Positions 1 to 64,000 of a stretch of DNA of 64,000 bases are shown one piece after another. The notes beneath the pieces were generated by a model, which searched no databases, had not been told where the DNA came from, and saw only the letters and a list, made by a program, of their open reading frames with translations. How positions within the stretch are numbered: the first letter of the stretch is position 1; each line of letters opens with the position of its first letter. The stretch spans positions 186,001-250,000 of the IMG/VR virus record IMGVR_UViG_3300044957_000763; one strand, 5' to 3'. The translations under genes and the position numbers were made by a program.

Positions 1-1320
1 ATGCGCATCGCGCAGTTCTTGTGGTCTACGTTGCGACAGATGGTGTTTGAGCGCAATGACAAACATGTTCCACGGTGCGTGTGGCTCAATTCCAGGTTCT
101 TGTCCAACCATAAAGTTGTTGAGTTTATAGTAGCACTTCTCGAGAGTGATTGTAGCCGGCGCATTATTATCAGACACCCATGCACATACTTTTTTGAGCA
201 ATTCTATGTCTGGTATTTCGTCTACGTCTGAAATCAGTACAATATCTCCGATTTTTGCATGCTGTAGTCCAAGTTCTATGTTGTTTCTTTGCGCAGATTC
301 ATTCCACCATGCGTTGTCTGGTTTTGGTTGAAAATCTGTTAGTACATGCTCGATTTTATCAGTCGCCCATTCGAATCTTTGCTTGTTTTCTAGATAGAAC
401 AGTGGTTTGGGCTTACCAGTAAACGTGTACGGCGATTCTACTATAACAAACTTGTCTACGTGGTCATACATATGTCGAAGACGAAGTTCTAAAAGGTCCA
501 ATTCGCGCCAGAACATGAAGCAGTCAAATATCTTCTTCGGTTCTCTTCTGTCAATGGGATGAAATAGATGCGGGTGTGTTTTTCGAGCATGAAACATGAC
601 GGCAGGCAACTCAAGGTCGTCTACTGGTGACAATTGAATACCGTCAAGAAATATTCTGTCTTCAACAATGTCGCGCCAAAGCCTTGCTTCGTCATGAAAT
701 TCTGGTATGTCAAACTCTGAGTGACTGAAGCTGGATAGCTTTCTTTGAATCCCTTCAATTCCACCAGTGTATGAGAAATGCCAACCTGCATCAGCAATCG
801 GTGTGTATTTTCCAGATGTGCGTTGTTGGCGAATGTCTTGGGCATGTAGTCCTTTTTGATATGATACGATACTAGTGCCATGCCAAGCAAATGAATTAGT
901 ATATCGGTCAAGATAGTAACAATGCGGTCGCATTAAGCACACATAGTTTTGTTTAGATTCAATTGCTGACTCAACGACATCTATAGCAGGAAATTCATCT
1001 ACGTCACCTAGTATTATTGTGTCGCCTTCTTTAGCGTCCTTGATTCCGTTGAATATAAAGTTGCGTTGCCTGGTTTCGTTATGCCATCTTTCGTGTGGTT
1101 TTACATTTGATACTAACGTATCACAAATAACGTGTCTGATTTTACTCATTGCCCAGCCAAATCTACCTGAATTTTTGGCAAAAACAAGTTCTTTTTGATT
1201 GCCGGCAAATGTTAGCGGTGCTTCGCATATTACAAATGCGTCGACTAAGTCCCATAAGTGTCTTAGTCGAAACTCCAGTAAGTCTATTTCGTCAGCGAAT
1301 GTAAAACAATCAAATACCAT
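1..1320 (-). CDS. Tandem two-domain glycosyltransferase family 17 (MGAT3-like) protein, truncated by window edge
   Basis: Not in the ORF track because it runs off the edge. Manual translation from ATG 1320: MVFDCFTFADEIDLLEFRLRHLWDLVD...GDVDE...GWHFSY...SHSEF, continuing in frame into a second domain KKIFDCFMFWRELDLLELRLRHMYDHVD...SDVDEIP. Confidence 0.85.
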   Translation of the reverse strand, partial: MVFDCFTFADEIDLLEFRLRHLWDLVDAFVICEAPLTFAGNQKELVFAKNSGRFGWAMSKIRHVICDTLVSNVKPHERWHNETRQRNFIFNGIKDAKEGDTIILGDVDEFPAIDVVESAIESKQNYVCLMRPHCYYLDRYTNSFAWHGTSIVSYQKGLHAQDIRQQRTSGKYTPIADAGWHFSYTGGIEGIQRKLSSFSHSEFDIPEFHDEARLWRDIVEDRIFLDGIQLSPVDDLELPAVMFHARKTHPHLFHPIDRREPKKIFDCFMFWRELDLLELRLRHMYDHVDKFVIVESPYTFTGKPKPLFYLENKQRFEWATDKIEHVLTDFQPKPDNAWWNESAQRNNIELGLQHAKIGDIVLISDVDEIPDIELLKKVCAWVSDNNAPATITLEKCYYKLNNFMVGQEPGIEPHAPWNMFVIALKHHLSQRRPQELRDAH

Positions 1321-2160
1321 TTATGACACTTCTGCAATCCATCCGAGCTTGGTGTACTTTTCGATGTTATCGACTATCTCGTCTGGATATTTTTCTGGAG
1401 TAATTGCTTCTACTCTGTAGCGATAACCTCGTTCAAATGGGTCTACATCAAGAGCCGCAATGCGCTGTTTGATTTTCTCTGGGTCTGTGAATTCTGGTGT
1501 ATCATACTCTGAGTGAGAAAATGCCTTGATTTTCTCTTGGTTGAAAAATTCGTCTCCAATAAAACTAAAGTGCCATCCGCCGTGTTCAACCGCCGGCCAG
1601 GCACATCGTTTGTCTCTGATTTGTTGAGGTGTCCACCCCATTGTTGATGGTTCTTCTGGGAATCTCAGATGTTTGCGTTGGCAAACGGTGAAGCTGTGCC
1701 ACGGGTGATGGTGCTCAGAACCTGGTAGTGTGGTGTCCATGCGATTGTTTATTTTCCAATGATGTTTTGTTAAAACCAATGCCACCGGTCCCTCGTTTAC
1801 ACATCGACTCATAGCCACTCGCATTTCATGATATCTTGGCAGCTCATCAACATCTGATATGAATACATAGTCTTCTGGTAATGCGTCCGTGAGCCCATTC
1901 ATAATTCCGTCACGTTGTATGCCTTCCATGCCCCAATATTCTGAATGAGATTCTGGCATGTTGACTAATACGTGGTGTATTTTTGGCATAGCCCACGCGA
2001 ATTTGCTTTTGTTCTCCCAGAAAAACAATGGTTTTGGCGCACCGCGAAACGTTCTGTCTGCTTCGACAATAACAAATTCGTCTACGTGTTCCCACATGTG
2101 ACGAAGTCGAAGCTCTAAAAGGTCTAATTCGCGCCAGAACATAAAGCAGTCATAAATCAT
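1321..2160 (-). CDS. Glycosyltransferase family 17 (beta-1,4-GlcNAc transferase-like)
   Basis: MIYDCFMFWRELDLLELRL N-terminus, SDVDE DxD motif, GGWHFSF and SHSEY motifs. Confidence 0.9.
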   Translation of the reverse strand: MIYDCFMFWRELDLLELRLRHMWEHVDEFVIVEADRTFRGAPKPLFFWENKSKFAWAMPKIHHVLVNMPESHSEYWGMEGIQRDGIMNGLTDALPEDYVFISDVDELPRYHEMRVAMSRCVNEGPVALVLTKHHWKINNRMDTTLPGSEHHHPWHSFTVCQRKHLRFPEEPSTMGWTPQQIRDKRCAWPAVEHGGWHFSFIGDEFFNQEKIKAFSHSEYDTPEFTDPEKIKQRIAALDVDPFERGYRYRVEAITPEKYPDEIVDNIEKYTKLGWIAEVS

Positions 2161-2888
2161 TTTTTACCCCAGTGGTTGTATATTTTTTGAATCATTGTTT
2201 TGAATTCTGCTGAACTGATTTCTCTTTTGGCATAATTACAACGTTTGCAACATGACACGCAATTTTTACTAGTGTATCCTGATTTTGAGTTTATGCGGTC
2301 TATGCCATTATAAATGTAGCTTCCGTTACTTGGAGAATTGTGTATTGCTTGATTTGGTTTGACGCCACAGTAGTGACACGGTCTACTGGTTAGTAATTCG
2401 AACTCTTCATCAGAAAGCGCCCAGTCGAGGTTCTTCTTTGTAGTCCTGCGCTTGTATTGATACAATAATGAGTTAAATGCTGCACGACCATTTGGCAATG
2501 AGTGCTTGGCCACCTGTCTTGATTCTTGCAATAGGCATCCACAACTTTGCGTGTTGCCAGAGCGTAACGCGCCAAGATGAACCGTGGTTTCGTTTCCGCA
2601 GTCACAAATACATCGAACTATTTTAGAATTATAAGTAGTCCGCCCGTCTAGTTCTATAACTGTGAGCCTCCCGAATTTCTCTCCTATATTGTTGTCGCTT
2701 TTGCGCCTTGTGCACCCGCAAGAATATGCAGTGCCATGTCGCAATGAACTACCGCTTCTTACAACAGTATTTCCACATTCACATTGACACAACCAATATG
2801 CCGAACTATTGTATGGCTTATGTGAAAATTCAATTACCTTAAGCATGTTGAACTGCTTACCTATCATTTCAGTAGTAGGTCTGCCCAT
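2157..2888 (-). CDS. HNH-type homing endonuclease with N-terminal IG-FG-LTV/CxCxCG repeats
   Basis: Repeats IGKQFNMLKVI..WLCQCECG and IGEKFGRLTVI..RCICDCG; C-terminal CHYCG...NGIDRINSKSGYTSKNCVSCCKRCN. Confidence 0.85.
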   Translation of the reverse strand: MGRPTTEMIGKQFNMLKVIEFSHKPYNSSAYWLCQCECGNTVVRSGSSLRHGTAYSCGCTRRKSDNNIGEKFGRLTVIELDGRTTYNSKIVRCICDCGNETTVHLGALRSGNTQSCGCLLQESRQVAKHSLPNGRAAFNSLLYQYKRRTTKKNLDWALSDEEFELLTSRPCHYCGVKPNQAIHNSPSNGSYIYNGIDRINSKSGYTSKNCVSCCKRCNYAKREISSAEFKTMIQKIYNHWGKK

Positions 2889-2935
2889 ATAGACATATTC
2901 ACACTGTATATCATATTCCTTCCAAAATCCCCAAA

Positions 2936-4744
2936 TTAGTACCTATACCCCACTTGCATTCTTTTTGGCGGACCGCTTTTTGTAGGAACCTCATGATAAA
3001 TATGCATTGCGTACACACTATCGTCGTAAAATAGTTCGGCACCATTGTTCATTGCTGATTCAAGTACGGAACAATAGCCCCATGCCCTTGATGCTTCGTC
3101 CGATGGTATGGAGGCCATTTTTCTTGCAGGGTCGTTATATGCGTGCATTACGCCATCTGGTCCCCAAAACCCTAATGCCCAGTTGTGCAAATCTATAGGT
3201 TCATCATGCCACATTTTTACATCTTTTACTTTAAGGCAAGAATTAAAATCATTTAGTTTAGCAAGTTTTCGCACGTCCTCTGGGTCTGCATATTCCCTAA
3301 TGTCAAATTTTTTGAAATTGATTATTGCAGGATTGGTTCGAGATTCCATTAAATCGCAAGTTGCACGAATCGCATTATCTGACAAATAGAAATCTGGTTT
3401 CATTACAAAGTAGTTCTTGTAACCGCCTATGCTGCGCATCTGGCACATGAAATCCGCTGATACAGATTTGTCATTTGCAATTTTTGGAGCTATTTTGACC
3501 TCTTTGAATTTGCGCAATACATCATATCGACTGAGTATGCTTATGATATCTTCGTTACTGCGCTGTGTAGACGCGTTGTAGATAAACAATGTATCAAACT
3601 CAAAATCATTGTTTGCAAGACTCTCTGTGCTCATGTCATAGTTGTAATCAGTAAGCGTGTCGTATGCATAGTAAATCATTGCCCAGTTTTTTGGGTGTAT
3701 GAATGAGTGCTCATACCAAGAAGGTTCGGGCTGCCCATCATTACCCCTGGTCCAGTTGGTGACATGCTTGGCGGTGGCTATTGTGGCAATGGCATCATTC
3801 CTTCCGGTGTACATACCAATTTCGTTGCGTTCTATTTGAGTTATCTTGCCATTCCAAAACAATGGAATATCTTCTTCAACCCATTTATAGTCTGCACCGT
3901 GCATATGTGTGGTTTTGACCGGCATATCTGGATTAAATAGCGTCCATCCAGGCCTTCGATTTTCGCCCCCAATATCTATGCGAATGCTGCCGGTAAAAAA
4001 CCCTTCTGGAATCTCGAGCGGCGGTGCTTCGCCAATACACATATTTTGCGGGCCGTAGCCATCAAAGTGTCTAACGAGTTCTTTTTTTGGCACCCATGCT
4101 TTGTATTGCTGTACATTCCAAAAAGCACCGTCGCTGCGCGGTAGCCATCCTGGGTGCCCTGGCGTCCGCGAATCAAACCATTTTCTTAGCAATCTGGCGT
4201 TAACAACTTGGTAACTGTCGTCTGAACCCCAGTAAAATGTGATGAAGTCATTGTGCTCTTCTAATCTAGTGCAAAACGGGGCTTTGGCAACTTTGAGGTG
4301 TTCAGGCCAATGTGACAGCACTACGGCTTTATATGGTTCTGGGTCTGATTCCATGGCATCAATACACGAATAGAGCATATCAAGGCTGGAATCAATAAAG
4401 ATGTGGTCGTCATTACAGAAAAACATCACCGACTCATCGTCTGGGATATGGGCCAGGTCATGTGCGATGTTTTGTTGCCATTCGGTAGACACGGTGGCTC
4501 TTTTGTTGATAAACTTTACCTTATCTCCAAACACCTCTTTGCCATGTTGGGCAATGGAGTCAAATTGATTTGCATATGGTGCATCAAACTCAACGCGCAC
4601 AACACCATCTGTAATTCTGTCGATACAAGCAAGGCTTGATAACATGTATTTGAATACGTCACTGCGTTGCTCTTGGCGTAAATGACCACGGTTAATTGGA
4701 GTTAACCTGGCATCACTGATGTATACGTTCATGTACAGAAACAT
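2936..4744 (-). CDS. Large glycosyltransferase-like protein
   Basis: 602-aa ORF in glycosylation cluster; FFCNDDHIFID resembles a GT-A DxD region. Confidence 0.55.
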   Translation of the reverse strand: MFLYMNVYISDARLTPINRGHLRQEQRSDVFKYMLSSLACIDRITDGVVRVEFDAPYANQFDSIAQHGKEVFGDKVKFINKRATVSTEWQQNIAHDLAHIPDDESVMFFCNDDHIFIDSSLDMLYSCIDAMESDPEPYKAVVLSHWPEHLKVAKAPFCTRLEEHNDFITFYWGSDDSYQVVNARLLRKWFDSRTPGHPGWLPRSDGAFWNVQQYKAWVPKKELVRHFDGYGPQNMCIGEAPPLEIPEGFFTGSIRIDIGGENRRPGWTLFNPDMPVKTTHMHGADYKWVEEDIPLFWNGKITQIERNEIGMYTGRNDAIATIATAKHVTNWTRGNDGQPEPSWYEHSFIHPKNWAMIYYAYDTLTDYNYDMSTESLANNDFEFDTLFIYNASTQRSNEDIISILSRYDVLRKFKEVKIAPKIANDKSVSADFMCQMRSIGGYKNYFVMKPDFYLSDNAIRATCDLMESRTNPAIINFKKFDIREYADPEDVRKLAKLNDFNSCLKVKDVKMWHDEPIDLHNWALGFWGPDGVMHAYNDPARKMASIPSDEASRAWGYCSVLESAMNNGAELFYDDSVYAMHIYHEVPTKSGPPKRMQVGYRY

Positions 4745-5445
4745 TATTGCCTCACTTTACTTTTGTTCATTTCAAAATCCTCTGGTGTGCCTAACCCATA
4801 CATGTTTTTGATATCGAATGTTCTTATGTCATATTCATCGACCATGTTGTTATATGCGGGACATACGTAAAATTCGCCGTTTACTCTTTCGTTTTTCGAT
4901 ATCATTCTCTCGGCTGCTTCAACGAACATTCCTCCGCGTGCATAGTGATATATTCCGACAGTAGCATGTGGTGAAATCACTTGTTTTTCAGCCACCCTAA
5001 GTATTCTGCCGGATTTATCTGTTTCTGCATAGCTCCATTTAGCGTCAGTCGAATAGAATGTCATAATCACACCATCATGTTTGTTAGTGGAGTCAATCCA
5101 CGCAGTCCGGTCGTACTCAATATATTGGTCGCTATTGGCGATTAGCAACGGTTCATCATTGTCTATGAACTTCTTGGTTCGTAGTACAGTACATGCCGCA
5201 CCCTCTGTTAATTGGTCAATCATTACGAAACATACGTTGTTTCGTTGTGTCAAGTCTGTGTTCTGGGCGTACACAATATGTTCTGACCGCATTAGAAGAT
5301 AGACCTTGTCATTTTCGTCTGCTAAATTATCAATGGCGATTTGAACCATCGGCTTGCCATTGATTGGCAAGAATGGTTTTGGTATCGAGTAGCCCGCATC
5401 GACAAAACGCCGACCAGCCCCGGCTGCTGGTATAACTATGTTCAT
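4744..5445 (-). CDS. Sugar-phosphate nucleotidyltransferase (NTP_transferase family)
   Basis: MNIVIPAAGAGRRF...PKPF signature; AEKQVIS, NGEFYVCP, GLGTPEDF. Confidence 0.85.
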   Translation of the reverse strand: MNIVIPAAGAGRRFVDAGYSIPKPFLPINGKPMVQIAIDNLADENDKVYLLMRSEHIVYAQNTDLTQRNNVCFVMIDQLTEGAACTVLRTKKFIDNDEPLLIANSDQYIEYDRTAWIDSTNKHDGVIMTFYSTDAKWSYAETDKSGRILRVAEKQVISPHATVGIYHYARGGMFVEAAERMISKNERVNGEFYVCPAYNNMVDEYDIRTFDIKNMYGLGTPEDFEMNKSKVRQ

Positions 5446-5482
5446 GATTTTCTTGTCCTAAAAAACATTGGTTGTATTGCTC

Positions 5483-6097
5483 CTATTCTACGAGCTCTGA
5501 GTACAGACTTAGATTGACCATTTCTGGTCCTGATACTGTGACTATTCGCCTCGCCCCCGCCGCGATTGCTGAAGTTATGCCAACTTCAGAATCTTCAACT
5601 ATTATGCACTCACTTATGTCTACGCCAAGTACTTCTGCACCCTTAATGTAAATATCAGGCGCTGGCTTAGGGTTCTCAACATCTTCATTGCCAAGATAAG
5701 TGTTCAGTAAGTCCAATATGCCAATTTTTTCTGACATTGTTTTCACAGAATCACGTATGGCATTGGAACATATTGCGACCATGTACCCGTTATTCTTGAG
5801 TTTTTGTAAGAGCTCAATTTTGGTCTGGTCTTGTTTCAAATTTGTTTCAAATAGCATGTTGGTGTATTTTTGCTTTGAGTCAAAAATTTGGTCATATAGG
5901 TTAACATCAAGCCCTTTTTCCGTGGTAAGCATATGCAATTTTGTACGCGTGGTTTTGCCATTAAATCGTTCAATGTGGTCTTCGTAAGAAATGTGGAAAC
6001 CATGTTCTTCAAGTGCCATATTGAGTGCTTTGTAATGTATGTCCCTGGCATCAAACATAACACCATCAGCATCGAATAGTACTGCTTTGAATCTCAT
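5483..6097 (-). CDS. HAD-superfamily phosphatase
   Basis: Motifs FDADGV, CSN, KPAPDIY, VEDSEVGI; start moved to MRFKAVLFD. Confidence 0.9.
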   Translation of the reverse strand: MRFKAVLFDADGVMFDARDIHYKALNMALEEHGFHISYEDHIERFNGKTTRTKLHMLTTEKGLDVNLYDQIFDSKQKYTNMLFETNLKQDQTKIELLQKLKNNGYMVAICSNAIRDSVKTMSEKIGILDLLNTYLGNEDVENPKPAPDIYIKGAEVLGVDISECIIVEDSEVGITSAIAAGARRIVTVSGPEMVNLSLYSELVE

Positions 6098-6107
6098 AGT
6101 ATCTCCA

Positions 6108-7214
6108 TTACGCACTGGGTTTGCGCCCCCTAAAGAAAATCCATTTTTCGTGAATATCAGCGGGACCAGTTGGTCTAAGCCAATACTCAAAATCTACAAA
6201 ACCAAGTGCTGTTAGGTCATCTGATAATTGCTTTTGGTCTTCAACCCGGCAATCCATCGTTCCGTTTGTACCGGTGGCGTCCCATTGGTTCTCGTAATAC
6301 CCAACGCTTTTTGGGTGTACGCTGCTGTATCCCATTTGCGCTGTGAACAAGCCTCCAGGTTTCAGCACCCTATAGAATTCTTTCATCAAACCCAATCTGA
6401 TTTGATGTACACAAATGTGTTGCAGGCATATCACACTATAAACAACATCGTATGTGGAAGATGGCACTTCTCTTATGTCGGTGCCATTGCTTAAGTAAAG
6501 GTTTGGAACTTCTAGGTTTTCGCTAAGCAGATACTCTTTAGCCTTCTGTAAGCCAACACCACTTATATCAACTCCGTCTATTGAGTCAAAAATATCGCGA
6601 TATAACGAGATGCACCTTCCGAATCCACACCCAAAATCCAGTGCCCTTGGGTGTTCGTCTAGTTGCATGTTTTGAAATAAGAATGTTTGGTAGTCTGGCC
6701 AAAGGTTGTGTGCGTCAAATGGTCCTGCAATATAGTCTTTTTCTTTTAGATTCCACCTAGCCGCCTCGTCATCTTGGTGAACCCTCTGCATAAGCGAATA
6801 GTGATTATTGATGGTTTCATCTGTAATACCAGAATACAGATTTGTGTTAAGCATTTCTGGACTCATTACTTTGATGATTCGATATGGCTTTGCGGCATTG
6901 GCTGCGGCTATACCTACTTCAGAATCTTCAACAATAACACATTCATCAATATTAACGCCTAGAATTGATGCGGCTTTGAGATACATACCTGGGTGTGGTT
7001 TATTTTCTGCTTCGTCACCGCCGACATTTGCGTCGATAATATCAAATACGCCTTTCTTTTCTGCCAAGTCTTGAATCGAGCTACTAATATGGGATGAGCA
7101 TATAGCAATCAGATACCCATTGTCTTTTAGCATTTGCATTAGGTCTATTTGACCCTGGTTTCTTGGTGACCCAAGCGCACTCGTGTATTCAAACAATACT
7201 GCTTTAATTTTCAT
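6108..7214 (-). CDS. Degenerate HAD domain fused to class I SAM-dependent methyltransferase
   Basis: N-terminal KAVLFEYT (motif I Asp lost), KPHPGMY, VEDSEVGI; C-terminal LDFGCGFGR, YDVVYSVICLQH, LKPGG. ATGA overlap with upstream gene. Confidence 0.85.
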   Translation of the reverse strand: MKIKAVLFEYTSALGSPRNQGQIDLMQMLKDNGYLIAICSSHISSSIQDLAEKKGVFDIIDANVGGDEAENKPHPGMYLKAASILGVNIDECVIVEDSEVGIAAANAAKPYRIIKVMSPEMLNTNLYSGITDETINNHYSLMQRVHQDDEAARWNLKEKDYIAGPFDAHNLWPDYQTFLFQNMQLDEHPRALDFGCGFGRCISLYRDIFDSIDGVDISGVGLQKAKEYLLSENLEVPNLYLSNGTDIREVPSSTYDVVYSVICLQHICVHQIRLGLMKEFYRVLKPGGLFTAQMGYSSVHPKSVGYYENQWDATGTNGTMDCRVEDQKQLSDDLTALGFVDFEYWLRPTGPADIHEKWIFFRGRKPSA

Positions 7215-7993
7215 GATATTCTTCCTTGCTTTCTCCAGGCATCTGTTGCGGCCGGGTACCAATCAACATGCTCTGGTACCCATTTACATTCTGGAAATTC
7301 ATGTGATGTAAAAATTTCATATGGTGATTTGCCCCACTTACTTGTCCACATGCCACCGAGTTCATTGCCAGTGGCTTGGGCAATGCCGTCTCCAGTGTTA
7401 TAAATCTCTGCTGTTCTAGGGCTTTCTGAAAAATACTGGTCTAGACCAACAGCGTTGTGCATCAAAGACCAATGATGTAAGTCTGTGATAGAAATGCACT
7501 CAGGCGCAAATTTTAGTGCACGCAACATGTAGTCACTTTCTTGATAGAATATGGTTCTAAATCTTTCATCCCACCACCGGTACATACCAAAACCCTCAAT
7601 GCTGTTGATGTGAACCATGTCACCCTTTGGTGCAAAGTATGTGGCAAATCCAGATTCGTCAACAATTCTGTCCCAACCGGGTTTTATCATAACATCGTCT
7701 TGGCTGCAAACAACCCAATCTTTGTTTCCTAGCGTGTGACAATAGGCGGTGTTCCAGCATTGGGCAAGCGAACCAATCATCCAACTAGGCCTGATGTTGT
7801 GCATGATATTGATTTTGCTTCTATCTTGTTCTCTAAATACATCTAACGTAAGAGAGCCGTGATTATCAATGATATTGACCTCCTCAAAAGGAAATGAGTC
7901 CATCCATTGAGCAACAGTCTGATATACTTCGTTATGTCGAAGGTAATTGACTATAAATAGGCTTACATTATTTGGTTCTAGTCGCCCATTCAC
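7211..7993 (-). CDS. Putative GT-A fold glycosyltransferase
   Basis: LFIVNYLR, IIDNH, LAQCWN, VVCSQDDV pattern; cluster context. Confidence 0.6.
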   Translation of the reverse strand: MNGRLEPNNVSLFIVNYLRHNEVYQTVAQWMDSFPFEEVNIIDNHGSLTLDVFREQDRSKINIMHNIRPSWMIGSLAQCWNTAYCHTLGNKDWVVCSQDDVMIKPGWDRIVDESGFATYFAPKGDMVHINSIEGFGMYRWWDERFRTIFYQESDYMLRALKFAPECISITDLHHWSLMHNAVGLDQYFSESPRTAEIYNTGDGIAQATGNELGGMWTSKWGKSPYEIFTSHEFPECKWVPEHVDWYPAATDAWRKQGRIS

Positions 7994-8826
7994 TATCTGT
8001 CTCTACCCCCGTACTGAATTGCTTTCTCTTTAGTCCATCCAGCAGAGTCCATCCTCATTGCGGCCCAAACATAAGTATCTTCTTCGGATGGGTTCTCTGG
8101 GTTGTCATACCAGGGCATGTGTTTGGCAACGTATGGATAATTTGCTCTGATAGCGTGACTAAAATCTGCGTAAGTTGTTGGGTCAATATCCCAAATGAAA
8201 TTGCGCTTGTTGTAAAGCGCAAAAGTTGTATCGCATGACGCCTTAAAAAATTCTGAGTCTAGTGGACTGCGCCACATGTTTTCAGTTTCAAAATGATGAA
8301 TGAATTCAGTATGCTTGTTTAGTGGCACATCTTTTATTTCTAATCCAAGTCCAGCTTTGTTTATATTGAGATGCTTGTATCTTTCATATCCTTTAAGTAA
8401 GTGAACCAGACAGTTTTTTGGTATGCCAACAAGCGAAAGGTCAGGGTCTGTCACTACATAGTACGGAGTGGCAAGTTCTTCAATTACATCCGAAATCCAC
8501 GGAGACCTATGACCAAGATTTTTGTTTAAGTATATGACTTTTGCTGGTGTTTGTTCGTAATATTCAAGCAGTGGAGGGTATGTAGAAAGATTATCAATGA
8601 TGTACACTTCACCAACATTGTCCATCGCAAAAATGTCCCTAACCATATCCGGCAACCACGTAACTCGATTGAATGATATAATGAAAACATTGATTTTTTC
8701 ATTATGGGTTGATGCCGGTTGCACTTTTGGTACTGGTTGTACCGGTTGTATTTTTATCACCGACTGCACTTTTGGTACTGGTTGTATTGGCTGTACTCTT
8801 GGTGGTATTGGTCGAACTCTTCTCAT
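7993..8826 (-). CDS. GT2-like glycosyltransferase with N-terminal VQP repeats
   Basis: VFIISFNR, IIDNLSTYPPLL, YVVTDPD; low-complexity RVQPIQPVPKVQ N-terminus. Confidence 0.7.
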   Translation of the reverse strand: MRRVRPIPPRVQPIQPVPKVQSVIKIQPVQPVPKVQPASTHNEKINVFIISFNRVTWLPDMVRDIFAMDNVGEVYIIDNLSTYPPLLEYYEQTPAKVIYLNKNLGHRSPWISDVIEELATPYYVVTDPDLSLVGIPKNCLVHLLKGYERYKHLNINKAGLGLEIKDVPLNKHTEFIHHFETENMWRSPLDSEFFKASCDTTFALYNKRNFIWDIDPTTYADFSHAIRANYPYVAKHMPWYDNPENPSEEDTYVWAAMRMDSAGWTKEKAIQYGGRDR

Positions 8827-8876
8827 ATAACTACCGCACGGCTTGTGTACGGAATATTTGTACAGAGTGATTAACG

Positions 8877-8906
8877 AAAAAAGCCGGCAAATAGCCGGCT
8901 TTTTTC
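8877..8906. terminator. Bidirectional intrinsic terminator
   Basis: AAAAAAGCCGGC-AAATA-GCCGGCTTTTTT. Confidence 0.8.
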
Positions 8907-8924
8907 GTATCGAAGATATATCGT

Positions 8925-9578
8925 TTAAGACCTGTTTGCCAGTATAGCAATTACAACGATAATACCAGCGACACCAAGAATAATCAGAAGCATGGTTCCG
9001 AACCCAATACCTCCACCTACAACTGGTGTGTACGCAACTGGCGTGTATCCTGGCATATAAGCAATCACAGGTCCGCCTGGGTAGTAACTGTATCCGCCAT
9101 TGACATTTATGTAGACCTGTCGACCGTTATATGTCGTTTCTCTGGGTCCAGAGTACGTTTTGTAACGATAATTCGTGTTCGTACTAGAATTCGTACTAGG
9201 CCGCGAAGAACCACTTGGTGTGGTTACCGGCGGCGGTGATTGATTCATAGCACCACCTGACTTCATTTTGCTGGAGTTCGATGAACTAGAACCAGAATTG
9301 ACACCAGACCCCATGGTTCCACCAGACCGCATTTTGCTAGATGACCCGGATGAACTAGAACCAGAACTGATTCCAGACCCCATGGTTCCACCAGACCGCA
9401 TTTGGCTAGAAGAACTTGGTGCCTGATATGTCTGTTGAGGTGGAGAGTAGCTTCTTCGAGAATAGCTGCTACTGCTACTGCTACTGCTACTGCGTCGTTG
9501 TGCAAAACCTTCTGCGCTCAATCCTGTTAAAAACAGAACTAGCGCGAAAAGCCAGATGTATTTTGCGATGTTTTTCAT
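8925..9578 (-). CDS. Exported Ser/Gly-rich membrane-anchored protein
   Basis: Signal peptide, three MRSGGTMGSG-like repeats, C-terminal hydrophobic helix. Confidence 0.75.
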   Translation of the reverse strand: MKNIAKYIWLFALVLFLTGLSAEGFAQRRSSSSSSSSSYSRRSYSPPQQTYQAPSSSSQMRSGGTMGSGISSGSSSSGSSSKMRSGGTMGSGVNSGSSSSNSSKMKSGGAMNQSPPPVTTPSGSSRPSTNSSTNTNYRYKTYSGPRETTYNGRQVYINVNGGYSYYPGGPVIAYMPGYTPVAYTPVVGGGIGFGTMLLIILGVAGIIVVIAILANRS

Positions 9579-9592
9579 TGTTTTTGCTTCCG

Positions 9593-10057
9593 TTAAATCA
9601 AGACCACATTTTCAAATTCAGCAATACCAAACTGTTCGCCAGTTTTGTACTTAAACCAAATTGACACGTTGTCGTTGATTGCGTCAATGCTTGCGTAAAC
9701 GCGAGCTACGTCGTCGGTGATTTCTAGACCATCCATGAACACTTGCGTGTCAAGGAAGTTCATTTCTGGGTCATCACACACAACTCGAATGTTGCGATTG
9801 TTGACCTGAAATTCGATACCGCCGGGGAAGAGTGCGCCACGAGTAAGTTCATCAAGATTGTCTTGATTTGCATTGGCCGAAAAATAATCGACCCATCCTT
9901 CCAAGTTTCCACCTTCGTCTACCCCAGCCTCGCCTTCGTCAGTGTTGTAGATGCGCAAATCCAGAAAGATGCGCCTGCAACTAAGTGGCTGATTGTTGTT
10001 GAACACGTTGGTGTTATCCCAAGTGCCATCTGTCATGAATAGAATGTTGTTAGCCAT
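9593..10057 (-). CDS. Hypothetical protein
   Basis: 154-aa ORF in co-directional run. Confidence 0.7.
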   Translation of the reverse strand: MANNILFMTDGTWDNTNVFNNNQPLSCRRIFLDLRIYNTDEGEAGVDEGGNLEGWVDYFSANANQDNLDELTRGALFPGGIEFQVNNRNIRVVCDDPEMNFLDTQVFMDGLEITDDVARVYASIDAINDNVSIWFKYKTGEQFGIAEFENVVLI

Positions 10058-10081
10058 GATTTTCTTTTATGTTAACATGAG

Positions 10082-10828
10082 TTAATTGCAAGACCAGCCG
10101 TCTGGAGCATCATTAAAGTCTAAATCAAAGTACAAAGCCAGAATCATGCGGTTCAAGCCAAATGAATACCCTCCAAGCATCTCTTTGATGTCTTTATTTT
10201 TTAGTGACGCAAACCTCTCTCGAATGTGACTTGTGTCTCTATCCACGTATTGAGACCATTCATCAAAGAATTGAAGCAATACACTCATTGGCGGCACCGC
10301 TTTGCGCATTGTGTATTCTGTGTTGATTTTAGCAGACCATTGATTGAGAACTTTATCTGCCATCCACCTTCGGTGGTCTGCAATTGTGCTTTCTGGGTCT
10401 TGAGTCCAAATGAGTTTTTGACCCAAACTAAGTGGTTCAAAGTACACCCGCTCATCGTTGCCAACACGCAACGCAATTACCTCTACGTTTATTTTGGAAC
10501 CATGCTTAACTAATGTTTGGCAGAATTCTTGGATGTTGGTGAATTTGATATGTGACCACGCGCCCAATGACATGCCATCAATCTTCATTGCCTCTGTAAC
10601 AATGGCAAGCGCATCCATGTCATCCATTTTGTAGCGGAACGCGATAAAATCCACATTGTCTCCATCGGATAGTTGCATAAGCGCAAATGCTGTAGCACAG
10701 TCCATGCGATTAGCGTAACTATTTTCACAATTCTGCAATGTGTTTTTTGCCCAATCTTGAACTGACACTTTCAATCCTTTAGGATATGCTTTAGGTTTTC
10801 GTTCGTTCTTGCTTTTAGTTACTGTCAT
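10082..10828 (-). CDS. Hypothetical protein
   Basis: ORF; start moved to MTVTKSK, downstream of the terminator. Confidence 0.7.
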   Translation of the reverse strand: MTVTKSKNERKPKAYPKGLKVSVQDWAKNTLQNCENSYANRMDCATAFALMQLSDGDNVDFIAFRYKMDDMDALAIVTEAMKIDGMSLGAWSHIKFTNIQEFCQTLVKHGSKINVEVIALRVGNDERVYFEPLSLGQKLIWTQDPESTIADHRRWMADKVLNQWSAKINTEYTMRKAVPPMSVLLQFFDEWSQYVDRDTSHIRERFASLKNKDIKEMLGGYSFGLNRMILALYFDLDFNDAPDGWSCN

Positions 10829-10847
10829 GATTGTTATTATGGCACAT

Positions 10848-10882
10848 AAAAAAGGCCGATTACAATACAATCGGCCTTTTTT
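10848..10882. terminator. Bidirectional intrinsic terminator after pspA
   Basis: AAAAAAGGCCGATT-ACAATAC-AATCGGCCTTTTTT. Confidence 0.8.
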
Positions 10883-10891
10883 ATTGATTGG

Positions 10892-11641
10892 TTATTTTGC
10901 TGAGATTCTTGCCTCGAGTTCCGCAAGTTCACCTTCAACAGTAGAAGTGTTGTTTCCGGTTGTCACTGCGGCCGGAGAAGCAATGCCAAGCCTCTGCTCT
11001 AGGGCGCGTAGGTCGCTTTCTGCCTCTGTGTCAACAGCATATTGCTCCAACTGCATAACCTTGCCGGCGATAGACTCGCCAAACATTTCTTGTCTTGCCG
11101 CCGCTTCGCTTTGTGCGTCTTTGATTTTAGCCTCCGCTGCACCAAACCCTTCCAGCTCGTTCTCAAACGTAAGACCCTCAAGAGCCTTGGTAATAGAGTT
11201 TTGGATTTGTGCAGTCTTCCATTGTGCCTTGAGCGCCAAGGCCTCTGCGGTTTTCTTTCGAACTTCTCCCTCTTGGGTCTTGATGGCTTGTTTCACTTGT
11301 TCAACGGTTTTGTTTGCCGTTTCAAGCGATGCACGCAGACTCTCGAGATTGGACTCCCAGCGTCGTTTTTCCGCCATGAATGTCAATGCCAATTCGCGGT
11401 TTCCTTGCTTGAGGGCAAGTTCTGCCTTTTGTTCGCAGTTTGCGGCGTTGGTTTCAACCTCGCGCACCGTCATCTCAAGCCTATTCTTGGCCGCAAGTGC
11501 TTCAACTGCTCGTTCTCGGTTTCTGCTAAGAACTTCTTGCATGTCGCGCTTGGCCTGGTCGAGCATCATTTCTGGGTCTTCGACTGTAGTCATGAACTTG
11601 TTGAAAAATGCTTTGAGTAGGTTAATGAATCTTTTCCACAT
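10892..11641 (-). CDS. pspA: PspA/IM30 (ESCRT-III-like) family protein
   Basis: MWKRFINLLKA...EDPEMMLDQAKRDM, AELALKQGNRELA, coiled coil. Confidence 0.85.
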   Translation of the reverse strand: MWKRFINLLKAFFNKFMTTVEDPEMMLDQAKRDMQEVLSRNRERAVEALAAKNRLEMTVREVETNAANCEQKAELALKQGNRELALTFMAEKRRWESNLESLRASLETANKTVEQVKQAIKTQEGEVRKKTAEALALKAQWKTAQIQNSITKALEGLTFENELEGFGAAEAKIKDAQSEAAARQEMFGESIAGKVMQLEQYAVDTEAESDLRALEQRLGIASPAAVTTGNNTSTVEGELAELEARISAK

Positions 11642-12375
11642 TAGCTTTTATCTCCGGTTTCTTGAGCCTGAAGTTCTTCTTCAGCTTCTTGGAAGAACTG
11701 TGCCGTTGAATCAATTCCAATCTTAGAATCGCGCAGTCGTTTGCTGGTGCCTGCGGACATCATGGCGAATGTTTCATTAAAGTTCGCGGCACTCTTGGCG
11801 TATGCTCGAGTATTCCCGCTGGCAATATTGAGTCCGGCGGCGGCCCGAGCTGCTTGCCATTTGTCCTGGTCTGCACCAAGATATAGGAAAGTCCATCCGT
11901 TGTTTGTGAGTTCTTTGATTGCATCTGCAATCTCATCCTTCGTGTGCTTTTGTGATGCGTTTTCTTCTCCGTCTGTAAAGATGGCGAAAGTTACAGTAAC
12001 CTCTTCTGGTTCACCTAAAGTGCCTGCAACTACATCATCAAGGGCATTTGGTGCTTTATTTACAGCGCATTTGCACTCTTCAATCGCTTTACCAACTGCA
12101 TCCAGCAATGCTGTGCTTCCGCGAGTGAAGTATACATTCTTGGTTAGTGGCTCAAGATTCTGTACTGGTCGAGAGGCATATAATACCTCGATTACGTCGT
12201 CAAACAATACCAGTGTGACATTTGTGTCAACACCTTCTGCTGCCGAGTCTTTGGCGATGTTTGTAATATAGGTGTTGAAGCCGCCAATGACATCGTCTAT
12301 TTGACCACTCATTGAACCGCTGCGGTCTAAAACCGCCACCACTTCATGTCTTTGTTTCATATGGATTTTCACCAA
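11641..12375 (-). CDS. von Willebrand factor A domain protein
   Basis: MIDAS motif LDRSGSMS, TALLDAVG, IFTDGEENAS, FLYLGA. Confidence 0.9.
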   Translation of the reverse strand: MVKIHMKQRHEVVAVLDRSGSMSGQIDDVIGGFNTYITNIAKDSAAEGVDTNVTLVLFDDVIEVLYASRPVQNLEPLTKNVYFTRGSTALLDAVGKAIEECKCAVNKAPNALDDVVAGTLGEPEEVTVTFAIFTDGEENASQKHTKDEIADAIKELTNNGWTFLYLGADQDKWQAARAAAGLNIASGNTRAYAKSAANFNETFAMMSAGTSKRLRDSKIGIDSTAQFFQEAEEELQAQETGDKS

Positions 12376-12390
12376 ACAGTCACTATTATA

Positions 12391-12927
12391 TCACACATTG
12401 GGCTTTGTGCGCAAGAGTGAGTCGTTGGATTTTGCAATTGCATCAGCAAGCTCTACCACGCTTCCGTGCCTGCGCTCGGTAGCATACATGTGCTTTAAGT
12501 TGTTTATGAGTTCGATTGTATATTCAGCCGGCGTTTCTTGAATTAGTCGCTTATAAACACGCGTATCTGGCAGTCTAACTTCTGTTTTCAGATTGACTGG
12601 CGTAATCCAGTTGGCTGCAAGATTTATTTCAGAATATCTGTTTATCGAATCCCAATCTTGGATTTCGTATTCTTCTGGCAGTAGGTATTCCCGTCCACCA
12701 AGCCAGATTGACACCGCTCTGTGGTGCCCGTCATGCAAGTACAGACCACCATCTGGGAATCTACTGATGCGTACCAACGGAAATACACTGTCCTCTGGGT
12801 GGAATTCTGGGACATTTTCAATTGTGAATACACCGCCATTCCGCACGTGCTCGGTCATTCTTTTGACCTGAGACATGCTTCTGACCCAAGATTGAGTAAT
12901 TTGAAGTGTAATAAGATTGATAGGCAT
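12391..12927 (-). CDS. ParB/sulfiredoxin-like domain protein (start uncertain)
   Basis: LYLHDGHHRAVS motif. Confidence 0.6.
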   Translation of the reverse strand: MPINLITLQITQSWVRSMSQVKRMTEHVRNGGVFTIENVPEFHPEDSVFPLVRISRFPDGGLYLHDGHHRAVSIWLGGREYLLPEEYEIQDWDSINRYSEINLAANWITPVNLKTEVRLPDTRVYKRLIQETPAEYTIELINNLKHMYATERRHGSVVELADAIAKSNDSLLRTKPNV

Positions 12928-12982
12928 ACGTTTATATAATACCACATTATGGTGCATCGGTATAATGTGACACAGAGGTAAC

Positions 12983-13303
12983 ATGAAAAAGTTAATTTTA
13001 GCCCTTGGACTTGTCGCCATTTCGGCAATCGGACTTGCTCAATCAGGTGGCAAAGTAGTTCGTCGTATTCAAATCAGACACGCAGACCCGCAACTGATTT
13101 TTATGCTGTTATCTGGAACAACCAATTTCCAAACACCACCAGAAATGTCTACGATTTGGTTTGGTCTCGGAGGCAATGGTGGCTTCGGTAATGGTGGCTT
13201 CGGCGGTGGCAGCAACGGCTTCGGAGGCAATGGTGGATTTGGGGGCTTTGGCGGGGGCAACTTCGGTGGTAACAACGCCAGCGGCGGCCGACGGGGCAAC
13301 TAG
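12983..13303 (+). CDS. Small exported Gly-rich protein with secretin/NolW-like IxHADPxLI motif
   Basis: Signal peptide MKKLILALGLVAISAIGLA, RRIQIRHADPQLIFMLL, GGFG-repeat tail; AGAGG RBS. Confidence 0.7.
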   Translation: MKKLILALGLVAISAIGLAQSGGKVVRRIQIRHADPQLIFMLLSGTTNFQTPPEMSTIWFGLGGNGGFGNGGFGGGSNGFGGNGGFGGFGGGNFGGNNASGGRRGN

Positions 13304-13779
13304 TGCCCAGGCATTTTGCTTCCCTTTTTTGAATTACAAGTCAAGCACATAGTTTGACTGTTTGACATATCATTACTACCGCCGAGACTTTTTGGCATAA
13401 TGTGGTCGCGTGTCAGGAGTTTGTCATCTTCTGTGAACAACTCTAATGACGCGCGACCCTTTGCGTGTGGGTTGCGAAGCAGAAGGAAATAAGCACCACT
13501 GGCATGGCATGACGCACAGGTTGTACTTTGCTTGAATGTCAAGAGCTTCTTGCTGGCAATTGAAACATATATGGTTCCAAAATCTGTTTCAATTGTAGCC
13601 TTGAGTCCGTAATTACCATTATCTTCTGATGGAACCATGTCAAGAATTTCATTGACAGTGAACCTAGCCAAGACTTCATGCTTTGGAAAACACCGTACTA
13701 CATCCACCAATATTGGAATTAGGTGAAAACGTTTAGTAGACCTTCCTTCGAGTTTGGGGGATTTGCTTTTGCGCTTCAC
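13300..13779 (-). CDS. HNH endonuclease
   Basis: CASC...TRDHIMPKSLGGSNDMSNSQTMCLTCNSKKG; paralog of 61321..61788. Confidence 0.85.
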   Translation of the reverse strand: MKRKSKSPKLEGRSTKRFHLIPILVDVVRCFPKHEVLARFTVNEILDMVPSEDNGNYGLKATIETDFGTIYVSIASKKLLTFKQSTTCASCHASGAYFLLLRNPHAKGRASLELFTEDDKLLTRDHIMPKSLGGSNDMSNSQTMCLTCNSKKGSKMPGH

Positions 13780-13785
13780 TTCAGG

Positions 13786-14361
13786 CTATTCACAGGACAT
13801 TGCGACGTCTTCCATTATCGCATCTAGTTTGTTTTGTGTTGTTGGCAATTTGGTCTCGCCATCCACCTGAGACATGATTAATAGTTTACCGGATGGAGAA
13901 ACCGTATTTGTGAACTTGGTGATGTGTTTCATTCTAAGACTGTGATATGAGGTGTCCACGATTATAGCATCATAATCCTCTCCAACATGATATGCACTCA
14001 ACGTATGAAATTTCACTTCTGATTTTGTTTCACCAAATCCAATTTGTACGTGTCCATCTACAATTTGATATGTTCGCTCAGGCCTGCACTTTGAAAAGTT
14101 TTTGGCAAGCGTCGCGGCCAGTGTTTTTGAATGTGCAACCGCATTACCATCATCGGCAATATAAAGGCACTTAATGTTGGGCTTCCAATATGCACTAACA
14201 AGCGCATATGTAATACCAACTGTGGTCTGACCCTCTCTTTTATGAAAAAAGAAAAATGCCAGGTCTCTGTTGTCTTCTGCGAATACATTTGCTTGGTCTT
14301 CTGTAAACTTGTATCCTGCGATGCTTTCAGCAAGCTCTAGTTTTTGCTCCCATACATCCAT
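13786..14361 (-). CDS. Hypothetical protein, possible degenerate terminase-like/SF2 ATPase domain
   Basis: KREGQTT (Walker A-like) and YDAIIVD (Walker B-like). Confidence 0.45.
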   Translation of the reverse strand: MDVWEQKLELAESIAGYKFTEDQANVFAEDNRDLAFFFFHKREGQTTVGITYALVSAYWKPNIKCLYIADDGNAVAHSKTLAATLAKNFSKCRPERTYQIVDGHVQIGFGETKSEVKFHTLSAYHVGEDYDAIIVDTSYHSLRMKHITKFTNTVSPSGKLLIMSQVDGETKLPTTQNKLDAIMEDVAMSCE

Positions 14362-14369
14362 ATGGTATT

Positions 14370-14699
14370 ATGCACTTTGAGTATATGTTTGACGAGATAA
14401 ATTGTGCCCTTTGCGGCCGCTCAGTTTCTGTGGTAACCAATCATCATCTGGTACCACAATCAATTGGCAAGCGCAAGGGAATTAAACCTAGTGATTTACC
14501 ACAGGTCGACTTGTGTATCATGTGCCACAAACAATTGCACGCGCTGTTTTCAAATACCGAATTGGCTCAGTATTTGAGTGATATACAATTGCTTCTAGAA
14601 CATGAAAAAATTCAATCTTATCTTCGGTTTATTCGCAAACACCCAGGACACACCGTGTTTAAGGCTAAGAGAGGCGACGAACGGAAGAAGCGAAAATAA
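14370..14699 (+). CDS. Small HNH endonuclease-like protein
   Basis: CALCGR...NHHLVP...CIMCHKQLH. Confidence 0.75.
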   Translation: MHFEYMFDEINCALCGRSVSVVTNHHLVPQSIGKRKGIKPSDLPQVDLCIMCHKQLHALFSNTELAQYLSDIQLLLEHEKIQSYLRFIRKHPGHTVFKAKRGDERKKRK

Positions 14700-15174
14700 G
14701 TTCGTTAGCATTTGAAATGTAGTGGTCCCATGTAATTGCATCTAGTTCAGCAGCTTCTTTAATAATGATTCTGCTGGCTTTGTCTGAATCGCATTTACGA
14801 ATTTGCATTATGCGACGCAACAATTCGTCATAATTTGGTGCTGACACTATAATTACAGTATCTCCATCTCGTCTGACTGCATTTACCGCATAGACCGGCA
14901 CTTCTGCAAATTCTGCAAATTCTGCAAAATTTCTGAACTCATCAGAAACTGCTTTGCACACTTTTTCAAGCATATCTGGCGTGATAGCCAGTAGCTTTCT
15001 GGCTATAGACGGGTGCTCTAGATATTCACTTGGCACAATGTCTGCAATGCTTTGTTTGCCTTTGTCGGCTTCTATGTACAGGGGGAACCAATCATCCCAT
15101 CTAACGAACATTTGACCGGACGATTCCAACATGGTGGTTTTACCAGCATGTAAAACACCTGTGACGATTTTCAT
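14665..15174 (-). CDS. P-loop kinase-like protein (dephospho-CoA kinase-like)
   Basis: N-terminal IVTGVLHAGKTT. Confidence 0.55.
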   Translation of the reverse strand: MKIVTGVLHAGKTTMLESSGQMFVRWDDWFPLYIEADKGKQSIADIVPSEYLEHPSIARKLLAITPDMLEKVCKAVSDEFRNFAEFAEFAEVPVYAVNAVRRDGDTVIIVSAPNYDELLRRIMQIRKCDSDKASRIIIKEAAELDAITWDHYISNANELIFASSVRRLS

Positions 15175-15180
15175 ACGGTA

Positions 15181-15777
15181 TTATGCCTTGCCTTTCAATT
15201 TATATCGACCTTTTTCAACATTTCCCCATCGAAGATGGATTTCATTAAACTTAACATCTTTGGGCGTAAAATCAATGTGTGGCAACACGTCTGAGCCCCT
15301 GGTTCCGCTTTGTGTAAACCCGATGGTGATGTGTGGAGTAAAACCATGCTCTTCATTGACTGGTAGGCCTATGTTTTTAAGTCTTGTAGTCAAGTCTGAT
15401 TGAAATTTAGGTAGGCCTGGACCATCGAAGGAGTAGTAAATAGGATTTCTCGCGGAAGTGTCTTCGTGATTGCCGTCAGGTGTAAATACACCCAAGCCTC
15501 CAATTTTTCCATCAATCCCCGCATATTCTGAGGTGATTTGCTCCAAACACGCTTTTACCAAGTCAATTTTTGATTCTAACTTGTCGGCGTCGTTAAGCAA
15601 AACCAGGGTCATGTGCATGTCTTCTGGTGGAGACAAGTCGATTTCTATTTCGTTTGGTAGTTCTTTTGGTTTGACGACCATTTCCCTTGCCAAAGACTTT
15701 GGTAAATAGAAAGCAATCATTACATTATCGTATGATTTCTTCTTGGAAAGGCGATACCACATACATACTTTATACAT
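15181..15777 (-). CDS. 2H phosphoesterase (2'-5' RNA ligase / RNA 2',3'-cyclic phosphodiesterase family)
   Basis: Two HxT motifs: DMHMTL and FTPHITI. Confidence 0.85.
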   Translation of the reverse strand: MYKVCMWYRLSKKKSYDNVMIAFYLPKSLAREMVVKPKELPNEIEIDLSPPEDMHMTLVLLNDADKLESKIDLVKACLEQITSEYAGIDGKIGGLGVFTPDGNHEDTSARNPIYYSFDGPGLPKFQSDLTTRLKNIGLPVNEEHGFTPHITIGFTQSGTRGSDVLPHIDFTPKDVKFNEIHLRWGNVEKGRYKLKGKA

Positions 15778-15813
15778 ATAGGTCAGTTAGCCACACCTGT
15801 CCAATAATACACT

Positions 15814-17262
15814 ATGTTTGGTTTGTGCGAGTATCTGATGCAACAGGCGCAATCCCTTGATTCTCAAGGCCGCTATGCTATTGCAGATATCATAGACCGC
15901 CTGGCGCAATCGACATCAGAAAACTATCCGGTACTCTATCATGGAACAATGGAGGATTATGCCCCGGAAGATGTTCAGACCGACCAAAACATGCAAGGTC
16001 TATACATGACCACAAGCAAAAAGGGCGCCGGAGACTATGGTGATGTACGGACTTACAGACTAAAGCCAGATGTAAAAATTCTTGATTTGTCAGATGGCGA
16101 AGAACTATGGCAATGGATGATTGAGCAGGGGATTTTGGATGAAGAAGACATTGAAGATGTTGACCTGCACAGCTATGTAGTGGGCGGTCAGGTTTATCAA
16201 TATGACCTTTCCAGTAGGACTTATTACGCAGACGATATTGTTAAAACAGCCAGGTATCTTGGATACGATGTAGTCAAGATGCCAGATTATCCTTTGGGTG
16301 ATGACCATACTGCGTGGGTGGCCACACACAAAGACGCCATACAACCAGAGAGACTGTCGTACAGGCAGGCAAGTCCCACCGGAAGTGGTGAGTATTGGAT
16401 AGGCGAAGACGGCAATGCAATATACGCAGACGGTGATGTGGGCGACTACAATCATGCAATGATTGCAGAGCAAGAAATACTGAACAGGCTTGGCTATGAT
16501 TCATATTACGATGAACCCGTGGCATCTCTAGATGACGCCCAAAACCGATTTTCACGCTCTTTAGACAGTGCTAAAAGCTGGAACCCATATGACGAGTCAG
16601 ACCTTGGCGAGTACTTTGAAATGCTTATGGAAAAGTATGGCGAAGATGACTGGAAGGACTATGCTGAATTAGAAGAATATCTATTTTGGAAAGCGAACAG
16701 GCACACGACAGACGAACAAGAACTAACAAATCGCAAAAAAGAATTTGACCACCATTGGTCTGGAATGAAAGACCCAACCCTTCATGCAGTTCAGCACTTT
16801 GGGTGGCACAGGGTGAAGCCGTCTGGCAATATACCTGGAATTAGTGTTGAGACATGGGAACTTACACCGGCTACCGTCGAGACAATTGCAAGAGGCTTGT
16901 ATGATGCGTATGACGAAATGGCCGAAGTACAAAGATATAACATAGATGTGCGTTCTACAGGAGACTATTTGACCAACGTTCCGTTTAGTGAAATAGAAGA
17001 CGGTACAGTTGTATATCGACTGAAGAAACAACCATCCGCAACACCTATGCAAAAATCTCTCGATAATGTGGATTTGTCCAATCAAATGGCACAACATGCA
17101 CCAGTGTCAGACGCAAGATACAAAAGCGGTCTTGAGACAGCATATCCTGATAACGATAAAATCAAGGAACTTTATCGCTATCAGGGCGCGACCGACAACA
17201 CAGAGTTAATTAGGCACTCAAGTTCGGCATACTCTTGGTATGCGCCTACTGCGCAGATTTAA
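15814..17262 (+). CDS. Putative virion/ejected protein with ADP-ribosyltransferase-like domain
   Basis: N-terminal AQSLDSQGRYAIADIID motif; YHGT...GLYMTTSK..AGDYG...GYDVVKM pattern. Confidence 0.55.
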   Translation: MFGLCEYLMQQAQSLDSQGRYAIADIIDRLAQSTSENYPVLYHGTMEDYAPEDVQTDQNMQGLYMTTSKKGAGDYGDVRTYRLKPDVKILDLSDGEELWQWMIEQGILDEEDIEDVDLHSYVVGGQVYQYDLSSRTYYADDIVKTARYLGYDVVKMPDYPLGDDHTAWVATHKDAIQPERLSYRQASPTGSGEYWIGEDGNAIYADGDVGDYNHAMIAEQEILNRLGYDSYYDEPVASLDDAQNRFSRSLDSAKSWNPYDESDLGEYFEMLMEKYGEDDWKDYAELEEYLFWKANRHTTDEQELTNRKKEFDHHWSGMKDPTLHAVQHFGWHRVKPSGNIPGISVETWELTPATVETIARGLYDAYDEMAEVQRYNIDVRSTGDYLTNVPFSEIEDGTVVYRLKKQPSATPMQKSLDNVDLSNQMAQHAPVSDARYKSGLETAYPDNDKIKELYRYQGATDNTELIRHSSSAYSWYAPTAQI

Positions 17263-17896
17263 GCGTATACACATTCATGTAGTCGTGAATACCAGGCCAC
17301 ACAGGGATGCTGATGGTTTTGACACACTCCAGCCGCTCTTCAATCAAGTTGTGGAACTCGTCATCGCCAGTGCATCCACCATGCCCCTCACCAACATAGA
17401 TGAGCGTTTTCCCACCGTGCTTTAGATAGGTTTCTAGGCAATCGTGCGCCATTGGCGAATCATACGGCGGCCAACACAAGAACAAAGTTTTATCGCTGTG
17501 AAGTTCGGCAACTTCGACTCCGCCTTGAAATACTTGGGTGTATGCAGGAGCATAATCGCTCTTGGTCATGTATAGTTTGACCATTCCTTGGTCATTTACA
17601 CATGAGTCATAAGGAATGATTTCGCCACCGGCATCTTGCACTAGCTTAGCCCAGTATCCAAGACCACAGCCGATTTCAACCACCGGTCCGTAATGAACCA
17701 GTGCGTCGATTGCCTCTTGACTTGGCACTGCAAATGAGTACTCTTTGAGGCATTTGTCACGAGCCTGAAACACATTCGCAAATGTGTCGAAATTCCCCAG
17801 AACATTTGTATAGTGCTCTTCACCATACGTGGGTAGCACGCTGCCAACGGTAGCCATGTACTTTTCTAAATATGGGTTCCAGAATTTAGTCAACAC
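17246..17896 (-). CDS. SAM-dependent methyltransferase-like protein
   Basis: VVEIGCGLGYWA SAM motif; LFLCWPPY. Confidence 0.7.
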   Translation of the reverse strand: MLTKFWNPYLEKYMATVGSVLPTYGEEHYTNVLGNFDTFANVFQARDKCLKEYSFAVPSQEAIDALVHYGPVVEIGCGLGYWAKLVQDAGGEIIPYDSCVNDQGMVKLYMTKSDYAPAYTQVFQGGVEVAELHSDKTLFLCWPPYDSPMAHDCLETYLKHGGKTLIYVGEGHGGCTGDDEFHNLIEERLECVKTISIPVWPGIHDYMNVYTLKSAQ

Positions 17897-17948
17897 ATGG
17901 TTATTGTAGCATATACTGGTGCTGATTAGTCAAGTCAATAAATACAAT

Positions 17949-19004
17949 TCATAGCAACTTGCTCTCTCTCATTGAACCTGTGGTGAGGATTACATACTCT
18001 GTGTTCTCGCGCAACTCGTCAATATTGAATGCTCCGCTATAGCTTAGACCACTGGCGATTCCGCCAAGAATTTCTGCAAGCAGTTCAGACGTATCACCCT
18101 TATACGGCAAAAGCCTGTCAATGCCCTCAGCCGCAATACCTCTGCGTTTTCCAGTATCCTTGTGACGCTCTTGTGCTGTATATGAGCTCATTCCGTAGTA
18201 TTCTTTGAATTGCCCTTCTGGCAACTCGAGCAACGCACCAGGTGTGCTACTCGTGGCAGCAAGCATAGAACCAAGACACACGGCATTCGCACCAAAAGCA
18301 AGTGCTTTTACGATGTCTCCAGATGTCCTTAAACCACCGTCCGCGATGATGGGCACACCGGATTGCCTCGATGCGTCTGCGCAGTCAATAACACTGGCCA
18401 ATGTTGGCATGCCGTGACCAGTGACCATTCGAGTCGTGCATGCGCTTCCACCGCCAATACCAACCCGCACTGCATCCGCACCAGCATCAACCATGCGCAG
18501 GAAACCATGCCTGGTTGCAATGTTGCCGGCAATAACATCTAAGTGTGGGTATTTGGTTTTGACCTCGGTAATCGTATTGCAAACACTGTCGCTGTCTCCG
18601 TGTGCAATGTCAATGATAACACCAGCAAGATGTTCATGGTCTAACCATCCACCATTGATTTCCTCTCCTTTGACACCGATGCTTGCAATACCCCTTACCT
18701 GAGTAAATACATCACGCTTAAAGCATTTTTGAACAAACAGTTTCATTTGTTCTTGGTATTTTTCTGTGCTCATGAAGCGATGCATGAACCCGTAACTACC
18801 AGACTCCCACATATCACACATCATGTCTGACTCAGTGATGGTCGACATATTGGTTGAAACAACTGGGTGCTTGATTTTGATGTTTCTAGTGAGTTGGGTT
18901 TCTAGCGTTGGGGCCGTCCGACTTGGCACATTGCTGTGTTGTGGAACCAACAGGACATCATCAAATGACAAAACGGAATTCTGATACAATGTTGGACTAT
19001 TCAT
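17949..19004 (-). CDS. IMP dehydrogenase / GMP reductase family protein without CBS domains
   Basis: SFDDVLLVP, IDIAHG, VIAGNIAT, GIGGGSACTTR (catalytic Cys), IIADGG, YYGMSS; GMSS is more GMPR-like. Confidence 0.9.
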   Translation of the reverse strand: MNSPTLYQNSVLSFDDVLLVPQHSNVPSRTAPTLETQLTRNIKIKHPVVSTNMSTITESDMMCDMWESGSYGFMHRFMSTEKYQEQMKLFVQKCFKRDVFTQVRGIASIGVKGEEINGGWLDHEHLAGVIIDIAHGDSDSVCNTITEVKTKYPHLDVIAGNIATRHGFLRMVDAGADAVRVGIGGGSACTTRMVTGHGMPTLASVIDCADASRQSGVPIIADGGLRTSGDIVKALAFGANAVCLGSMLAATSSTPGALLELPEGQFKEYYGMSSYTAQERHKDTGKRRGIAAEGIDRLLPYKGDTSELLAEILGGIASGLSYSGAFNIDELRENTEYVILTTGSMRESKLL

Positions 19005-19076
19005 GCCAACTTGATTATGCCAAAAACCGCCCACTTAAAATAATGTTTCTTGAAAACAGAATGTGTAGTTCTAAAA

Positions 19077-19170
19077 TGGTACCCGCACCGGGATTTGAAC
19101 CCGGAAGACTCCCTAATCTGGGGACAATGCACGTTATAAGCGTGGTGTTTTACCGTTAAACTATACGGGC
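19077..19170 (-). tRNA. tRNA-Ile(UAU) with 24-nt variable region
   Basis: GCCCGTA/TGCGGGT acceptor, CCACG-CT TAT AA-CGTGC, T arm CCGGG-TTCAAAT-CCCGG, encoded CCA. Confidence 0.8.
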
Positions 19171-19186
19171 GTTTGAATTAAGATTG

Positions 19187-19261
19187 TGGGCCCTGTGGGA
19201 TTCGAACCCACGCTCTAGCGGTTATGAGCCGCTTGCTTTAGGCCGACTAAGCTAAAGGCCC
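19187..19261 (-). tRNA. tRNA with CAU anticodon, Ile2 (lysidine) type
   Basis: GGGCCTT/AGGGCCC acceptor, AGCGG-CT CAT AA-CCGCT; resembles Ile2 rather than fMet. Confidence 0.8.
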
Positions 19262-19284
19262 TCAATCTTTTTAGCAAAACTTTT

Positions 19285-19369
19285 AGGAGAGTGTGGGATT
19301 TGAACCCACGGGACATTGCTGCCCACCAGTTTTCAAGACTGACCCGATAAACCGCTCCGGCAACTCTCC
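19285..19369 (-). tRNA. tRNA-Ser(UGA)
   Basis: Cloverleaf with long V-arm, loop CT TGA AA. Confidence 0.9.
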
Positions 19370-19402
19370 GTGTAGTCCTGGGCACCGAAGTGCCCAGATA
19401 AT

Positions 19403-19810
19403 TTAGTTCTTCGGCTTGTCCAACGCATCCAGACTCAGGACAAGGACATCGCCCTCTCGAGTGTAATCGAGGTGATACGTTCCTTTGGCAAGAGGGGTGC
19501 CGCGCAAATCGCACATTAACTCGGTGAAATTCACCGAGCGACTAACTGTGCTGTCGAGCGCAAGCCGCTTGCCGAGCTTAACTCGGTTTGCGTTTGGTTT
19601 CTGGTGGAATGACAGGCCAATGGCGTTGCGACTCTTGTCAACGCGAATCCTGGTGTGAGTTGCAAGGCGGTTTAGACCAAGCTCTTGACCAAGAACGTTG
19701 TTGATAAGCAGTGTGGCAACATTGCCAGATGACGAAATTGTCGCACGAGGCCGCTTACTACGCTTGTCGTTGCGACTTGGTTTGTAGTTTTCCCAAGCCA
19801 TGAGTTTCAT
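19403..19810 (-). CDS. Hypothetical basic protein
   Basis: ORF inside tRNA region; start uncertain. Confidence 0.6.
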   Translation of the reverse strand: MKLMAWENYKPSRNDKRSKRPRATISSSGNVATLLINNVLGQELGLNRLATHTRIRVDKSRNAIGLSFHQKPNANRVKLGKRLALDSTVSRSVNFTELMCDLRGTPLAKGTYHLDYTREGDVLVLSLDALDKPKN

Positions 19811-19841
19811 CTTACCACACGGTTGGCGAACTTTGCAAGCC

Positions 19842-20060
19842 CTACTCTTCTTCGGATAAACCACTAGGTCGCTTGCTACGCTTTCTCAGCACGCTACCAA
19901 GTTCGCCCCATAGATTTCGCGCTTGCTCTTCTGATACCTCTACAATATGATGCCCAACCAGTATTTGTATGGTTCCCCTGTTGGAACTACTGTGGTCTCG
20001 CACAATGGGGTCTGCGTGGTATGTACCGCGAAACATGTTTAATAGCCTTTTGATAAACAT
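19842..20060 (-). CDS. Hypothetical protein
   Basis: 72-aa ORF. Confidence 0.55.
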   Translation of the reverse strand: MFIKRLLNMFRGTYHADPIVRDHSSSNRGTIQILVGHHIVEVSEEQARNLWGELGSVLRKRSKRPSGLSEEE

Positions 20061-20099
20061 AATGCGTTTATACAGCTTATTCTATATTATAGCATAAAT

Positions 20100-20173
20100 T
20101 GGAGGTCGTACAGGGAATCAAACCCTGCTTTCGGCGTTACGAGTGCCGTGCATCGTCACAATGCTTTACGACC
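20100..20173 (-). tRNA. tRNA-Thr(CGU)
   Basis: GGTCGTA/TACGACC, loop CT CGT AA, T loop TTTGATT (atypical), CCA. Confidence 0.8.
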
Positions 20174-20178
20174 GAAAT

Positions 20179-20264
20179 TGGAGCCGACACTGGGAATTGA
20201 ACCCAGACTGGATTTCTCCACCTGCTTACCAAGCAGGCTCCGTGACCACTAGGATAATGTCGGC
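20179..20264 (-). tRNA. tRNA-Thr(GGU) with class II-type V-arm
   Basis: GCCGACA/TGTCGGC, CCTGC-TT GGT AA-GCAGG, V-arm TGGA-GAAA-TCCA. Confidence 0.8.
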
Positions 20265-20387
20265 ATGAATTCTGGGGCTCCTGCTTTGGTTGTAGCAACT
20301 CCCTTAGCAGTACGGTTACTCGGAGTTGCTATTCATCCTTTCCCATACTAACCCCAGAAACTTAGAGGACTGAGTACTTTGAAGTAC

Positions 20388-21014
20388 TTAGTTATGTGCC
20401 ATTTGAGGTACTTTGGTCAATCTTTCAAAATCAGTCCTGTCTTTGTTGGCATAGATTTTCCAAATGGCTAGGTCAAGTTCTGCAGAATCAACACCAATTT
20501 CATCTGCATAATCCAAATAGATTTTTTCTAGGCGATTGTATTCTTTTTTGCTTCCTGGGGTTGATGTCGGAATATTTGACTCTCCCAAATAATCGCGCAT
20601 AAACTTAAGCAAATGGGTGTCAATGACACCAAAACGCACATTAGGCCTAGTGCAAGTTAAAAAGAAACGAGAGGTTTTAGGACCAATACCATGAATCGAC
20701 TCCAAATCATCGACCGTGCAATTGAAAAGGTCAACACCACTTGAAATTAAAGCACGGAAACAATGCGCAAGCCTGTTGTATTGTCCTAGGCGCGACTCCA
20801 TCAGTTTTTCAAACAAAGCACCTTCAGAATCCATTGTGCGGATTTTGTCAAAAGGGGATGCGCCAACTTTTCCTTTGCTTAAAAAAGAATCAAGAAGCCG
20901 CACTTGCACACTTGCTTTTTTCCCCGCAGCAACAATACAGAAAAGAAGAAAGCACTCTAACTCTTCTTTGGTTCTGTCGAAAATAATTGTATTGTTAGGG
21001 TCTGGAAATCTCAC
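20388..21014 (-). CDS. Helix-hairpin-helix DNA glycosylase-like protein (HhH-GPD/Ogg-like)
   Basis: LESIHGIGPKTSRFFL HhH motif, VIDTHLLKF, ELDLAIW; GTG start. Confidence 0.8.
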   Translation of the reverse strand: MRFPDPNNTIIFDRTKEELECFLLFCIVAAGKKASVQVRLLDSFLSKGKVGASPFDKIRTMDSEGALFEKLMESRLGQYNRLAHCFRALISSGVDLFNCTVDDLESIHGIGPKTSRFFLTCTRPNVRFGVIDTHLLKFMRDYLGESNIPTSTPGSKKEYNRLEKIYLDYADEIGVDSAELDLAIWKIYANKDRTDFERLTKVPQMAHN

Positions 21015-21042
21015 ATGTGGAAGTATACCACATGTGAAAAAA

Positions 21043-21123
21043 TGGCGACCTGTACGGGATTCGAACCCGTCTGATGTCTACCGTGACAGGGTAGTGGGAA
21101 CAACCAAGCTCCCCCCACAGGCC
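21043..21123 (-). tRNA. tRNA-Asp(GUC)
   Basis: CTACC-CT GTC AC-GGTAG, G73, CCA. Confidence 0.9.
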
Positions 21124-21129
21124 ATAAAT

Positions 21130-21205
21130 TGGAGCACCAGGTGGGACTCGAACCCACTACCTCCACATTACCAATGTGGCGTTCATCCATATGAACTTCA
21201 AGTGC
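21130..21205 (-). tRNA. tRNA-Thr(GGU)
   Basis: CCACA-TT GGT AA-TGTGG, CCA. Confidence 0.85.
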
Positions 21206-21211
21206 ATAAAT

Positions 21212-21287
21212 TGGAGCACGCGACAGGATTCAAACCTGCTACATCCGCATTACAAGTGCGGCGTTCAATCTCATGAACTTCGCGTGC
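21212..21287 (-). tRNA. tRNA-Thr(UGU)
   Basis: CCGCA-CT TGT AA-TGCGG, T loop TTTGAAT, CCA. Confidence 0.85.
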
Positions 21288-21294
21288 AAAAATC

Positions 21295-21377
21295 TGGAGC
21301 TGGCGACAGGATTCGAACCTGCGATGTGGAATCCCTGTTTACAAAACAGGTGCAATCGACCTCTATGCAACGCCAGC
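21295..21377 (-). tRNA. tRNA-Thr(UGU) with 11-nt variable region
   Basis: CCTGT-TT TGT AA-ACAGG, V region GAT-TCCAC-ATC, CCA. Confidence 0.8.
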
Positions 21378-21402
21378 GTATCTGTATTATACCTTAAAAA
21401 CT

Positions 21403-21476
21403 TGGCCCCCTCGACAGGAATCGAACCCGTATCATGGGTGTAGAAAACCCAGGCCTTGTCCATTAGACCACGAGGG
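21403..21476 (-). tRNA. tRNA-Arg(UCU)
   Basis: CCCCTCG/CGAGGGG, TGGGT-TT TCT AC-ACCCA, CCA. Confidence 0.9.
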
Positions 21477-21484
21477 GAGAATGC

Positions 21485-21554
21485 ATGCCCTGTATGGAAT
21501 TTAATCCATTCTCCTAGTTTACAGCCAGGTATTGCTCTTCTATACTTACATGGT
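21485..21554 (-). pseudogene. Degenerate tRNA-like sequence with GUA (Tyr) anticodon
   Basis: D stem GTAT/ATAC, loop CT GTA AA, T-like ATGGA-TTAAAT-TCCAT; acceptor only 5/7 paired, no CCA. Confidence 0.4.
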
Positions 21555-21657
21555 GCGCGGTACCACACAGTCCATGCTTTCTGTCCGACTCGGTCAACTG
21601 ACAGGACATAAGCTATTATACCACAGCCTTTGAGCCGGATGCAACCACACTTAAATC

Positions 21658-21739
21658 TGGCCCCTCGAGCGGGATTCGAACCCACATTTTCAGTTCCATT
21701 ACGCTGGACGGTTTAGAAGACCGCGACGACTACCGAGGG
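21658..21739 (-). tRNA. D-arm-less tRNA-Arg(UCU)-like RNA with expanded variable region
   Basis: CCCTCGG/TCGAGGG, 8-nt connector, GCGGT-CT TCT AA-ACCGT, 22-nt V region, canonical T arm, CCA. Confidence 0.75.
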
Positions 21740-22176
21740 ATATGTTGATGAATGGCATTGTGCAGAACAGTGTCTGTATACTGAATTGGTATATTTGGCA
21801 TATTTGATTTGAACGCCTTGGCCTTTTCTTCAATTGAAATTAAGTAATCAGCAGTCAATCCAATCTCAATACATTGCTCAACCTCTTGTGGTTCAATGTA
21901 CCTAAAACCACATTGAGTTCCGTTGAGATAATATGACTTATCATCACGCAGCCCAAGTGCAAAATTTTCTGGAATGGCATACCATTCAGGTGCAATTGAT
22001 AAATCTTTGTTGAGTCCGTGCCTGGATTGCCCTGATTCTGTCAATTCAATTAGGCACAATTTCAGTTTTGAGTCCAGTGTTAGCGGAACTTCGAGGACTT
22101 CAAATAGAGACCATGTTATTTTATTGAGTTGATGCACTGGCAATGAGTTAACTTGGATTTTGATTAATTCACTCAT
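21730..22176 (-). CDS. Hypothetical protein
   Basis: ORF; stop codon lies within the 5' end of the downstream tRNA-like gene. Confidence 0.65.
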   Translation of the reverse strand: MSELIKIQVNSLPVHQLNKITWSLFEVLEVPLTLDSKLKLCLIELTESGQSRHGLNKDLSIAPEWYAIPENFALGLRDDKSYYLNGTQCGFRYIEPQEVEQCIEIGLTADYLISIEEKAKAFKSNMPNIPIQYTDTVLHNAIHQHIPR

Positions 22177-22363
22177 TTTGAAACGTCTCATCTAGCTTGG
22201 TAGAAACTTTGACAACGAAATCTTGAATGTCTTCCTTGAGCAATCCAAGTACATCAGCGACTGGTTGCTCAGCCGCTTTCCCGCGCAATCTGTTCATCAA
22301 AGAACTTGTGATGTCAACTGTCATGCCAACTGCGTGAAGATTTGGGTGGTTCTCGATACTCAT
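22169..22363 (-). CDS. Hypothetical protein
   Basis: 64-aa ORF. Confidence 0.55.
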   Translation of the reverse strand: MSIENHPNLHAVGMTVDITSSLMNRLRGKAAEQPVADVLGLLKEDIQDFVVKVSTKLDETFQNE

Positions 22364-22385
22364 GTTGTTAGTTTACCTTAATTCT

Positions 22386-22460
22386 TGGCCCCCTCGATGG
22401 GATTCGAACCCATACCCTGTCGTTTAGGAAACGACCGCACATCCCTTGCGCTTCGAGGGG
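22386..22460 (-). tRNA. tRNA-Arg(CCU)
   Basis: GTCGT-TT CCT AA-ACGAC, CCA. Confidence 0.9.
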
Positions 22461-22469
22461 ATTTGATAT

Positions 22470-22687
22470 GATTTGACAGGTGAGCGTACCCGAGATTCTG
22501 CTCTATGTCTTGATTTATCTATTGGCCTCTAACCCGACCATCATAGCGTCGCTCACCCGCTAGGTCTGTTTGAGTTGCAGTCTCAGTAGTGCAAGCGACG
22601 AATCTCCTACCTTAAGCGACACTGTCTCGAGGTTTCTCTCCGCGCCTCTTTCGAGATTGGAGCCAAGACTTCTCTGCCTGTCAAATC
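22470..22687 (-). ncRNA. rnpB: Minimal RNase P RNA-like gene (catalytic domain only, no S-domain)
   Basis: P1 11 bp; P2 GUCUUGG/UCAAGAC; P3; P4 ACC-U-CGAGA/UCUCG-GGU with bulged U; P5; P6 pseudoknot; P7; P15-P17; conserved CAA, GGU, AGAUAAAU and CAGAA...GGUA elements. Confidence 0.85.
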
Positions 22688-22692
22688 TATTA

Positions 22693-22917
22693 TTACACAA
22701 CATCTGTGTTATTGTCAACTATTGGCACATGTTTGATATGTGGATATCGTTGACCGTATGTAACACGCACGTGGCACTCATCGCATTCATGCGGGAATTG
22801 CGGCGGGTGTGTTAAAAATGCTTGGCCAGTAGGTATCATCTTGCCTTTGCCGCACACATCGCACTGCATATCTATTTGAATTGTCATCATTGGTGTTTTG
22901 ATTTCCATATTCTTCAC
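22693..22917 (-). CDS. Small zinc-ribbon protein
   Basis: CDVC...HECDEC. Confidence 0.65.
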   Translation of the reverse strand: MKNMEIKTPMMTIQIDMQCDVCGKGKMIPTGQAFLTHPPQFPHECDECHVRVTYGQRYPHIKHVPIVDNNTDVV

Positions 22918-22927
22918 CTACTTTACA

Positions 22928-22950
22928 TGGTTCGCACGACAGGATTTGAA
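22928..22950 (-). pseudogene. Orphan tRNA 3' fragment
   Basis: TTCAAAT-CCTGT-CGTGCGA-A-CCA immediately after the endonuclease stop codon; no 5' T-stem strand. Confidence 0.6.
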
Positions 22951-22951
22951 T

Positions 22952-23383
22952 TTACATCGACCAAATATAGTCTTTAGCATATGTAAAATTAGGTGCGGTA
23001 TTTTTGGCATCAGAGAGCCTGATTGAAGCCTTGCCTTTGCCAGACCAAATTTCAACTGGAACCCATAATACTTCATTGATTTTTGGAACAAAAACAAGAA
23101 ATACATCAATTTGATTTTTAGTATATCCCTTGCGGATTGTTTTTCCGTTTTTGCTTCTTCCACTCCAACTAGATAGATTTACCACAACACTTCCTTGTGT
23201 TCTTTTGTTTGGTTTTCCATCGGCATATTTGACTTGACACCTATACATTTGACCATTTTTATCAATAATACAATCATATAGGCAACCTTCAATTGTTGGC
23301 TTGCTCAGAATGCAGTTGGTTGTAATTGCCCGCTGCTCTGCTGCAAGCATGGCTAAATGACCCTTTTGAGATGTGGATAACAT
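22952..23383 (-). CDS. PD-(D/E)XK homing-type endonuclease
   Basis: KGHLAM...YDCIIDKNGQMYRCQVKY...YTKNQIDVFLVF, pattern of the PDDEXK_5-like family. Confidence 0.8.
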   Translation of the reverse strand: MLSTSQKGHLAMLAAEQRAITTNCILSKPTIEGCLYDCIIDKNGQMYRCQVKYADGKPNKRTQGSVVVNLSSWSGRSKNGKTIRKGYTKNQIDVFLVFVPKINEVLWVPVEIWSGKGKASIRLSDAKNTAPNFTYAKDYIWSM

Positions 23384-23432
23384 TTCAATGTTATACAGCG
23401 AGTTTCCAAGCTATAGCCACTCAATTTCAAAT

Positions 23433-23509
23433 TGGTCTCCCCTGTGCGACTCAAACGCACGACCTTCGGCTTCGCGGACCGATGTTCTATTCAACTGAAC
23501 TAAGGGGAG
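23433..23509 (-). tRNA. tRNA-Arg(GCG)
   Basis: CTCCCCT/AGGGGAG, TCGGT-CC GCG AA-GCCGA, T loop TTTGAGT, CCA. Confidence 0.8.
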
Positions 23510-23515
23510 AATATT

Positions 23516-23824
23516 TTACCCTAAAAACCAATCCGCAAGACCAGCTTGCTCTTTGGGTCTCCATTTTGTCGCCATTTCAGGAGTGGTTAGTATGGCATTA
23601 ACGTATTGGTACCCACATGACATACATTCCCAAAATTCAGGATAGCGGTCAATTAAATCCGGGCAACCACACTCTATGCATGTTGGCACTGTGAATTTGT
23701 CGTGATTGCCTATTTCAAAGTTTGGAAACAGTGCTCCTTTTCTTTGCGACAATACAATCTCACTACAAGGATTAAGTTCGTATATCATTGTGTCTTTGCC
23801 AAAGAAAATTTCGCCCACACTCAT
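23516..23824 (-). CDS. Hypothetical zinc-ribbon protein
   Basis: CIECG...WECMSCG. Confidence 0.65.
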   Translation of the reverse strand: MSVGEIFFGKDTMIYELNPCSEIVLSQRKGALFPNFEIGNHDKFTVPTCIECGCPDLIDRYPEFWECMSCGYQYVNAILTTPEMATKWRPKEQAGLADWFLG

Positions 23825-24133
23825 CTACATATCCACAATTGTATCTAATACAGAAGTCTTGTCTTTTACTTGAGGGTCTAATCTTGAGAATATCTTTTCT
23901 TGACCAAGTTCTGTGAGCCTGAATATTTGCACTGTCCATTGTTCAGACGATTGGCACAATCCTTCATATTTATCTTCGTAGATGATGTCGTTGTCTAGAC
24001 CCCATTGAATGCTTTCTCTCAGAAATCTGTTTCGACCAACATGACCATCGAATACGATGTAGTCTGCCTTTCCATCTCGAAACGCTCTTGTGAATGAGTC
24101 AAGATATTCTTTTTCAGTAAACTTCTGTTCCAT
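23825..24133 (-). CDS. Hypothetical protein
   Basis: 102-aa ORF. Confidence 0.65.
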   Translation of the reverse strand: MEQKFTEKEYLDSFTRAFRDGKADYIVFDGHVGRNRFLRESIQWGLDNDIIYEDKYEGLCQSSEQWTVQIFRLTELGQEKIFSRLDPQVKDKTSVLDTIVDM

Positions 24134-24140
24134 TTAAGAA

Positions 24141-24530
24141 CTATACCCGATTGCGCCATTTGTTCAGCGCATCAATAGCATTAATAACGTCTTCTGAGAG
24201 TTCAGTAGCAGTTTTGGCCTCAAGTTCTTTGATTCTTGCGATAAGTCTTGGCACTAGATTGACCGAAGCTACTGCAAGTTCGGCATTGGCTTTTGCGTTG
24301 TGGTTGTCGCCCAGAAACGTTGCCATGCATTCTTCGTAGTAAAAATTGCATTCTGGATTTCCATAACGCTCTTGCAAGTCATATGGTCCGATTTCCATGT
24401 AATCACAGTCATATTCATCTTGGCTTAATTCATTACAGAACCATGGCAATTCTGTTGCGCCCCTGATTGCTTCGTATTGCTCTATGGCTGTTGCCAAGTC
24501 AACTTCTTGTTCTTCCAGAAAATCTTCCAT
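24141..24530 (-). CDS. Hypothetical protein (Ead/Ea22-like)
   Basis: ATELPW...NAELAVASVNLVPRLIARIKELEA pattern. Confidence 0.65.
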   Translation of the reverse strand: MEDFLEEQEVDLATAIEQYEAIRGATELPWFCNELSQDEYDCDYMEIGPYDLQERYGNPECNFYYEECMATFLGDNHNAKANAELAVASVNLVPRLIARIKELEAKTATELSEDVINAIDALNKWRNRV

Positions 24531-24593
24531 AGTTTATTATGACAGATAGCAGCGCAATGCCATCTGCGGAGGAGCTTACTATGAATAGGTCTG

Positions 24594-24827
24594 TTATTTG
24601 CCGTTGCGCCGGCATTCGCGTTCACCGCTCATTCGTTGATTATCTGACACAATCACCGGAATAGTAATTGGCCAAATAAGACCGCAAAAACCAACCTCGG
24701 CAAGTAACAACCATCTGGGTTGCACCCCTCTTGCAAGTTCTGTTTTGCCTGTGTCAGAAGCCGTATACCATACGTATATTGCCACTATTTGTGCAACCAG
24801 AAGATAAAGCATTATCCATATTGACAT
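24594..24827 (-). CDS. Small membrane protein
   Basis: Two hydrophobic segments; start moved downstream of the tRNA. Confidence 0.6.
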   Translation of the reverse strand: MSIWIMLYLLVAQIVAIYVWYTASDTGKTELARGVQPRWLLLAEVGFCGLIWPITIPVIVSDNQRMSGERECRRNGK

Positions 24828-24848
24828 ATGAATAGTGTACCATAAATT

Positions 24849-24927
24849 TGGAGCGCATGACAGGAATCGAACCTGCATTTTCATCCCTTAACTTATCTAG
24901 TTTCGAAGACTAGTGGTATACATGCGC
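24849..24927 (-). tRNA. D-arm-less tRNA-Arg(UCG)-like RNA with expanded variable region
   Basis: GCGCATG/CATGCGC, 7-nt connector, CTAGT-CT TCG AA-ACTAG, 20-nt V region, T arm GCAGG-TTCGATT-CCTGT, CCA. Confidence 0.75.
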
Positions 24928-24940
24928 GTGAATTGTGACC

Positions 24941-25015
24941 TGGAGGCCGGAACGGGACTCTAACCCGCATTCTTCTCGTTTGCAGCGAGATGCTTGGACT
25001 TTTAGCTATCCGGCC
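24941..25015 (-). tRNA. tRNA-Cys(GCA)
   Basis: TCTCG-CT GCA AA-CGAGA, U73, T loop TTAGAGT. Confidence 0.85.
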
Positions 25016-25536
25016 TTCAGGTCGACACCAAGTACGTATTGTGAGTTGATAACACTCATTCCAACTTGGATTGGTTCAACGGGAAACTGTTTGGTTGCGA
25101 TAACACCCAAAAACATTGGGGATGGCAGGAAATATGCTTTGTCTTTTGGACACAAATCTGTTTCGTGTACTTCTAGCGACGGCAGTTCCTTTGCATTGTC
25201 TGGGTGAACCACCACTTGTGTACAAATTAGTTCCATATCTGAAAAGCGTGAATCAACATCGAGCATTATATTGATGTCATCTATTGACTCGCCTTTAATG
25301 GTTTCTTTCTCTGGTCTCATACTTGTGCTCTTTTCAAGCATGTCCATCAGAACTTGGTCCCAATCTATGTCGTTTTTGGTCAATGGGATGACCATTTCTT
25401 CTTGACCAGCAGACATAACTATCTTGCCTGTCATTGGACTGTATATGATTGAGATTGCCTGGTCTTGTGTTTCGTATCGCGCTAAATTGTCAAGCGGAAG
25501 TTCATCCCGCATCAATACCTTGTTGCATAATTCCAT
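25006..25536 (-). CDS. Hypothetical protein
   Basis: 176-aa ORF; stop overlaps the 5' part of tRNA-Cys. Confidence 0.65.
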   Translation of the reverse strand: MELCNKVLMRDELPLDNLARYETQDQAISIIYSPMTGKIVMSAGQEEMVIPLTKNDIDWDQVLMDMLEKSTSMRPEKETIKGESIDDINIMLDVDSRFSDMELICTQVVVHPDNAKELPSLEVHETDLCPKDKAYFLPSPMFLGVIATKQFPVEPIQVGMSVINSQYVLGVDLKAG

Positions 25537-25557
25537 GCGGTATTATGTCGAAAAATC

Positions 25558-25633
25558 TGGAGCTCCGAGTCAGAGTCGAACTGACGAATGAGGCTTTTGC
25601 AGAACCTTCCCTTGGCCGCTTGGGTACCGGAGC
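25558..25633 (-). tRNA. tRNA-Cys(GCA)
   Basis: AGGTT-CT GCA AA-AGCCT, U73, CCA. Confidence 0.9.
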
Positions 25634-25649
25634 ATAGTAAGCCGGAGCT

Positions 25650-25853
25650 TTATACCCCGGCTAGGTCGCGTTCCTCTTCAATGAGGTTTTGTGCCTCATC
25701 GTGAGAAATATCAATTGCTTGAACGATAAATCGCTCAATGTGGTTGTACGGCAACCACCTGCCTGTTTCTGCGTCGAAGACTCGAGGCACGCCGCCCTCT
25801 TCTGGGATGCGAAGCACTGAACCCTCGAGCTCGAAGTAACTTGTGTTCTTCAT
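25650..25853 (-). CDS. Hypothetical protein
   Basis: MKNTSYFELEG..., preceded by GGAGG. Confidence 0.6.
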   Translation of the reverse strand: MKNTSYFELEGSVLRIPEEGGVPRVFDAETGRWLPYNHIERFIVQAIDISHDEAQNLIEEERDLAGV

Positions 25854-25900
25854 GCTGTGCCTCCTATGCAATGTTAGTATACCACGATTTTGGTATGTTT

Positions 25901-25975
25901 TGGAGCGGGGTACGAGACTCGAACTCGTCTCTTCAGATTGGAAATCTGAGGCCCGAACCTCTAGACCAACCCCGC
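25901..25975 (-). tRNA. tRNA-Gly(UCC)
   Basis: TCAGA-TT TCC AA-TCTGA, U73, CCA. Confidence 0.9.
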
Positions 25976-26084
25976 CTGTGTTGCGCATTGATATTGCGCA
26001 ATCTATTAGACGTTATACAACGTCAAAAAGTTCCATGTTAGTCAAGTTTGTAGACTGGTTACTAGTCGCTACTCTATCGCAGAT

Positions 26085-26125
26085 TGTGTCCACGGGTGGG
26101 ATTCGAACCCACGCTCTCTTTTGAG
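26085..26125 (-). pseudogene. 3' remnant of a class II tRNA
   Basis: CTC-AAAA-GAG V-arm-like hairpin and GTGGG-TTCGAAT-CCCAC T arm; no matching 5' half found. Confidence 0.45.
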
Positions 26126-26160
26126 TTGATGAACCACATCGGTCGTACCAACATGAAATC

Positions 26161-26303
26161 TGGCCCCGCAGATGGAGTCGAACCACCCACTCGTACAAGC
26201 GATATCTCCTCAACAAGCGTTCAAGTGTGTCTTACTCAACAGCACGATGTACGTCATACTACCTTTGATAGCACTATCCAGCTTGCATCCCAGAATGCGG
26301 GGG
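26161..26303 (-). ncRNA. 143-nt tRNA-like RNA (acceptor plus T arm enclosing ~110 nt)
   Basis: CCCCGCA/TGCGGGG-CCA, GGTGG-TTCGACT-CCATC, internal helix CGTACA/TGTACG. Confidence 0.55.
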
Positions 26304-26308
26304 TAAAT

Positions 26309-26384
26309 TGGTCCTCCTGACCGGACTTGAACCGGCTACTTCCTGACAGACAATCAGGTGCTTCGACTCTTGAGCTTCAGAAGG
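26309..26384 (-). tRNA. Atypical tRNA-Asp(GUC)
   Basis: CCTGA-TT GTC TG-TCAGG; pyrimidine at position 37 and A73 are atypical for Asp. Confidence 0.6.
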
Positions 26385-26393
26385 ATAAATTGG

Positions 26394-27578
26394 CTACGCG
26401 GGCTTGATTATCTTGAGAGCTCTTTCCAAGTAAAAATCATATCGCCCTTCTTGTGAAACAATTGGTGCGCCTGGAGTGATGCCTGCGCATCCTTCCACAT
26501 ACACCCTGGCCTTATCATTGACATTATTGTGTGCCAAGTAGAAAAAGTCTTTGCTGGCTGGTCTTTCACCAATGCTGTACCATCCAAACTGCATTCCAGT
26601 AACATGAGTTCGGCAACAGTTTCGGAACGAGAACATAGCTCCTGGGGTGAACAGTCCGCTTTTTGCTCCAGTATACGGCATGAAGTCGTCAACTATCATG
26701 TCGGTGATACTGGCTGGTACGACAGTTGCCTGATATCCCCTTGAACTGCCATGCGAGAATAGAGACCCGCCGATTTCGTGTCTTCCGCCGTGAGCGTAAA
26801 ATGGGAATCCTCCATCAACTCTAAATATCAAATTGACATAGGAGGTTCCAAAATTCACCACGTACATGCCGCTACTGCCGCTATTTGGCAATTTGTCTGT
26901 TCCAAAAACATTGATGCCTATGAGACAGCCACTTGCATTGCAACTGTCCATTTTGTTTGCAAGAGTGTTTCCGCCTACGAATTGGTATCCAATATGACCT
27001 CTGTCAATTATGTCAGTGGTAATGAGTTTGTAGTCACCACCACCAATAGTATCACTATACGCTTCGCACTTAGTTAATTCTATACTAGATACATCAGCAG
27101 AGCCATTAGGCCATATTTCGTTGCTACCAACCAGGAATCCGGTGCTATTTTTACTACCGGTCATGAACTGCACTCGGCACCCCAGTAACTGCATATTGCT
27201 GGTTGATTGAACATCTGCGTCAACCCCGATTTCAAAACCTACCTGCTTATTGCCAAATGTTCGAACACAAACATCTGTGACTCTAACACGCTTAGTTCCG
27301 ATAAACCTAAACGCTGAGGTTCCATCTGCGCCTCGATAATTTATCAAATTCCAAAACGGGTCTGCAACAATATTGCCCTGTAGGTAGTCACCTGGTGTTG
27401 AAGACTTGAACGTGATGGTTTTGTCTATAGTCCACTCGCGCCCAATCCACGGAATATACAGTTGTTTTCCTGTGCCTTTATTGAACTCAGCGGCAGCAGC
27501 AAGAAACTTTTCTGTGTCTGACGCACCAGGCATTTGCGATACGTCAATGATTTTAGCGGAAGTAGTGGAGTTTAGCAT
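26394..27578 (-). CDS. Pectate-lyase-like beta-helix protein (tailspike/depolymerase-like)
   Basis: N-terminal DVSQMPGASDTEKFLAAA..QLYIP, repetitive beta-strand pattern. Confidence 0.6.
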   Translation of the reverse strand: MLNSTTSAKIIDVSQMPGASDTEKFLAAAAEFNKGTGKQLYIPWIGREWTIDKTITFKSSTPGDYLQGNIVADPFWNLINYRGADGTSAFRFIGTKRVRVTDVCVRTFGNKQVGFEIGVDADVQSTSNMQLLGCRVQFMTGSKNSTGFLVGSNEIWPNGSADVSSIELTKCEAYSDTIGGGDYKLITTDIIDRGHIGYQFVGGNTLANKMDSCNASGCLIGINVFGTDKLPNSGSSGMYVVNFGTSYVNLIFRVDGGFPFYAHGGRHEIGGSLFSHGSSRGYQATVVPASITDMIVDDFMPYTGAKSGLFTPGAMFSFRNCCRTHVTGMQFGWYSIGERPASKDFFYLAHNNVNDKARVYVEGCAGITPGAPIVSQEGRYDFYLERALKIIKPA

Positions 27579-27646
27579 GCGTCATCATTAGCCGATGACT
27601 TGTTTCATGCCTGCAAAACTCAAATCTATAGGCCATATGGCAAATC

Positions 27647-27802
27647 TTAATCTTCGTCAACAGCCTTGGATGCCCTAATGAATCTGCGCCAAAGGCTATC
27701 AATCCTCCACGAGCCTCCGCCATGTGCGGAATCGGTCTTACGATTACGAAAATGCAATCGGTCTCTTTTGCGATTGCCGTTCTTTTTCTTGTAATTAGCC
27801 AT
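27647..27802 (-). CDS. Small basic hypothetical protein (51 aa)
   Basis: Manual translation MANYKKKNGNRKRDRLHF...KAVDED. Confidence 0.45.
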   Translation of the reverse strand: MANYKKKNGNRKRDRLHFRNRKTDSAHGGGSWRIDSLWRRFIRASKAVDED

Positions 27803-27820
27803 TGTTCTTCGCTTAAAACT

Positions 27821-27896
27821 TGGCGCGGATGACGGGTACTGACCCCGCTATCTGTTGCGTGACAGGCAACCGGATTAACCATCTTCCTCCACCCGC
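27821..27896 (-). tRNA. tRNA-Asp(GUC)
   Basis: GTTGC-CT GTC AC-GCAAC, G73, CCA; atypical T loop GTCAGTA. Confidence 0.75.
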
Positions 27897-27914
27897 GCAT
27901 ATGATTGGCATTAT

Positions 27915-27994
27915 TGGTGCCGGTCAAGACCTTACTCTACATCCTCACAGAGTCTTAGACTCTGTGAGGCGCCTCTGGTTATAGAGGAACCGGC
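27915..27994 (-). ncRNA. tRNA-like RNA with double-length anticodon arm (UAA) and degenerate T arm
   Basis: GCCGGTT/GACCGGC-A-CCA, D-like CCTC/GAGG, perfect CCTCACAGAGTC/GACTCTGTGAGG hairpin. Confidence 0.5.
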
Positions 27995-28163
27995 GTTTGT
28001 TGGGGCGGCAATTGCTCACCGCCCTATTCCCTATGGATTAACTTGAACAAGTTTACTATGTCCGACCGCACCAGATTATTCTAGCTTTTCCAGTTTCGCT
28101 TGGTGGCCACAAGGTTCAGCTTCTTTTGATGTGCACTTAGCCTCACGAGCTTGTTCGAAGATG

Positions 28164-28192
28164 ATTATACCACAAGACCATTCGTTTGTCAA
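28164..28192 (-). promoter_or_regulatory. Consensus sigma70-type promoter inside the tRNA array
   Basis: TTGACA-17 nt-TATAAT with TG at the extended -10 position. Confidence 0.8.
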
Positions 28193-28206
28193 TAGTGCTT
28201 GGGTTT

Positions 28207-28431
28207 TTACACCAAAAGCACATTCATATCGTTTGGGACACGGTCTCCAGTGGCATTGTAATACGCTTCTTGTGCTTTTTGTAGCACTTCGAGCCAGTGA
28301 GCATTCTCGTCATCTGGATTAAACGCTTCGCCATCATGTGCATCGAGATATTGTTCAGTATTGTCGTTCTCAATCATCAGTCTCAATGCCGCAAGAACTT
28401 CTTCGTTGATTTCGTTCATATGTTCCATCAT
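28207..28431 (-). CDS. Hypothetical acidic protein
   Basis: 74-aa ORF. Confidence 0.55.
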   Translation of the reverse strand: MMEHMNEINEEVLAALRLMIENDNTEQYLDAHDGEAFNPDDENAHWLEVLQKAQEAYYNATGDRVPNDMNVLLV

Positions 28432-28656
28432 ACCTTATTCTTTAGGTCGATTTCCACTATAACCGTCTGTTACAAAGCAGTTTTCTGGTGCCTTTTCAAT
28501 GAAATGCTTTGCCTTGAGCGCAGAGTAAAATTTGCGTATATCGCCTTTGTAATACTGGACACCGCCATGCTTACAGTCTCGAACGCATTTGACATAGAAA
28601 ACTTTTCTATTCACACGGTTGATTTATGAGCGAATTGCGTTTTTACCTGTGAAAAA

Positions 28657-28746
28657 TGGAGGAACGGGTGGGATTCGAACCCACGGAACGCTTTCACGTT
28701 CACTTCTTTAGCAAAGAAGCTGAATAAACCTCTCTCGCACCGTTCC
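28657..28746 (-). tRNA. tRNA-Ser(GCU)
   Basis: CTTCT-TT GCT AA-AGAAG, long V-arm, CCA. Confidence 0.9.
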
Positions 28747-28752
28747 GAAATC

Positions 28753-28841
28753 TGGAGGAGAGCAACGGAATTGAACCGTAGCCACTTGCGCGGCCGTAAC
28801 GCTTTCCAGGCGTACCCCATCACCGTCAGGGATTACTCTCC
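28753..28841 (-). tRNA. tRNA-Ser(GGA)
   Basis: Loop CT GGA AA, long V-arm, CCA. Confidence 0.9.
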
Positions 28842-28861
28842 ATATTGGCATTATACAAATC

Positions 28862-28949
28862 TGGCGGAACGCAGAGTACTCGAAACTCAACCCTTTCAGG
28901 TCCCATCCCTTAGCAGGGGAGGCAGGTTCGCCTGTCCTGTTTACGCTCC
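28862..28949 (-). tRNA. tRNA-Ser(GCU)
   Basis: Loop CT GCT AA, long V-arm, G73, CCA. Confidence 0.85.
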
Positions 28950-28954
28950 ATATT

Positions 28955-29025
28955 TGGTGGCAACTTGTGGTCTCGAGCCACAACACCGGCCCTGGGGCCG
29001 GCTGTCCGTCCTACCGGACGTCGCC
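28955..29025 (-). ncRNA. 71-nt degenerate tRNA-like RNA
   Basis: GGCGAC/GTTGCC-A-CCA, TCCG/CGGA, CCGGC/GCCGG with 6-nt loop, TGTGG-CTCGAGA-CCACA. Confidence 0.45.
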
Positions 29026-29031
29026 AAATTC

Positions 29032-29120
29032 TGGCGGATAGCTGGGGAGTCGAACCCCAAAGGCCTTATCAGCTCACCTGTTTTCGAAACAGTTCCCATC
29101 ACCCATTGGGTTGGCTATCC
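29032..29120 (-). tRNA. tRNA-Ser(CGA)
   Basis: Loop TT CGA AA, long V-arm, G73, CCA. Confidence 0.9.
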
Positions 29121-29263
29121 ATTTGTTTCCGGGTGGCTCCCCACCCGGAGGTAATTCAGCGCACTGAACCACCAATTTCGACCGAAGGTCATAACGCTGT
29201 TCTCACGAACTGGCCTCGCGCCGCGACAGAGGAAGTCTTCAGTCCTCTGCAACTATTATACCA

Positions 29264-29350
29264 CGGCGGAAGCAGTGGGAATCGAACCCACGAAACCTTT
29301 CAGTTCAGGCCGCTTCAAACGGCTGTCCTCGTCCGTGCCGGGCTACTTCC
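29264..29350 (-). tRNA. tRNA-Ser(UGA)
   Basis: Loop TT TGA AG, long V-arm, G73. Confidence 0.8.
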
Positions 29351-29372
29351 GCTGTGGTTTGTTGATAAATCT

Positions 29373-29445
29373 GGAGAGGCTAACGGGAATCGAACCCGTG
29401 TCTTAACATTGGCAATGTTATGTATTACCGCTATACGATAACCTC
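29373..29445 (-). tRNA. tRNA-Gly(GCC)
   Basis: TAACA-TT GCC AA-TGTTA, U73, CCA. Confidence 0.9.
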
Positions 29446-29457
29446 GTTTTTGCTCAG

Positions 29458-29529
29458 AGCGGAAGACGGGATTCGAACCCGCAACTTCTTGCCTGGCAGG
29501 AAAGCACTCTACCATTGAGTTACATCCGC
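29458..29529 (-). tRNA. tRNA-Gly(GCC)
   Basis: GCGGATG acceptor, loop CT GCC AG, CCA not encoded. Confidence 0.8.
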
Positions 29530-29538
29530 ACTGAGCAT

Positions 29539-29907
29539 TTATTCTTCTTGTTCCATGTTTAGTTTACGACCTTCGGCTGCGCTGGTTGCAGTGTTTTTGG
29601 TTTGCCATAGACCAATTCCAATTATCGCACCTAGAATCAAGGCAAGTATCAATCCTTGTTTTATCGCACTCAACCACAGTTCCGCAGAAGACAGTTGTCC
29701 AGACCAGCTTAGTCCTGAGTGACTTCCAGGACCAATAACTGGAGCGTATTTAAGCAAGACCCATTTACCATTAACCCATAAGAATTCGTTTTCTTTGCAG
29801 CAATCACACAATTCATCTGACCACAAGTGCGCGTTACCCATTGGGCACTTTCGATATAACAGCGGTAGAACCACTGTTATCACACTTGCCATTCTGCCTG
29901 TAATCAT
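29539..29907 (-). CDS. Hypothetical membrane protein
   Basis: C-terminal hydrophobic helix; start uncertain. Confidence 0.5.
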   Translation of the reverse strand: MITGRMASVITVVLPLLYRKCPMGNAHLWSDELCDCCKENEFLWVNGKWVLLKYAPVIGPGSHSGLSWSGQLSSAELWLSAIKQGLILALILGAIIGIGLWQTKNTATSAAEGRKLNMEQEE

Positions 29908-30299
29908 CCCAGTGAAATTCCATATTCTGCCGGAAGAGCATTATATTCTGTCCATTCTGCAAAGCAACTTTTACACAGTGTCTTAAGCCACCCTGCTCGC
30001 CGGCAAAGTGCGCCTGGTTCGCCACAACATTCACATGTCTTTGCGGCTAACTTTTCTGCCCCTTCGATAATTTCATACACTTGGTCAAAAACATTTTCTT
30101 GTAAAGCACCAATGTAGTAACGCAATCCACCGAACTTTTCCTTGATTTGCAAGATTGTGTAATCAGGTGCCAGCTTTCTAATGTCTTTGTCAAGCTGTGC
30201 AATGATTGGATACCAACCAGCATCGCATTCAAGAAAAACATTTCTTCGACCGCCGTCCCAATGGTGTTTAAGTTGTTGCTCAAGTTGTTCTTTGGTCAT
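29904..30299 (-). CDS. Conserved phage hypothetical protein
   Basis: CDAGWYPII...QIKEKFGGLRYY...CECCG...WLKTLC. Confidence 0.75.
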   Translation of the reverse strand: MTKEQLEQQLKHHWDGGRRNVFLECDAGWYPIIAQLDKDIRKLAPDYTILQIKEKFGGLRYYIGALQENVFDQVYEIIEGAEKLAAKTCECCGEPGALCRRAGWLKTLCKSCFAEWTEYNALPAEYGISLG

Positions 30300-30308
30300 T
30301 GTTTTCCT

Positions 30309-30746
30309 CTAAGGTGTATTGATTCCAGCAAGGCCAAGCAATCTTTCCTGCTCGGCAATTGGCAACTTCTTGAATTGCTCTGACAATGATTCCACTTTCT
30401 TTTTTCTTTTCTCTCTTTGCTCTTGTGCCTTGCGTTTCTTGTCCCACTTTTGATGTTTTTCCCACCAGTCAGCAAGAGACCGCGCATTGGCATTCTTTCC
30501 ATCGTAGATGTACTTGTCTTGTTCGGCCGCAGACATGATTCTGATTGTACTGCACAGCAATGCAGTCCAGTTGTCTACTTCTGACTGATTGCCATAATAC
30601 TCACTCGCGGCGGTTTTCCATGCATCAGTTTCAGCCTTAGTGGGTTTCAGTCCGATAGCAGGAAGCAAATACAAAAGATGACCAGCAACACGCTTCGACT
30701 CTGCTTGGCGTGCGTTTGGTTCGGAGTAATCTGTACGACATGGCAT
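30309..30746 (-). CDS. Conserved phage hypothetical protein
   Basis: MPCRTDYSEP...LADWWEKHQKWDKKR; start moved downstream of the tRNA. Confidence 0.7.
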   Translation of the reverse strand: MPCRTDYSEPNARQAESKRVAGHLLYLLPAIGLKPTKAETDAWKTAASEYYGNQSEVDNWTALLCSTIRIMSAAEQDKYIYDGKNANARSLADWWEKHQKWDKKRKAQEQREKRKKKVESLSEQFKKLPIAEQERLLGLAGINTP

Positions 30747-30799
30747 AACATAACCATTATAACACACTGGTTTCAAGTTGTCAAGTGCCTTTGTAAATT

Positions 30800-30875
30800 T
30801 GGCGCCCCAGGACGGACTCGAACCGCCGTCTCTTACGTTCGAAGCGTAAGTTTCTATCCACTGAATTACTGGGGC
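30800..30875 (-). tRNA. tRNA-Arg(UCG)
   Basis: TTACG-CT TCG AA-CGTAA, CCA. Confidence 0.9.
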
Positions 30876-30881
30876 AAATTT

Positions 30882-30968
30882 TGGTGGCTCTCCCCGGACT
30901 CGAACCGGGACGCTTTGTGGGCACGATATTTTGAGTATCGCATGTACTACCAATTTCATCAGAGAGCC
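30882..30968 (-). tRNA. tRNA-Leu(CAA), with V-arm
   Basis: CGATA-CT CAA AA-TATCG, A73, CCA. Confidence 0.9.
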
Positions 30969-30974
30969 GAAATC

Positions 30975-31049
30975 TGGAGGCCGGGGTGGGACTCTAACCC
31001 ACGCTCTTTCACTTTGCAGGCGAACGCCTTAACACTTGGCTACCCGGCC
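30975..31049 (-). tRNA. tRNA-Cys(GCA)
   Basis: TTCGC-CT GCA AA-GTGAA, T loop TTAGAGT, U73, CCA. Confidence 0.85.
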
Positions 31050-31064
31050 GGTTGTTCTTAAATT

Positions 31065-31148
31065 TGGTGCCGCACCTCGGAATCGAACCGAGACAAGAGG
31101 ATGATTTTAAGTCATTTGCTTTTACCAGTTTAGCTACTCCAGTGCGGC
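31065..31148 (-). tRNA. tRNA-Leu(UAA) with 5-nt insertion after the acceptor stem and no V-arm
   Basis: GCCGCAC-TGGAG-TA-D arm; loop CT TAA AA; V region CTCTTGT. Confidence 0.75.
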
Positions 31149-31173
31149 ATTGTTTATATGTAAGCGCAAAACT

Positions 31174-31250
31174 TGGTGCTCCTACTCAGATTCGAACTGA
31201 GACTTTCATAGGTTTGAGCTATGTGACTCTACCAATTGGCCTATAGGAGC
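31174..31250 (-). tRNA. tRNA-Leu(CAA) lacking V-arm
   Basis: CATAG-CT CAA AC-CTATG, 5-nt V loop, A73, CCA. Confidence 0.85.
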
Positions 31251-31252
31251 AT

Positions 31253-31338
31253 TGGTGCGGATGAGAGGACTTGAACCTCCAAGGGGTTTCCCCCACAGCC
31301 GTCTCAGGACTGCGCGTTTACCATTTCGCCACATCCGC
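31253..31338 (-). tRNA. tRNA-Leu(GAG)
   Basis: Loop CT GAG AC, V-arm, CCA. Confidence 0.9.
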
Positions 31339-31343
31339 AAAAT

Positions 31344-31427
31344 TGGACCGGGTAAAAGGACTTGAACCTTCACGTCTTTCGACAAATGCTCCTAAGGCAT
31401 TCGCGGCTACCGTTACGCCATACCCGG
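31344..31427 (-). tRNA. tRNA-Leu(UAG)
   Basis: AATGC-CT TAG GA-GCATT, V-arm, U73 (atypical). Confidence 0.85.
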
Positions 31428-31431
31428 ATTT

Positions 31432-31517
31432 TGGTCTCGATGACCGGATTTGAACCAGCACGCTTTGTGGGCGCTACCACCTCAAGGTAGTGCGTCTACC
31501 AATTTCGCCACATCGAG
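31432..31517 (-). tRNA. tRNA-Leu(GAG)
   Basis: CTACC-TT GAG GT-GGTAG, V-arm, CCA. Confidence 0.85.
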
Positions 31518-31523
31518 ATATTT

Positions 31524-31601
31524 TGGTCCCCCCTGCGAGACTCGAACTCGCAATACTTTCGGTTCTGAGCCGAACGACTTTACCAATTTGCCCAAAGGGG
31601 G
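31524..31601 (-). tRNA. tRNA-Leu(CAG) lacking V-arm
   Basis: TTCGG-CT CAG AA-CCGAA, short V loop, CCA. Confidence 0.85.
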
Positions 31602-31700
31602 AAATTCTTTCACATCGGGGCAGGACAACCAGGCTAGTTGCCACTGCCCCCACACACCGCCTAAGTGTTGCCATCACTTAGGACTTTGAACTACACTATT

Positions 31701-31740
31701 CTATTTTCAAGGTGCCACTGTTTCAAATCACTGAAACTGT
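31701..31740 (-). promoter_or_regulatory. boxB-like hairpin and boxA-like element at the start of the tRNA array
   Basis: GTTTCA-GTGATT-TGAAAC hairpin followed by GCACCTTGAAAATAG. Confidence 0.45.
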
Positions 31741-31755
31741 ATGTATGTAAATCGT

Positions 31756-31789
31756 AAAAAAAGAGGACTCGCCTTTCGGTCGAGTCCTC
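31756..31789 (-). terminator. Intrinsic terminator (attenuator) upstream of the tRNA array
   Basis: GAGGACTCG-ACC-GAAA-GG-CGAGTCCTC followed by T7. Confidence 0.85.
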
Positions 31790-31826
31790 TCTCCTCTTTC
31801 CCCTTATGGGTTGTCAGTATTTCTCT

Positions 31827-31967
31827 CTACTTACAACCCCGGCTTTTTGGTTTGGTCTCGACCTTTTGCTCCCTAAGACAATCTCTGAGGGTACGCAGTG
31901 ACGACAAGGTACCGGATAGACTATCCGTTCCCCGTAAACCTATGGTTGTTGTCGTTGCGAAAAACAT
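31827..31967 (-). CDS. 46-aa codon-sampling leader peptide
   Basis: MFFATTTTIGLRGTDSLSGTLSSLRTLRDCLREQKVETKPKSRGCK; AGGA RBS; lies between promoter and terminator. Confidence 0.75.
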   Translation of the reverse strand: MFFATTTTIGLRGTDSLSGTLSSLRTLRDCLREQKVETKPKSRGCK

Positions 31968-31988
31968 AATTTCGATTCCTATGACGCT

Positions 31989-32018
31989 ATTATACACAAA
32001 TCGTTCCGTCTCCTGCAA
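31989..32018 (-). promoter_or_regulatory. Promoter for leader and tRNA array
   Basis: TTGCAG-18 nt-TATAAT with TG extended -10. Confidence 0.7.
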
Positions 32019-32092
32019 GGCCTCCAGACAAAAAGTCAAAAAAGTCTTGCTTCGAACCGAACAGCCCCTGTATAATGCGACATGATTATACC

Positions 32093-32848
32093 ATGGAAAG
32101 CCAAAGTCAAGCATCCACAGATATTCAGACGCCTGATTTAGACGTTTGGTTCCAGGACCATCAAATGCCGCTTTCTATGCGGCCTCATGATTCTTGGAAT
32201 CAAAATCATGGCGGCCGCACTACAAATTACCGGCGCGATTATCGTGACAGTATTACTGGAGAAGACTTTTTTGAGAACTATCTCAAAGGTATTCACGGCA
32301 AAGACAATGTGTTTCCTGTAGATAGGGAAGAGCAACGATACAACCATCGAGGCGATGTGTCTTTGAACCATGTTGGCGGACCAACAGAATTTGAAGTTAA
32401 ACTTGAGCGTAAGGGTTCTGAGACAGGTCGCCACGCGATGGAATTCGGTGAATATTATTCAGACTATCATGGAAACGTCCGCGATGAACGAGCCCCTGGA
32501 TGGTTTCGTTCCAGTAAAGCTGATATTATCGTTCCGGTGGTGCCAATGAGTGACGGGACTGTAATTCTGTATCCATACAGTATTAAGGCAATGCGAGATT
32601 TTTTGGCTAAGATTTCAGCAAAAGCCGCTCGTGATGGTTACAATATCAAGGATGAACATGGTCAATATGACCGCGCCTTGATTCTTGACTCATTGGAATC
32701 TCAAATTGAAAACTCGCGCCACACACTGGGTCCCATTAACACACTCCCAGGTGGTGGATACAAGCGGTCACGCAGTATTTGTGTTCCTTATGAGTTTTTG
32801 ATAAAGAATCATTTGATGAAACCTTATGTTATTCACTTCGATTCTTAG
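32093..32848 (+). CDS. Putative PD-(D/E)XK nuclease-like protein
   Basis: HRGDV...EFEVKLERKGSETGRHAMEF...SKADII pattern. Confidence 0.55.
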   Translation: MESQSQASTDIQTPDLDVWFQDHQMPLSMRPHDSWNQNHGGRTTNYRRDYRDSITGEDFFENYLKGIHGKDNVFPVDREEQRYNHRGDVSLNHVGGPTEFEVKLERKGSETGRHAMEFGEYYSDYHGNVRDERAPGWFRSSKADIIVPVVPMSDGTVILYPYSIKAMRDFLAKISAKAARDGYNIKDEHGQYDRALILDSLESQIENSRHTLGPINTLPGGGYKRSRSICVPYEFLIKNHLMKPYVIHFDS

Positions 32849-32880
32849 GATTCATGCGATAATACAACAGGAGAACTATT

Positions 32881-33321
32881 ATGGACCCACTTACACGACT
32901 ATTTATGGAAGCATTTGGTCTGCCGTTATCTCAAACGGTCACTAATCAAATCAATTCCAACATTTTGCAAATCCCAGTCAATTTCTATGAGATGAGAAGT
33001 GGTGTAGTTATCGAACTTGCACTGCCTGGTTACTCTCGAGAAAATGTTGATGTGAGTATCAATGGACGAAGACTCAAACTCGTAGCCACGTCTCGTGTCT
33101 CCGAGGGTTTTTTGGAATCCAAGGTATATTCACATAATTTTGCTCATGTGAACCTAGACAGAGAAATTGAATTGCCTGAATTTTTAGATACTTCAGACGT
33201 TCAAGTCAGTATGAATGACGGATTGCTACGAGTCATTATTCAGAGGCGCAACGAAGAAGAATACAAGTTGAAAATCACCGAACACACAGACCAGTATCTA
33301 CAAGACGAGGACGGAGCTTAA
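32881..33321 (+). CDS. Small heat shock protein (Hsp20)
   Basis: ELALPGYSRENVDVSI...LDREIELP...MNDGLLRVII. Confidence 0.85.
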   Translation: MDPLTRLFMEAFGLPLSQTVTNQINSNILQIPVNFYEMRSGVVIELALPGYSRENVDVSINGRRLKLVATSRVSEGFLESKVYSHNFAHVNLDREIELPEFLDTSDVQVSMNDGLLRVIIQRRNEEEYKLKITEHTDQYLQDEDGA

Positions 33322-33879
33322 ATGGACAAATTAGACATCAAAGATTATATCCCAGCAGCAATTCGCACAGAAAGCCATACATCTGGCCAGGTTTATGAAA
33401 GGGTAATGGGCAACGCCGATATGCGTGCAGAAATGAATATAGCATTCGGTATGTTTATTGAAGCCGCCCAATCTCTTGACCGCATCAAGAAATACCTTTA
33501 CTACAAAAAACCAACTGAGTTTGTTGAGGCTGAGTCAAACTTAGACGCAGTGGCTAATTTTAGGGCTTTGAATGAAGACAAAATGTCTCGTTTGTTCCAT
33601 GCTGTGCTTGGTATGTGTACAGAAGCCGGCGAATTGCTTGAAGCATTTGACGCCATGATGTATCGCGGCGAGAACCTTGATGTCGACAATTTGTTTGAAG
33701 AAATGGGAGACAGTATGTGGTATTTTGCAATAGGGTGCAGTTCGATGGGTTTTGACCCGAATGAACTACTCGGTCGCAATATTGCAAAGTTGAAAGCGCG
33801 TTATCCAGAAAAGTTCACAGTTGAAAACGCTTTGAATCGCGACCTGGATGCAGAGAAAGCGGCTTTGAAAGGCGTATGA
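33322..33879 (+). CDS. MazG-like NTP pyrophosphohydrolase
   Basis: LGMCTEAGELLE...EEMGDSMWY...NIAKLKARYPEKF. Confidence 0.9.
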   Translation: MDKLDIKDYIPAAIRTESHTSGQVYERVMGNADMRAEMNIAFGMFIEAAQSLDRIKKYLYYKKPTEFVEAESNLDAVANFRALNEDKMSRLFHAVLGMCTEAGELLEAFDAMMYRGENLDVDNLFEEMGDSMWYFAIGCSSMGFDPNELLGRNIAKLKARYPEKFTVENALNRDLDAEKAALKGV

Positions 33880-33881
33880 TT

Positions 33882-34265
33882 TCAGCTATGTGGCTCAACA
33901 ATCATATCAAGCAGTGAACTCTTGCGACTTATCAGGATAGAAATTGCCTCTTGTAACAAAGGGTACTTGGCACGTTCAAGTACCCTTTGTAATTCTGCGA
34001 TGGTCAGTGATTTGATTAGTGCGTTTTCTTCTTGCTCATTCTTTGACACATATTTGTCAATAAGCAATTCTACACCGTCATCGTCACTTAGGCAAAGCCA
34101 CTGAACATCTGAATTGTGGGGTTCAACATTGGTTCTGAAATATTCTAGCCCGCCGTCAATGAAATATGTTTTGTCCCCAACTTCAAATGACACATAATCG
34201 TGTCTATGCCAAGATTTATAAATCTGACCTGTTGATGTAACCATGACGGCATTTTGAATCAGCAT
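33882..34265 (-). CDS. Conserved phage hypothetical protein
   Basis: IQNAV...KSWHRHDYV...FIDGGLEYFR. Confidence 0.75.
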   Translation of the reverse strand: MLIQNAVMVTSTGQIYKSWHRHDYVSFEVGDKTYFIDGGLEYFRTNVEPHNSDVQWLCLSDDDGVELLIDKYVSKNEQEENALIKSLTIAELQRVLERAKYPLLQEAISILISRKSSLLDMIVEPHS

Positions 34266-34271
34266 GCTTTA

Positions 34272-34718
34272 TTATAGCATGGTCAAAGCCTGGTGGGCTT
34301 CATCATTATATAGCTCGTTCGCAGCGGACTCTACGGCTTGTATTTCTACAGTCGCTGACTCCCATGCATTTTTGACTTTATCTGTCGAGTTTGATGTGTA
34401 AAATACACGCAGTTTATCGTAATCAGGTGCAATCGGCCGGAGCACAACCCTGGAGTATCCACCGTCGTTTAGGTAATATTCACGACCTTCATACAATGCC
34501 TCGAGAATATCTTTATCGCTTTTTGGTCGCTCTTGTTCGCGGCGCGCATTGCCGGTTAGTTTGAAATCTAAAGCCTCAAACACTTGTCTGAGCTTGGACA
34601 AGTTGTAACGCTTAGGCTCCGTAATAGTACTGTCAACAATGTCGGCGGCCTGGTGTTCGCCGTTACTGTCAAGTGTTTGTGCCAGTACTATTCGAGCATC
34701 TATGGAACTGAGATTCAT
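34272..34718 (-). CDS. Hypothetical protein with LAxxLDxxGxxxxADxxD motif
   Basis: LAQTLDSNGEHQAADIVD. Confidence 0.7.
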   Translation of the reverse strand: MNLSSIDARIVLAQTLDSNGEHQAADIVDSTITEPKRYNLSKLRQVFEALDFKLTGNARREQERPKSDKDILEALYEGREYYLNDGGYSRVVLRPIAPDYDKLRVFYTSNSTDKVKNAWESATVEIQAVESAANELYNDEAHQALTML

Positions 34719-34720
34719 GA

Positions 34721-35686
34721 TTAGATATTGAGCGTTCTTGCAAATCCTAGCTTCAGTGTACCATTTAATACAGTGGGTGTTGCACGAATCCAATATCTGG
34801 ATGGATTGTATGACATCCCCATTGGCAGTTGGTTGCCGGCAATGATGTCATCAATCATTAGTTTCAACGGGTCAGTTGATAATTGTGCAGGCCCCCATCC
34901 TGCCAACGTAGGCAAGGCAAGTGTTCCTGAATAGTTGAATTCTCCAGGTGTTGCTTGCCCGTCAGATGTGTTGTCTATGGGCGTAAATGTAGTCCACGTT
35001 GCTGTGTCTGCTCGGTAATATTGCCACGTGAACTGACCCGTGGTTTGGGCACCAGAGTAAATTTGGAATTCAAGAGCACTAAACGATTTGTCTGAGCCAA
35101 AATACATAGTATCGTTGGTGCTACTAAAACACACAGGAGCATCTCCATAATTTGTAGGTGGACTGTTCCATGCCAGCATTGATGTTAAGTCTGTGGCCCT
35201 GGTGTCACCTGTGGTTAGCCTAAGCGCTCTAAATTGCCTGTCATCCTTGTATGGAGCAGCGTCAGTTGCTTCAATTTCGATAGGAACTCTAGCAAATCCA
35301 TCTACTGTAACCCGGAATGTTGCGCCAGTTGTAAATGTCGCACCAATAACCATATACAGATAGCCTGCTCGATAGTTGTCGCGTGTTTGTGAGTTGACAT
35401 CGAATTCATACCATTGAACAGCACCGCCGGACTGCGTTAGTTTATCAAGGATATATTGCTGTTGGTCGTCTACGTTAGCCGCACGATATGCTGCACCATC
35501 AGACAGCAAAGTCACTGTCATACTGCCAAACGTTTCGTTTGATGAAATGACAATGCGCTCAACGGTTGAATATGACGGCCAAGGAATGGTCACATACATA
35601 ACGGTTCCACCAGCCAGCGCCGGTGGCGAGGTCACTGTTGAACTCAGTGCCTTTCTTGGGTTTACGATACCTGCATAAATACTCAC
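34721..35686 (-). CDS. Putative virion structural protein
   Basis: Beta-rich Thr/Gly sequence, RYWIR C-terminal motif. Confidence 0.6.
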   Translation of the reverse strand: MSIYAGIVNPRKALSSTVTSPPALAGGTVMYVTIPWPSYSTVERIVISSNETFGSMTVTLLSDGAAYRAANVDDQQQYILDKLTQSGGAVQWYEFDVNSQTRDNYRAGYLYMVIGATFTTGATFRVTVDGFARVPIEIEATDAAPYKDDRQFRALRLTTGDTRATDLTSMLAWNSPPTNYGDAPVCFSSTNDTMYFGSDKSFSALEFQIYSGAQTTGQFTWQYYRADTATWTTFTPIDNTSDGQATPGEFNYSGTLALPTLAGWGPAQLSTDPLKLMIDDIIAGNQLPMGMSYNPSRYWIRATPTVLNGTLKLGFARTLNI

Positions 35687-35759
35687 GGCTAAATTTTAGG
35701 CGACTAGTACAGTCGAACCTCCTATTTGTATGTTAGCAGTAAGTGATTCATGCACCTAT

Positions 35760-36362
35760 CTAGCCAATTTGAAATGGCAGATTCATATTTCCGCCACCAA
35801 GCATTCCGCCACCTTGTTGCATCTTGCGGGCCTGTTCGGCCTCTAGCCACTGGAAAAATTCCTCGACTTCGTCATTATATGGCGCAACTGATTGCGCAGG
35901 AGCCATTCTTCCTGCGGGTGCATAAGTCCCAGGAACATTTGCAGGTGCATTGGTGCTTCTTGGGGCCACTTCGATTTGTGACCTTCGCGTTTGCTGCGGT
36001 GCTGGTACTCCGCGCAAACCAAAAGCATTCATATCTGTGACTGGTTGCTGTTGTACTTGTGGTGACCCTTGGTATTTTGACCTACGGAATCGCCAAAAAT
36101 CTCTAGCACCACGTGCAATTGTATTATGCATTTCTTTCAGTGATTTGATGTCTGCATCTACGCTTTTAATCATGCTGGCCTGTTGTGTGGTCAATTTTTG
36201 TACTTCTTGTGCTGCCGCCGCAGCTTTGTCATATGATTGACCGAATGTCTCTGGCATAGAAACGGCCTGCGCCATTCGAATATTGTCGATAACATCTGCT
36301 TGTGTATATTTGCCAGCTTTGTCGAGATTATCTGCAAGTGATAATAGATATGAATTGAGCAT
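35760..36362 (-). CDS. Hypothetical protein with LAxxLDxxGxxxxADxxD motif
   Basis: LADNLDKAGKYTQADVID. Confidence 0.7.
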   Translation of the reverse strand: MLNSYLLSLADNLDKAGKYTQADVIDNIRMAQAVSMPETFGQSYDKAAAAAQEVQKLTTQQASMIKSVDADIKSLKEMHNTIARGARDFWRFRRSKYQGSPQVQQQPVTDMNAFGLRGVPAPQQTRRSQIEVAPRSTNAPANVPGTYAPAGRMAPAQSVAPYNDEVEEFFQWLEAEQARKMQQGGGMLGGGNMNLPFQIG

Positions 36363-37369
36363 TATGCCTCACCGCCGCCATTTGGTGCGTAGTATTCGCC
36401 AAGCCTGTCGTTCCACCCAGACAAATTTGATGTCAGTGAACTGATTTCTGTTTGAATTTGAAAGAACTGCCCTCTTACTTTTGCATAAGCAGACTTAGAC
36501 ATATTGTACTGACCTTCCATTGAGGTCGCACGTTGTTTGTTGATGCCATGTCGTCGCCTCATTTCTTGGACGAATGTGACCAATTGCGCCTGCAATTCAT
36601 TGATTTGTTGTACATTTATGGATTTCTGCGGGTCTGAGCTGAGTGTAGCTGCAGCCGTAGTTTGCGTTGTTGTGGGGTTTCCAGTATTATCAGTAGTATT
36701 TTCTGAACTAGTATTGGTGGTTTGTGTTGATTCACCTCTTGACAATCGTTCCATTTGCTCTCCACGGTCACGCCATGTTTTGGCTATTTTATAAAAATCT
36801 TGCATTTTCTTAATGTCTTTTTCTGCATTTGCAGCATTTATTAATGCTTGTGCATGCGCTATGTCCGCCGCGGCAGCGGCCTTATATGCTTCCGGGGTTT
36901 TGATATACATTGCTTGCTGAAATGCCAACTCAGCAGCTCTACGGGTTGCTTCTGAGACTTCTGCGGACCTGGTCATATTGACAACGGTACTACCAGTTTT
37001 TTGCACAACTTCTGTATTTTCCACGTTAATTCCGCCGACTATTCCTTGAACAGCGCTTTCGGCTCTTGAAAGATATTGCGGATTAATTCGCGCACTGTTC
37101 AACAGCATCATGGCCATTTTTACTTTTGGTTCAAGCTGTCGCATATACGCTTCTGATTGTTCAAATGTTTTGAGGGCACTCACGTAAGAATCCTTTGTTC
37201 GATTGAGGTCTTCTAGCGAGTTTTGTAAATCTTCTGATGATGAGCGATATTGTCTTTCTAGTCTTTTGATTTGTCTGGGTCCGGTTAACAGCACTCTTGG
37301 AGACAGCATAACTGACTGTTCTACTGAATCATCATTGTTTGTGTCTTGTGTTTGTGCAATGCGCTTCAT
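36362..37369 (-). CDS. Coiled-coil hypothetical protein
   Basis: 335-aa helical, Ala/Gln/Thr-rich. Confidence 0.7.
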   Translation of the reverse strand: MKRIAQTQDTNNDDSVEQSVMLSPRVLLTGPRQIKRLERQYRSSSEDLQNSLEDLNRTKDSYVSALKTFEQSEAYMRQLEPKVKMAMMLLNSARINPQYLSRAESAVQGIVGGINVENTEVVQKTGSTVVNMTRSAEVSEATRRAAELAFQQAMYIKTPEAYKAAAAADIAHAQALINAANAEKDIKKMQDFYKIAKTWRDRGEQMERLSRGESTQTTNTSSENTTDNTGNPTTTQTTAAATLSSDPQKSINVQQINELQAQLVTFVQEMRRRHGINKQRATSMEGQYNMSKSAYAKVRGQFFQIQTEISSLTSNLSGWNDRLGEYYAPNGGGEA

Positions 37370-37437
37370 AATCGTCTCTGCGTTAATGATGAATGAACAC
37401 CCTCAACTATTGTTTTAGGTTTTGAGTTTGTGCTCAC

Positions 37438-37668
37438 CTACATTTGCTGATTCAAAGTTTCTTTCCAATTTGAGCCAACAAGTCGCACCAATATATCGTT
37501 GAGTACATCCGGTTTTATACCAGAAATCAATTCACCAAGCAGTGTTCTCATACCTTGTTCGCTAAGTTCCAATATGTAAACCGCATCACTGTCAGACATA
37601 CCAATTCTAAATGTCCGATGGCAAACTTCATTGGTGATATCGCAATATGTTACGGTTTTAGTCGCCAT
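37438..37668 (-). CDS. Hypothetical protein
   Basis: 76-aa ORF. Confidence 0.6.
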   Translation of the reverse strand: MATKTVTYCDITNEVCHRTFRIGMSDSDAVYILELSEQGMRTLLGELISGIKPDVLNDILVRLVGSNWKETLNQQM

Positions 37669-38104
37669 TTGATAATGTGATATGGTTAATTGTTTGTTGA
37701 AAATGACCTGGACTGAACGGGAATACGTAAATGTATTTCTGAAGACCGGCTTCGTTTAGTGCTGCAGTAATTCTCTTCGCACCACTTGAATTGAATGTAT
37801 GCACGATGGCATATTCTGGCTGTTTTTCTTCATCGAGTTCTGTGACCAAAAAGACAGCAACGTCATATCCGGTCATTTCACTGCCATAATCAGCGTTTTC
37901 TCCATTCTCTATAAATGCACTGTAGTGCTCGTCACTTAAATCATGGTCAAAACAAACGATGTCGTATTTTGGGTTTTCGCTTAGGTATTTAATAGCACTT
38001 TTGGCGTCTTGGGCCCAATCCACATGTGTCACTCCGGTGCCAATTATAACACTCTTAAATGCCTTATGTCGGTTCTCGTTGTCATCTAAAAACAAAACTC
38101 GCAT
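37658..38104 (-). CDS. Cyclic-phosphate-processing receiver-like domain protein
   Basis: MRVLFLDD, CFDHDL, TGYDVA, IVHTFNSSGAKRI. Confidence 0.8.
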   Translation of the reverse strand: MRVLFLDDNENRHKAFKSVIIGTGVTHVDWAQDAKSAIKYLSENPKYDIVCFDHDLSDEHYSAFIENGENADYGSEMTGYDVAVFLVTELDEEKQPEYAIVHTFNSSGAKRITAALNEAGLQKYIYVFPFSPGHFQQTINHITLSNGD

Positions 38105-38169
38105 ACTCTATTATAGACAATTCTGTAGTAGGAATGAGCACTAATTGAATTGAATAAGTAGTATAGGAC

Positions 38170-38886
38170 ATGGCACTAATCGACCCTTCCGATATAACTG
38201 AGCTTACAGACAGGCTTGGCGACGCTGAGTTAGCCTTAATAACTGCCAGGGACATTAACACCAATGGCTCAGCCATGAATCGCCTCGCCGCCGCTCGAGA
38301 TTATGTTTATGACATGGGCGCAACGCTTAATGGCACGGAATTCGATAACATTTTGGCTTTGGCTACGTCTATTCGTGGTTCTGAGGTTACCATGATGGAC
38401 TATCTCGAAACCACCCTTGAAGATTCAGTTAATGCTTTGAACACCTATTTTGTTAATACTGTTGGAAAGGCGATGCGTGCGTATTACACAGGCATTGATG
38501 TGGCCACAACAGTGACTTGGGATGTCAACTTTAGGTCTTTATGGAGAAGGATAAGAGAAGAAGAAATAATTATTGCATTGGCAACTGGTTCTCGTTCTGG
38601 TGGTACATGGAGTGTAAGTTACGACGCAGATGGTATTGAGCTTCCGTCTGGTCTTGAGGTTCGTACAGAAGCACTGGTTGGTGCAAGCGATATCATTGTT
38701 ACACTAGTTTTAGATGTGGACGACACGACAACTGCGACAATTGGCATTCGAATACCTGCAGAAACTGTTGCAGACACTGCTTTCACTGTACAAAACACGC
38801 TATACACAGAGTTTATCGGAGTGTCTTCAATGTCTGTTACCGGTGGAACTAATGGCGATTCTATTAAACTTTGGGTGGGTGTGTAA
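38170..38886 (+). CDS. Putative structural protein, paralog family A (copy 1)
   Basis: Ends GGTNGDSIKLWVGV; similar to 38886..39587 and 50193..50909. Confidence 0.75.
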   Translation: MALIDPSDITELTDRLGDAELALITARDINTNGSAMNRLAAARDYVYDMGATLNGTEFDNILALATSIRGSEVTMMDYLETTLEDSVNALNTYFVNTVGKAMRAYYTGIDVATTVTWDVNFRSLWRRIREEEIIIALATGSRSGGTWSVSYDADGIELPSGLEVRTEALVGASDIIVTLVLDVDDTTTATIGIRIPAETVADTAFTVQNTLYTEFIGVSSMSVTGGTNGDSIKLWVGV

Positions 38887-39587
38887 TGTCTTTAACAACT
38901 GCTGCAAATATCCTTTCTATCACAACTGCATTAGGCGAAGCCTACACAGACCTTCAGGCCACCATTGACGACGGGAGTCCTTCAAGTGCACTCAGTAAAT
39001 TAATTGCCGCACGTCAAGAGATTGATACACAACAAGCTGAGTCAGATTTTGATGAGGCCACTGCGTGGATGTCTGATGTACGAGACAATGAAACATCACT
39101 TGAGAACACCATTAACAATGCTCTTGACGAAGCTGTTAATGCATGCAATACGTATTATGTGTCTGCACAAAACAGTAGTTTCAAGTCTTATTGGCATGGT
39201 CGCAGTGCATCATACCTGGTGTCTTTTACAACAGCATTTAGAAACCTGTGGAGACTGGTGCGTGATGAAGAGTTATGCGTATTGTTGTCTTCCAAAACCA
39301 AAAGCGGCGGTGTTTGGCAATCAACATCTACTATTAATACATTAGGCCGCGAGACCACATTAGACTTGCGCGCTGGTTCAGCTATCGGCGGTGCTGACAT
39401 TACAGTAACTTTGACTTTAGTACGCGGTAGCGGTGTTGTAGATGTTATTGTTATGACAATACCAGCCGGCGCAGCGTTGGATACATACTATCCAATCAAT
39501 GGTTCAATTGAGTATCTAACGATTACCGACATATCATGCACAGGCGGCACCAATTCTGACATTGTTGAAGTCTGGGTTCGGCCATAA
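38886..39587 (+). CDS. Putative structural protein, paralog family A (copy 2)
   Basis: FRNLWRLVRDEEL, GGTNSDIVEVWVRP. Confidence 0.75.
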   Translation: MSLTTAANILSITTALGEAYTDLQATIDDGSPSSALSKLIAARQEIDTQQAESDFDEATAWMSDVRDNETSLENTINNALDEAVNACNTYYVSAQNSSFKSYWHGRSASYLVSFTTAFRNLWRLVRDEELCVLLSSKTKSGGVWQSTSTINTLGRETTLDLRAGSAIGGADITVTLTLVRGSGVVDVIVMTIPAGAALDTYYPINGSIEYLTITDISCTGGTNSDIVEVWVRP

Positions 39588-41930
39588 TCATACTTTGTCA
39601 TTAGTTATTTTTTTGATTTCATGATTGATTTTGACTGGATAACGAATCGGCCTATCGTTGATTATTGTTTTTTCGTGCTTCTCTGATTCCAAAAGCAATT
39701 TATCTTTTTGTTTTCTGGATATAGATTCTTCGTGATGCCTGAGTTTTATGGGAGTAAGAATTCTTTGGTAGTCCGCATGGGTGTCATAGTTCCATATGTA
39801 TCCAGCGCAGTTTTTAGGACCAGCAAATGGTCTTTCTTTATTTACCATACCTGTCTTTTGTGCCCTAAGAGTATAGTCTATGTGCTCGCTACCATAAAAC
39901 CCAAAATCAGTACACAATCCGCCGAGCGCGTCGTACATTGATTTCGTGAAGAACAATAAAGCACCATATGCTTTGTTATAGCACTCTATTCCATTGGGCT
40001 GTTCAGTAATAGTGTTGTGATAATTGTTTCCGTACAACAAATGCTGGTACCCACTTTGTTGGTGTGCGTCAATATATAGCTCCATCCAACCGTTGTCTAT
40101 TGGAAATGTATCGTCATCAAATAGAAAATAGTAACTGTAAGAATCTCCTAACAAATACAGGCAACTGTTTTTTGCCTGAGCGATACCAACCTGCTCCGCT
40201 CCATAATAATAGTTGTCATCCAGTTCGTACTTCTTTACGATTGCCTGATTCTTCAATCTTAGTGCCGGGTCGCTTGCGTCGTCGTAAATTACAAGGTGTT
40301 TTAATTGGTCTTCAGTGCTGTATGTCTTGAAGTGCAGTAAACACGCGTCCAGCATATCTGGCCTATTACGTGTTGTAATGGCTATTCCTGAATTTGCTGT
40401 TATGTGTTGCAAGACTATGTTTTGATTGCACTCGAGATTATCATTGGGTAATCCAACATAGTCTACTTCTGGTATGTCGAATAATACATTGTATTCTGGG
40501 GGGCAGTAAACATAAATTCTTGACAAAGGCATGTTTCTTCGCTTTTCTTTGATTTGCTTGAGTGCGCTAATAGAGTTGTGTATTGGTCCGTTAAAATGAA
40601 GTGAAACATGCACTCCAAATCCAAGATAACCATATCTGTCTGCAAACAATTGTTTGTTGTCTAAAATGTATTTTTGTAAATTAGGTAACAGTTTTGACGT
40701 TTGTCCTTGTAGGTGCCTCATGGTGTTTGGCACTCCTGTCCATGTGTATCCTTTTAATCTGGCTCGACACGACCAATCGGTGTCTTCAAAATAGGCCATC
40801 TCATAGCTTTCATCAAATTCTCCAATGTTAAACCACACATCGCGCCTAAAAAACAACGCTTCTCCATTCGCATAGTCGCTATTTGCGAAATGCAAAGTCT
40901 GTGTTCCACCAATAAAGTTCGGGCTTGCTTTCATCATACTGGCGCATGATATACCACTTCGAATTGCCTCGGTATACAGTCTTGCAATACCACCAGGAAA
41001 TAACTCAACATCATTGTTGAGAACTGCTAATACTTTACCAGTTGCTTGATTCAATCCAGCATTCCATGCCCTTGAAACACCCTCATTCTTGGTGTTGTCA
41101 ATGACCTTGACACCTGATAGCGTTTTCAGCCATTGCCTAGTGCCGTCCGTGCTGGCATTATTTACTACAATGATTTCAGAACACGGGGCTTCTGTTTTTA
41201 ACTGCTCAAGCAGTTTTTGGGTACAAAATATGTTGTTGTAAACAGCAATTACAATAGATAACTCAGGCAACAGCTTAGACTGATGTGCGCGTATGTTATC
41301 ACTATTGTTTTTGCTTTGGTACCAATACCAGCGATACATATTCAGGTTGTCTTTGAAACTTTGGGTGTGTGGGTTTCCGGGTGATAAATGTTGCACTTTA
41401 ATATCGCATACCCAATTGTAATACCCCATGTCCTCGGTTTGTCTACACATCCACGCATCTAATAAATGAATGCCAGGCAATATTTCCGGGAACATCAACC
41501 TTTTGTCAGTAACCATGAAAACAGCATCTATAGTTCGGGCCATGCAATCCGTTTGACCGAAACACAACCACTCTCCTTGTTCCTTGACCCCGCCAAGGAA
41601 TGAATTTGCAGATTCATTGAACCATACTCCTCTTTGGTTGTTATTGACAGTACCTGCAATTCCAGCGAGTCCAATTTCTGGATGTTTTGCAAAAGTGCCA
41701 ATCACCTTTGCTGTGAAATTTTCGTCAATTAAGCGGGCATCTTGATGGCAATACACAAGGTACCTGCCCTTGGCTTGTTCGGTGCCTGCGTTATATGCCT
41801 GTGACATAGACTGATATTCTTGACCAAGTTCTATAAACTCGCAATCGACACCATCAAAAGACGCCACCATATCTTGATACAGTTCTTGATTGTTGACCCA
41901 ACTGATTACACTAAATAGAGGCGGCCGCAT
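39588..41930 (-). CDS. Multi-domain glycosyltransferase (glycosyltransferase-like plus two GT2 domains)
   Basis: YNAG..AKGRYLVYCHQD; IVVNNASTDGT..NEGVSRAWNAG..LNNDV; YFEDTDW; GIAQAKN..FLFDDDT. Confidence 0.9.
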   Translation of the reverse strand: MRPPLFSVISWVNNQELYQDMVASFDGVDCEFIELGQEYQSMSQAYNAGTEQAKGRYLVYCHQDARLIDENFTAKVIGTFAKHPEIGLAGIAGTVNNNQRGVWFNESANSFLGGVKEQGEWLCFGQTDCMARTIDAVFMVTDKRLMFPEILPGIHLLDAWMCRQTEDMGYYNWVCDIKVQHLSPGNPHTQSFKDNLNMYRWYWYQSKNNSDNIRAHQSKLLPELSIVIAVYNNIFCTQKLLEQLKTEAPCSEIIVVNNASTDGTRQWLKTLSGVKVIDNTKNEGVSRAWNAGLNQATGKVLAVLNNDVELFPGGIARLYTEAIRSGISCASMMKASPNFIGGTQTLHFANSDYANGEALFFRRDVWFNIGEFDESYEMAYFEDTDWSCRARLKGYTWTGVPNTMRHLQGQTSKLLPNLQKYILDNKQLFADRYGYLGFGVHVSLHFNGPIHNSISALKQIKEKRRNMPLSRIYVYCPPEYNVLFDIPEVDYVGLPNDNLECNQNIVLQHITANSGIAITTRNRPDMLDACLLHFKTYSTEDQLKHLVIYDDASDPALRLKNQAIVKKYELDDNYYYGAEQVGIAQAKNSCLYLLGDSYSYYFLFDDDTFPIDNGWMELYIDAHQQSGYQHLLYGNNYHNTITEQPNGIECYNKAYGALLFFTKSMYDALGGLCTDFGFYGSEHIDYTLRAQKTGMVNKERPFAGPKNCAGYIWNYDTHADYQRILTPIKLRHHEESISRKQKDKLLLESEKHEKTIINDRPIRYPVKINHEIKKITNDKV

Positions 41931-41992
41931 TGATTCACTTTATACATATCGTCGCAAACTATAAATAAGCCAACCATGGTACAATAAGAGTA

Positions 41993-42784
41993 ATGTCACG
42001 TCGTCGCGCAGTGTTGTCTGGTCAACACTATAGCAACATTAAGATGATTTCACCGGAAGGTGTCTTGATGTGTAGATTATCGGAGAGGAGAGCCCAGTGG
42101 TACCTTGACCGAGGTCTTGCTATATCCGAGGGGCCTAGTTCAATCAAGCTGACATTTACACCAAATGGACTGGGTGCCAACGGTCATACTTTCTACACAA
42201 GTGCGCACTTAGATATTTGTGTGGTTTGTGGTCGTACCGATGCTTTGTCTAGGCACCATTGTGTTCCTCATTGTTTTAGGAAACATTTTCCAGAAGAATA
42301 CAAGGTTCATAATTGGCATGACATTGTGTTATTGTGTGACGATTGTCACAATGGCTACGAAGAGGTGGCCCAATTGGTCAAAAACGATATGTTGCAAATT
42401 CCAGAGGAAGAATGGCAACAACGCAAAGACACGCTTCGTGCAATCAAGAACGCACACACGCTGGTATATCACCTAGACCTGATTCCAGAGTCTAAAAAGG
42501 TTCAAATCAGAGAAAGCCTGAGTGAATATCTTGAGGTTGAGAACGTGTCTGACGACCAAATCATTGAGCTGGCATTGAGAGACAGACCTTGTTTGTTAAC
42601 CGACGAAGACTGGAAACGAGTCGTTGATAACGTCGAAGACCTTGATGTTTTTGTGCGCTGGTGGAGACAACACTTTCTTGACACTATGGCACCAGAGTAT
42701 TTACCTCAGGGTTGGTCTGTCGACTCTCCAACCACCAGACACGATTTGGATATCGTGTCTGGTAGGATTGTTGTGCCCAGTTAG
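41993..42784 (+). CDS. HNH-containing protein resembling the EXD2 C-terminal region
   Basis: KMISPEGVLMCR..RAQWYLDRGLA; CVVCG..RHHCVPHCFRKHFP..HDIVLLCDDCH. Confidence 0.75.
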   Translation: MSRRRAVLSGQHYSNIKMISPEGVLMCRLSERRAQWYLDRGLAISEGPSSIKLTFTPNGLGANGHTFYTSAHLDICVVCGRTDALSRHHCVPHCFRKHFPEEYKVHNWHDIVLLCDDCHNGYEEVAQLVKNDMLQIPEEEWQQRKDTLRAIKNAHTLVYHLDLIPESKKVQIRESLSEYLEVENVSDDQIIELALRDRPCLLTDEDWKRVVDNVEDLDVFVRWWRQHFLDTMAPEYLPQGWSVDSPTTRHDLDIVSGRIVVPS

Positions 42785-42797
42785 TGTATAATCATAT

Positions 42798-42879
42798 TGT
42801 CTCATATTGGGGAATCTGGTGAGAATCCAGAACTGTATCGCAACGGTGTGTTGAAAGACGAGTCCGAATGCCAGAGACT
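42798..42879 (+). promoter_or_regulatory. Cobalamin riboswitch (compact)
   Basis: GGGAA-TCTGG-TGAGAAT-CCAGA-ACTG...CGCAACGGT...GAGTCCGAA-TGCC core; P1 GTCTC/GAGAC; TATAAT at 42787; SD-sequestering hairpin ACCCTC/GAGGGT downstream. Confidence 0.8.
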
Positions 42880-42958
42880 ATAATGCAAACCGCGAGTTAC
42901 GGTTGGGCTAGTTGAATCTGTTTGATTTCAACCCTCAATTTCACTCACGGAGGGTAAC

Positions 42959-44239
42959 ATGAAACAAAAAACTAACTGGATTCACCTCGCTGTCATTTTT
43001 TCAATGACGCTTCTTTGTCGATTGATGCCACATGAATGGGGTTGGGCACCCACCGTCGCCATGAGTGTGTTATCAACATGCTTGTTTGGTCTGCTGGCAT
43101 TACTCCCAATTTTGCTCGGGCAATTTTGCTCAGACCTTTATTTTGGATTTTACGATGCGCCGGCTATGATTGGGACATATGCCGGATATGTTATGGCTGG
43201 CATATGTGGTATTTGGGCTGGAAAAAAGCAGCAAACATTATCAACGATTGGCTTTGCGTTTACTGCATCTTCCGGCTTTTTTGTCTTGTCTAATTTTGGG
43301 GTTTGGATGACTCCGTATTATGAACACACTTTACAAGGTCTCTCAAATTGCTATGTGGCGGCTCTGCCGTTCTGGAAAAATCAACTCGTAGCTGATTTGT
43401 TTTTGTCAACAGCGACAGCGTTGATGTTGTTCTACAGACCAAAGACGAAGCCAATATATACAATGGCTCGTCGCAAAGCTGGTTTTACGCTCATAGAACT
43501 ACTCGTAGTCATTGCAATCATCTCGACTCTGGCTGCAATCCTCTTCCCTGTCTTTTCTCAGACTAAAGCGGCCGCGAAAAAGACTCAGTCGATTGCATAT
43601 ATCAAACAAATCAATCTGGCAAGCATGATGTACACAAATGACAATGATGGTATATTGATGCGTGACCACATCAATGGCAATGGCAAAACATACTATTGGT
43701 GGGGGAGTTGGGATGGTTCTGTATTGAACCAACAAGAAAGCTATCTTTATCCATACACAAAGAATCATGAAATAGCCAAAGACCCTGTTTTCCCAGATAC
43801 ATTCAGGACTGCACTTGGCCTAACTGGATATGGCTACAACTATGCATATTTGTCTCCTAGTAATTACGACTCAAACTGGAATGAAATACCAGTGTCAGTA
43901 TCTGATACGAGTGCCGGAAGTCCTATTGAGACAATCACATTCGCCACTGCTGCGCGCATTAACAACTGGTCTTTCAGTACATGGAAACTAGAGGGCAATG
44001 CGCTCATTGACCCACCTAGCTACGAATTCCCAGGAGTACATGCGAGACACGTTGGAAACAAAGCGATTTTGGCCTGGCTTGATGGTCACGCAAGTTCAAT
44101 CAGTGTGACTCAGAGAAGCCAAGCATTTGGATATGGATTTATCCCAGACTGGTTTGTTAAGTCCAATCTGGGCGATGTTATAAAGTCTGGTTGTGGCTTT
44201 GGTTCAGTCTGTCAGGACTACTACTACGACCTCGACTGA
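42959..44239 (+). CDS. Fusion of DUF6580-like membrane protein and prepilin-type N-terminal cleavage/methylation domain protein
   Basis: CRLMPHEWGWAPTVAM...FFVLSNFGVW...CYVAALPFWKNQL, then in frame RRKAGFTLIELLVVIAIISTLAAILFPVF...LAWLDGHA. Confidence 0.85.
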   Translation: MKQKTNWIHLAVIFSMTLLCRLMPHEWGWAPTVAMSVLSTCLFGLLALLPILLGQFCSDLYFGFYDAPAMIGTYAGYVMAGICGIWAGKKQQTLSTIGFAFTASSGFFVLSNFGVWMTPYYEHTLQGLSNCYVAALPFWKNQLVADLFLSTATALMLFYRPKTKPIYTMARRKAGFTLIELLVVIAIISTLAAILFPVFSQTKAAAKKTQSIAYIKQINLASMMYTNDNDGILMRDHINGNGKTYYWWGSWDGSVLNQQESYLYPYTKNHEIAKDPVFPDTFRTALGLTGYGYNYAYLSPSNYDSNWNEIPVSVSDTSAGSPIETITFATAARINNWSFSTWKLEGNALIDPPSYEFPGVHARHVGNKAILAWLDGHASSISVTQRSQAFGYGFIPDWFVKSNLGDVIKSGCGFGSVCQDYYYDLD

Positions 44240-44240
44240 G

Positions 44241-45413
44241 TTACTTGACGCCGAATACCGACTTCAGATACCTGAGGTATTCGGCGTCTTCACAAGTGGC
44301 CTTTTCGGGTTCGTCGCTGATTTTTGCTACGGGCTGACCGTTGCAACTTGCCATCTTCATTACAATGCTTACTGGCTTTACGTCGTCTCGGCATTTGTTG
44401 GTCAGATATGTTCCGATTCCACACGAGACGTTGATTTGGTCTCCCCATGTTTTGGTCAAATCGAAGGCACGTTCAAAATCAAGATTGTCGCTTGGAATCG
44501 CGGATTTCGTCTTAGGGTCGATGCGTAAAGACTTGTAGTGTCGGATAACTTTGTCAATAGTTACGTCCATATCACCAGAGTCAAGACGACATCCATCGTA
44601 CAGCTTGGCCAAATAAAGGTCAAAGTCATTCAAGAACGCATCAATGCCTATAGTATCGGTGAGTGCGTATCCAAGGTCGCCCCTGTATTCTGAAGACCAC
44701 GCTTCAAGCATGTATTTCTGGTGATTGGCAAGCCTGGTTTGCGGCATTCCTTGTCCGGCCATAATCCACTGATGTGCCATTGTGCCGATAGGATTTAGCC
44801 CATATTTCATGGCGAAGTAAACGTTTGATGTACCCACGAGGTGTTCGCCACACTGTCGCTTTAGGTCTTGCACAACTTGTTCGTGCCATGCTCGAGAAAG
44901 CCTTCGGCGGGTTCCAAATTCAGAGAATCTAAAATTCCCTGGCGCACGCATTTTGAATAGGTTAAGTTTTCGATTTTGGATTTCTTGGTCGCCCAGTGCA
45001 TCCGCAACACCGCACTGCATCTCTGTGTTTAATTCGCTCACAATAGCTAAGATTGGCACTTCCCAGTAAATGTTGTGCAGCCAACTTCCTGTTGCTGAAA
45101 TCTTTAGTTCACCCGAATCGTCTACGCGAACTGTAACATTTTCAGGGTTCGGTCTGAACATCCTCAAAAATTCAACATAGTCGCGCTTGATAAAACGCAA
45201 ACTGCCGATGAAGTCAAGTTCATCCTTGGTGTATGACAAGTCTCCCAATGCATTGATTTCATCACGAACTCGATTGGCTAATTTGTCCAGTCCGGCGCGT
45301 GGTGTGCGACAATTGAACTCGAAACGTGTTTGAGCTGCTGGGAATTGATGCAAAACTGCTTGTTGCATCGTACAAACATACAAATCCAAGTCTGCCAGTG
45401 AGCGGATAATCAT
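44241..45413 (-). CDS. pncB: Nicotinate phosphoribosyltransferase
   Basis: LADLDLY, EFGTRRR, GTSNV, GTMAHQW, ALTDT, RLDSGD, SDNLD, GIGT, KISDEPEKA. Confidence 0.95.
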   Translation of the reverse strand: MIIRSLADLDLYVCTMQQAVLHQFPAAQTRFEFNCRTPRAGLDKLANRVRDEINALGDLSYTKDELDFIGSLRFIKRDYVEFLRMFRPNPENVTVRVDDSGELKISATGSWLHNIYWEVPILAIVSELNTEMQCGVADALGDQEIQNRKLNLFKMRAPGNFRFSEFGTRRRLSRAWHEQVVQDLKRQCGEHLVGTSNVYFAMKYGLNPIGTMAHQWIMAGQGMPQTRLANHQKYMLEAWSSEYRGDLGYALTDTIGIDAFLNDFDLYLAKLYDGCRLDSGDMDVTIDKVIRHYKSLRIDPKTKSAIPSDNLDFERAFDLTKTWGDQINVSCGIGTYLTNKCRDDVKPVSIVMKMASCNGQPVAKISDEPEKATCEDAEYLRYLKSVFGVK

Positions 45414-45434
45414 GTTAACAGTATACCCAAGACA

Positions 45435-45947
45435 TCAGGAGTTGTCAAGCACTTCTTGCGACGTTTTACAACACGCCACCATGTCCTCGCCGGCTTCATG
45501 TGCGCAATCTCTCATTGAAACAAGGTCTTTGCTTGTGATTGGCATGCTAAATTCTTTGCACACCGCGCGATAAGTTTGTATTTTCTTTTGCTTGGCTTGT
45601 TGAAGCCGGGCATGTAATACAGCCAGTTCTTCTTCAATTTGTGCTATTTCACATTCAATCTCTTCAATTTGTTTAATACCAATAGGATTGGTGACAGCGT
45701 GGATACTATCGTTATATTGATGAAAGTTAATACGGTCCATCCAGTTGCTTGGGTTTTGAGCACCGTTGTTAGTCAGGCCCCATCTTCCCCTTGAGCGTTC
45801 AAGAACCCCGGAATTGTATGTTGGTGAGACCCACAATGTATCACCCTTTTCACCCCAGTGTGTTATGAAAACCAAAGGGTGACCCTTGGGCCAATGATAC
45901 TCAATCGGATTAGAGCCGTATATTCTTTTTACGGATTCAGGCATCAT
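45435..45947 (-). CDS. Hypothetical coiled-coil protein
   Basis: ORF starting MMPESVKR after TATAAT; divergent from 45978. Confidence 0.65.
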   Translation of the reverse strand: MMPESVKRIYGSNPIEYHWPKGHPLVFITHWGEKGDTLWVSPTYNSGVLERSRGRWGLTNNGAQNPSNWMDRINFHQYNDSIHAVTNPIGIKQIEEIECEIAQIEEELAVLHARLQQAKQKKIQTYRAVCKEFSMPITSKDLVSMRDCAHEAGEDMVACCKTSQEVLDNS

Positions 45948-45980
45948 GTTATTATACCGCGCACGTGCTATAATAACATG
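45945..45980. promoter_or_regulatory. Symmetric back-to-back leaderless promoters
   Basis: Perfect 12-bp inverted repeat CATGTTATTATA/TATAATAACATG; each side reads TATAAT-AAC-ATG-ATG. Confidence 0.65.
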
Positions 45981-46742
45981 ATGAAGCCCAAATACGAAGA
46001 TATGGATGCAACATTGCGCTTGGTCAAAGGTGGCAAGCTCTATTACAGAAAGTGGTTTATGGATGAGCGACAAGGAGAGGTCTTTGATATTACCGACCGA
46101 CCGATTAGATTCTTGATGTATGATTGTGAACTAGATGCAGGCGTTACTTTACGAGATGTGTTTGACCTAATCGAAGCAAACATAGACGACCTGGAGCCAA
46201 TTTTGGGGAACTGGGTAAAGGAGTTTGTGGATGAATCCAAGCAACCATATGAGCCCGGCGAAGACAGGGAGATGGAGAGTTTGGAAATGTACTGGTTCCT
46301 GGAATCTGACGCAGAGTTCGGCACAGATGGCATGGCGTTCCCCTCCTTTCATGGTATTGGAAAGAACGGCGAGAAGTATGGAGTCGATTTTTCTTCTTGT
46401 CATACACTGATGGAATTGCCGCTTAAACTGAAGGCAGACGCAGAAATGTACCGCCGCGATTATAGGCACAAATCAGACGGTTCGTCAACTATTACATTGC
46501 CTAAGGTTGGGTACACACTCATGCATATTTTGTATGGAATCATCTGGGAACTTTCATTTTTCGGACCGCCCAAGAAACGAGACGAAGAGGTCAAGAAGTT
46601 GATGAACATAGCAGAAGACGCCAAACTGCATCCTGAAAAACTCATACCTTTAGATGAAGTTTTGAAAAAAATTGAGGCAAAACAAGAAAATCCAAAAAAA
46701 GACAATCAGGGCCTTGACAACGCAAATACCGATGTGGTTTAA
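45978..46742 (+). CDS. Conserved phage hypothetical protein
   Basis: VTLRDVFDLI...ILYGIIWELSFFGPPKKRDE. Confidence 0.75.
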   Translation: MMKPKYEDMDATLRLVKGGKLYYRKWFMDERQGEVFDITDRPIRFLMYDCELDAGVTLRDVFDLIEANIDDLEPILGNWVKEFVDESKQPYEPGEDREMESLEMYWFLESDAEFGTDGMAFPSFHGIGKNGEKYGVDFSSCHTLMELPLKLKADAEMYRRDYRHKSDGSSTITLPKVGYTLMHILYGIIWELSFFGPPKKRDEEVKKLMNIAEDAKLHPEKLIPLDEVLKKIEAKQENPKKDNQGLDNANTDVV

Positions 46743-46804
46743 TCAATCTTCAAACGCAATCGACTACTCGACACGAGTTTTGAAGAAATGTGTATAATAA
46801 ACAC

Positions 46805-47815
46805 AGCACTTTGACAGTTTAATAGAATTTCGGCGGTATGGCGTCGGACAAAAAGATATTGCATCGCAAGATGCAGAAAGGGACCAGGTTCTTCAGACCC
46901 CCGCCTTGTAAGTTCGCTTATGAGGTCAGCCATGCAAGTCCAACTTCCTTGGGTTTCGCGCTTCACGGTGCGGAACTAAGCCCCCGCGAAGGGGCGCGAC
47001 AGAAGATGGAGGATAAATGTTGTCAGTGGCCTGGCCGACGGTGAAGCCATTGACAATCATGACACGGCAGTGTCATAAAACCTCACGCAAAACATCGGTG
47101 TCTAAGAAGTCAAGGATAGCCTCGGGGTTCGAGTTGTTGCAGACAAGGGCTTCGTGAGATTTACCTTCGGGTACTTCTTTAGCATAACCAAAGGCAAGAG
47201 CATTGCGGTATAGAATGTAACAGTGGTTACACACTGACCTATTCCATGATGCAGGCGTCTTGAAGTTGAGCAGAGTAGCACGGCAATGTGAAATGTAATA
47301 TTCGGCGTGTTGTATTCGGTAGACCGAAAGGTTTATGGAGCAGCAGCGCGCGCACGTCGAACTGAAGTAGCAAACTAGCTCATTCGGTAGAGCAGTTCCT
47401 TTCAACGGAACAGGTAGTTGGTTCAAGCCCAACGCTTGCAAAAATGCGAAAGCCGCGTGCCGCACAAAACGAAAATGGCTTACTTCCTGAGTGGCAACAT
47501 GTCAGGAGCGACGACAACTCGCAAGGTTGTGGTTGTGTTGGTGAGAACGAAAGATGGTGGGGAGCCCCCCTTTACTGCCCGGCAGGGTAGACGGCAATTA
47601 GAACTTGCTCAGTAGTTTTGTGAACAGGCTCGATAAGCCAATCGAGCATAAACAATGGCAGTCATGCCGACTGACTGGTAGCAATACCAGTGGACAAGCT
47701 GGCAAGCGATGCGCAGACATCGTGTAATCCAGTATGGCGAGTCGGATATGTAGGTGTAGTCTCGACCTGCATGCAGTCCCAGAACCCTGGCCTTGTGTCA
47801 GAGTTCTGGGACTTT
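46805..47815 (+). ncRNA. Giant structured ncRNA, GOLLD-like
   Basis: TGTGTATAAT at 46789-46798; ~1 kb rich in UUCG/GNRA-capped hairpins; embedded tRNA-like element; intrinsic terminator at the 3' end. Confidence 0.65.
47369..47441 (+). tRNA. tRNA-like element with UCA anticodon embedded in the giant ncRNA
   Basis: GCTC-ATTCGGTA-GAGC D arm, GTTCC-TT TCA AC-GGAAC, GTTGG-TTCAAGC-CCAAC; acceptor 5/7 paired, no CCA. Confidence 0.6.
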
Positions 47816-47820
47816 TTTGT
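47775..47820 (+). terminator. Intrinsic terminator
   Basis: AGTCCCAGAAC/GTTCTGGGACT followed by a T-tract. Confidence 0.8.
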
Positions 47821-47996
47821 TTGTCTATTGACATAGGTTTTGATATGTGCTAGAGAAGCCACCATCCAGCTTGCTCAATCGGAAAACACCAAGATTGTGG
47901 TTATTGGTCAGGGCAAGGACGGACTGCCTTTGATTCTCAGCGGCGCAGACAAATAAGCTGTTGATATTTGTGCGGGTATGTGGTAGTATTCACACC

Positions 47997-48464
47997 ATGG
48001 ATGCAACTACATATCCCGCCTCTTTTTTAGACGTTCCACCATCAGAGCGGCGGCCAATGACAGAAGATGAAACCAAGAGCTTTATGTCGGCTATTTTGGC
48101 AGACCTTCAAGATAACAAACCTGGTGACTTTTCTAACATTGAGGGCACTCTTACGTATGCCACTATTGTTCACAGACTGAAGACTGCCGGCGTTAATTTA
48201 AGCGTCGGTGGTCTTTTGGGTCTAGTGGCCTGGACTAACGGCCGACCTGGAGATATGGTGATGTGGGCATACACCGCCAGTCAAATTGCAAAGTCGTCTG
48301 GTACCAAGCTGATTACATGTAATGATTTGGTGGAGGCTTTTCCTTTTGGTATTCCAACTGAAGAAGCTCGCAAGAAGATTTGGGAAGCGCAGAAAGTACC
48401 ATTCGATGAAATCAAAAATGGCATGTCTGACAATTATTTGGATATGCTCGAATTCTGGTCGTGA
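47997..48464 (+). CDS. Hypothetical protein
   Basis: ORF from MDATTYPA. Confidence 0.7.
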   Translation: MDATTYPASFLDVPPSERRPMTEDETKSFMSAILADLQDNKPGDFSNIEGTLTYATIVHRLKTAGVNLSVGGLLGLVAWTNGRPGDMVMWAYTASQIAKSSGTKLITCNDLVEAFPFGIPTEEARKKIWEAQKVPFDEIKNGMSDNYLDMLEFWS

Positions 48465-48581
48465 TGGTTTTGGCGGAAAGTTGTATAATATTGGTGCGCT
48501 GGTAAAATAGCGACACTAATCCTCGGCAGAATGCACACATGCTGCCAAACAGACCGAATGAGGATAAGGTCAAGGAGAAAA

Positions 48582-49556
48582 ATGGTGTATAGTAATAACT
48601 GTGTTTTGGCGGTGCTGGTTAATGGCACTCCATGTCAAGAACTGGCAAATGGTTCAGTTCCCATCCCGTTCAATTCGGAATATGTTATCCGAGTTCGCAA
48701 CAAAGACAAAAAGCGACGAGTAGTTGCCAAAATCTTTGTAGACGGAGAAAATGTCGCTGAAGGCGGCATCATCGTAAACCCCAACAGCTATGTTGACCTA
48801 GAAGGTCCTGTTGATTTGCATAAACGATTTAAGTTTGTGTCTCTTGATAGTCCTGATGCAGTCGACTTCGGCAAAAACGGTTCCAACCCAGACAAGTCTA
48901 AGGGCTTGATTGAGGCTCACTTTCACTTTGAGAAAGAAGCGAAGAAGGCTGAAGAGCATCACCACCATCATTATCATGATTGGCCTTGGTGGTTGCCATC
49001 GAGGCCTTATAATCCACAGCCAGGACCGTATGGCCCGTATTGGCGTGGTAATCGCTTAGGCACCTGTGGCACGAGAACATCTAACATAACCAGAGGCATG
49101 AGCTATGGAATGTCTTTGGGCAATGATAATCTCAATGATTCATTGGACTTGTGTGACCAAAGTGTTTCATATTCAGCGAACGCACAAAACTTCAATCGAG
49201 AAGGTCTTTCTGCGAATTCTATAATGGCTTGTTCTGCAAAGCCATTGCAAGATGGATGCACAGTTGAAGGTTCGTACACTGGTCAATCGTTCAATTCGAT
49301 GTACTTGGATTACGAATCAGAAGCAACTGTGCTGAAGATTTTCTTGCAGGGCTTTGAACCTGGTGTGGTCGCAGTTCAATCGACTCAAAAGCCCAGTCCA
49401 TTGCGACGCAAAAAGTCCACTGAAACAGAGGCGGATTGTGAAGACGCTGAGCTAAAAGCATTGCGAGAAAAGAATGTCGCACTGCAAAAAGAAATTGAGC
49501 TTCTAAAAGCTAAAGCACTTGAAAAAGAACTTGCGCAACTGAAAACTAGTTCCTAA
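48582..49556 (+). CDS. Conserved jumbo-phage hypothetical protein
   Basis: AGGAG RBS; EYVIRVRN...IFVDGENV...GLIEAHF; His/Pro-rich linker; GCTVEGSYTGQSF. Confidence 0.75.
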   Translation: MVYSNNCVLAVLVNGTPCQELANGSVPIPFNSEYVIRVRNKDKKRRVVAKIFVDGENVAEGGIIVNPNSYVDLEGPVDLHKRFKFVSLDSPDAVDFGKNGSNPDKSKGLIEAHFHFEKEAKKAEEHHHHHYHDWPWWLPSRPYNPQPGPYGPYWRGNRLGTCGTRTSNITRGMSYGMSLGNDNLNDSLDLCDQSVSYSANAQNFNREGLSANSIMACSAKPLQDGCTVEGSYTGQSFNSMYLDYESEATVLKIFLQGFEPGVVAVQSTQKPSPLRRKKSTETEADCEDAELKALREKNVALQKEIELLKAKALEKELAQLKTSS

Positions 49557-49566
49557 CTGTGGTACA

Positions 49567-50106
49567 ATGAGTGTGGCAAAAATCTGCCACACTCATTGTA
49601 TGAAACCTAGTGACAAATATCTAAAGAGACCAACACGTCTTGGAGAAGGTGTGTGGTTGACAGACACAAAATGGGCACACAATGTTGGGACCGTCTTGCG
49701 TGTTGCTGCGTGTTACGGTATGCCCGAGGTGTGTGTATCCGGCAGTCGCATAATTGACGAAGTTGATACCATCGACCGAATTCCTAGAGAAGAGCGTCTG
49801 CGCGGCTATTCCATGGTAGACCTGTATCACCACAATGACCCATTTTCTATTTTGGATGAAGATGTGGTACCGGTGGCGATTGAGTTTAGGCCTAATTCAT
49901 ATGATTTGTTTGAGTTCAAGCATCCAGAAAAAGCCGTATATATCTTCGGCCCCGAAGACGGCACGCTTGGTCGAAGTATCTTAACCAAATGTCATCACTT
50001 TGTTCGGATTGATACGATGGAGTGCTTGAATCTGGCCGTAGCCGTTGGTACAGTTTTGTATGACCGTGCGTGCAAAGAGCACGCTAAAAGGTTGGTGATG
50101 GCATGA
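49567..50106 (+). CDS. SpoU/TrmH-family RNA methyltransferase
   Basis: HNVGTVLRVAACYG, YIFGPEDGTL, CLNLAVAVGTVLYDR. Confidence 0.85.
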   Translation: MSVAKICHTHCMKPSDKYLKRPTRLGEGVWLTDTKWAHNVGTVLRVAACYGMPEVCVSGSRIIDEVDTIDRIPREERLRGYSMVDLYHHNDPFSILDEDVVPVAIEFRPNSYDLFEFKHPEKAVYIFGPEDGTLGRSILTKCHHFVRIDTMECLNLAVAVGTVLYDRACKEHAKRLVMA

Positions 50107-50192
50107 CAGATATTGAGTTTAATCCAATCACATTCGCGTTTCAGGTTGTAGAAAAAGCACACCCTGACTTGAAATTTGAATTTCATTTCGAA

Positions 50193-50909
50193 TTACACGC
50201 TGACCCAAATACTTAGTTCATCTCCATTGGTTCCGCCAGATACATCGAGAGTCCTTAGGTCAGTAAATAATGACAATACACCGTGCGTAATTGTTGTACT
50301 TGTGCCGGCTTCTGTATTTGCAGCAACCAACATGCCAACATTGACATCTTCTTCTAGTTCAGTTGTCAATCCAATGGTAAGAGATATATTTCCAGGTCCT
50401 ATATTGACGTCTGCTCTTACCTCTAACCCTGAAGGCAACTCAATTCCTGGCGCAACAACATTGACAACCCAAATTCCACCTGTTTTCACCGCTGTTGCGA
50501 GTCTTATAACGAGTTCCTGATTCATTTCTCGTCGCCATAATTGTCTAAACATGTCGTTCCACGGTACGGTATGGCTGGCATCGCTGCCATCATAATATTC
50601 TCGCATGCCAATCTCAAATGTTTGCCTGAAATAATTATCAATGGCGCCAACAGATAACGACAAGCTATCTCGCAAGCTATCTACCATACTAGTTTCATTA
50701 AGCCTCATACTCTCCGCAAGTTGTCTGATTCGGTCGAACTCTACTGAGTTTAACGTAGTGCCTTCCTCATACACTAGTGTTCGTGCTTCTATCATGCGCT
50801 CAAGGACAGAGCCATGGTATAGTTCGCTAACCATGTCGTCTATTTCAAACTCGGCCGCACCTAAAAAGTCAGCTAGTTCAGTGATTGTTGTTACGTCGTA
50901 TAGTGCCAT
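50193..50909 (-). CDS. Putative structural protein, paralog family A (copy 3)
   Basis: MALYDVTTITELADFLG vs MALIDPSDITELTDRLG; GIELPSGLEVR shared. Confidence 0.8.
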   Translation of the reverse strand: MALYDVTTITELADFLGAAEFEIDDMVSELYHGSVLERMIEARTLVYEEGTTLNSVEFDRIRQLAESMRLNETSMVDSLRDSLSLSVGAIDNYFRQTFEIGMREYYDGSDASHTVPWNDMFRQLWRREMNQELVIRLATAVKTGGIWVVNVVAPGIELPSGLEVRADVNIGPGNISLTIGLTTELEEDVNVGMLVAANTEAGTSTTITHGVLSLFTDLRTLDVSGGTNGDELSIWVSV

Positions 50910-50910
50910 A

Positions 50911-52842
50911 TTATAAGTCTGGAATCGGTACTGGATTTTCTGCTATTGGAACTCGAGCAAATCTGCGTGCAAATTCCCAGAATATGCCATTTTTGCCTTC
51001 TGGGTCGTCAACACCTATGTGTAAATTGCGATATCCAACACTGTATGGAATCATGTGGAATGCTTGTTCGCCTAAATACGTGTGGAAGTAAGATGTGTCG
51101 TTGTTTGATATACCAACAGTAATTGCAGCTACAGACAACGATGTTGCAACAGATGTGGCATCAGAAGTTAGAGTAACCTTAGAACCCTGTGTGCCAAAGA
51201 ACAAAACAGTGCCAGATGGTATGGCAACACCTGTCGCAGCGGTTAGATTGATTGTGGTCGCACCAATGCTGTGTGAACCACTGGCCGTTAGGGTGTATCT
51301 AGTGCCGCCATCTCTGTGAACATAACAGTAGTGAGTCCACCCGACTGCACCTAGTGATTGGCACACATCATGGCACACCAGTATGTTATTAGCAACTGCC
51401 GTCGAATTGTATGTTACATCACGATTGTATAGATATTCAGGTCTTACACCACATTCTGTTATAAGCCAAGGTGTATTAATGAGTGGGGTAAACGCTCTTG
51501 CATTAGACTGAGATGTACTAAGTGCTCCATGGGCTTCCTTGGCACACGAGCGCAGTGTTCCGTCTTGTGAAAAACTATACATGTGAAAATTTAATACGTC
51601 AACACTTCCCCAATATTCATCAATACCGCTAACTTGATTGAGTCCAGTAGTAATCAAATTTTCAGACCTTACTGAATTCATTACACTGTCGTCTCCATAA
51701 CTAAATGACGGTCCTACAAGCCTTACGTTTGGAAATGCCGCCTTGCATGCAAGTATTTGCGCTGATACAACCTTTTTAACACCTGATGTAAAGAACCCAT
51801 GTCCATATGCGTAGCCATTTGGAATACCAGATGCGCCAAATACCCTTTGGTCTGGTTCATTCCAGAATTCTACCCATAGTTGTTCGGCAGGAAAAAGCAC
51901 ACCTGGGTCATTAAGTGCATATGAAATAATAGCCAAAGCACCATCAGCCATAGCTGATGCATCTGCTGGGTCTGGAGAACGATAGCCATATGGTTCATCA
52001 GATGTGGGAACATCTGCAACAACAGCATAGTCTCCTGAGTTTAGTCCAGTTGAAAGTGCTGTTACGTTTAGAGAAGTTTGCCCGGCAGCCTTTCTAACCG
52101 TTGCTTTAGTGGCAGTAATTATCGTTGCGGCACTTGAGAATACATACACCGCATCATTAAGTTGAGTGCTGTTGACTAGATTTACTGTCAATACAATATT
52201 TCTATTGTTACTTTCTATGGTTGGTTCTGGATAACCACTTACTACAGCGGTTTCAATGAGTACGCCGTTTCTTACAATTGCGACTTTGTCACCGCTATTG
52301 AGTGATGTTTGTAAATCATAAACTTGAATGGTTGCAGTTGTTCCACCAGTGGTGGCATTAGAAATATACGCCCTTGTGGTATATGAACCACTTCTTGCAA
52401 ACACCAATTCGGCACCATTTGGTGTTGCGCCAGTGGTTGCGTTTACTGATATAGAGGTTGCACCGCCAGAGGCCCCAGCAGAAGTTGTTACTGTGTGTCT
52501 GGTGTAATTAAAGAATATGTCTGGTGTAGACCAATTATTTCTGTATCCATTGAACCTAACTTCAATTACACAGTCCATGCCGTTATTTTTCGCCGCCAAT
52601 AATGCGTCTTTTAGGGTCATGTCTCCAGCGTAATTAGATGTTTCAAAACGGTTTGTGCTACCTCCGCCTGAATTTGTTGACGACCAATTTATTTGGTACG
52701 GATATGCCGGCACAGATGCAAATACTGGTTTTTTTTCAAAAAAGGTATGAAACTCGGCGGTTGAAGAGCGCAGACCGTCGAACCCAAGGTCTTTAGCCTC
52801 TGGTATTCTTTGTTCCCAATCACAAATAACGAATCTTTTCAT
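50911..52842 (-). CDS. Tail-associated protein with glycoside hydrolase-like (GH39/GH5-type TIM barrel) domain
   Basis: VEFWNEPD, LVGPSF, DVLNFHMY, WLITECG, interrupted by Thr/Ser/Ala beta repeats. Confidence 0.7.
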   Translation of the reverse strand: MKRFVICDWEQRIPEAKDLGFDGLRSSTAEFHTFFEKKPVFASVPAYPYQINWSSTNSGGGSTNRFETSNYAGDMTLKDALLAAKNNGMDCVIEVRFNGYRNNWSTPDIFFNYTRHTVTTSAGASGGATSISVNATTGATPNGAELVFARSGSYTTRAYISNATTGGTTATIQVYDLQTSLNSGDKVAIVRNGVLIETAVVSGYPEPTIESNNRNIVLTVNLVNSTQLNDAVYVFSSAATIITATKATVRKAAGQTSLNVTALSTGLNSGDYAVVADVPTSDEPYGYRSPDPADASAMADGALAIISYALNDPGVLFPAEQLWVEFWNEPDQRVFGASGIPNGYAYGHGFFTSGVKKVVSAQILACKAAFPNVRLVGPSFSYGDDSVMNSVRSENLITTGLNQVSGIDEYWGSVDVLNFHMYSFSQDGTLRSCAKEAHGALSTSQSNARAFTPLINTPWLITECGVRPEYLYNRDVTYNSTAVANNILVCHDVCQSLGAVGWTHYCYVHRDGGTRYTLTASGSHSIGATTINLTAATGVAIPSGTVLFFGTQGSKVTLTSDATSVATSLSVAAITVGISNNDTSYFHTYLGEQAFHMIPYSVGYRNLHIGVDDPEGKNGIFWEFARRFARVPIAENPVPIPDL

Positions 52843-53756
52843 AGAGGTTCCACCATAAACCAATAAAGTACACTTGATTTACCAAGCGCACTGTCTTGAC
52901 TACCTACTGCTGCAGTGTAATTATGTACTGTAGTCCACACCGGCGACGCATAAGTTCCATCGGATGTGTTTGACCTGTCGCCCTTAAATCCCTGTGCCAT
53001 ATCCAATCCATAACGCACAAGCAAACCAGGCCCCGAGCCGCCACTAGTCGTGTTAGACCAGTGCGCTTTTACATAAAACTTTTCGTCTTCAATAATAGGC
53101 GATTCAGAATAGCTATACCAATTTAGTGTATATTTATATCCACTTATTGGTGAAGATTCGTCAAGGTAAAGCAGCGCATTGTCGTAAATCTTCCATGGCA
53201 TTGCATTATCATTGTAGTGATTTGCAGCCCTGTAAATTCCAAATTTTCCTCGCATTGTGGTAACACTGGTCGCGTCCACCAAATACACCCCCATTTTCAA
53301 AATTCTAAATGGTGAACCAACTCGTAAAATACAACACGTATATCTGGCGATTGAGTCGTCTGCAGCGCCCATGTAATATCTATTTAATGCGGTTGATGCA
53401 TTTACAGATTGTCCATGATAGGTGCTAATGGTGTCATTTGGGTCTGCAGGAATATTGGTTGCAGAACTATTGTCTGCCAACAATGTTCCTGTTCTAGCAG
53501 TAGTCCCGCCAATATAAATTTCTTGTGCTCTGTTTATCAACGATGGATGCTCGCAGTTATGTACTAACATAGCCGGTTTATATCCAGATGATGTGTGTTG
53601 CCAGTTCGCCCCGGCTGGCCTAGCCAATTGCAAATAGCCATCTCCGTATACATTGTAACTCATGGTGCCAAACGGCGCCGCTGTTGTTGGTTCCTCGAGT
53701 CCATCATGCTGACGAACATGTGAATAAACGCCACCAGAACTTCTGCCACGGCTCAT
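52839..53756 (-). CDS. Putative tail/virion protein
   Basis: Beta-rich; middle gene of cassette 2. Confidence 0.6.
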   Translation of the reverse strand: MSRGRSSGGVYSHVRQHDGLEEPTTAAPFGTMSYNVYGDGYLQLARPAGANWQHTSSGYKPAMLVHNCEHPSLINRAQEIYIGGTTARTGTLLADNSSATNIPADPNDTISTYHGQSVNASTALNRYYMGAADDSIARYTCCILRVGSPFRILKMGVYLVDATSVTTMRGKFGIYRAANHYNDNAMPWKIYDNALLYLDESSPISGYKYTLNWYSYSESPIIEDEKFYVKAHWSNTTSGGSGPGLLVRYGLDMAQGFKGDRSNTSDGTYASPVWTTVHNYTAAVGSQDSALGKSSVLYWFMVEPL

Positions 53757-55117
53757 GATAACACCTGCGCCACATAATCAATCGTTCCTGAGTGGGCTAG
53801 AATCCTGGCTTCGTTTGAACTATCACAATCAATATCTCTGGTTTCTAGTGGCAATAAGCATTCCAGAAACGAAGTAGTGGTTGGGTCAGAATCATATCTC
53901 ACAAGAAGGTTATACGTATCAGAACAATTACACAATCTTATTTTCAATGCGCCTGCTGGTCTAGAAGGCCTTCCGCTCTGTCCATCAAACAATGGAATAG
54001 CAGTTGACGCACCGACGCTGCCCGCTTGCTCGCTGCCAAATATGTACTGAGTGCTGAAAGATGTTATTTGCGAACCGCCACTGTTTACAATAGAAACGTT
54101 GAGAGAATCGTTGCTGCCTGTGTCTCGAACAGTTGCTTGTCTGGTTCCATCACCAATCTGAACATTAACTGGAGTACCGGTTGGCGCATCGACTGTAATA
54201 CTATTGCCGCCATCTTGAATATTAACAGCACCAGCACCACTAGTGTTATTGATGGTAATATCACCAATATCAACACCTGAGTTAGCACCAAGAGTCCAAG
54301 TTCCTGATTGTGTAGCAGCTACTGTTCCATCAACTGTAAGGGAACTACCATTATCATCAACACTCAATACACCAGTTGAATTATTGGCAATCGTTACTCG
54401 TAATGCCGCGGCCTCAGTTCCACCGCCAGTAACGTTAAGCGGTGCTGGTACTGTGAGTATGTCTACATCACCAATGTTATTGGCGCCGGCAGCAAGGTTT
54501 GCGGTAACAGCGCCTGTGACAGTAACATCGTTATTAGAACCCAGATTTACTAGTAATCCATCTGTGATACTACCCTGTACTGGTCTGAGTGTGTCCAAGG
54601 CACTTTCCATAAGTATGGCAACACCAGTAATACTGCCGTCTGTACTTCCTTCGGTATATTCGGTTCCTCCGCCACCTCCGCCGATTGTTACTGTAGGAGG
54701 GGTGCCAGTGTTCACCACTGATGAAACGCGACCAAGTGTGAAATATTCACTCGTAGCAACTTCGGGGTATGTAATGTCAGTAGACATCCCAGGACGTATG
54801 CTGCCATCTGACGCATCTCCGCCAGTGCCAACATACATAGCCGACCCGCTAAGTCGACCAATCAATCCAACTGCTTTGCCACTGTCCCAACCACTATCTG
54901 ATTTTTGTTGCAACGTTAATACGCTTTCAATAGTTGTGGCTGTTGTTATGTTGATAGTAATGGCTTGTCCTAATTGGTCTCCTCTTGCATCTACAAAAAA
55001 ACCGTTGATGACGGACGTTCCAGAAACCGCTGACAGTACCAGGGTTTTTAGTTCAGGGTTTCCGCCGCTCAAGTCAGATATTCGCGCTAAAACCACCTTG
55101 TTGTATGGGTTCGTCAT
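53753..55117 (-). CDS. Tail-fibre/adaptor-like protein (cassette 2)
   Basis: N-terminal ~140 aa nearly identical to 57870..58691; GANSGVDIGD/GANNIGDVD repeats. Confidence 0.7.
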   Translation of the reverse strand: MTNPYNKVVLARISDLSGGNPELKTLVLSAVSGTSVINGFFVDARGDQLGQAITINITTATTIESVLTLQQKSDSGWDSGKAVGLIGRLSGSAMYVGTGGDASDGSIRPGMSTDITYPEVATSEYFTLGRVSSVVNTGTPPTVTIGGGGGGTEYTEGSTDGSITGVAILMESALDTLRPVQGSITDGLLVNLGSNNDVTVTGAVTANLAAGANNIGDVDILTVPAPLNVTGGGTEAAALRVTIANNSTGVLSVDDNGSSLTVDGTVAATQSGTWTLGANSGVDIGDITINNTSGAGAVNIQDGGNSITVDAPTGTPVNVQIGDGTRQATVRDTGSNDSLNVSIVNSGGSQITSFSTQYIFGSEQAGSVGASTAIPLFDGQSGRPSRPAGALKIRLCNCSDTYNLLVRYDSDPTTTSFLECLLPLETRDIDCDSSNEARILAHSGTIDYVAQVLS

Positions 55118-55219
55118 ATTAGATTATTAGGAAAACAACTATTTCATCGCCTTTGCTTTTGAAGATTTTGTTTTGATGAACACAGATTTTCAATGATAGA
55201 GATAATATGTTTGGAATCA

Positions 55220-57220
55220 TTAGTTCTCGGTAAATGTTGCCGAACCAAAGTTAGTACGCACAACTTGATTGTCACAGTTGTTATAATCAGCACCGGTAAT
55301 TGATGAACCATCTGGAAATCTATATTCATCGAGGCTTCCAGAAAAATACACAGCAAGTGCCGGTTCGGCCGCAATATGAATTGCAGAATCAATTGATGAA
55401 GAGTGCAATTGTGTGGTGTATTGCCATTCTCCACCGGTATATCCAATTGAACCATTGGCTATACTTCCTGGTGTTGGTGTAGATGTGTAAAATGACAATG
55501 AAGACGCACCAATAGATGCGTTGGCACTTAGTGTTAGCAAAATATCTTCATCCTTGAAATACACATCTGAATTAGCTGACAATGATTCTGTCAAACCAGT
55601 TATGGCCATTGTTGTTGATGTGCCGGCTACAAAACCAGATTGATTACATGTAAATGGTGTTGATGATACAGATTTATCAAACAGCGTTGCGAGCTCCCAG
55701 GCCCATGTTGTTAGTGAACCGTCATATCTCCATGCAATAAAACAATCATTAAATACCGGTTGTAATACGTGTATATTCCTACCACCGTTTGTGTGTATCC
55801 CCCTATCTGTACTATTGAATACACAATTGTTTACATTTGCATTTCCTGCGCCGTCATCCATGTAAACACAAGCGGTAAACTCACCGGTATTTGTATTGTC
55901 TACTCCAGGGTTGAGACCGTTGTTGATGTTGTTGAATACACAATTATCAATATTGATATCTGACCATATTGGATTTCTCCCCCAATAAATCGCCGCGCAG
56001 TCTTGCATATTTTTGACAACATTGTTGAATTCGCAGTCGCTCACATCAATAGAAGAACCAGCAAACCGCAGACTTTGACCAAAGGCCTCTTGAAACAAAC
56101 AATTCGTAACCTCGTAACCACACCCGACCAGCATGCATGCGCCAGAACCATAGAGCCCAAGTATGGTCGAGTTGAGAAACGAACAATCTTTGATTTGTAC
56201 ATTTCCACTGGTTAGCGTACTCAAATTTCCAGATTGTATGTACATATCCATATCCATACAAGTTTCAACAATAACACTATCAAATGTCAAATTGTCCCCC
56301 TGTATGTCAAGTGCGGCACGACCTATTCCGGCCACTGTAAAGTCATGAAAATTCATTTCGTTCCCAGATATTACTTTAAGACCTTTGTTCACACTTCCGA
56401 TGATATTGCATTGGAAGTCCAAGTTGGTACACGAATTAAGTGTGAGTAGTGGCCCGTTGGTAGACCACCCATGCGAAGTACTTATGTATGATGTCGCTGT
56501 ATTTGGATTTACTAATCCGGGCGCTATGAAATAAATTCTTCCGTATTGACCTAATCCATATCTGTCAATATAGTACTCTCCTTCTTCATCTAGCTCTTCT
56601 GGTACATTGGCATAAAAAAATCTTGGGTTACTTAGGTGAACATTATAGGTTGTACTTGAGCAAGTCAGAACATTGGTTGATGGATTTATTGCGCTTACAG
56701 TGCGTAATTCTGGAGCCCATACATATGAAAAGTAACCAACAACACACAATCCAACAATAGATGCGTATGCTTCTGGCCTAGTACCAGTATAGTTCAATGT
56801 GGTACTTGTTCCCATACTACCACTCGATTCATACCCAGGAGACCTGGCAAGTGTCATTGCTTTATTGTCCCAAATGAGTGTCGGCCACATGTTACTTGTT
56901 CGTGTGTTGGTGCTATTCCCCCATTGCTGTGCAGACACAGACTTAAATGGTGTGTCTCCTGGTATTGGTGCCGTAGTAGTCCATACATTTGCTCTGGCAC
57001 TTTCTGGAATTCTATAGTACATTGGGTCAGATACATCCAGAGGTTCCCATTCATGTGTGGGTATTCCGCCAACAATAGTGCCCTTTATGGTAACCCCGCT
57101 TTTGTTAGTAAGCGAAAGTGGTTTTGATACAAATACATGTCCAAAATCAATCACGGAATTATTGCCCGCTTTGTTCAACATGTCTTGTGCGTCTTTGCTT
57201 GATAATCCAGTGTAAATCAT
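55220..57220 (-). CDS. Right-handed beta-helix protein (depolymerase/tailspike-like)
   Basis: MTLARSP, NVPEELDEEGEYYID, QDCAAIY, VYMDDG, NxxxxNCxF repeats. Confidence 0.75.
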   Translation of the reverse strand: MIYTGLSSKDAQDMLNKAGNNSVIDFGHVFVSKPLSLTNKSGVTIKGTIVGGIPTHEWEPLDVSDPMYYRIPESARANVWTTTAPIPGDTPFKSVSAQQWGNSTNTRTSNMWPTLIWDNKAMTLARSPGYESSGSMGTSTTLNYTGTRPEAYASIVGLCVVGYFSYVWAPELRTVSAINPSTNVLTCSSTTYNVHLSNPRFFYANVPEELDEEGEYYIDRYGLGQYGRIYFIAPGLVNPNTATSYISTSHGWSTNGPLLTLNSCTNLDFQCNIIGSVNKGLKVISGNEMNFHDFTVAGIGRAALDIQGDNLTFDSVIVETCMDMDMYIQSGNLSTLTSGNVQIKDCSFLNSTILGLYGSGACMLVGCGYEVTNCLFQEAFGQSLRFAGSSIDVSDCEFNNVVKNMQDCAAIYWGRNPIWSDINIDNCVFNNINNGLNPGVDNTNTGEFTACVYMDDGAGNANVNNCVFNSTDRGIHTNGGRNIHVLQPVFNDCFIAWRYDGSLTTWAWELATLFDKSVSSTPFTCNQSGFVAGTSTTMAITGLTESLSANSDVYFKDEDILLTLSANASIGASSLSFYTSTPTPGSIANGSIGYTGGEWQYTTQLHSSSIDSAIHIAAEPALAVYFSGSLDEYRFPDGSSITGADYNNCDNQVVRTNFGSATFTEN

Positions 57221-57870
57221 ACAACGTGTGACAAAATCCAGTCCATATTACATAGTGAGTTGTTGTTTCTTGGGGAAATTAATGACGGGTTTAGAGAACT
57301 AAAATCGTCTGGAAATACGAAACTATTGTATACAAAAGCACCAACTGTAATTTCTAAGTCGAGTCCATATGAAAACCCAGGAGCATAGTATGGGTGAAGG
57401 TCTCCGATGTTTACGGCATAGCTAGACATAAAAGAGCCGCCATTAGTTATGGTAACAGAATTTAGATTTGATACCCAGCATAGAAGCAATGGCGCAAGCG
57501 GATTCGGCATATCTATAGACGATACAGGAACCAGCGAAGTTGAAGTATATGTTAATGTAGTGATATTAGCTTCTGCATCAGAATTGGATAACTTTGTTGT
57601 TGGTAGTCCAAGGCTGTTCACTTGATAAATTGCCGCTTTAATAGCACCCGTGCCAGCAGATTGAGAGAACGCAGTTCCAGAATTGTTCATGAATCCATAT
57701 TTGATGATTGGTTGTTCACAATTGGGATAAATCCTATACCCCCATATTCTGACATTTGCATTCGTTCCAGTAAGTACAACGTTTGTATTTGCACCGCTGA
57801 TAAACGCTGTATCGCTTCTGCGTATATACACTGGCGCTATTCTGCTGGTTTTAGATACAGATATTCCCAT
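57217..57870 (-). CDS. Putative tail/virion protein
   Basis: Middle gene of cassette 1; IKAAIYQVNSLGLPTTKL. Confidence 0.6.
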   Translation of the reverse strand: MGISVSKTSRIAPVYIRRSDTAFISGANTNVVLTGTNANVRIWGYRIYPNCEQPIIKYGFMNNSGTAFSQSAGTGAIKAAIYQVNSLGLPTTKLSNSDAEANITTLTYTSTSLVPVSSIDMPNPLAPLLLCWVSNLNSVTITNGGSFMSSYAVNIGDLHPYYAPGFSYGLDLEITVGAFVYNSFVFPDDFSSLNPSLISPRNNNSLCNMDWILSHVV

Positions 57871-58691
57871 TAAAATTCCGCTCCAAATCCAACATATTGC
57901 ATATTGTAAGACCCCACCGGTACTCTGGTTGAGTAAGTAGTATTTGGTTCATATCCAGAGACAATGCCGTTGTTGGTCGCCGGAGTTCCATTACCGCCAG
58001 TATTGATAAGAATTGCATATCCAGCAACATCATATACACGGACTGATTTCATATTGCTGCTAAATGTTGTGGTTGGTGTTGCAGACGACAACCAATTGTC
58101 TAATGATTTCGCTGTGGTGGTAATATTTAGCACGCCGCGATATATCACAACACTATCAGTGTTGAGAATTTCAACAGATACATTCGATGTGCCACCTTCT
58201 GATACCAGGGCATAATAGTTGAGCGCAGGACCGGTACCATAACTTCCTTGCGCAGTGCCACTCGATACCCCGCCAATTCCGCTGTTAATGATTTGGCCAC
58301 ATCGTCCAAGTGTGAAATATTCAGATGGCTCAATTCTTGGATATGCAGAACTTAATGACATGCCTCCATTGACGTTTCCATTGTCTGGGTTTCCGCCTGT
58401 TCCAAAGTATAACGCCGAACCAGATAGTCTGCCAACAAACCCCACTGCTTTGCCAGTACTCCATCCACTATCGTTTTCTTGCTGTGGTGTCAGCGCGTTG
58501 GCTAGTGTTGTTTCTGAAGTAATGCTCAAAGAAACCAATTGCCCTAGTTGGTCTCCTCTTGCATCTACAAAAAATCCAGATATGGTGGCCGTTCCAGACA
58601 CTGCCGAAATAACCAAAGTTTTTAACTCAGGGTTACCTCCGCTTAAGTCAGATATTCGCGCCAAAACCACTTTCTTATATGGGTTTGCCAT
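57870..58691 (-). CDS. Tail-fibre/adaptor-like protein (cassette 1)
   Basis: MANPYKKVVLARISDLSGGNPELKTL shared with 53753..55117. Confidence 0.7.
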   Translation of the reverse strand: MANPYKKVVLARISDLSGGNPELKTLVISAVSGTATISGFFVDARGDQLGQLVSLSITSETTLANALTPQQENDSGWSTGKAVGFVGRLSGSALYFGTGGNPDNGNVNGGMSLSSAYPRIEPSEYFTLGRCGQIINSGIGGVSSGTAQGSYGTGPALNYYALVSEGGTSNVSVEILNTDSVVIYRGVLNITTTAKSLDNWLSSATPTTTFSSNMKSVRVYDVAGYAILINTGGNGTPATNNGIVSGYEPNTTYSTRVPVGSYNMQYVGFGAEF

Positions 58692-58883
58692 ATCGGTTTA
58701 TTAGGAAAATCACGCAGGTATTGCCTATGCTTTTGTCGAAAAAAACCAAGGCGCAGAAAAGTCCAGAATAGCGCCAACAGTGGGCGGTGTGGCATAAACT
58801 ACCTACATAGCGATAAGACACCATTGACCGACACCTCGTCAAATCGCCAGTCACCCGCCCCATCTTTTTTGACATAATACGTT

Positions 58884-59705
58884 ATGTCAGCCTCACACCC
58901 GCTCGCGGTCAGTATTCCGGTGCACGAAGCACTTGATTGTGTGATAGACCAAGCAAAGAATTGGAAAGCATTTGCGCCAGAAGCATCGCTAGTGTTCCAT
59001 GTCAGTACACAGGCACCGTTTAACACAGATGAACTATCTGATGCGTTGGCAGATGCCAACCCAATGACCATAGTCAATCCAGAACGACTGGAAACCGGAT
59101 GGGCAGATGGTAGTTTGATTAAGGCGCACTTGAGTAACTACAGGTACGCCAAAAAGATGCTTAATCCATGTTATTTTGCAATGGATGCAAGCAATACGTT
59201 GTTGGCGAAACACGGTCTTGTAGAGCATATGATGCAACATTGGTCTTTGGAGAACGCTGTCGCTGGGCACAATTTGCAATGCCCGACTATTGAGGGAATT
59301 TCAGCACACGCTATGCATGGCGACATGGAATTAAAAATGCCAATAATGCTTTCTTCTCGATTGATGCCTGAGCTCGGTGTTGTCCCATGCGAAGGCGCAT
59401 GGTTTGATGCTGTAAGATTCGAACGCGCCGCCGAACTCATTGTAGAGTGGAAATGGAATGGCAAATATGCCACAGAAGAAGTATATCCTGTGGCTGCTTG
59501 GAATTTTGTTGCGCGACCCGAAAGTCGTGTTGCCGGCAACTATATTGCAACACCGTTTGAGGCAAATCTCTACATCAACAAAGACACCGTAATAGCCATA
59601 CATTATGGTGACCATCGAAATAAAGACTTATTTGGTGTGAAACGTGTCCCAAGAGAAATTGATAACCCGCTTCGCAAAATGATTCGAGAGCTTGGCGGTT
59701 ATTGA
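58884..59705 (+). CDS. Hypothetical protein, possibly glycosyltransferase-like
   Basis: SIPVHEALDCVIDQAKN...VFHVS...HLSNY...AMDASN. Confidence 0.55.
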   Translation: MSASHPLAVSIPVHEALDCVIDQAKNWKAFAPEASLVFHVSTQAPFNTDELSDALADANPMTIVNPERLETGWADGSLIKAHLSNYRYAKKMLNPCYFAMDASNTLLAKHGLVEHMMQHWSLENAVAGHNLQCPTIEGISAHAMHGDMELKMPIMLSSRLMPELGVVPCEGAWFDAVRFERAAELIVEWKWNGKYATEEVYPVAAWNFVARPESRVAGNYIATPFEANLYINKDTVIAIHYGDHRNKDLFGVKRVPREIDNPLRKMIRELGGY

Positions 59706-60268
59706 CCGTCTTCTTCGTCCCACTTTAGAGCTTCTTTTTTCCAATCTGGGAACAAGTCATATGGTACTTTGTCCTTGCAATCTTCGCAATACCATTGTTT
59801 ATCGCGTGTTTGTCCGTAATACGTCTTGTTCTTGCACAAATAACATTCTTCATCTGGCTCAAAAACATTCGATGTGAAAAGATTGCAGTGCTTGCAAAAG
59901 CCAGCACCGTTTTTGTAACCGCGCCTTTCATACTCATGCCCGGTACAAGAGGTGATTTTTTGTAACCGCGCCCAGGCTTTTTCTTCAGCCTCTTCAATGT
60001 TTTTGCCTTCACTGCGAATAATTGTATCTGGGTTGCGCGGAAATGCTTCAAAAAATGCAGTCCGGTAATGCGATGACTGAATTGGCTCGTCTAAAATAGC
60101 CCCGGCAACCACTTCTTTAATCGAGTCTTCTTTTGTCAATATATCCTCTAGTGAGCCTTTGCCAGTAAACACAATTCCATTATCACCACATTGTACAAAA
60201 CAGTCTTCTGGCCAAGGTTTTTGACACGGGTAAGGTTCTTTTCCAAATGAGCGAGTTGCTAATCTCAT
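59699..60268 (-). CDS. Hypothetical zinc-binding protein
   Basis: FFEAFP..IRSEG..EAEEKAW; Cys-rich C-terminus. Confidence 0.7.
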   Translation of the reverse strand: MRLATRSFGKEPYPCQKPWPEDCFVQCGDNGIVFTGKGSLEDILTKEDSIKEVVAGAILDEPIQSSHYRTAFFEAFPRNPDTIIRSEGKNIEEAEEKAWARLQKITSCTGHEYERRGYKNGAGFCKHCNLFTSNVFEPDEECYLCKNKTYYGQTRDKQWYCEDCKDKVPYDLFPDWKKEALKWDEEDGQ

Positions 60269-60287
60269 GTGTGCTATAATACCACAC

Positions 60288-60770
60288 ATGAGAAAGATAT
60301 TTTTCGACACTGAATTTTTGAGCGCACCGCCTGAACTGCATTTGATTAGCATAGGAATGGTGGACGAAGACGGTCGTGAGTTCTATGGTGTTCGCAAAGA
60401 TGCACCATGGGAGCGCATTTATGCGCATTCGTGGCTGAATAAGAATGTGGTTCCACACTTGCCAGACAAGACATCAGAGTTTTGGATGTCAGACAATGAC
60501 CTAAAATATGAGATTGAGAGATTTTGTGGAAGATACCCTGAGTTTTGGTGCTATGTTGGTGCCTACGATTGGACGGTTCTCACTGGTCTCTATGGGCAGT
60601 TTTATGAACTACCGGACACTTGGCCATTCCATTTCAACGACATTAAGTGGATTATGGCCCAGGCGAATGTAAAGAGACTTCCGCCTCGAACCGACGGCAA
60701 GGAGCACGACGCACTTGCCGATGCCTGGGAAGTAAAAGTAGGGTATGATTGGTGCAAATCCTACTTGTGA
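60288..60770 (+). CDS. DEDD 3'-5' exoribonuclease (Rv2179c-like)
   Basis: IFFDTEF, LISIGMVDEDGREFY, AYDW, HDALADA. Confidence 0.9.
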   Translation: MRKIFFDTEFLSAPPELHLISIGMVDEDGREFYGVRKDAPWERIYAHSWLNKNVVPHLPDKTSEFWMSDNDLKYEIERFCGRYPEFWCYVGAYDWTVLTGLYGQFYELPDTWPFHFNDIKWIMAQANVKRLPPRTDGKEHDALADAWEVKVGYDWCKSYL

Positions 60771-60776
60771 GGACGT

Positions 60777-61130
60777 ATGTCTGTAGTTGTGTTTGACGTT
60801 GAACTAGCCGGAGACAATAAAAATGATGTTATGTACACCGTTATTGTGCATCACGAATCATTTGAAAAAATACCATTCCCAATTTCGCACATTTTGAACG
60901 TTGCTGCCGATGAATTTGGGTGGCAACGTCCATGGATTGAACTGCGTTCACAGACCACAGGTGAGGCTTTTGTATTGATTCAATATGAAAAAATTCAAAA
61001 TCAATGGGTAAAGGCGAGTGTTTCTGGCACAATACCGGAAATAAATACCCGCGTCGACTTGTATTTACTGGACCATTGCCCCAACCGCGCGATAGACGCA
61101 CTGTTCGATATAGACCCCAGTGTGCCATAG
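60777..61130 (+). CDS. Hypothetical protein
   Basis: 117-aa ORF, GAGGA RBS. Confidence 0.65.
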   Translation: MSVVVFDVELAGDNKNDVMYTVIVHHESFEKIPFPISHILNVAADEFGWQRPWIELRSQTTGEAFVLIQYEKIQNQWVKASVSGTIPEINTRVDLYLLDHCPNRAIDALFDIDPSVP

Positions 61131-61275
61131 CATTTTAAGTGAGTTGCGCACTAACGATGGCACCCCCCGGCCTGTCGAATCATCATTGAATATCAACCAG
61201 GAGACAGCCCTGTATTTGATTGGCAACAGGAAGACGTGTTTTTGAACTAAGAATAGAGTATAATAACATTGTTCG

Positions 61276-61309
61276 GCCGCGTCTGTTGGACAGACGCGGC
61301 TATTTTTTT
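61276..61309 (+). terminator. Intrinsic terminator-like hairpin
   Basis: GCCGCGTCTG/CAGACGCGGC followed by T7. Confidence 0.7.
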
Positions 61310-61320
61310 AGGAGGTTGCT

Positions 61321-61788
61321 ATGCAAGTATATGAAAGAACAGTAAAACGCTGGGAGAAGAACATACGTGTGCCATTTGCATGGCAGACTGAACACTTTCC
61401 TGCTGCTCACTTAAAGAGCAGGGGCAACGCTGTTCTTATTGCCTGGTGCCCCTTCTTTGAACTGTCTCGACCTGTCAAGCGAAAGTCGTACACGTTTGTT
61501 AGACCAGATGGCGTAAAATACAATTACAGCTACCCGAGCAAACACGCTAGACTGATGCACAAAATGGGCATGGTGTGTGTTTCGTGCCACCAGCCCGCTG
61601 CATACTATGTATTGGTGCGCTCAATGGGAAAATACATGGTTTGGGCACTGACAGAGGATGGTGAACCGTTCACGCTTGACCATCACATACCGCGCTCGAG
61701 AGGTGGTTCCAACAGAGTCAGTAATCTTCGAGTAATGTGCGATGTCTGTAACCAGAAAAAGGGCAACACGCACCCAAATGAAATGTAA
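61321..61788 (+). CDS. HNH endonuclease
   Basis: CVSC...[31 protein letters not shown]; AGGAGG RBS. Confidence 0.85.
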
Positions 61789-61793
61789 GCCGG

Positions 61794-62054
61794 CTATGCC
61801 GGCTTACATTTCTTCCACCAACCCTTGGGTTTATGAGGCGGTATGACATGTCTGGCACAACAGCCGTCATGACAGCTCAATACAGACGAAGCCACCCTGG
61901 CACCGCACAGTTCACATTTTAGCTTAATGCGCTTTATTCCGCGCACGGCATGTCGATTGCTCCAGGTATCTTCCTGCCGCAGTGCCTTTAGTTGTTTGTC
62001 GGTAAGCTCAATCAGGACTGAATCAGCTTTCCCCGGACACAGTTTTTGATTCAT
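61794..62054 (-). CDS. Hypothetical zinc-binding protein
   Basis: CELCG...CHDGCC...PPHKPKGWW. Confidence 0.65.
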   Translation of the reverse strand: MNQKLCPGKADSVLIELTDKQLKALRQEDTWSNRHAVRGIKRIKLKCELCGARVASSVLSCHDGCCARHVIPPHKPKGWWKKCKPA

Positions 62055-62274
62055 GTAGCACGCTCAATATGTCTTCAATATAGTCTTCTTTGGTTTGATT
62101 GGGCTCGAGAATAATCACGTCATCTGCATTGTCACTTCCTATGTATTCGGTGATTCTTGCTCTAATCCAATGACTGCTTTCGCCCATCTCTTTGTACGCA
62201 ATTGCTAAAGCTCGCCATTTCTTCATTAAACGTTTGCGCCGAATTTCTTGAAAGAATTTTATGATATTGCTCAT
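62023..62274 (-). CDS. Hypothetical protein
   Basis: 83-aa ORF. Confidence 0.55.
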   Translation of the reverse strand: MSNIIKFFQEIRRKRLMKKWRALAIAYKEMGESSHWIRARITEYIGSDNADDVIILEPNQTKEDYIEDILSVLHESKTVSGES

Positions 62275-62750
62275 TCATCGCCCCACTGAGGTGTTATCAA
62301 CAATTCTTGTTTGTCGAGCACACTCGCAAGTCTTTGCGCCGCCGGCCATGTGCACGGGAACGCCAGTTCGTTGATTGGCATTGTGTCAACTGTGAACCAA
62401 TTCCATTCATAGAACTTATCAGGTTCTGCGTTGTACAAATCAAACCCAGGTATACGACTGGCTAGTGTATATACAGTCAGGTGATATGAGTCAAACTCTT
62501 CTTTGTAATATGAGTGCGAACATAATTGACCAAGATATTTCACCACTAAACCACATTCCTCTTCGGTTTCGCGTTCTGTTGCGACACAAAAGTTCTCGCC
62601 CCACTCGAGTCCGCCGCCAGGAAGACACCACAATCCGTCATCGTGCTTGCCAGTTTTGCGCCGACCCATTGGAAACCTTTTTTGTTCGTCTGGTACGAAC
62701 ACGGCTACGCCTGGTCTGAATTTAAGTTTTCTTTCTATTTCTTTTGACAT
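62271..62750 (-). CDS. Nudix hydrolase
   Basis: Nudix box PGGGLEWGENFCVATERETEEECG; NAEPDK. Confidence 0.9.
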   Translation of the reverse strand: MSKEIERKLKFRPGVAVFVPDEQKRFPMGRRKTGKHDDGLWCLPGGGLEWGENFCVATERETEEECGLVVKYLGQLCSHSYYKEEFDSYHLTVYTLASRIPGFDLYNAEPDKFYEWNWFTVDTMPINELAFPCTWPAAQRLASVLDKQELLITPQWGDE

Positions 62751-63098
62751 TTATCTCACCCAATGGATTGTTGCAGTATTTCCGTTCACCTGTAATCCAA
62801 GCCCATAAACATTTGGCTTGCTAACGGCAATATCTCTTGCTTCGTTGAATTTCTTGTTGACGCGCTCACCCGTGAGTCCCCATTTCTGTTCCCAGATTTC
62901 TGCCTCTTGGTCATTGGCAAATACCGCGATAACATTGACCTCCATTGGGTCTGGACCCGCTGTTGTGGTGTTAACCGCAGCATATTTGCCAGCCCCAAGT
63001 GAAATCATGATGACCGCATCAGGAAAATCACCTGGGGTGTCAGTCATATCGCTGTCTTGCGAGTCAATCAGCTTATCAATGTCGATTACTGAACTCAT
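62751..63098 (-). CDS. Hypothetical protein
   Basis: 115-aa ORF. Confidence 0.65.
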   Translation of the reverse strand: MSSVIDIDKLIDSQDSDMTDTPGDFPDAVIMISLGAGKYAAVNTTTAGPDPMEVNVIAVFANDQEAEIWEQKWGLTGERVNKKFNEARDIAVSKPNVYGLGLQVNGNTATIHWVR

Positions 63099-63100
63099 GA

Positions 63101-63742
63101 CTATATTTTACCCCAAATAGCAATATGGTCTTGTTCTGGCGCGATGGCTCTTGAAACAATCCACGGATGGTATGCCTTATTATGCGGCAAATCCCACACG
63201 GGCTTCTCCCAGTGAGTTGTATCATTGCCAATATGAACGTAATTGTCGACCATGGCAATGATTTCTCTCTCATCAGGGCCGAACATGTTGCCAGTCGACA
63301 TACCCGGCTCCCACTTATGCGTGAGCCAGGATGCCACAACCACCTGCGGCTTGTATTTTGCCACAGCATCCACTGCATCAATGATGTCTACCACCGCAGG
63401 CGGACACGTACACGCCTGGCCCATCGCCTGATATTGTGCAATGATTTCCGGCCGCATCTGCATACCAGAATCCGTCATTGGAATACCAAGTGCATTGCCA
63501 AGATGACCATTACCAGCACCAACCTCGATTACGTTGCGACCAGCGATGAAATCGGTTAGGTATTCTACCAGCTCCTGCGTAGGGTACAAGTAGACGGCGT
63601 TCTGGCCACACCATAGCCTAAAGCTATCGCGATTGATGGCGTTGACTTCATCCGCTGGCAACACGCGACAGAAACCATTGCTGTCTAGCAATATGGAGTC
63701 AAGGTGTGTAACATCGTGTCTTTCAATGAAACTTACGTTCAT
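63101..63742 (-). CDS. SAM-dependent methyltransferase-like protein
   Basis: VIEVGAGNGHLG; VVVASW. Confidence 0.65.
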   Translation of the reverse strand: MNVSFIERHDVTHLDSILLDSNGFCRVLPADEVNAINRDSFRLWCGQNAVYLYPTQELVEYLTDFIAGRNVIEVGAGNGHLGNALGIPMTDSGMQMRPEIIAQYQAMGQACTCPPAVVDIIDAVDAVAKYKPQVVVASWLTHKWEPGMSTGNMFGPDEREIIAMVDNYVHIGNDTTHWEKPVWDLPHNKAYHPWIVSRAIAPEQDHIAIWGKI

Positions 63743-63772
63743 TCAATCAGTATACCACGATATCACATTGGA

Positions 63773-63955
63773 TTACAACTCCGGTTCGTCAACCGGAGGT
63801 TTGGTGATAATTTTGGCGAACTCAAATAGCTCGTAGATTCGCCTTCTCCTATCAGCGCCCATGGTGTTGAGTGTAATAAAAACCGTAATGGTCATTTTAC
63901 CGGTTTGTTCATACTCGAGCAACTCGGACACTATTTCATTGTCGTCCATGGGCAT
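63773..63955 (-). CDS. Hypothetical protein
   Basis: 60-aa ORF after TATACT. Confidence 0.55.
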   Translation of the reverse strand: MPMDDNEIVSELLEYEQTGKMTITVFITLNTMGADRRRRIYELFEFAKIITKPPVDEPEL

Positions 63956-64000
63956 GATATAGTATACGGATTTTGCGCGTGTGTTACATGCATGTGCTAT

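Follow-up and report, generated by a model that had tools for sequence, protein, structure and literature searches.

The window analysed here, a stretch of 64,000 nucleotides, lies in a 478,840-bp phage genome with 63 tRNA genes, three of which, an Ile(UAU), a Thr(GGU) and a Thr(UGU), carry extra sequence in the variable region. All of the tRNA genes and parts considered here lie on the minus strand:

19077-19170 (-), tRNA-Ile(UAU), 94 nt, with 7/5 acceptor/T stems, A73, an encoded CCA and two adjacent anticodon-arm-like hairpins
19105-19128 (-), its 24-nt variable region, comprising a 4-nt leader, the hairpin UCCC-CAGAUUA-GGGA at 19110-19124 with the conserved GAU at 19116-19118, and a 5-nt trailer before the T stem
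19186-19261 (-), tRNA with a CAU anticodon (Met or Ile2 type; 70.3 bits), immediately upstream of Ile(UAU) in the array
20100-20173 (-), tRNA-Thr(CGU), 74 nt, with a short variable loop, next to the extra-armed Thr(GGU)
20179-20264 (-), tRNA-Thr(GGU), 86 nt, with G1-C72, C2-G71, U73, a 3-nt connector and a 3-bp D stem with a 10-nt loop (a class-II-type core)
20207-20220 (-), its 14-nt variable arm, UGGA-GAAA-UCCA plus two unpaired bases (GU)
21130-21205 (-), ordinary short-loop paralogue tRNA-Thr(GGU), 76 nt
21212-21287 (-), ordinary short-loop paralogue tRNA-Thr(UGU), 76 nt
21295-21377 (-), tRNA-Thr(UGU), 83 nt, with G1-C72, C2-G71, U73 and a D arm of the conserved phage Thr family type (GCA...TGC, 13:22 mismatch)
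21323-21333 (-), its 11-nt A/C-rich variable loop, GAUUCCACAUC

ARAGORN calls the three extra-armed genes at exactly these coordinates, and the Rfam tRNA model RF00005 matches all three over model positions 1-71, with 57.7 bits for Ile(UAU), 50.4 for Thr(GGU) and 54.5 for Thr(UGU) against a gathering score of 29. The only large insertions fall between the anticodon stem and the T stem, the one in Ile(UAU) being 22 nt relative to the model. The extra arms of Ile(UAU) and Thr(GGU) both form in the minimum-free-energy (MFE) fold as part of a five-armed cloverleaf, the Thr(GGU) arm with an MFE of -3.7 kcal/mol against -0.1 for shuffles. Hence, the unusual variable regions reported by a first-pass annotation of the sequence are confirmed, as are the short-loop paralogues of both Thr genes. 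One correction is needed: the 11-nt region of Thr(UGU), which had been described as a mini arm, is not a predicted hairpin (MFE 0.0), and its homologues share an A/C-rich 11-12-nt region without conserved pairing, indicating a long variable loop instead. The genome also holds a 93-nt Gln(UUG) with a long arm outside the window and, conversely, two Leu tRNAs with short variable loops, along with other irregular forms such as an 81-nt Asp tRNA; the window itself holds three degenerate tRNA-like sequences.

These architectures are not peculiar to this phage but recur, far beyond chance, in many independent phage contigs with compensatory changes in their stems. A pattern scan that did not specify the arm sequence, but required an encoded ACCA and a consensus T loop, recovered at least 72 distinct viral Ile(UAU) genes with the same extra arm. 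It is also present in two related huge phages (G002 and G004) and in the cultured phages ENFP1, S-SRM01, S-SKS1 and Phosso, two of whose four copies are not annotated as tRNAs at all. A further 65 came from bacterial tRNA arrays in a scan that required the motif YAGAT, and which therefore cannot be used to measure conservation. In the alignment of the 72 viral sequences, the arm is a covarying 4-5-bp stem with a 7-nt loop of the form Y-A-G-A-U-N-R. The covariation score is 0.807 against 0.175 for shuffles (0 of 500 as high), and the inner three pairs are 98-100% paired with 14, 36 and 17 double-change cells. The loop opens with C or U, followed by A in 64, G in 71, A in 70 and U in 68 of the 72 sequences. 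As these sequences are related by descent, such counts are not independent events.

The GAU-centred loop is strongly specific to tRNAs with the UAU anticodon: it occurs in 68 of 72 viral Ile(UAU) arms, but in 0 of 49 Thr arms, 0 of 53 arms on other class-I isotypes and 2 of 427 Leu/Ser/Tyr arms. The window gene belongs to this family, which we define by a UAU anticodon loop, A73, and a variable-region hairpin with a GAU-centred 7-nt loop closed by at least 3 bp and followed by 4-6 nt before the T stem. In by-catch not selected for Ile, 14 of 21 phage Ile(UAU) genes carry the arm, against 0 of 64 Ile(GAU) genes. The published bacterial Ile identity set comprises A73, C4-G69, U12-A23, C29-G41, G/C34, A35, U36, A37 and A38 (PMC9976931). 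The window Ile(UAU) has A73, C4-G69 and U12-A23. However, its decoding arm, with U34 and A29-U41, lacks both G34 (or lysidine-34) and C29-G41, whereas the extra arm supplies G-A-U and a C-G pair at the equivalent positions. More generally, the 29:41-equivalent pair is C-G in 115 of 132 extra arms, but in only 27 of 137 UAU arms and in 61 of 100 Ile(GAU) arms.

The two Thr genes belong to a second lineage of 49 sequences, 48 of which have G1 and C2, with a class-II-type core and a short, mostly GNRA-capped arm. We define it by a 3-bp D stem with a 13:22 mismatch and a 9-11-nt loop, and a variable region of at least 9 nt. The typical arm consists of 1 nt, then 2-4 bp, a tetraloop (GNRA in 26) and 3-4 nt; the mean MFE is -2.2 against -0.36 for shuffles, with 13 distinct 3-bp stems among 31. 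Thr(GGU) fits this arm subtype, its closest relative being a Thr(CGU) in locus L066 with the same 'tta' connector and a clear 7/5 fold. Thr(UGU) fits the loop subtype, whose 11-12-nt region is shared by seven further members of the family (for example, in loci L279, L341, L362 and L371). Acceptor-stem pairs and the anticodon make up the bacterial Thr identity set (PMC9976931). In E. coli these are G1-C72, C2-G71, G35 and U36, and both armed Thr genes of the window have them.

Among known systems, the long-armed class II tRNAs of bacteria (tRNALeu, tRNASer, tRNATyr and tRNASec) likewise have an extra stem-loop between the anticodon and T arms. The Thr family additionally shares the 3-bp D stem and enlarged D loop typical of class II cores, and its arm geometry of 1 nt, 3-4 bp, a small loop and 3 nt is that of bacterial tRNATyr. 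Nevertheless, the anticodons and acceptor-end determinants are those of Ile and Thr, and the Ile arm, with its long unpaired flanks (2-4 and 4-5 nt) and sequence-conserved 7-nt loop, is unlike any Leu, Ser or Tyr arm. The claim in the first-pass annotation that bacterial variable arms are confined to Leu, Ser, Tyr and Sec is too absolute, as the allo-tRNAs (Mukai et al., 2017, PMC5389517) were already an exception. These are bacterial and phage tRNAs with long arms and non-Ser anticodons, of which UAU is among the predominant ones. Acidobacteria are one of their main sources, and many of our bacterial hits are also acidobacterial; some sub-types in our set have a compact D arm with a tetraloop and a long anticodon stem. 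However, allo-tRNAs are defined by 8/4 or 9/3 acceptor/T stems, a tRNASec-like D arm (long stem, tetraloop) and G73/U73, and were predicted to be Ser acceptors. In contrast, the window Ile(UAU) is 7/5 with a 4-bp D stem, a 7-nt loop with GG, and A73, while the Thr genes have U73 but C2-G71 and large D loops. Thr(UGU) also folds as 7/5, and an 8/4 alternative for Thr(GGU), though possible on paper, is not supported by its homologue in L066, where it would give a U:C mismatch. No GAU-loop motif is mentioned in the text of that work as consulted, although partial overlap of the two sets cannot be excluded. The nematode nev-tRNAs (Hamashima et al., 2012, PMC3333845) are variable-arm tRNAs with Ile(UAU) or Gly anticodons, but are eukaryotic, derived from class II tRNALeu and charged with Leu, whereas here the body is Ile-like and the arm carries an Ile-anticodon motif.

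With moderate confidence, we propose that all three genes are genuine tRNAs belonging to two conserved, mainly phage-borne lineages that added an extra arm while keeping their cognate amino-acid identity. In this view, the second anticodon-arm-like hairpin of Ile(UAU), joined to the T stem by the usual 4-5 nt, presents the determinants that bacterial IleRS reads on tRNAIle(GAU), namely G34-A35-U36 and a C29-G41-type pair, while the true UAU arm decodes AUA on the ribosome. The phage would thereby obtain an AUA decoder that needs no TilS/lysidine yet is still charged by a host IleRS that handles U34 poorly. E. coli IleRS charges tRNAIle(UAU) poorly, with a 100-fold preference difference relative to the Mycoplasma mobile IleRS. 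M. mobile faced the same problem of decoding AUA with an unmodified UAU anticodon without TilS, and solved it by changing the enzyme (Arg865; Taniguchi et al., 2013, PMC3575796). A phage cannot change the host enzyme, and we propose that the tRNA carries a surrogate GAU arm instead. This phage has no IleRS/LeuRS, no Ser/ThrRS, no GlnRS and no TilS, and AUA makes up 20% of its Ile codons, while four of five bacterial genomes carrying the tRNA in arrays have strong TilS-like matches.

Several features sit uneasily with this proposal. A variable arm normally points away from the anticodon-binding domains of IleRS, requiring an arm-swap conformer or an unprecedented binding mode. The arm of most members lacks A37, the t6A site, although t6A37 is a strong determinant for many bacterial IleRS; its '33' position is A rather than U, and together with the mostly-U '37' position this suggests that it is not itself a decoding loop. 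Further, Bacillus subtilis can use a tRNAIle(UAU) without such an arm, and ten arm-less phage Ile(UAU) genes were also seen. The Thr genes, for their part, are members of a phage tRNAThr lineage rebuilt on a class-II (tRNATyr-like) core, which would be charged by ThrRS. Their arm most likely changes how other tRNA-binding proteins, such as defense or toxin nucleases, see the molecule, though this role is unproven and nothing ties the arm to any nuclease. In 43 of 45 loci the armed Thr(UGU) is the only Thr(UGU) gene seen, which fits an ordinary working tRNA as well as any special role. The anatomy, conservation and covariation of the arms, the specificity of GAU to UAU tRNAs and the retained cognate determinants are directly established by the sequences, whereas the reading of the arm by IleRS, the role of the Thr arm, and expression and charging themselves are inferences.

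The interpretation offered in the first-pass annotation, mis-acylation with Ser or Leu at Thr/Ile codons or shielding from nucleases, is only partly supported. Recruitment of SerRS by the long arm, or of LeuRS by A73 plus the arm, with insertion of Ser or Leu at ACC, ACA or AUA codons, seems the least likely of the alternatives and is not supported by the sequences. It is true that the long arm is the main SerRS determinant, that nematode variable-arm tRNAs with a UAU anticodon are leucylated, that allo-tRNAs with non-Ser anticodons exist in bacteria and that several of the phage's own tRNASer have U73 like its tRNAThr. However, 48 of the 49 armed Thr tRNAs have C2-G71, a documented SerRS antideterminant in E. 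coli tRNALeu, whereas bacterial tRNASer start with G1-G2, G2-C71 being conserved in most of them. The Thr arms of the lineage have only 2-4 bp with 3-4 unpaired 3' bases (Tyr-like), and those of the two window genes 0-4 bp with 2-3 unpaired 3' bases. Bacterial tRNASer arms have 5-7 bp; in phage tRNASer these are followed by 1 unpaired base, and the phage's own tRNASer have GG starts and 5-6-bp arms. E. coli LeuRS does not use the long arm, instead requiring A73 and a specific core (A15-U48, the G18G19 register, A20a and a 3-bp D stem). Ile(UAU) has A73, with a D arm of class-I type (4 bp, a 7-nt loop and no 20a). Mis-acylation also gives no reason for a conserved GAU, which had been overlooked and which points to IleRS, and the genome reads well under the standard code. 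It is similarly unlikely that the armed molecules are regulatory or decoy RNAs, or pre-tRNAs whose hairpin is removed or serves only in processing. Mukai et al. found allo-tRNA(UAU) variants to be inactive as suppressors in E. coli, suggesting non-translational roles linked to mobile elements or toxin-antitoxin systems, and the degenerate tRNA-like sequences of the window might be seen in this light. However, their test required Ser insertion and, we infer, an Ile-accepting tRNA would also have scored negative. Moreover, all tRNA hallmarks are intact (7/5 stems, G18G19, the T loop, encoded CCA and a perfect Y-U-UAU-A-A loop), the armed gene is the only Ile(UAU) or Thr(UGU) gene in most loci, AUA and ACA are frequent codons in this phage, and no bacterial pathway is known, to our knowledge, that excises a variable-region hairpin.

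Shielding remains a live, if unlikely, alternative, especially for the Thr arms. The extra arms, including the GAU hairpin, might be protective or 'self' markers that block or decoy host anticodon nucleases and toxins, or spare phage tRNAs from a phage-induced attack on host tRNAs, with charging by the ordinary route through the UAU, GGU or UGU anticodon. Defense nucleases that cut tRNAThr(GGU/UGU/CGU) and tRNAIle(GAU) exist (HepS), and phage tRNAs diverge to escape such enzymes (van den Berg et al., 2023, PMC10264068; PARIS, Retron Ec78 PtuAB, HepS). Like the genomes in those cases, this one encodes tRNA-repair functions, namely an RtcB RNA ligase and a CCA-adding-type domain. It also keeps armed and unarmed copies of Thr(GGU), Thr(UGU) and Gln(UUG) side by side, and short GNRA-capped arms occur on many isotypes in phages. 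Nevertheless, the described escapes are point changes in the anticodon stem-loop, and neither an added variable arm as an escape device nor a nuclease sensitive to such an arm is documented in the papers found. Shielding also explains neither why the Ile(UAU) loop is so often GAU while those of the Thr and other class-I isotypes never are, nor why the arm is absent from Ile(GAU) tRNAs, the known nuclease target, and in most phage loci there is no unarmed paralogue. Rather less likely still, the arms could be selectively neutral expansions frozen in successful phage tRNA lineages. The variable region is the one place where a tRNA tolerates insertions, the ribosome, EF-Tu and processing enzymes already accept class II tRNAs, phage arrays hold other irregular tRNAs, and arm length and sequence vary widely in the Thr family. 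Against this, the stems are maintained by compensatory changes, the 3-nt loop motif in Ile is held at 94-99% while the stem sequences turn over, and the Thr family has a co-adapted class-II-type D arm with a fixed 1-nt lead and 3-4-nt trail.

Taken furthest, and more tentatively, the tRNAIle(UAU) of many phages and bacterial tRNA arrays may be a 'two-headed' tRNA, in which one anticodon arm (UAU) is read by the ribosome and a second, non-decoding arm (GAU) by isoleucyl-tRNA synthetase. The identity determinant would then have been physically separated from the decoding anticodon and moved into the variable region, a natural way to make a TilS-independent AUA decoder acceptable to any host IleRS, with possible parallels such as a CAU tRNA carrying a UGU-type second arm in locus L465. 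Textbook tRNA biology allows long variable arms only on Leu, Ser, Tyr and Sec tRNAs in bacteria, and treats the anticodon as the IleRS determinant. Yet most of the phage-encoded AUA decoders sampled without selection carry an extra, sequence-conserved GAU hairpin, a design that also turns up in cultured phages of cyanobacteria, rhizobia and lactobacilli and in bacterial tRNA arrays. The Thr family shows that phages have rebuilt further isotypes on class II frames, which bears on how tRNA-targeting defenses and phage tRNAs co-evolve. If the arm is read by IleRS, it would be a new way of encoding tRNA identity, would explain how phages supply AUA decoding without TilS, and would offer a portable design for engineering orthogonal or host-independent tRNAs.

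The 478,840-bp virus record that carries the tRNA genes has direct terminal repeats and is estimated to be complete, and it represents a huge phage with 44.5% G+C; the window comprises bases 186,001-250,000 of this record. ARAGORN finds 63 tRNA genes in the genome and 30 in the window, nearly all with an encoded CCA. The stretch at 19077-21377 is part of a minus-strand tRNA array, which is interrupted by small ORFs, namely a 153-aa protein with no family match and a 208-aa Ogg/HhH-like protein. A megablast search of the region against GenBank phages returned no match, and searches for related loci with the two small ORFs inside the array (21730-22191 and 19403-19864) recovered no relatives.

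The first-pass annotation had proposed long variable arms on tRNAs that normally lack them, Ile(UAU), Thr(GGU) and Thr(UGU), and ARAGORN calls the three genes with exactly the ends assigned there. The tRNA model of Rfam matches each over its full length, at 57.7, 50.4 and 54.5 bits against a gathering score of 29, with the only sizeable insertions lying between the anticodon stem and the T stem. The variable regions measure 24 nt in Ile(UAU), 14 nt in Thr(GGU) and 11 nt in Thr(UGU). Thermodynamic folding gives a five-armed cloverleaf as the minimum-energy structure for Ile(UAU) and Thr(GGU), but no hairpin for the 11-nt region of Thr(UGU). The short-loop Thr(GGU) and Thr(UGU) paralogues that had been noted are also present. 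The observation therefore stands, with the single correction that the third case, which had been described as a mini arm, is a long loop and not an arm. The same genome holds further irregular or otherwise unusual tRNAs and associated genes, as follows:

Genome C1:256595-256687, minus strand, outside the window and about 6.6 kb beyond its end: a 93-nt tRNA-Gln(UUG) with a 20-nt variable region (CCAU-GCAGA-AUGG, a 4-bp arm), U1-A72 and G73, next to two ordinary Gln tRNAs.
Window 31174-31250 and 31524-31601, minus strand: tRNA-Leu(CAA) (77 nt) and tRNA-Leu(CAG) (78 nt), which keep a Leu-type D arm and A73 but have lost the long arm and have only 5-6-nt variable loops.
Window 21043-21123, minus strand: an 81-nt tRNA-Asp(GUC) in the same array, with an enlarged D arm, a 3-nt connector and a 7-nt variable loop.
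Window 28753-28841, minus strand: tRNA-Ser(GGA), which fits an 8/4 acceptor/T-stem fold better than 7/5, since the outer T-stem pair would be U:U while A8 can pair with the next base; it has U73.
Window 24852-24927, 26312-26384 and 31068-31143, minus strand: three further Rfam tRNA matches (40.6, 43.3 and 36.8 bits) that ARAGORN does not call at its default settings, with odd anticodon loops or a mismatched acceptor stem, which may be degenerate or highly irregular tRNAs.
Window 47368-47442, plus strand, and genome C1:157728-157803, plus strand: tRNAs with UCA and CUA anticodons, which would be opal and amber suppressors.
Window 17949-19034, minus strand: an IMP dehydrogenase/GMP reductase family gene (323 bits) directly beside the tRNA array.
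Genome C1:385082-386122, plus strand, C1:162698-164041, plus strand, and C1:260097-260468, minus strand: an RtcB RNA ligase (231 bits), a CCA-adding/poly(A)-polymerase-type domain inside a 1024-aa ORF, and a 266-aa HisRS-like (HisZ-like) protein next to an ion-channel gene.

These armed tRNAs are not private oddities of this phage. A neighbouring protein led us to five related huge-phage records, of which two (G002 and G004) have Ile(UAU) genes with 23- and 25-nt variable regions and one (G003) has a normal version. Armed Thr(UGU), Gln, Asn, Met, Arg and Cys genes also occur, and the related phage G005 has 85-nt Gln(UUG) and Gln(CUG) genes with GNRA-capped arms. In the related huge phages G002-G004 (loci L019, L021-L023 and L026), many tRNA-model matches are 100-140 nt long and are explained by ARAGORN only through 21-55-nt ‘introns’ of unexplained nature, besides a few of 246-1131 nt that could be group I introns. 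We then scanned 2.9 million viral contigs with a pattern specifying only the UAU anticodon loop, a long gap, a consensus T loop and ACCA, which returned more than 119 stretches. Together with the by-catch of two Thr scans, this gave 72 distinct armed Ile(UAU) genes, a count that is a lower bound, leaves out genes lacking an encoded CCA or a consensus T loop and whose members share ancestry, such that they are not independent events. In the loci chosen for Thr, and therefore unbiased for Ile, 14 of 21 Ile(UAU) genes carry the arm, whereas none of 64 Ile(GAU) genes does.

A BLAST search against GenBank phages recovered the same design in four cultured phages, viz., Levilactobacillus phage ENFP1, Synechococcus phages S-SRM01 and S-SKS1, and the 469-kb Sinorhizobium phage Phosso. 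The two Synechococcus copies (GenBank MW015081.1, about 32943-33032, and HQ633071.1, about 178508-178598, respectively) are not annotated as tRNAs in the deposited records. A stricter pattern that included YAGAT, and hence presupposed the motif, found 99 stretches in bacterial genomes with 73 armed Ile(UAU) genes, most of which lie inside dense tRNA arrays of Acidobacteria and Proteobacteria. Four of five such genomes tested have strong TilS-type matches. One bacterial locus, L454 (787-5709 of a 1.36-Mb contig of the Armatimonadota MAG SZAS-3), has a near-identical armed Ile(UAU) (92% over 105 nt) and a run of six Thr tRNAs, one of them an armed Thr(CGU), and two of its proteins are 51% identical to window ORFs. 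This is either a related element inside a bacterial contig or a hint that the host is an Armatimonadota bacterium.

The variable region of the armed Ile(UAU) genes comprises, in order, a 2-4-nt leader, a 4-5-bp stem, a 7-nt loop, and 4-5 nt before the T stem, the last being the length of an ordinary class I variable loop. In the alignment of the 72 viral sequences, the inner three stem pairs are 98-100% paired, with 14, 36 and 17 cells changed on both sides, and the covariation score is 0.807 against 0.175 for shuffles (0 of 500 as high). Sliding the partner columns halves the pairing, and the T stem, used as an internal control, behaves alike. The loop reads C/U, A (64 of 72), G (71), A (70), U (68), N, A/G. 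Thus, GAU sits exactly where an anticodon would and is as conserved as the T-loop signature. The motif is specific: a GAU-centred loop occurs in 68 of 72 viral Ile(UAU) arms, 0 of 49 armed Thr tRNAs, 0 of 53 armed tRNAs of other class I isotypes, and 2 of 427 Leu/Ser/Tyr arms. We also asked whether extra arms more generally mimic the anticodon of their own tRNA or of a sibling, and this was rejected for all isotypes but Ile (0 of 102). A 96-nt tRNA with a CAU anticodon loop in the tRNA array of a Pyrinomonadaceae MAG (L465:2608-2703) has a variable arm with a 4-bp stem and the loop CUUGUAA, which is a perfect tRNAThr(UGU)-type anticodon loop, along with the discriminator U73, and it may be a second kind of ‘two-headed’ tRNA. 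In the Ile arms, the stem pair equivalent to 29:41 is C-G in 115 of 132 cases, but in only 27 of 137 of the UAU arms of the same molecules and in 61 of 100 phage and array Ile(GAU) anticodon arms.

The published bacterial Ile identity set consists of A73, C4-G69, U12-A23, D-loop bases, C29-G41, G or lysidine 34, A35, U36, t6A37 and A38. The tRNA-Ile(UAU) of the window has A73, C4-G69 and U12-A23, but its decoding arm has U34 and A29-U41, whereas the extra arm supplies G-A-U and C-G at the matching places. E. coli IleRS charges tRNAIle(UAU) inefficiently, and Mycoplasma mobile, which lacks TilS, had to change a residue of its IleRS to use UAU. Further, anticodon variants strongly reduce charging by both bacterial IleRS types. 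We searched the phage for an IleRS, LeuRS, SerRS, ThrRS, GlnRS or TilS that might read the arms and found none, the only such protein being the 266-aa HisRS-like one. The phage uses AUA for 20% of its Ile codons, about 12 per 1000 codons.

The most economical reading is that the extra arm is a surrogate tRNAIle(GAU) anticodon arm for the host IleRS, while the UAU arm decodes AUA. The architecture looks like a tandem duplication of an anticodon arm, in the order D stem, 1 nt, UAU arm, linker, GAU arm, 4-5 nt and T stem, and either arm could in principle stack under the D stem. The A at loop position 2 and the mostly-U position 6 argue that the second loop does not itself decode. What the sequences establish is the anatomy of the arms, their conservation and covariation, the specificity of GAU to the UAU tRNAs, and the retention of cognate determinants; that IleRS reads the arm, by whatever route it would reach it, is inferred, as are the expression and charging of these tRNAs and any role for the arm of the Thr genes. 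The usual absence of an A37 equivalent in the arm counts against a simple mimic.

For Thr, scans and by-catch gave at least 49 distinct armed tRNAs, mostly UGU, which again share ancestry and are not independent events. They share G1 and C2 (48 of 49), U73 (32) or A73 (17), and a conserved D arm with a 3-bp stem, a 13:22 mismatch and a 9-11-nt loop, which is a class II-type core. Their variable region is built as 1 nt, then 2-4 bp, a small loop (GNRA in 26, GAAA in 17), then 3-4 nt. The arms fold better than shuffles (mean -2.2 against -0.36 kcal/mol), and the stems vary by compensatory change, with 13 different 3-bp stems among 31. Eight members, including the Thr(UGU) of the window, instead have an unstructured A/C-rich 11-12-nt loop. 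The Thr(GGU) of the window fits the arm subtype, but a pattern scan for it was dominated by D-loop ‘TGGTAA’ matches of ordinary tRNAs and yielded no armed Thr(GGU) (0 of 31); the only close relatives found are Thr(CGU) genes in a 255-kb viral contig (L066) and in the Armatimonadota MAG locus L454. The same short GNRA arm occurs sporadically on Asn, Cys, Gln, Gly, Lys, Met, Arg, His and Pro tRNAs of phages.

The first-pass annotation had inferred a possible mis-acylation, with Ser or Leu inserted at Thr or Ile codons, and this part of its interpretation is disfavoured by the sequences. Serine identity rests on the size and orientation of the arm plus conserved G1-C72 and G2-C71, and C2-G71 is a listed antideterminant against SerRS in E. 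coli tRNALeu. The armed Thr tRNAs have C2-G71 and short arms with 3-4 unpaired 3' bases, whereas the phage's own tRNASer have GG starts and 5-6-bp arms with one unpaired base, although three or four of its five tRNASer have U73 instead of G73. E. coli LeuRS needs A73 and a particular D/T-loop core, not the arm, and the Ile(UAU) D arm is of class I type. Consistent with this property of LeuRS, arm-less Leu tRNAs are common in the phage loci sampled (19 of 76 Leu(UAA), 30 of 74 Leu(UAG) and 24 of 36 Leu(CAA)). The genome also reads normally under the standard code: despite the tRNAs with UCA and CUA anticodons, coding density is about the same under the standard code (0.869) as with TGA (0.863) or TAG (0.881) read as sense, so we claim no recoding. 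Mis-charging cannot be excluded from sequence alone, but nothing in the sequences calls for it. The role of the Thr arm is the weakest part of this picture. Defence nucleases that cut tRNAThr and tRNAIle are known (HepS), phage tRNAs are thought to diverge to escape such enzymes, and this phage carries RtcB and the CCA-adding-type domain and keeps armed and unarmed copies side by side. Elsewhere, though, the armed Thr(UGU) is usually the only copy in the locus (43 of 45 loci), so it is inferred to be first of all a working tRNA, and a neutral ‘frozen’ expansion is a serious rival for Thr.

The closest described entities are the allo-tRNAs of Mukai et al. (PMC5389517), long-armed tRNAs with non-Ser anticodons, UAU being among the predominant ones, many of which come from Acidobacteria. 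They are defined by 8/4 or 9/3 stems, a tRNASec-like D arm and G73/U73, and the genes in the window fail those defining features. An 8/4 fold of Thr(GGU) was considered because U8 could pair with G65, but it was rejected because the homologue in L066 cannot form that pair. The phage (8/4) tRNASer described by Mukai et al. have U73, as does the tRNA-Ser(GGA) of this phage. Some acidobacterial members of our Ile set have compact D arms and long anticodon stems, and a partial overlap of the two sets is possible. Their finding that amber suppressors derived from allo-tRNA(UAU) did not insert Ser in E. coli is, by our inference, compatible with an Ile identity. Literature searches confined to open-access papers and preprints found no description of the GAU arm or of class II-type phage tRNAThr.

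Taken together, the observation is real and much more general than could be seen from a single stretch of sequence, while the interpretation first attached to it is supported only in part, with mis-acylation disfavoured. The conserved GAU hairpin of the Ile arm is a striking and, as far as we can find, undescribed feature, present in cultured phages, and it comes with a concrete, testable mechanism for how a phage tRNA that decodes AUA may be accepted by the IleRS of its host.

What the first reader, a model, noticed from the sequence alone, without database searches (positions are those of the whole stretch)
21658..21739. D-arm-less Arg(UCU) tRNA with a D-loop-like motif relocated 3' of the anticodon arm
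Only 8 nt separate the acceptor and anticodon stems. The 22-nt variable region holds CAG-CGUAAUGGAA-CUG; its UAAUGGA matches the D-loop of the canonical Arg(UCU) gene nearby (21403-21476, CUAAUGGAC). Acceptor, anticodon arm, T arm and CCA are intact. Inference: an arm-order-swapped tRNA in which the GG dinucleotide can still dock on the T-loop, either a functional nuclease-resistant decoder or a decoy for anticodon nucleases.
Basis: partly seen in the sequence, partly recalled or inferred. Interest (0 to 1): 0.75.

Follow-up and report, generated by a model that had tools for sequence, protein, structure and literature searches.

The report
Phage arginine tRNA with rearranged core
The flagged sequence is a real, conserved gene for an arginine tRNA of an apparently undescribed shape, widespread in phages and missed by standard tRNA finders, in which the usual D-arm hairpin is replaced by a helix that carries the D-loop motif as a bulge.

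Summary
Window 21739..21658 (minus strand) has an intact acceptor stem, UCU anticodon arm, T arm and CCA. Only 8 nt separate the acceptor and anticodon stems, and UAAUGGA lies 3' of the anticodon arm.

It is neither decay nor chance. I found more than 150 distinct relatives in phage and metagenome contigs, and a second copy in this window (24927..24849, Arg-UCG). Unannotated copies exist in cultured phages: Pseudomonas PA11-like, Stenotrophomonas SOVA965, Agrobacterium Atu_ph04 and Limnohabitans DC31.

Covariation shows instead that the 8-nt connector pairs with both flanks of the motif. C12-G13-U14 pairs with GCG (H1) and G10-U11 with AC (H2). UAAUGGA is therefore a 7-nt bulge in a long composite anticodon-side arm. 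A Levitt-like tertiary pair also covaries (A/U 142, G/C 9).

Anticodons are mostly Arg, and the A after GG (the ArgRS determinant A20) is kept only in Arg-type members. In complete phage genomes these genes fill gaps in the tRNA set; in PA11 this is the only tRNA.

Most likely it is a working AGA decoder. Expression and charging remain unproven, and the nuclease-evasion or decoy idea is untested.

The parts
21658..21739 (-). Whole gene: rearranged-core tRNA-Arg(UCU), 82 nt including the encoded CCA
   Evidence: Sequence. Jackknife model R2 gives 83.0 bits, E 4.8e-17. R1 gives 88.3 bits.
21733..21739 (-). Acceptor stem 5' strand, CCCUCGG (RNA positions 1-7)
   Evidence: Pairs with 21662-21668. 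The family acceptor stem is 97-99% paired, and all 7 pairs show changes on both sides in A2-A4.
21729..21732 (-). Connector, H2 5' strand, U8 A9 G10 U11
   Evidence: Pair 10-52 is GC47 AU21 CG2 UA1. Pair 11-51 is CG28 UA22 AU6 UG6, other 9. U8.G and A9-U are invariant, so their pairing is inferred only.
21726..21728 (-). Connector, H1 5' strand, C12 G13 U14
   Evidence: Pairs with GCG at 21702-21704. H1 is 100% paired in A1, 96% in A2, 87.5% in A3 and 91% in A4, with 3-6 pair types per position.
21708..21724 (-). Anticodon arm GCGGU CUUCUAA ACCGU; anticodon UCU at 21715-21717
   Evidence: All five stem pairs covary in the family.
21702..21704 (-). H1 3' strand GCG, preceded by the linker CCA at 21705-21707
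21695..21701 (-). D-loop-like 7-nt bulge UAAUGGA. By analogy: U13, A14, A15, U16, G18, G19, A20.
   Evidence: The motif UAA(N1-2)GGA is recovered in a scan that did not use it. Its third base covaries with the base before the T stem.
21691..21694 (-). H2 3' strand ACUG. A pairs with U11 and C with G10. The UG faces A9 and U8.
21686..21690 (-). Junction AAAAU. The last U is the '48-like' partner of the third bulge base.
   Evidence: The 15-like/48-like combinations are A/U 142, G/C 9, G/U 2, A/C 0 among 153 sequences.
21669..21685 (-). T arm GUGGG UUCGAAU CCCGC
   Evidence: The family T stem is 98-100% paired.
21658..21668 (-). Acceptor stem 3' strand UCGAGGG, discriminator G, CCA
24849..24927 (-). 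Second family member in the window: rearranged-core tRNA-Arg(UCG), 79 nt, more divergent (bulge UAAGGG; H1 = A-U, C-G, C*A)
   Evidence: R1 64.7 bits and R2 63.7 bits. Rfam tRNA 40.6 bits. Missed by ARAGORN.
21403..21477 (-). Canonical tRNA-Arg(UCU), for comparison, with D-loop AAUGGACA
   Evidence: ARAGORN; Rfam 55.6 bits; sequence.
30800..30875 (-). Canonical tRNA-Arg(UCG), the twin of the second rearranged gene

Best explanation
The element is a gene for a tRNA-Arg(UCU) belonging to a conserved, phage-borne class of tRNAs with a rearranged core.

Shown: the acceptor, anticodon and T arms are standard. There is no D hairpin. Instead the 8-nt 5' connector forms one continuous strand of a helix. 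Its partner strand is supplied by two pieces of the long 'variable' region. GCG pairs with C12-G13-U14 (H1) and AC pairs with G10-U11 (H2). Between them, UAAUGGA is left as a 7-nt bulge. The anticodon arm caps this helix, so the RNA is a three-way junction: the acceptor stem, a long H2-H1-anticodon arm, and the T arm. A tertiary pair is supported by covariation between the third bulge base (A or G) and the base just before the T stem (U or C). This follows the rule of the canonical 15-48 Levitt pair.

Inferred: the bulge plays the part of the D loop. Its GG would contact the T loop, and its following A would serve as the ArgRS determinant A20. The composite arm would keep the canonical anticodon-to-elbow distance, so the RNA folds into an L shape. 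It would then be processed, arginylated by ArgRS (host, or the phage's own) and used on the ribosome to read AGA/AGG.

Why this shape is selected over the canonical one is unknown. Escape from tRNA-directed nucleases is a plausible but untested reason.
For: 1. Family: more than 150 distinct relatives were found, and the window copy passes a jackknife model.
2. Structure: H1 and H2 covary on structure-blind MAFFT alignments. RNAalifold predicts exactly the five-helix structure (-28.91 kcal/mol, of which -9.61 is covariation). Slid controls give 34-47% paired against 96-98% observed on the MAFFT alignments.
3. Tertiary pair: A/U 142, G/C 9, G/U 2, A/C 0. U8 and A9 are invariant in 153/153 sequences.
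4. Identity: anticodons are Arg UCU, UCG, ACG, CCU and CCG, plus a smaller Ile-type group (GAU, UAU, CAU). The base after GG is A in 43/45 Arg-type rows and never A in 8 non-Arg rows. A20 and C35 are the main bacterial ArgRS determinants (PMC9976931).
5. Non-redundancy: complete phage G003 has canonical tRNAs for 19 amino acids but none for Ile and no Arg(UCU). Its rearranged genes are exactly Ile GAU, Ile UAU and Arg UCU. Complete phage G004 has a rearranged Arg(ACG) and no canonical ACG. In PA11 and vB_PaeM_Ty the rearranged Arg(UCU) is the only tRNA-model hit in the genome.
6. Demand: in this phage AGA (27.9%) and CGA (21.6%) are the commonest Arg codons, and they match the two rearranged genes. 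PA11 has 44.8% GC and uses AGA+AGG for 41.7% of Arg codons. Its relative TC6 has 45% GC against 66% for its host (PMC6209634).
7. Re-ordering the segments in silico yields 75-nt cloverleaves that ARAGORN calls with the right anticodon in 48/54 cases, against 0/54 for the native sequences.
8. A near-identical copy occurs in contigs of wastewater RNA libraries, with coverage confined to the tRNA cluster.
Against: There is no direct evidence of a mature transcript, of aminoacylation or of ribosomal use. The RNA-library contigs may derive from DNA and come from a relative, not this phage. For the single sequence the proposed fold (-23.6 kcal/mol) is 2 kcal/mol above the MFE (-25.6), and the fold z-score is only -0.96. 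The third H1 pair is weak (63-77% paired in the two larger sets, A3 and A4). The U8.G and A9-U pairs are invariant, so they are untested by covariation, and they would compete with a canonical U8-A14 contact. The 3D fold is therefore open. The search patterns fixed part of the sequence: GTAAYGGAA and the T loop; the anticodon loop, TGAAAAT and TTCGA. Conservation of those letters is therefore partly by construction. In this genome both rearranged genes have canonical twins, so here they could be dispensable.
Confidence: 0.7

Rival explanations
1. It is a tRNA-like decoy or sponge, or has another non-translational role. It would keep the anticodon arm and enough tRNA shape to bind a host tRNA-targeting nuclease or other tRNA-binding factor, but would not be used in translation.
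For: The core is non-canonical, and standard tRNA-binding proteins might not accept it. In this genome canonical tRNAs with the same anticodons exist.
Against: A decoy would not need a covarying 7-bp acceptor stem, a discriminator, an encoded CCA and the ArgRS determinants A20 and C35. The genes fill exactly the missing isoacceptors in complete phage tRNA sets. One is the sole tRNA gene of PA11-like phages, whose AGA/AGG use is high. Anticodons diversify within Arg and Ile boxes, as decoders do.
Confidence: 0.15
2. One reading: a D-arm-less tRNA whose D hairpin (CAG-CGUAAUGGAA-CUG) has moved into the variable region, with the 8-nt connector single-stranded.
For: In the window copy CAG and CUG can pair (-23.2 kcal/mol).
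Against: Across 13 relatives these three pairs are formed in 44% of cells with no compensatory change. G37 of that hairpin is used in H1, which is 100% paired with compensatory changes in the same alignment. RNAalifold on 71 sequences chooses H1+H2.
Confidence: 0.03
3. It is a decaying pseudogene, produced by an illegitimate recombination within the tRNA array.
For: It lies in a dense tRNA array that also contains weak tRNA-like remnants (21486-21554, 20.2 bits), and tRNA finders reject it.
Against: The same architecture recurs in more than 150 distinct sequences from unrelated phages, with compensatory changes in all five helices. It includes genomes where it is the only tRNA gene.
Confidence: 0.02
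4. It is a precursor that is cut and re-ligated into a canonical tRNA, by analogy with the permuted tRNA genes of Cyanidioschyzon merolae.
For: Re-ordering the segments in silico gives a canonical 75-nt cloverleaf.
Against: The acceptor strands are already in normal order, so circularisation cannot restore the canonical order. That would need excision and re-insertion of an internal block. H2 and the A-rich junction are conserved, though they would be discarded in such a process.
Confidence: 0.03

Closest known systems
Canonical bacterial and phage tRNA-Arg (for example the neighbouring Arg(UCU) gene at 21403-21477)
   Same: 7-bp acceptor stem, 5-bp T stem with UUCGAAU, 5-bp anticodon stem with a CUUCUAA-type loop, U8, a purine at position 9, a UAAUGGA motif with GG and A20, a 15/48-type covarying pair, discriminator G and CCA.
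   Different: There is no D hairpin. The strand after U8-A9 runs straight into the anticodon stem. Its partners lie 3' of the anticodon arm, and the D-loop motif is a bulge rather than a hairpin loop. A 5-nt A-rich junction replaces the variable loop. ARAGORN misses it, and it scores weakly or below threshold with Rfam RF00005.
D-arm-lacking mitochondrial tRNA-Ser(AGY/UCU) of metazoa (reviewed in PMC7609411)
   Same: There is no D hairpin, and the short 5' connector lies next to the anticodon stem. From my own knowledge, pairing between the two connectors has been proposed there to lengthen the anticodon-side arm.
   Different: The phage class keeps a D-loop-like motif with GG, a standard T loop and a Levitt-like covarying pair, so an elbow contact is plausible. 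It is 76-86 nt long rather than shortened. It occurs in phages of bacteria and specifies Arg or Ile rather than Ser.
Circularly permuted tRNA genes of the red alga Cyanidioschyzon merolae (from my own knowledge)
   Same: The order of tRNA segments in the gene differs from the canonical order.
   Different: In the alga the 3' half precedes the 5' half, and processing through a circular intermediate restores a canonical tRNA. In the phage class the termini are normal and only the internal D/anticodon block is rearranged, so the mature RNA should keep the new order.
Allo-tRNAs and other non-canonical cloverleaves found in metagenomes (Mukai et al., PMC5389517)
   Same: These are natural tRNAs with unusual architecture. 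Some occur in phages, they were discovered by sequence mining, and they are missed or mis-scored by standard tools.
   Different: Allo-tRNAs change the acceptor/T split (8/4 or 9/3) and keep a D hairpin and a long V arm. The phage class keeps the 7/5 split and re-wires the D region.

Membership tests
Canonical cloverleaf tRNA (Rfam RF00005, ARAGORN) | 7-bp acceptor stem, 5-bp T stem with a 7-nt T loop, and a 5-bp anticodon stem with a 7-nt loop carrying U33 | tested here: met
   covariation.
Canonical cloverleaf tRNA (Rfam RF00005, ARAGORN) | D hairpin (stem 10-13/22-25 closing the D loop) between position 9 and the anticodon stem | tested here: not met
   Only 8 nt lie between the acceptor and anticodon stems. 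The D-loop motif lies 3' of the anticodon arm.
Canonical cloverleaf tRNA (Rfam RF00005, ARAGORN) | Reaches the Rfam gathering score (29 bits) or is called by ARAGORN | tested here: not met
   The window copy has no RF00005 hit at gathering score and no ARAGORN call. ARAGORN/54 family members when each is tested on its own. With genomic flanks it called the LR745206 homologue, but as a mis-delimited 90-nt Arg(tct). Other members reach 32-44 bits with RF00005.
Rearranged-core phage tRNA class (defined here; model R2) | Helix H1: connector positions 12-14 pair with the 3 nt immediately 5' of the UAA..GG motif | tested here: met
   CGU/GCG in the window copy. Family covariation.
Rearranged-core phage tRNA class (defined here; model R2) | Helix H2: connector positions 10-11 pair with the 2 nt immediately 5' of the conserved UG of the tail | tested here: met
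   GU/AC in the window copy. Pair 10-52 is 100% standard with four pair types.
Rearranged-core phage tRNA class (defined here; model R2) | Bulge motif UAA(N1-2)GGA, tail UG-AAAA-U, and invariant U8 A9 | tested here: met
   UAAUGGA, UGAAAAU and U8 A9 are all present.
Rearranged-core phage tRNA class (defined here; model R2) | High score with a model built without the window sequence | tested here: met
   83.0 bits, E 4.8e-17, against at most 34.1 bits for canonical tRNAs.
Substrates of bacterial ArgRS (tRNA-Arg identity; PMC9976931) | A20 in the D loop, C35, U/G36 and A/G73 | tested here: inconclusive
   C35, U36 and G73 are present. An A follows GG in the bulge, as A20 follows G19. Whether it occupies the A20 pocket of ArgRS depends on the 3D fold.
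Substrates of bacterial ArgRS (tRNA-Arg identity; PMC9976931) | Aminoacylation with arginine | not testable with these tools
   The complex prediction was not run by the tool for an RNA partner.
D-arm-lacking mitochondrial tRNA-Ser | No D stem and no D-loop/T-loop interaction motif; shortened RNA; metazoan mitochondria; Ser identity | tested here: not met
   The GG motif and a standard T loop are kept. The RNA is 82 nt long, comes from a phage genome and carries an Arg anticodon.
Circularly permuted tRNA genes (C. merolae type) | The 3' half is encoded upstream of the 5' half, with acceptor termini joined through an intervening sequence | tested here: not met
   The acceptor 5' strand is at the 5' end and the 3' strand plus CCA at the 3' end.
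tRNA-Sec (Rfam RF01852) | Gathering score of 47 bits, with the long acceptor and D stems of tRNA-Sec | tested here: not met
   24.5 bits, with many non-standard pairs and a different, unsupported acceptor stem.

The most novel reading that the evidence does not exclude
A natural, translationally active tRNA topology exists in which the D stem is built from the 5' connector and the region 3' of the anticodon arm, and the D loop is a bulge. It is widespread in phages of bacteria, so phage tRNA complements are systematically under-counted (for example, 'no intact tRNA' was reported for PA11-like phages). It has been selected because the re-wired core escapes tRNA-directed nucleases, either of host defence systems or of the phage's own host shut-off, while still being accepted by ArgRS or IleRS, EF-Tu and the ribosome.
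Probability: 0.2. Interest if true: 0.92.

Novelty: new variant of a known kind. Interest (0 to 1): 0.86.

Why it matters
The cloverleaf order of arms is one of the most invariant features in biology outside animal mitochondria. If these RNAs are charged and decode, they show that bacterial RNase P, CCA enzyme, ArgRS or IleRS, EF-Tu and the ribosome tolerate a re-wired tRNA core. That would be a natural experiment on which tRNA features are truly required. It would also give a new scaffold for orthogonal tRNAs.

There is a practical consequence too. ARAGORN missed all the native members tested on their own. Its one call within genomic flanks was a mis-delimited 90-nt gene. The genome paper for the PA11-like phage TC6 reports no intact tRNA. 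Phage tRNA censuses and codon-supply analyses therefore miss these genes.

Cultured carriers exist: PA11-like Pseudomonas phages, Agrobacterium phage Atu_ph04, Stenotrophomonas phage SOVA965 and Limnohabitans phage DC31. The question is therefore directly testable at the bench.

Tried and rejected
- My first 3D idea was a strictly isosteric circular permutation of the D/anticodon domain, with U8-A14 and A21 retained. I weakened it once H2 was found. The base I had read as A21 pairs with position 11, and U8/A9 may pair with the tail UG.
- The strand-swap control for the in-silico un-permutation was uninformative. Swapping the strands of a helix keeps the pairing, and 50/54 were still called.
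- Complex prediction with E. coli ArgRS plus the RNA was not folded by the tool. It is no evidence either way.
- Expression: two run searches and the single read-laying run gave only contigs of a relative in wastewater RNA libraries. This is suggestive, not proof.
- The promoter scan found nothing convincing upstream of the candidate.
- The HNH homing endonuclease link: HNH genes lie directly upstream in PA11-like phages and, with gaps of 159-193 nt, in L390 and SOVA965. Only 5 of 135 loci show this, and the window's upstream ORF (21730-22191) is not an HNH gene.
- The Rfam tRNA-Sec hit (24.5 bits) is an artefact of the long variable region.
- A structural scanner of my own found no further rearranged genes of other identities in this genome.
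- Nine literature searches found no description of this architecture. The library lacks most subscription journals.

Full report
**Context.** The window is bases 186001-250000 of a 478,840-bp phage genome with direct terminal repeats. The same DNA occurs in lake-water metagenomes. The minus strand between about 19 and 31.6 kb is a dense tRNA array. ARAGORN genes in the window and 63 in the genome.

**The observation.** The flagged stretch, read on the minus strand from 21739 to 21658, is CCCUCGG UAGUCGUC GCGGU CUUCUAA ACCGU CCAGCGUAAUGGAACUGAAAAU GUGGG UUCGAAU CCCGC UCGAGGG G CCA.
- an intact acceptor stem, UCU anticodon arm, T arm and CCA;
- 8 nt between the acceptor and anticodon stems;
- UAAUGGA 3' of the anticodon arm, identical to the D-loop stretch of the canonical Arg(UCU) gene at 21403-21477.

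ARAGORN does not call it. Rfam tRNA does not reach threshold. A weak tRNA-Sec hit (24.5 bits against 47) is an artefact. The fold of the single sequence is not better than shuffles (z -0.96).

**It belongs to a large family.**
- BLAST found a homologue in an uncultured 634,780-bp phage (LR745206.1), directly upstream of a canonical Arg(UCU) gene.
- Pattern scans of viral contigs, metagenome contigs and prokaryote genomes, filtered with a covariance model, gave 53 distinct members.
- A scan that used only the anticodon loop, the tail TGAAAAT and TTCGA, and so was blind to the D-loop motif and the connector, gave another 102 distinct members from contigs of about 4 to 460 kb.
- Among one genome each of about 185,000 prokaryote species, the Arg-type pattern hit only canonical tRNAs, except for one contig binned into a Saccharibacteria MAG.
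- The window holds a second, more divergent member at 24927..24849 with anticodon UCG. The rest of the genome holds none.
- A model built from 70 other sequences, with its structure taken from RNAalifold, scores the candidate at 83.0 bits with all 24 pairs standard. It scores the second member at 63.7 bits and the best canonical tRNA at 34.1 bits.

**Structure.** It is 44% paired with no compensatory change. Two other helices are supported.
- H1: connector positions 12-14 pair with the three bases just 5' of UAA. This is CGU/GCG in the window copy, and CCC/GGG, CGG/CCG, CGA/UCG, CAC/GUG, CAG/CUG or CAU/AUG elsewhere. H1 is 100% paired in the first MAFFT alignment, 96% in A2, 87.5% in A3 and 91% in A4. 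The third pair is the weakest.
- H2: connector positions 10 and 11 pair with the two bases just 5' of the conserved UG of the tail. Pair 10 is GC47 AU21 CG2 UA1. Pair 11 is CG28 UA22 AU6 UG6, with 9 unpaired.
- U8 and A9 could continue H2 against that UG. All four bases are invariant, so this extension is not tested.

RNAalifold on the structure-blind alignment of 71 sequences returns exactly this five-helix structure. The RNA is therefore not D-arm-less. The connector is one strand of a 5-7-bp helix whose other strand is interrupted by UAAUGGA as a 7-nt bulge, and the anticodon arm caps the helix. For the window sequence the nearest-neighbour energy of this fold is -23.6 kcal/mol, against an MFE of -25.6.

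**Tertiary clues.**
- The third base of the bulge and the base just before the T stem occur as A/U 142 times, G/C 9, G/U 2 and A/C never. Both states occur among close relatives and in both Arg and Ile types. This is the rule of the canonical 15-48 Levitt pair.
- U8 and A9 are invariant in 153/153 sequences, although no search pattern required them.
- GG is nearly invariant in the unbiased set.
- Counting stacked layers (H2 up to 4, H1 3, one internal-loop layer, anticodon stem 5) gives about the length of the canonical anticodon stem plus 26-44, plus D stem, plus core layers. This comparison rests on my own knowledge of tRNA structure. The 3D fold remains inferred.

**Function.** The evidence is indirect but consistent.
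- Identity: the anticodons are UCU, UCG, ACG, CCU and CCG (all Arg), a smaller group GAU, UAU and CAU (Ile-like), and single CUU and UCA cases. The base after GG is A in 43/45 Arg-type rows and never A in the 8 non-Arg rows. A20 and C35 are the main determinants for bacterial ArgRS (PMC9976931). The first two patterns forced GGAA, but the unbiased scan still shows GGA almost always.
- Gap-filling: complete phage G003 (405 kb) has canonical tRNAs for 19 amino acids but none for Ile and no Arg(UCU). Its rearranged genes are Ile GAU, Ile UAU and Arg UCU. Complete phage G004 (151 kb) has a rearranged Arg(ACG) and no canonical one.
- Sole tRNA: in Pseudomonas phages PA11 and vB_PaeM_Ty the rearranged Arg(UCU) is the only tRNA-model hit in the genome. 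PA11 has 44.8% GC and uses AGA+AGG for 41.7% of Arg codons. The paper on its relative TC6 reports 45% GC against 66% for the host, and 'No intact tRNA genes' (PMC6209634).
- Demand in this phage: AGA (27.9%) and CGA (21.6%) are the commonest Arg codons, matching its two rearranged genes. Canonical twins also exist here.
- ArgRS: the genome encodes an ArgRS-like protein outside the window, with a catalytic core and a DALR domain. Pfam recognises no N-terminal D-loop-binding domain in it. Four other carrier genomes have no ArgRS, so host ArgRS must serve there.
- Re-ordering: rearranging the segments in silico gives 75-nt cloverleaves that ARAGORN accepts in 48/54 cases, against 0/54 for the native sequences.

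**Expression.** Wastewater metatranscriptome assemblies contain a 176-nt contig covering 21653-21761. No differences are listed inside the gene, the flanks differ, and nothing covers the upstream ORF. This shows a near-identical gene in a related phage and fits transcription of the tRNA cluster. DNA carry-over cannot be excluded.

**Cultured carriers.** Unannotated members, all missed by ARAGORN, occur in the following phages:
- Pseudomonas phage PA11 (NC_007808.1, about 47672-47754) and at least eight related records;
- Stenotrophomonas phage SOVA965;
- Agrobacterium phage Atu_ph04;
- Limnohabitans phage DC31.

**Comparison with known systems, and novelty.** The RNA works like a tRNA-Arg but fails the defining D-hairpin feature of the cloverleaf.
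- It resembles D-arm-lacking mitochondrial tRNA-Ser in having connector-based extension of the anticodon-side arm. Unlike those, it keeps a D-loop-like motif, a standard T loop and normal length.
- It differs from the permuted tRNA genes of C. merolae, where processing restores a canonical tRNA.
- It differs from allo-tRNAs, which alter the acceptor/T split.

Nine searches of the held literature, including reviews of non-canonical tRNAs (PMC7609411, PMC5389517), found no description. That library is incomplete.

**Verdict.** The candidate is a member of a conserved, apparently undescribed phage tRNA class with a re-wired core, most likely an AGA/AGG decoder.

Noticed in passing
window 24849-24927 (-): A second rearranged-core tRNA, Arg(UCG), 79 nt, with bulge UAAGGG and a C*A mismatch in H1. 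Rfam tRNA hits it at 40.6 bits; ARAGORN misses it.
   Followed up: yes
L104:11178-11259 (-), L286:7068-7149 (-), L275:834-915 (+), L172:1501-1582 (+): Ile(GAU)-type rearranged tRNAs lie directly upstream of the Arg(UCU)-type gene in several phages. In L286, L275 and L172 (not L104, which has a standard T arm) the T arm is unusual but conserved: GAGAU CUCAGAA CUCUC, with no UUCGA loop. The acceptor stem shows compensatory changes.
   Followed up: partly
L430:440-530 (+) and L407:11000-11080 (-): Family members with anticodon UCA (keeps GGAA; possibly an opal-reading derivative of an Arg type) and CUU (Lys-like).
   Followed up: no
window 19077-19170, 20179-20264, 21043-21123, 21295-21377 (all -): Canonical-D-arm tRNAs for Ile(UAU), Thr(GGU), Asp(GUC) and Thr(UGU) are 81-94 nt long because of long variable arms, which these amino-acid classes do not normally have.
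   Followed up: partly
window 26312-26384 (-) and 31068-31143 (-): Two further tRNAs reach the Rfam gathering score (43.3 and 36.8 bits) but are not called by ARAGORN. By eye they read as Asp(GUC) and Leu(UAA).
   Followed up: partly
window 21486-21554 (-): A weak tRNA-like remnant (RF00005, 20.2 bits) lies in the 180-nt spacer between the candidate and the canonical Arg(UCU) gene. Relatives in wastewater libraries have a different spacer here (206 other letters).
   Followed up: no
window 47368-47442 (+); also a tRNA(CUA) elsewhere in the genome: ARAGORN labels tRNAs with anticodons UCA ('SeC') and CUA ('Pyl'). These are suppressor-like tRNAs that may point to stop-codon read-through or recoding in this phage. 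I did not test the genetic code.
   Followed up: no
window 42796-42881 (+): An AdoCbl-II (cobalamin) riboswitch aptamer lies above the Rfam gathering score (40.7 against 36.5 bits) in a phage genome.
   Followed up: no
genome G000 263822-265501 (-), outside the window (L381:1015-2694): A phage-encoded ArgRS-like protein of 559 aa, with the class I (R) catalytic domain and the DALR domain. Its first ~120 residues match no Pfam family, so the usual D-loop-binding N-terminal domain is not recognisable.
   Followed up: partly
L478:1038-1490 (+) (PA11), L482, L464, L390, L480:955-1491 (+) (SOVA965): HNH homing endonuclease genes lie upstream of the rearranged tRNA in a few phages. In PA11-like phages they overlap it by 23 nt; in L390 and SOVA965 the gap is 159-193 nt. 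Only 5 of 135 loci show this.
   Followed up: yes
window 17949-19034 (-), 20388-21014 (-), 22952-23383 (-): Genes interspersed in the tRNA array include an IMPDH/GMP-reductase-family protein, an Ogg-HhH glycosylase-like protein and a PD-(D/E)XK endonuclease (PF11645). The ORF overlapping the candidate's 5' end (21730-22191) matches nothing in Pfam or PHROGs.
   Followed up: partly
L260:6115-6194 (+): The only Arg-type member found among about 185,000 prokaryote genomes lies on a 139-kb contig binned into a Candidatus Saccharibacteria MAG, next to a tRNA-Leu(UAA) and among short ORFs. It is possibly a mis-binned phage contig.
   Followed up: partly

Follow-up and report, generated by a model that had tools for sequence, protein, structure and literature searches.

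A putative miniature RNase P RNA without a specificity domain, encoded within the tRNA array of a probable huge phage

The 64-kb stretch of viral DNA analysed here (hereafter the window, out of a contig of 479 kb) carries on its minus strand, at positions 22470–22687, a gene for what we interpret as a miniature bacterial-type RNase P RNA that is active and matures the tRNAs of the phage, probably together with the RnpA protein of the host. We put the probability of this reading at about 0.75; both catalysis and expression are inferred. Its components are not equally secure. It is very likely that the RNA is a homologue of RNase P RNA held under selection, since this claim is supported by homology, covariation, invariant core nucleotides and tRNA-array context. 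That the RNA cleaves the 5′ ends of tRNAs in vivo is likely, yet this remains an inference in the absence of activity data. The comparison with relatives shows that the whole catalytic domain (P1–P5, the P6 pseudoknot and P15–P17) has been kept, together with CR-I, CR-IV, CR-V and the bulged U of P4, a nucleotide conserved universally in RNase P RNAs, and that the specificity domain with CR-II and CR-III (P8–P12) is missing, 17 nt being left within P7.

A sequence-only reading of the window had proposed a phage-borne RNase P RNA devoid of both the specificity domain and P18, lying within a tRNA array. This proposal held with respect to homology, covariation, invariance and context, while one rationale attached to it found no support and some of its details have to be qualified, as described below.

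The gene, its surroundings and the anatomy of the RNA

The gap that houses the RNA gene is bounded on one side by an open reading frame (ORF) at 22693–22917 (minus strand), which lies upstream and encodes a 74-aa zinc-ribbon-like protein, and on the other by the gene for tRNA-Arg; no credible ORF was found within 22470–22687 itself. ARAGORN predicts 30 tRNAs in the window, 29 of which are on the strand of the RNA gene. Adjacent tRNAs are spaced by 6–7 nt, the 3′-CCA is encoded in 25 of the 30 genes, and 28 of the 30 predicted tRNAs have a canonical T-loop (GGTTCRANYC-type). The last count leaves unsupported the suggestion that loss of the specificity domain would suit array tRNAs with aberrant D and T loops.

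A sigma-70-like promoter candidate precedes the gene. It rests on nothing more than its match to the consensus, and its sequence overlaps with the 3′ end of the ORF at 22693–22917; the transcription start predicted from it may lie a few nucleotides inside P1 as that helix was originally drawn. No terminator was found between the RNA gene and tRNA-Arg(CCU). The small flanking ORFs, including the one for the zinc-ribbon-like protein, were considered as dedicated cofactors of the RNA and rejected, because they are not conserved beside the RNA in its relatives. Recoding of stop codons in the window was likewise considered and dropped, the standard genetic code fitting in the recoding test (long ORFs cover 81%).

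The minus strand of 22470–22687 reads exactly as it had been transcribed, and every helix and element named in the sequence-only reading was located at the position given for it, including P4 with its three base pairs, bulged U and five base pairs. The features are listed below; percentages are shares of paired cells among relatives.

22689–22718, minus: sigma-70-like promoter candidate (TTGACA, 18-nt spacer, TG-n-AATAAT; 11 of 12 matches)
22470–22687, minus: putative minimal RNase P RNA gene, catalytic domain only, about 212–218 nt
22386–22460, minus: tRNA-Arg(CCU), CCA-encoding, 9 nt downstream of the RNA gene
22687–22677 / 22480–22470, minus: P1, which closes the RNA
22674–22672 / 22484–22482, minus: P1 extension of 3 bp, GAG/CUC, inside the conserved strings AGAGRA and GCUCA
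22669–22663 / 22513–22507, minus: P2, GUCUUGG/UCAAGAC, 96% paired; five of seven pairs change on both sides
22662–22638, minus: P3 hairpin, CUCC/GGAG plus UCUC/GAGG, GAAA loop
22625–22637, minus: CR-I and the 5′ strand of P4, AGAA-ACC-U-CGAGA, the U being U22630
22633–22631, 22630 and 22629–22625 / 22495–22491 and 22490–22488, minus: P4, made of ACC, bulged U and CGAGA against UCUCG and GGU
22624–22621 / 22581–22578, minus: P5, 99% paired; four of four pairs covary
22619–22615 / 22553–22549, minus: P6 pseudoknot, UCGCU with AGCGA in the P17 loop; five of five pairs covary
22611–22607 / 22589–22585, minus: P7, GGUAG/CUACU, 85–94% paired, covarying
22577–22575, minus: J5/15, CAA, aligning to 'GCAA' of the Rfam class A consensus
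22527–22574, minus: P15-P16-P17 module with L15
22574–22572 / 22529–22527, minus: P15, 3 bp, 70–76% paired, the least supported helix
22566–22563 / 22539–22536, minus: P16, 93% paired
22561–22558 / 22548–22545, minus: P17, 87–90% paired
22534–22532, minus: L15 GGU, invariant in 36 of 36 members
22521–22514, minus: CR-IV / J18/2, UAGAUAAA, aligning to 'uAGAUgAAUG' of RF00010
22487–22501, minus: CR-V and the 3′ strand of P4, GCAGAA-UCUCG-GGU-A, with GCAGAA at 22501–22496

The terminal helix P1 differs in sequence from lineage to lineage and its pairing is always kept; on the structure-blind alignment described below it is 76% paired, in a region where alignment noise is high. Its short extension covaries in relatives (columns 12–14/305–307), where GC, AU, CG and UA pairs are all encountered: the equivalent is GAU/AUC in loci L058 and L063 and AAAG/CUUU in L012. 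The outer three base pairs of P3 are 95–97% paired and covary, and the length of this hairpin ranges among relatives from 10 to about 60 nt. The columns of the P6 pseudoknot hold GAACC/GGUUC in L003. Alignment to the RF00010 consensus places the CR-IV block, of the AGnnnAU type, as UAGAUAAAU at 22521–22513, ahead of the 3′ strand of P2.

Two details of the sequence-only reading held only in part. What it described as a 17-nt loop within P7 is rather the shrunken remnant of a short hairpin. In relatives this hairpin sits inside P7, between conserved strings of GAG and CGUU..AC; in the window, where P7 encloses the 17-nt remnant at the site of the bacterial specificity domain (P8–P14), it has degenerated to about 2 bp. 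Similarly, P15 is present as claimed, but it comprises only three base pairs and has the weakest support of all helices. In the window, as in most compact members, the 3′ strand of P15 is joined to J18/2 without an insert that could form the P18 hairpin, P18 being encountered only in L006 and larger relatives. P18 is known to dock onto the specificity domain, and its loss along with that domain across the family, a view inferred from the sequences only, may fit this role. The single-sequence fold of the window RNA gives −71.3 kcal/mol, a modest z of −2.4 against shuffles.

Relatives, homology and covariation

Blastn returned three partial matches, all in genomes of uncultured phages of 595–642 kb (LR756511, LR756502 and LR745206), which by eye show the same layout, compensatory changes in P4 and sequence strings nearer to the bacterial consensus. 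In IMG/VR, 62 loci were retrieved with a degenerate pattern that runs from the J18/2 block to the 3′ strand of P4. About 48 of these loci carry the full element; one of them, L024, is the window's own contig, a viral contig of 478,840 bp. Altogether 36–42 distinct relatives were available from IMG/VR contigs, many of them larger than 100 kb. Family members span 184–322 nt from P1 to P1, and in a compact class the distance from the 5′ strand of P4 to J18/2 is only 110–130 nt. At least three tRNAs are present at 25 of 40 family loci, almost always on the strand of the RNA; a tRNA lies within 300 nt at 16 of the 40 and within 100 nt downstream at 10. About a quarter of the loci, including the closest relatives of the window copy (L001–L003, L022 and L061), have no nearby tRNA within the few kilobases examined per locus. 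In a collection of prokaryotic genomes, the compact form was encountered only in tRNA-rich stretches of MAG contigs, among them a 362,763-bp contig labelled 'Paceibacterota' and a 1.36-Mb contig labelled 'Armatimonadota'. Searches against deposited phages gave no match either for the 6 kb around the site (megablast) or for the Rfam-positive L017 copy (blastn).

The assignment of the window to a phage is likely rather than proven. It rests on the IMG/VR classification and on similarity to published huge-phage genomes, in assemblies of which the nearest relatives of the RNA are found, and not on hallmark genes. Indeed, no phage hallmark was found among the ten largest ORFs of the window, which are either orphans or auxiliary genes; the latter encode a glycosyltransferase, an NAPRTase, a methyltransferase-HAD fusion and a DUF6580 protein. 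The gene for the DUF6580 protein sits behind a cobalamin riboswitch. Such gene content may be that of an accessory region of a huge phage, with which it is compatible, and proves nothing in itself.

The Rfam RNase P models, with which the sequence-only reading had proposed to check the identification, failed to match the window copy at the gathering threshold and also at E ≤ 10 on a 601-nt slice; covariation among relatives, the other analysis it had proposed, is supportive. We do not count the Rfam miss against the identity of the RNA, because the relatives bridge the gap. Three larger phage loci score above the gathering threshold of RF00010, the model for bacterial class A, which is 100 bits: L017 with 192, L021 with 191 and L060 with 181 bits. 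Each of them adjoins a tmRNA gene and 10–30 tRNAs. When relatives were scanned in permissive mode, intermediate and compact members gave matches to Rfam RNase P models that were below threshold and nonetheless significant, namely L006 (62.5 bits, 1e-16), L039 (3e-13), L046 (3e-9), L132 (3e-8), L058 (2e-7), L009 (1e-6) and L029 (1e-3). The family thus grades from its compact members into larger phage copies that pass the class A threshold. The Rfam alignment of L006 is informative in this respect. It runs through P1/P2, P3 and GAGGAA-UUCGG, skips about 140 model positions, and resumes with the 3′ strand of P5, GCAA, P15, AAACA, P16/P17, CCGGGUU, P18, UAGAUAAAUG, the 3′ strand of P2, ACAAAAUCCCGGCUA and the 3′ strand of P1. 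The deleted block is the specificity domain, and the order of helices according to Rfam agrees with our labelling of the family.

A covariance model, R1, was built from 21 relatives with the window copy excluded; it extends from P2 to the 3′ strand of P4 and leaves P1 off. R1 matches the window over its full length at 22487–22669, with 139.8 bits and E = 6.6e-39, and yields no other credible match in the whole 64 kb. It also detects the phage RNAs certified by Rfam (L060 at 53.7 bits, as well as L017 and L021) and a bacterial locus, L071, which is a class A RNA of Peptostreptococcaceae located beside a 5S rRNA gene and scoring 270 bits with Rfam. When aligned to R1, the L071 RNA has 143 inserted nucleotides at a point that the phage model covers with 44 positions. 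The RNA of E. coli, M1, is matched only weakly (12.9 bits) and in its 3′ part only, for which reason the link to cellular RNase P is taken to rest on L071, L060, L017, L021 and Rfam. The absence of the specificity domain does not exclude RNase P identity, since the same absence defines the minimal type of Pyrobaculum.

Covariation was assessed on two alignments. The first is a structure-blind alignment made with MAFFT from 22 compact members. In it, 86.7% of cells are paired, as compared with 32–42% when the partners are slid by 1–3 columns, and in 52 of the 59 pairs both partners change. The structure has a covariation score of 0.564, the control one of about 0.10, and none of 500 shuffles reaches the former; RNAalifold run on the same alignment recovered de novo P3, P4 with a one-base bulge, P5, P7, P16 and P17. 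In a model-guided alignment of 42 distinct sequences, the share of paired cells rises to 93.5%, against 29–38% in the slid controls; helix by helix it amounts to 96% for P2, 97% for P3, 99% for P5, 94% for P7, 93% for P16, 90% for P17 and 70% for P15. The two pseudoknotted helices lie outside the model and are nevertheless paired in 95% (P4) and 97% (P6) of cells. P4, which has two invariant pairs, covaries at 5–6 of its eight pairs; P6 is 90–97% paired over both alignments and covaries at all five. On the ground that compensatory changes occur in every helix, both pseudoknots included, the RNA cannot be regarded as a mere relic.

A referee may object that the conservation of the family was imposed by the way in which it was collected. 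This is partly true of CR-IV and CR-V, both of which are spanned by the search pattern, and their conservation has been discounted. The remaining core nucleotides were outside the pattern: the A-G-x-A-A of CR-I, the bulged U of P4 with the C that follows it, the second A of J5/15 and the G-G-U of L15 are invariant in all 36 distinct members examined.

Among the loci recovered in the course of this work are circularly permuted genes for RNase P RNA, present on two contigs of IMG/VR and on five others from metagenomes. In these genes the new 5′ end leads into J18/2 and the 3′ strands of P2 and P4. A short linker, 4 nt long in L039 and L046, then stands where P1 would be, and after it come P2, P3, P4 and the remainder of the molecule up to a new 3′ end, which base-pairs with the new 5′ end. 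Most permuted copies have a class-B-like specificity domain. Covariation among the copies is seen in P2, in P4 and in the helix formed by the new ends. Scanning loosely for this gene order returned at least 119 chance matches, of which none was real among the 80 loci examined, and a two-gap pattern was used instead. If expressed, the permuted genes would be, to our knowledge, the first case of this ribozyme being circularly permuted in nature.

Proposed mechanism, protein partner and rival explanations

In the mechanism that we propose, the RNA would be transcribed either from its own promoter or within the transcript of the tRNA array and would fold into the active-site core of RNase P. The acceptor stem and 3′-RCCA of phage pre-tRNAs would be bound via the GGU of L15 and the adenosine of J5/15, and the 5′ leaders would be cut by metal-ion catalysis at P4. 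Pairing of the L15 GGU with the 3′-CCA of tRNAs is a possibility inferred from these elements, to be seen beside the 25 of 30 tRNA genes in the window that encode CCA. The 3′ end of the RNA itself may be freed when the tRNA-Arg located 9 nt downstream is cut at its 5′ end. The phage would thereby gain control over the maturation of its array of about 30 tRNA genes, without depending on how much RNase P RNA the host supplies.

The most probable partner would be host RnpA, which binds to a surface within the catalytic domain. The sequence-only reading had noted that the window encodes no RnpA, and within the window this held: the RNR motif typical of RnpA is missing from all open frames of at least 70 aa, although these cover only 64 of 479 kb. 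Using E. coli RnpA as the single query, no match was obtained to PHROG families. Tblastn with the same query, a weak test, gave none in those huge phages that have the RNA, and its matches in deposited 'phage' records correspond to host contamination or fragments. RNAs reduced to the catalytic domain are weak in vitro, and activity in vivo may require a protein that remains unidentified.

The observations could also be accommodated by assuming that the RNA is not an enzyme in its own right, but a sponge or re-targeting subunit that binds host RnpA and either starves the host holoenzyme or forms a hybrid of altered preference. The part of the molecule that binds the protein (P2/P3, J18/2 and the P4 region) has indeed been kept and the part that confers affinity for ordinary tRNAs lost, and no phage RnpA was found in window ORFs, PHROG families or huge-phage records. 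A pure decoy, however, would need neither the bulged U, the CR-I adenosines, the J5/15 adenosine and the L15 GGU nor the P6 and P15–P17 module, and these substrate-binding and catalytic elements are all invariant or covarying. We regard the sponge as unlikely, without being able to exclude it; in its hybrid-enzyme version, it amounts to our preferred explanation with a different emphasis. Alternatively, the RNA may be an active ribozyme whose main substrates are not tRNAs but other RCCA-bearing or tRNA-like structures, located for instance in polycistronic phage RNAs or in host RNAs. Loss of the specificity domain is known to relax the choice of substrate (PMC4919922), and roughly one in four family loci, including L001–L003, L022 and L061, lacks a nearby tRNA. 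Against this possibility, the window copy and many relatives sit in tRNA arrays on the same strand, the CCA encoded by 25 of 30 tRNA genes matches the L15 GGU, and no alternative substrate has been identified. It too appears improbable, though not ruled out.

A further explanation would have the RNA be a bacterial rnpB that was captured and is now decaying as a pseudogene, or owe its resemblance to RNase P RNA to chance. In its favour, one may cite the failure of Rfam to recognize the window copy and the unimpressive z-score of −2.4 for the single-sequence fold. It is all but excluded by the existence of dozens of divergent copies with compensatory changes everywhere and invariant core nucleotides, and by the E-value of 6.6e-39 against a model made without the window copy. 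Nor are the relatives duplicates of one assembly, since 36–42 distinct sequences are represented. The reading that we favour is that of a phage tRNA-maturing RNase P RNA, most probably served by host RnpA.

Comparison with known RNase P RNAs and significance

With bacterial class A RNAs (RF00010; E. coli M1 and Thermotoga maritima P RNA), the window RNA shares the order of P1–P7, including the geometry of P4 and the P6 pseudoknot, as well as the CAA of J5/15, P15, the AAACA of J15/16, P16, P17, the GGU of L15, J18/2 with AGAUAAAU and ACAGAA leading into the 3′ strand of P4. It differs in size, class A RNAs typically measuring 340–420 nt (PMC4919922) as compared with about 215 nt here, in the reduction of P8–P14 with CR-II and CR-III to 17 nt, in the absence of P18, in the additional GAG/CUC extension of P1, in the lack of a match to RF00010 and in being phage-borne. 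The catalytic domain of RNase P RNA comprises P1–P6 and P15–P18, its active site is made up of CR-I, CR-IV and CR-V, and the CR-II and CR-III of the specificity domain read the D and T loops of the substrate (PMC4919922). Whether RnpA is present or not, the isolated bacterial catalytic domain cleaves pre-tRNA, though more slowly and with lower affinity (PMC4919922). Such fragments of the E. coli and Bacillus subtilis RNAs possess the same set of helices as the phage RNA. They are, however, laboratory truncations, whereas the phage RNA belongs to a natural conserved family in which P7 is closed by a short remnant.

A natural precedent exists in archaea. RNase P RNAs of Pyrobaculum naturally consist of the catalytic domain only (PMC4919922), and the type T/type P RNA of Pyrobaculum and other Thermoproteaceae (Lai et al. 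2010, as cited in PMC4919922) is, like the phage RNA, about 200 nt long, with the catalytic domain kept and nearly all of the specificity domain gone. The likeness to type T pointed out in the sequence-only reading thus holds for the reduction, but not for a closer relationship: neither the window copy nor its relatives match the Rfam RNaseP-T model in E-value mode, and the best Rfam matches of the relatives are to bacterial A or B or to the generic archaeal model. Furthermore, the phage RNA is of bacterial type, with its P6 pseudoknot, P15–P17 and L15 GGU, and its expected partner is bacterial RnpA, in contrast to the several archaeal proteins of the archaeal minimal enzyme. The two minimal RNAs are of independent origin and their similarity is convergent. 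Peripheral helices and those of the specificity domain have also been lost, with retention of P4 and CR-I, CR-IV and CR-V, from fungal mitochondrial RNAs of the RPM1 type and from the RNAs of Mycoplasma fermentans and of CPR bacteria. These reduced RNAs, unlike that of the phage, belong to the sole RNase P enzyme of their cell or organelle. CPR RNAs dispense with P12–P14 and P18 (PMC8172020), yet retain most of the specificity domain. Mitochondrial forms usually lose P15–P17 and L15 as well.

The kind of molecule described here is consequently known, as is the natural loss of the specificity domain in Pyrobaculum; what is likely to be new is a minimal form of bacterial type borne by a virus. 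An all-Rfam scan of megaphages reported only tRNAs and a tmRNA (PMC8172020). The literature that we searched mentions no RNase P RNA that is encoded by a phage or permuted in nature; since most subscription journals were outside the scope of this search, such absence is no proof. It is tempting to go further and to speculate that huge phages possess a family of RNase P ribozymes that mature tRNAs with hijacked host RnpA or without any protein, that their arrays are thereby independent of host RNA, that these are the smallest bacterial-type RNase P RNAs known (about 184–220 nt), overlooked because Rfam misses them, and that a naturally permuted lineage exists alongside. For this bolder reading as a whole, the balance at present tips slightly towards doubt.

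RNase P is regarded as a near-universal cellular ribozyme, and the components of translation that phages are known to take over include tRNAs, tmRNA, synthetases and ribosomal proteins. If our main reading is true, a virus-encoded RNase P RNA extends this take-over to the processing of tRNAs. Natural RNAs without a specificity domain would moreover offer ready minimal ribozymes for studying the catalytic domain alone or with RnpA, and are suited to the study of substrate choice without measurement of the T-loop. Since routine annotation misses the family, a dedicated model would change the annotation of huge-phage genomes.

Circularly permuted RNase P RNA genes

To our knowledge, no naturally occurring permuted RNase P RNA has been known. 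Genes of this kind were identified in two metagenomic loci, L039 and L046:

L039:785-1061, minus strand, permuted RNase P RNA gene
L046:2495-2735, plus strand, permuted RNase P RNA gene

and further in loci L270, L272, L275, L276 and L277. The gene order is J18/2, P2′ and P4′, followed by a short linker, then P2, P3 and P4, and finally the remainder of the molecule; the linker, which is 4 nt long in both L039 and L046, replaces P1, while the new 5′ and 3′ ends of the RNA pair together. Compensatory changes were observed in P2, P4 and this terminal helix across at least seven distinct permuted sequences. Most permuted copies retain a class-B-like specificity domain, and two lie within tRNA arrays, on viral contigs of 65 kb and 127 kb.

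Surroundings of the minimal RNA and other loci in the window

19077-31601, minus strand, tRNA array
22693-22917, minus strand, small ORF (74 aa) with paired CxxC motifs, zinc-ribbon-like
23516-23824, minus strand, small ORF with paired CxxC motifs, zinc-ribbon-like
42796-42881, plus strand, cobalamin riboswitch of the AdoCbl-II family, scoring above threshold at 40.7 bits
44244-45434, strand opposite to ORF 42926-44236 and next after it, NAPRTase gene
47368-47442, plus strand, lone tRNA with anticodon UCA, called tRNA-SeC by ARAGORN

Isoacceptors are strongly duplicated in the array (5 Thr, 6 Leu, 5 Arg and 5 Ser). Several of its tRNAs exceed the usual length of their kind: Ile-UAU measures 94 nt, the Thr tRNAs 83-86 nt and Asp 81 nt. 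The two detectors also disagree, six calls being made by ARAGORN only and three by Rfam only. The excess length and the disagreement suggest that the array includes tRNAs that are divergent or that carry introns or long variable arms.

The CxxC ORFs are interleaved with the RNase P RNA gene and the tRNA genes. The 74-aa ORF ends 5 nt upstream of this RNA, whose putative promoter falls inside the ORF; neither ORF is conserved beside RNase P RNA among the relatives.

The UCA tRNA, for which CCA is not encoded, might be an opal suppressor. However, the standard code fits the window, with long ORFs covering 81%, and genes become no longer under recoding.

The riboswitch lies immediately upstream of ORF 42926-44236, which encodes DUF6580 and an N-terminal methylation motif. 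The ORF is an auxiliary gene under riboswitch regulation in a phage contig.

Compact and larger copies on other contigs

Compact copies also occur outside viral-labelled contigs:

L094:3508-3674
L112:845-1064

One compact RNA resides on a 1.36-Mb contig labelled Armatimonadota, surrounded by scattered tRNAs and small ORFs. Another is on a 'Paceibacterota' MAG contig of 362,763 bp, the same size as the IMG/VR huge-phage contig of locus L014. Both contigs probably represent phage DNA binned as bacterial, or prophage.

Larger RNAs exceed the Rfam class A threshold on three phage contigs:

L017:5410-5721
L021:12987-13316
L060:8848-9131

These score 181-192 bits and measure 284-330 nt. Each is accompanied, within a few kb, by a gene for tmRNA and by 10-30 tRNA genes, the whole constituting a translation/RNA-processing 'island'.
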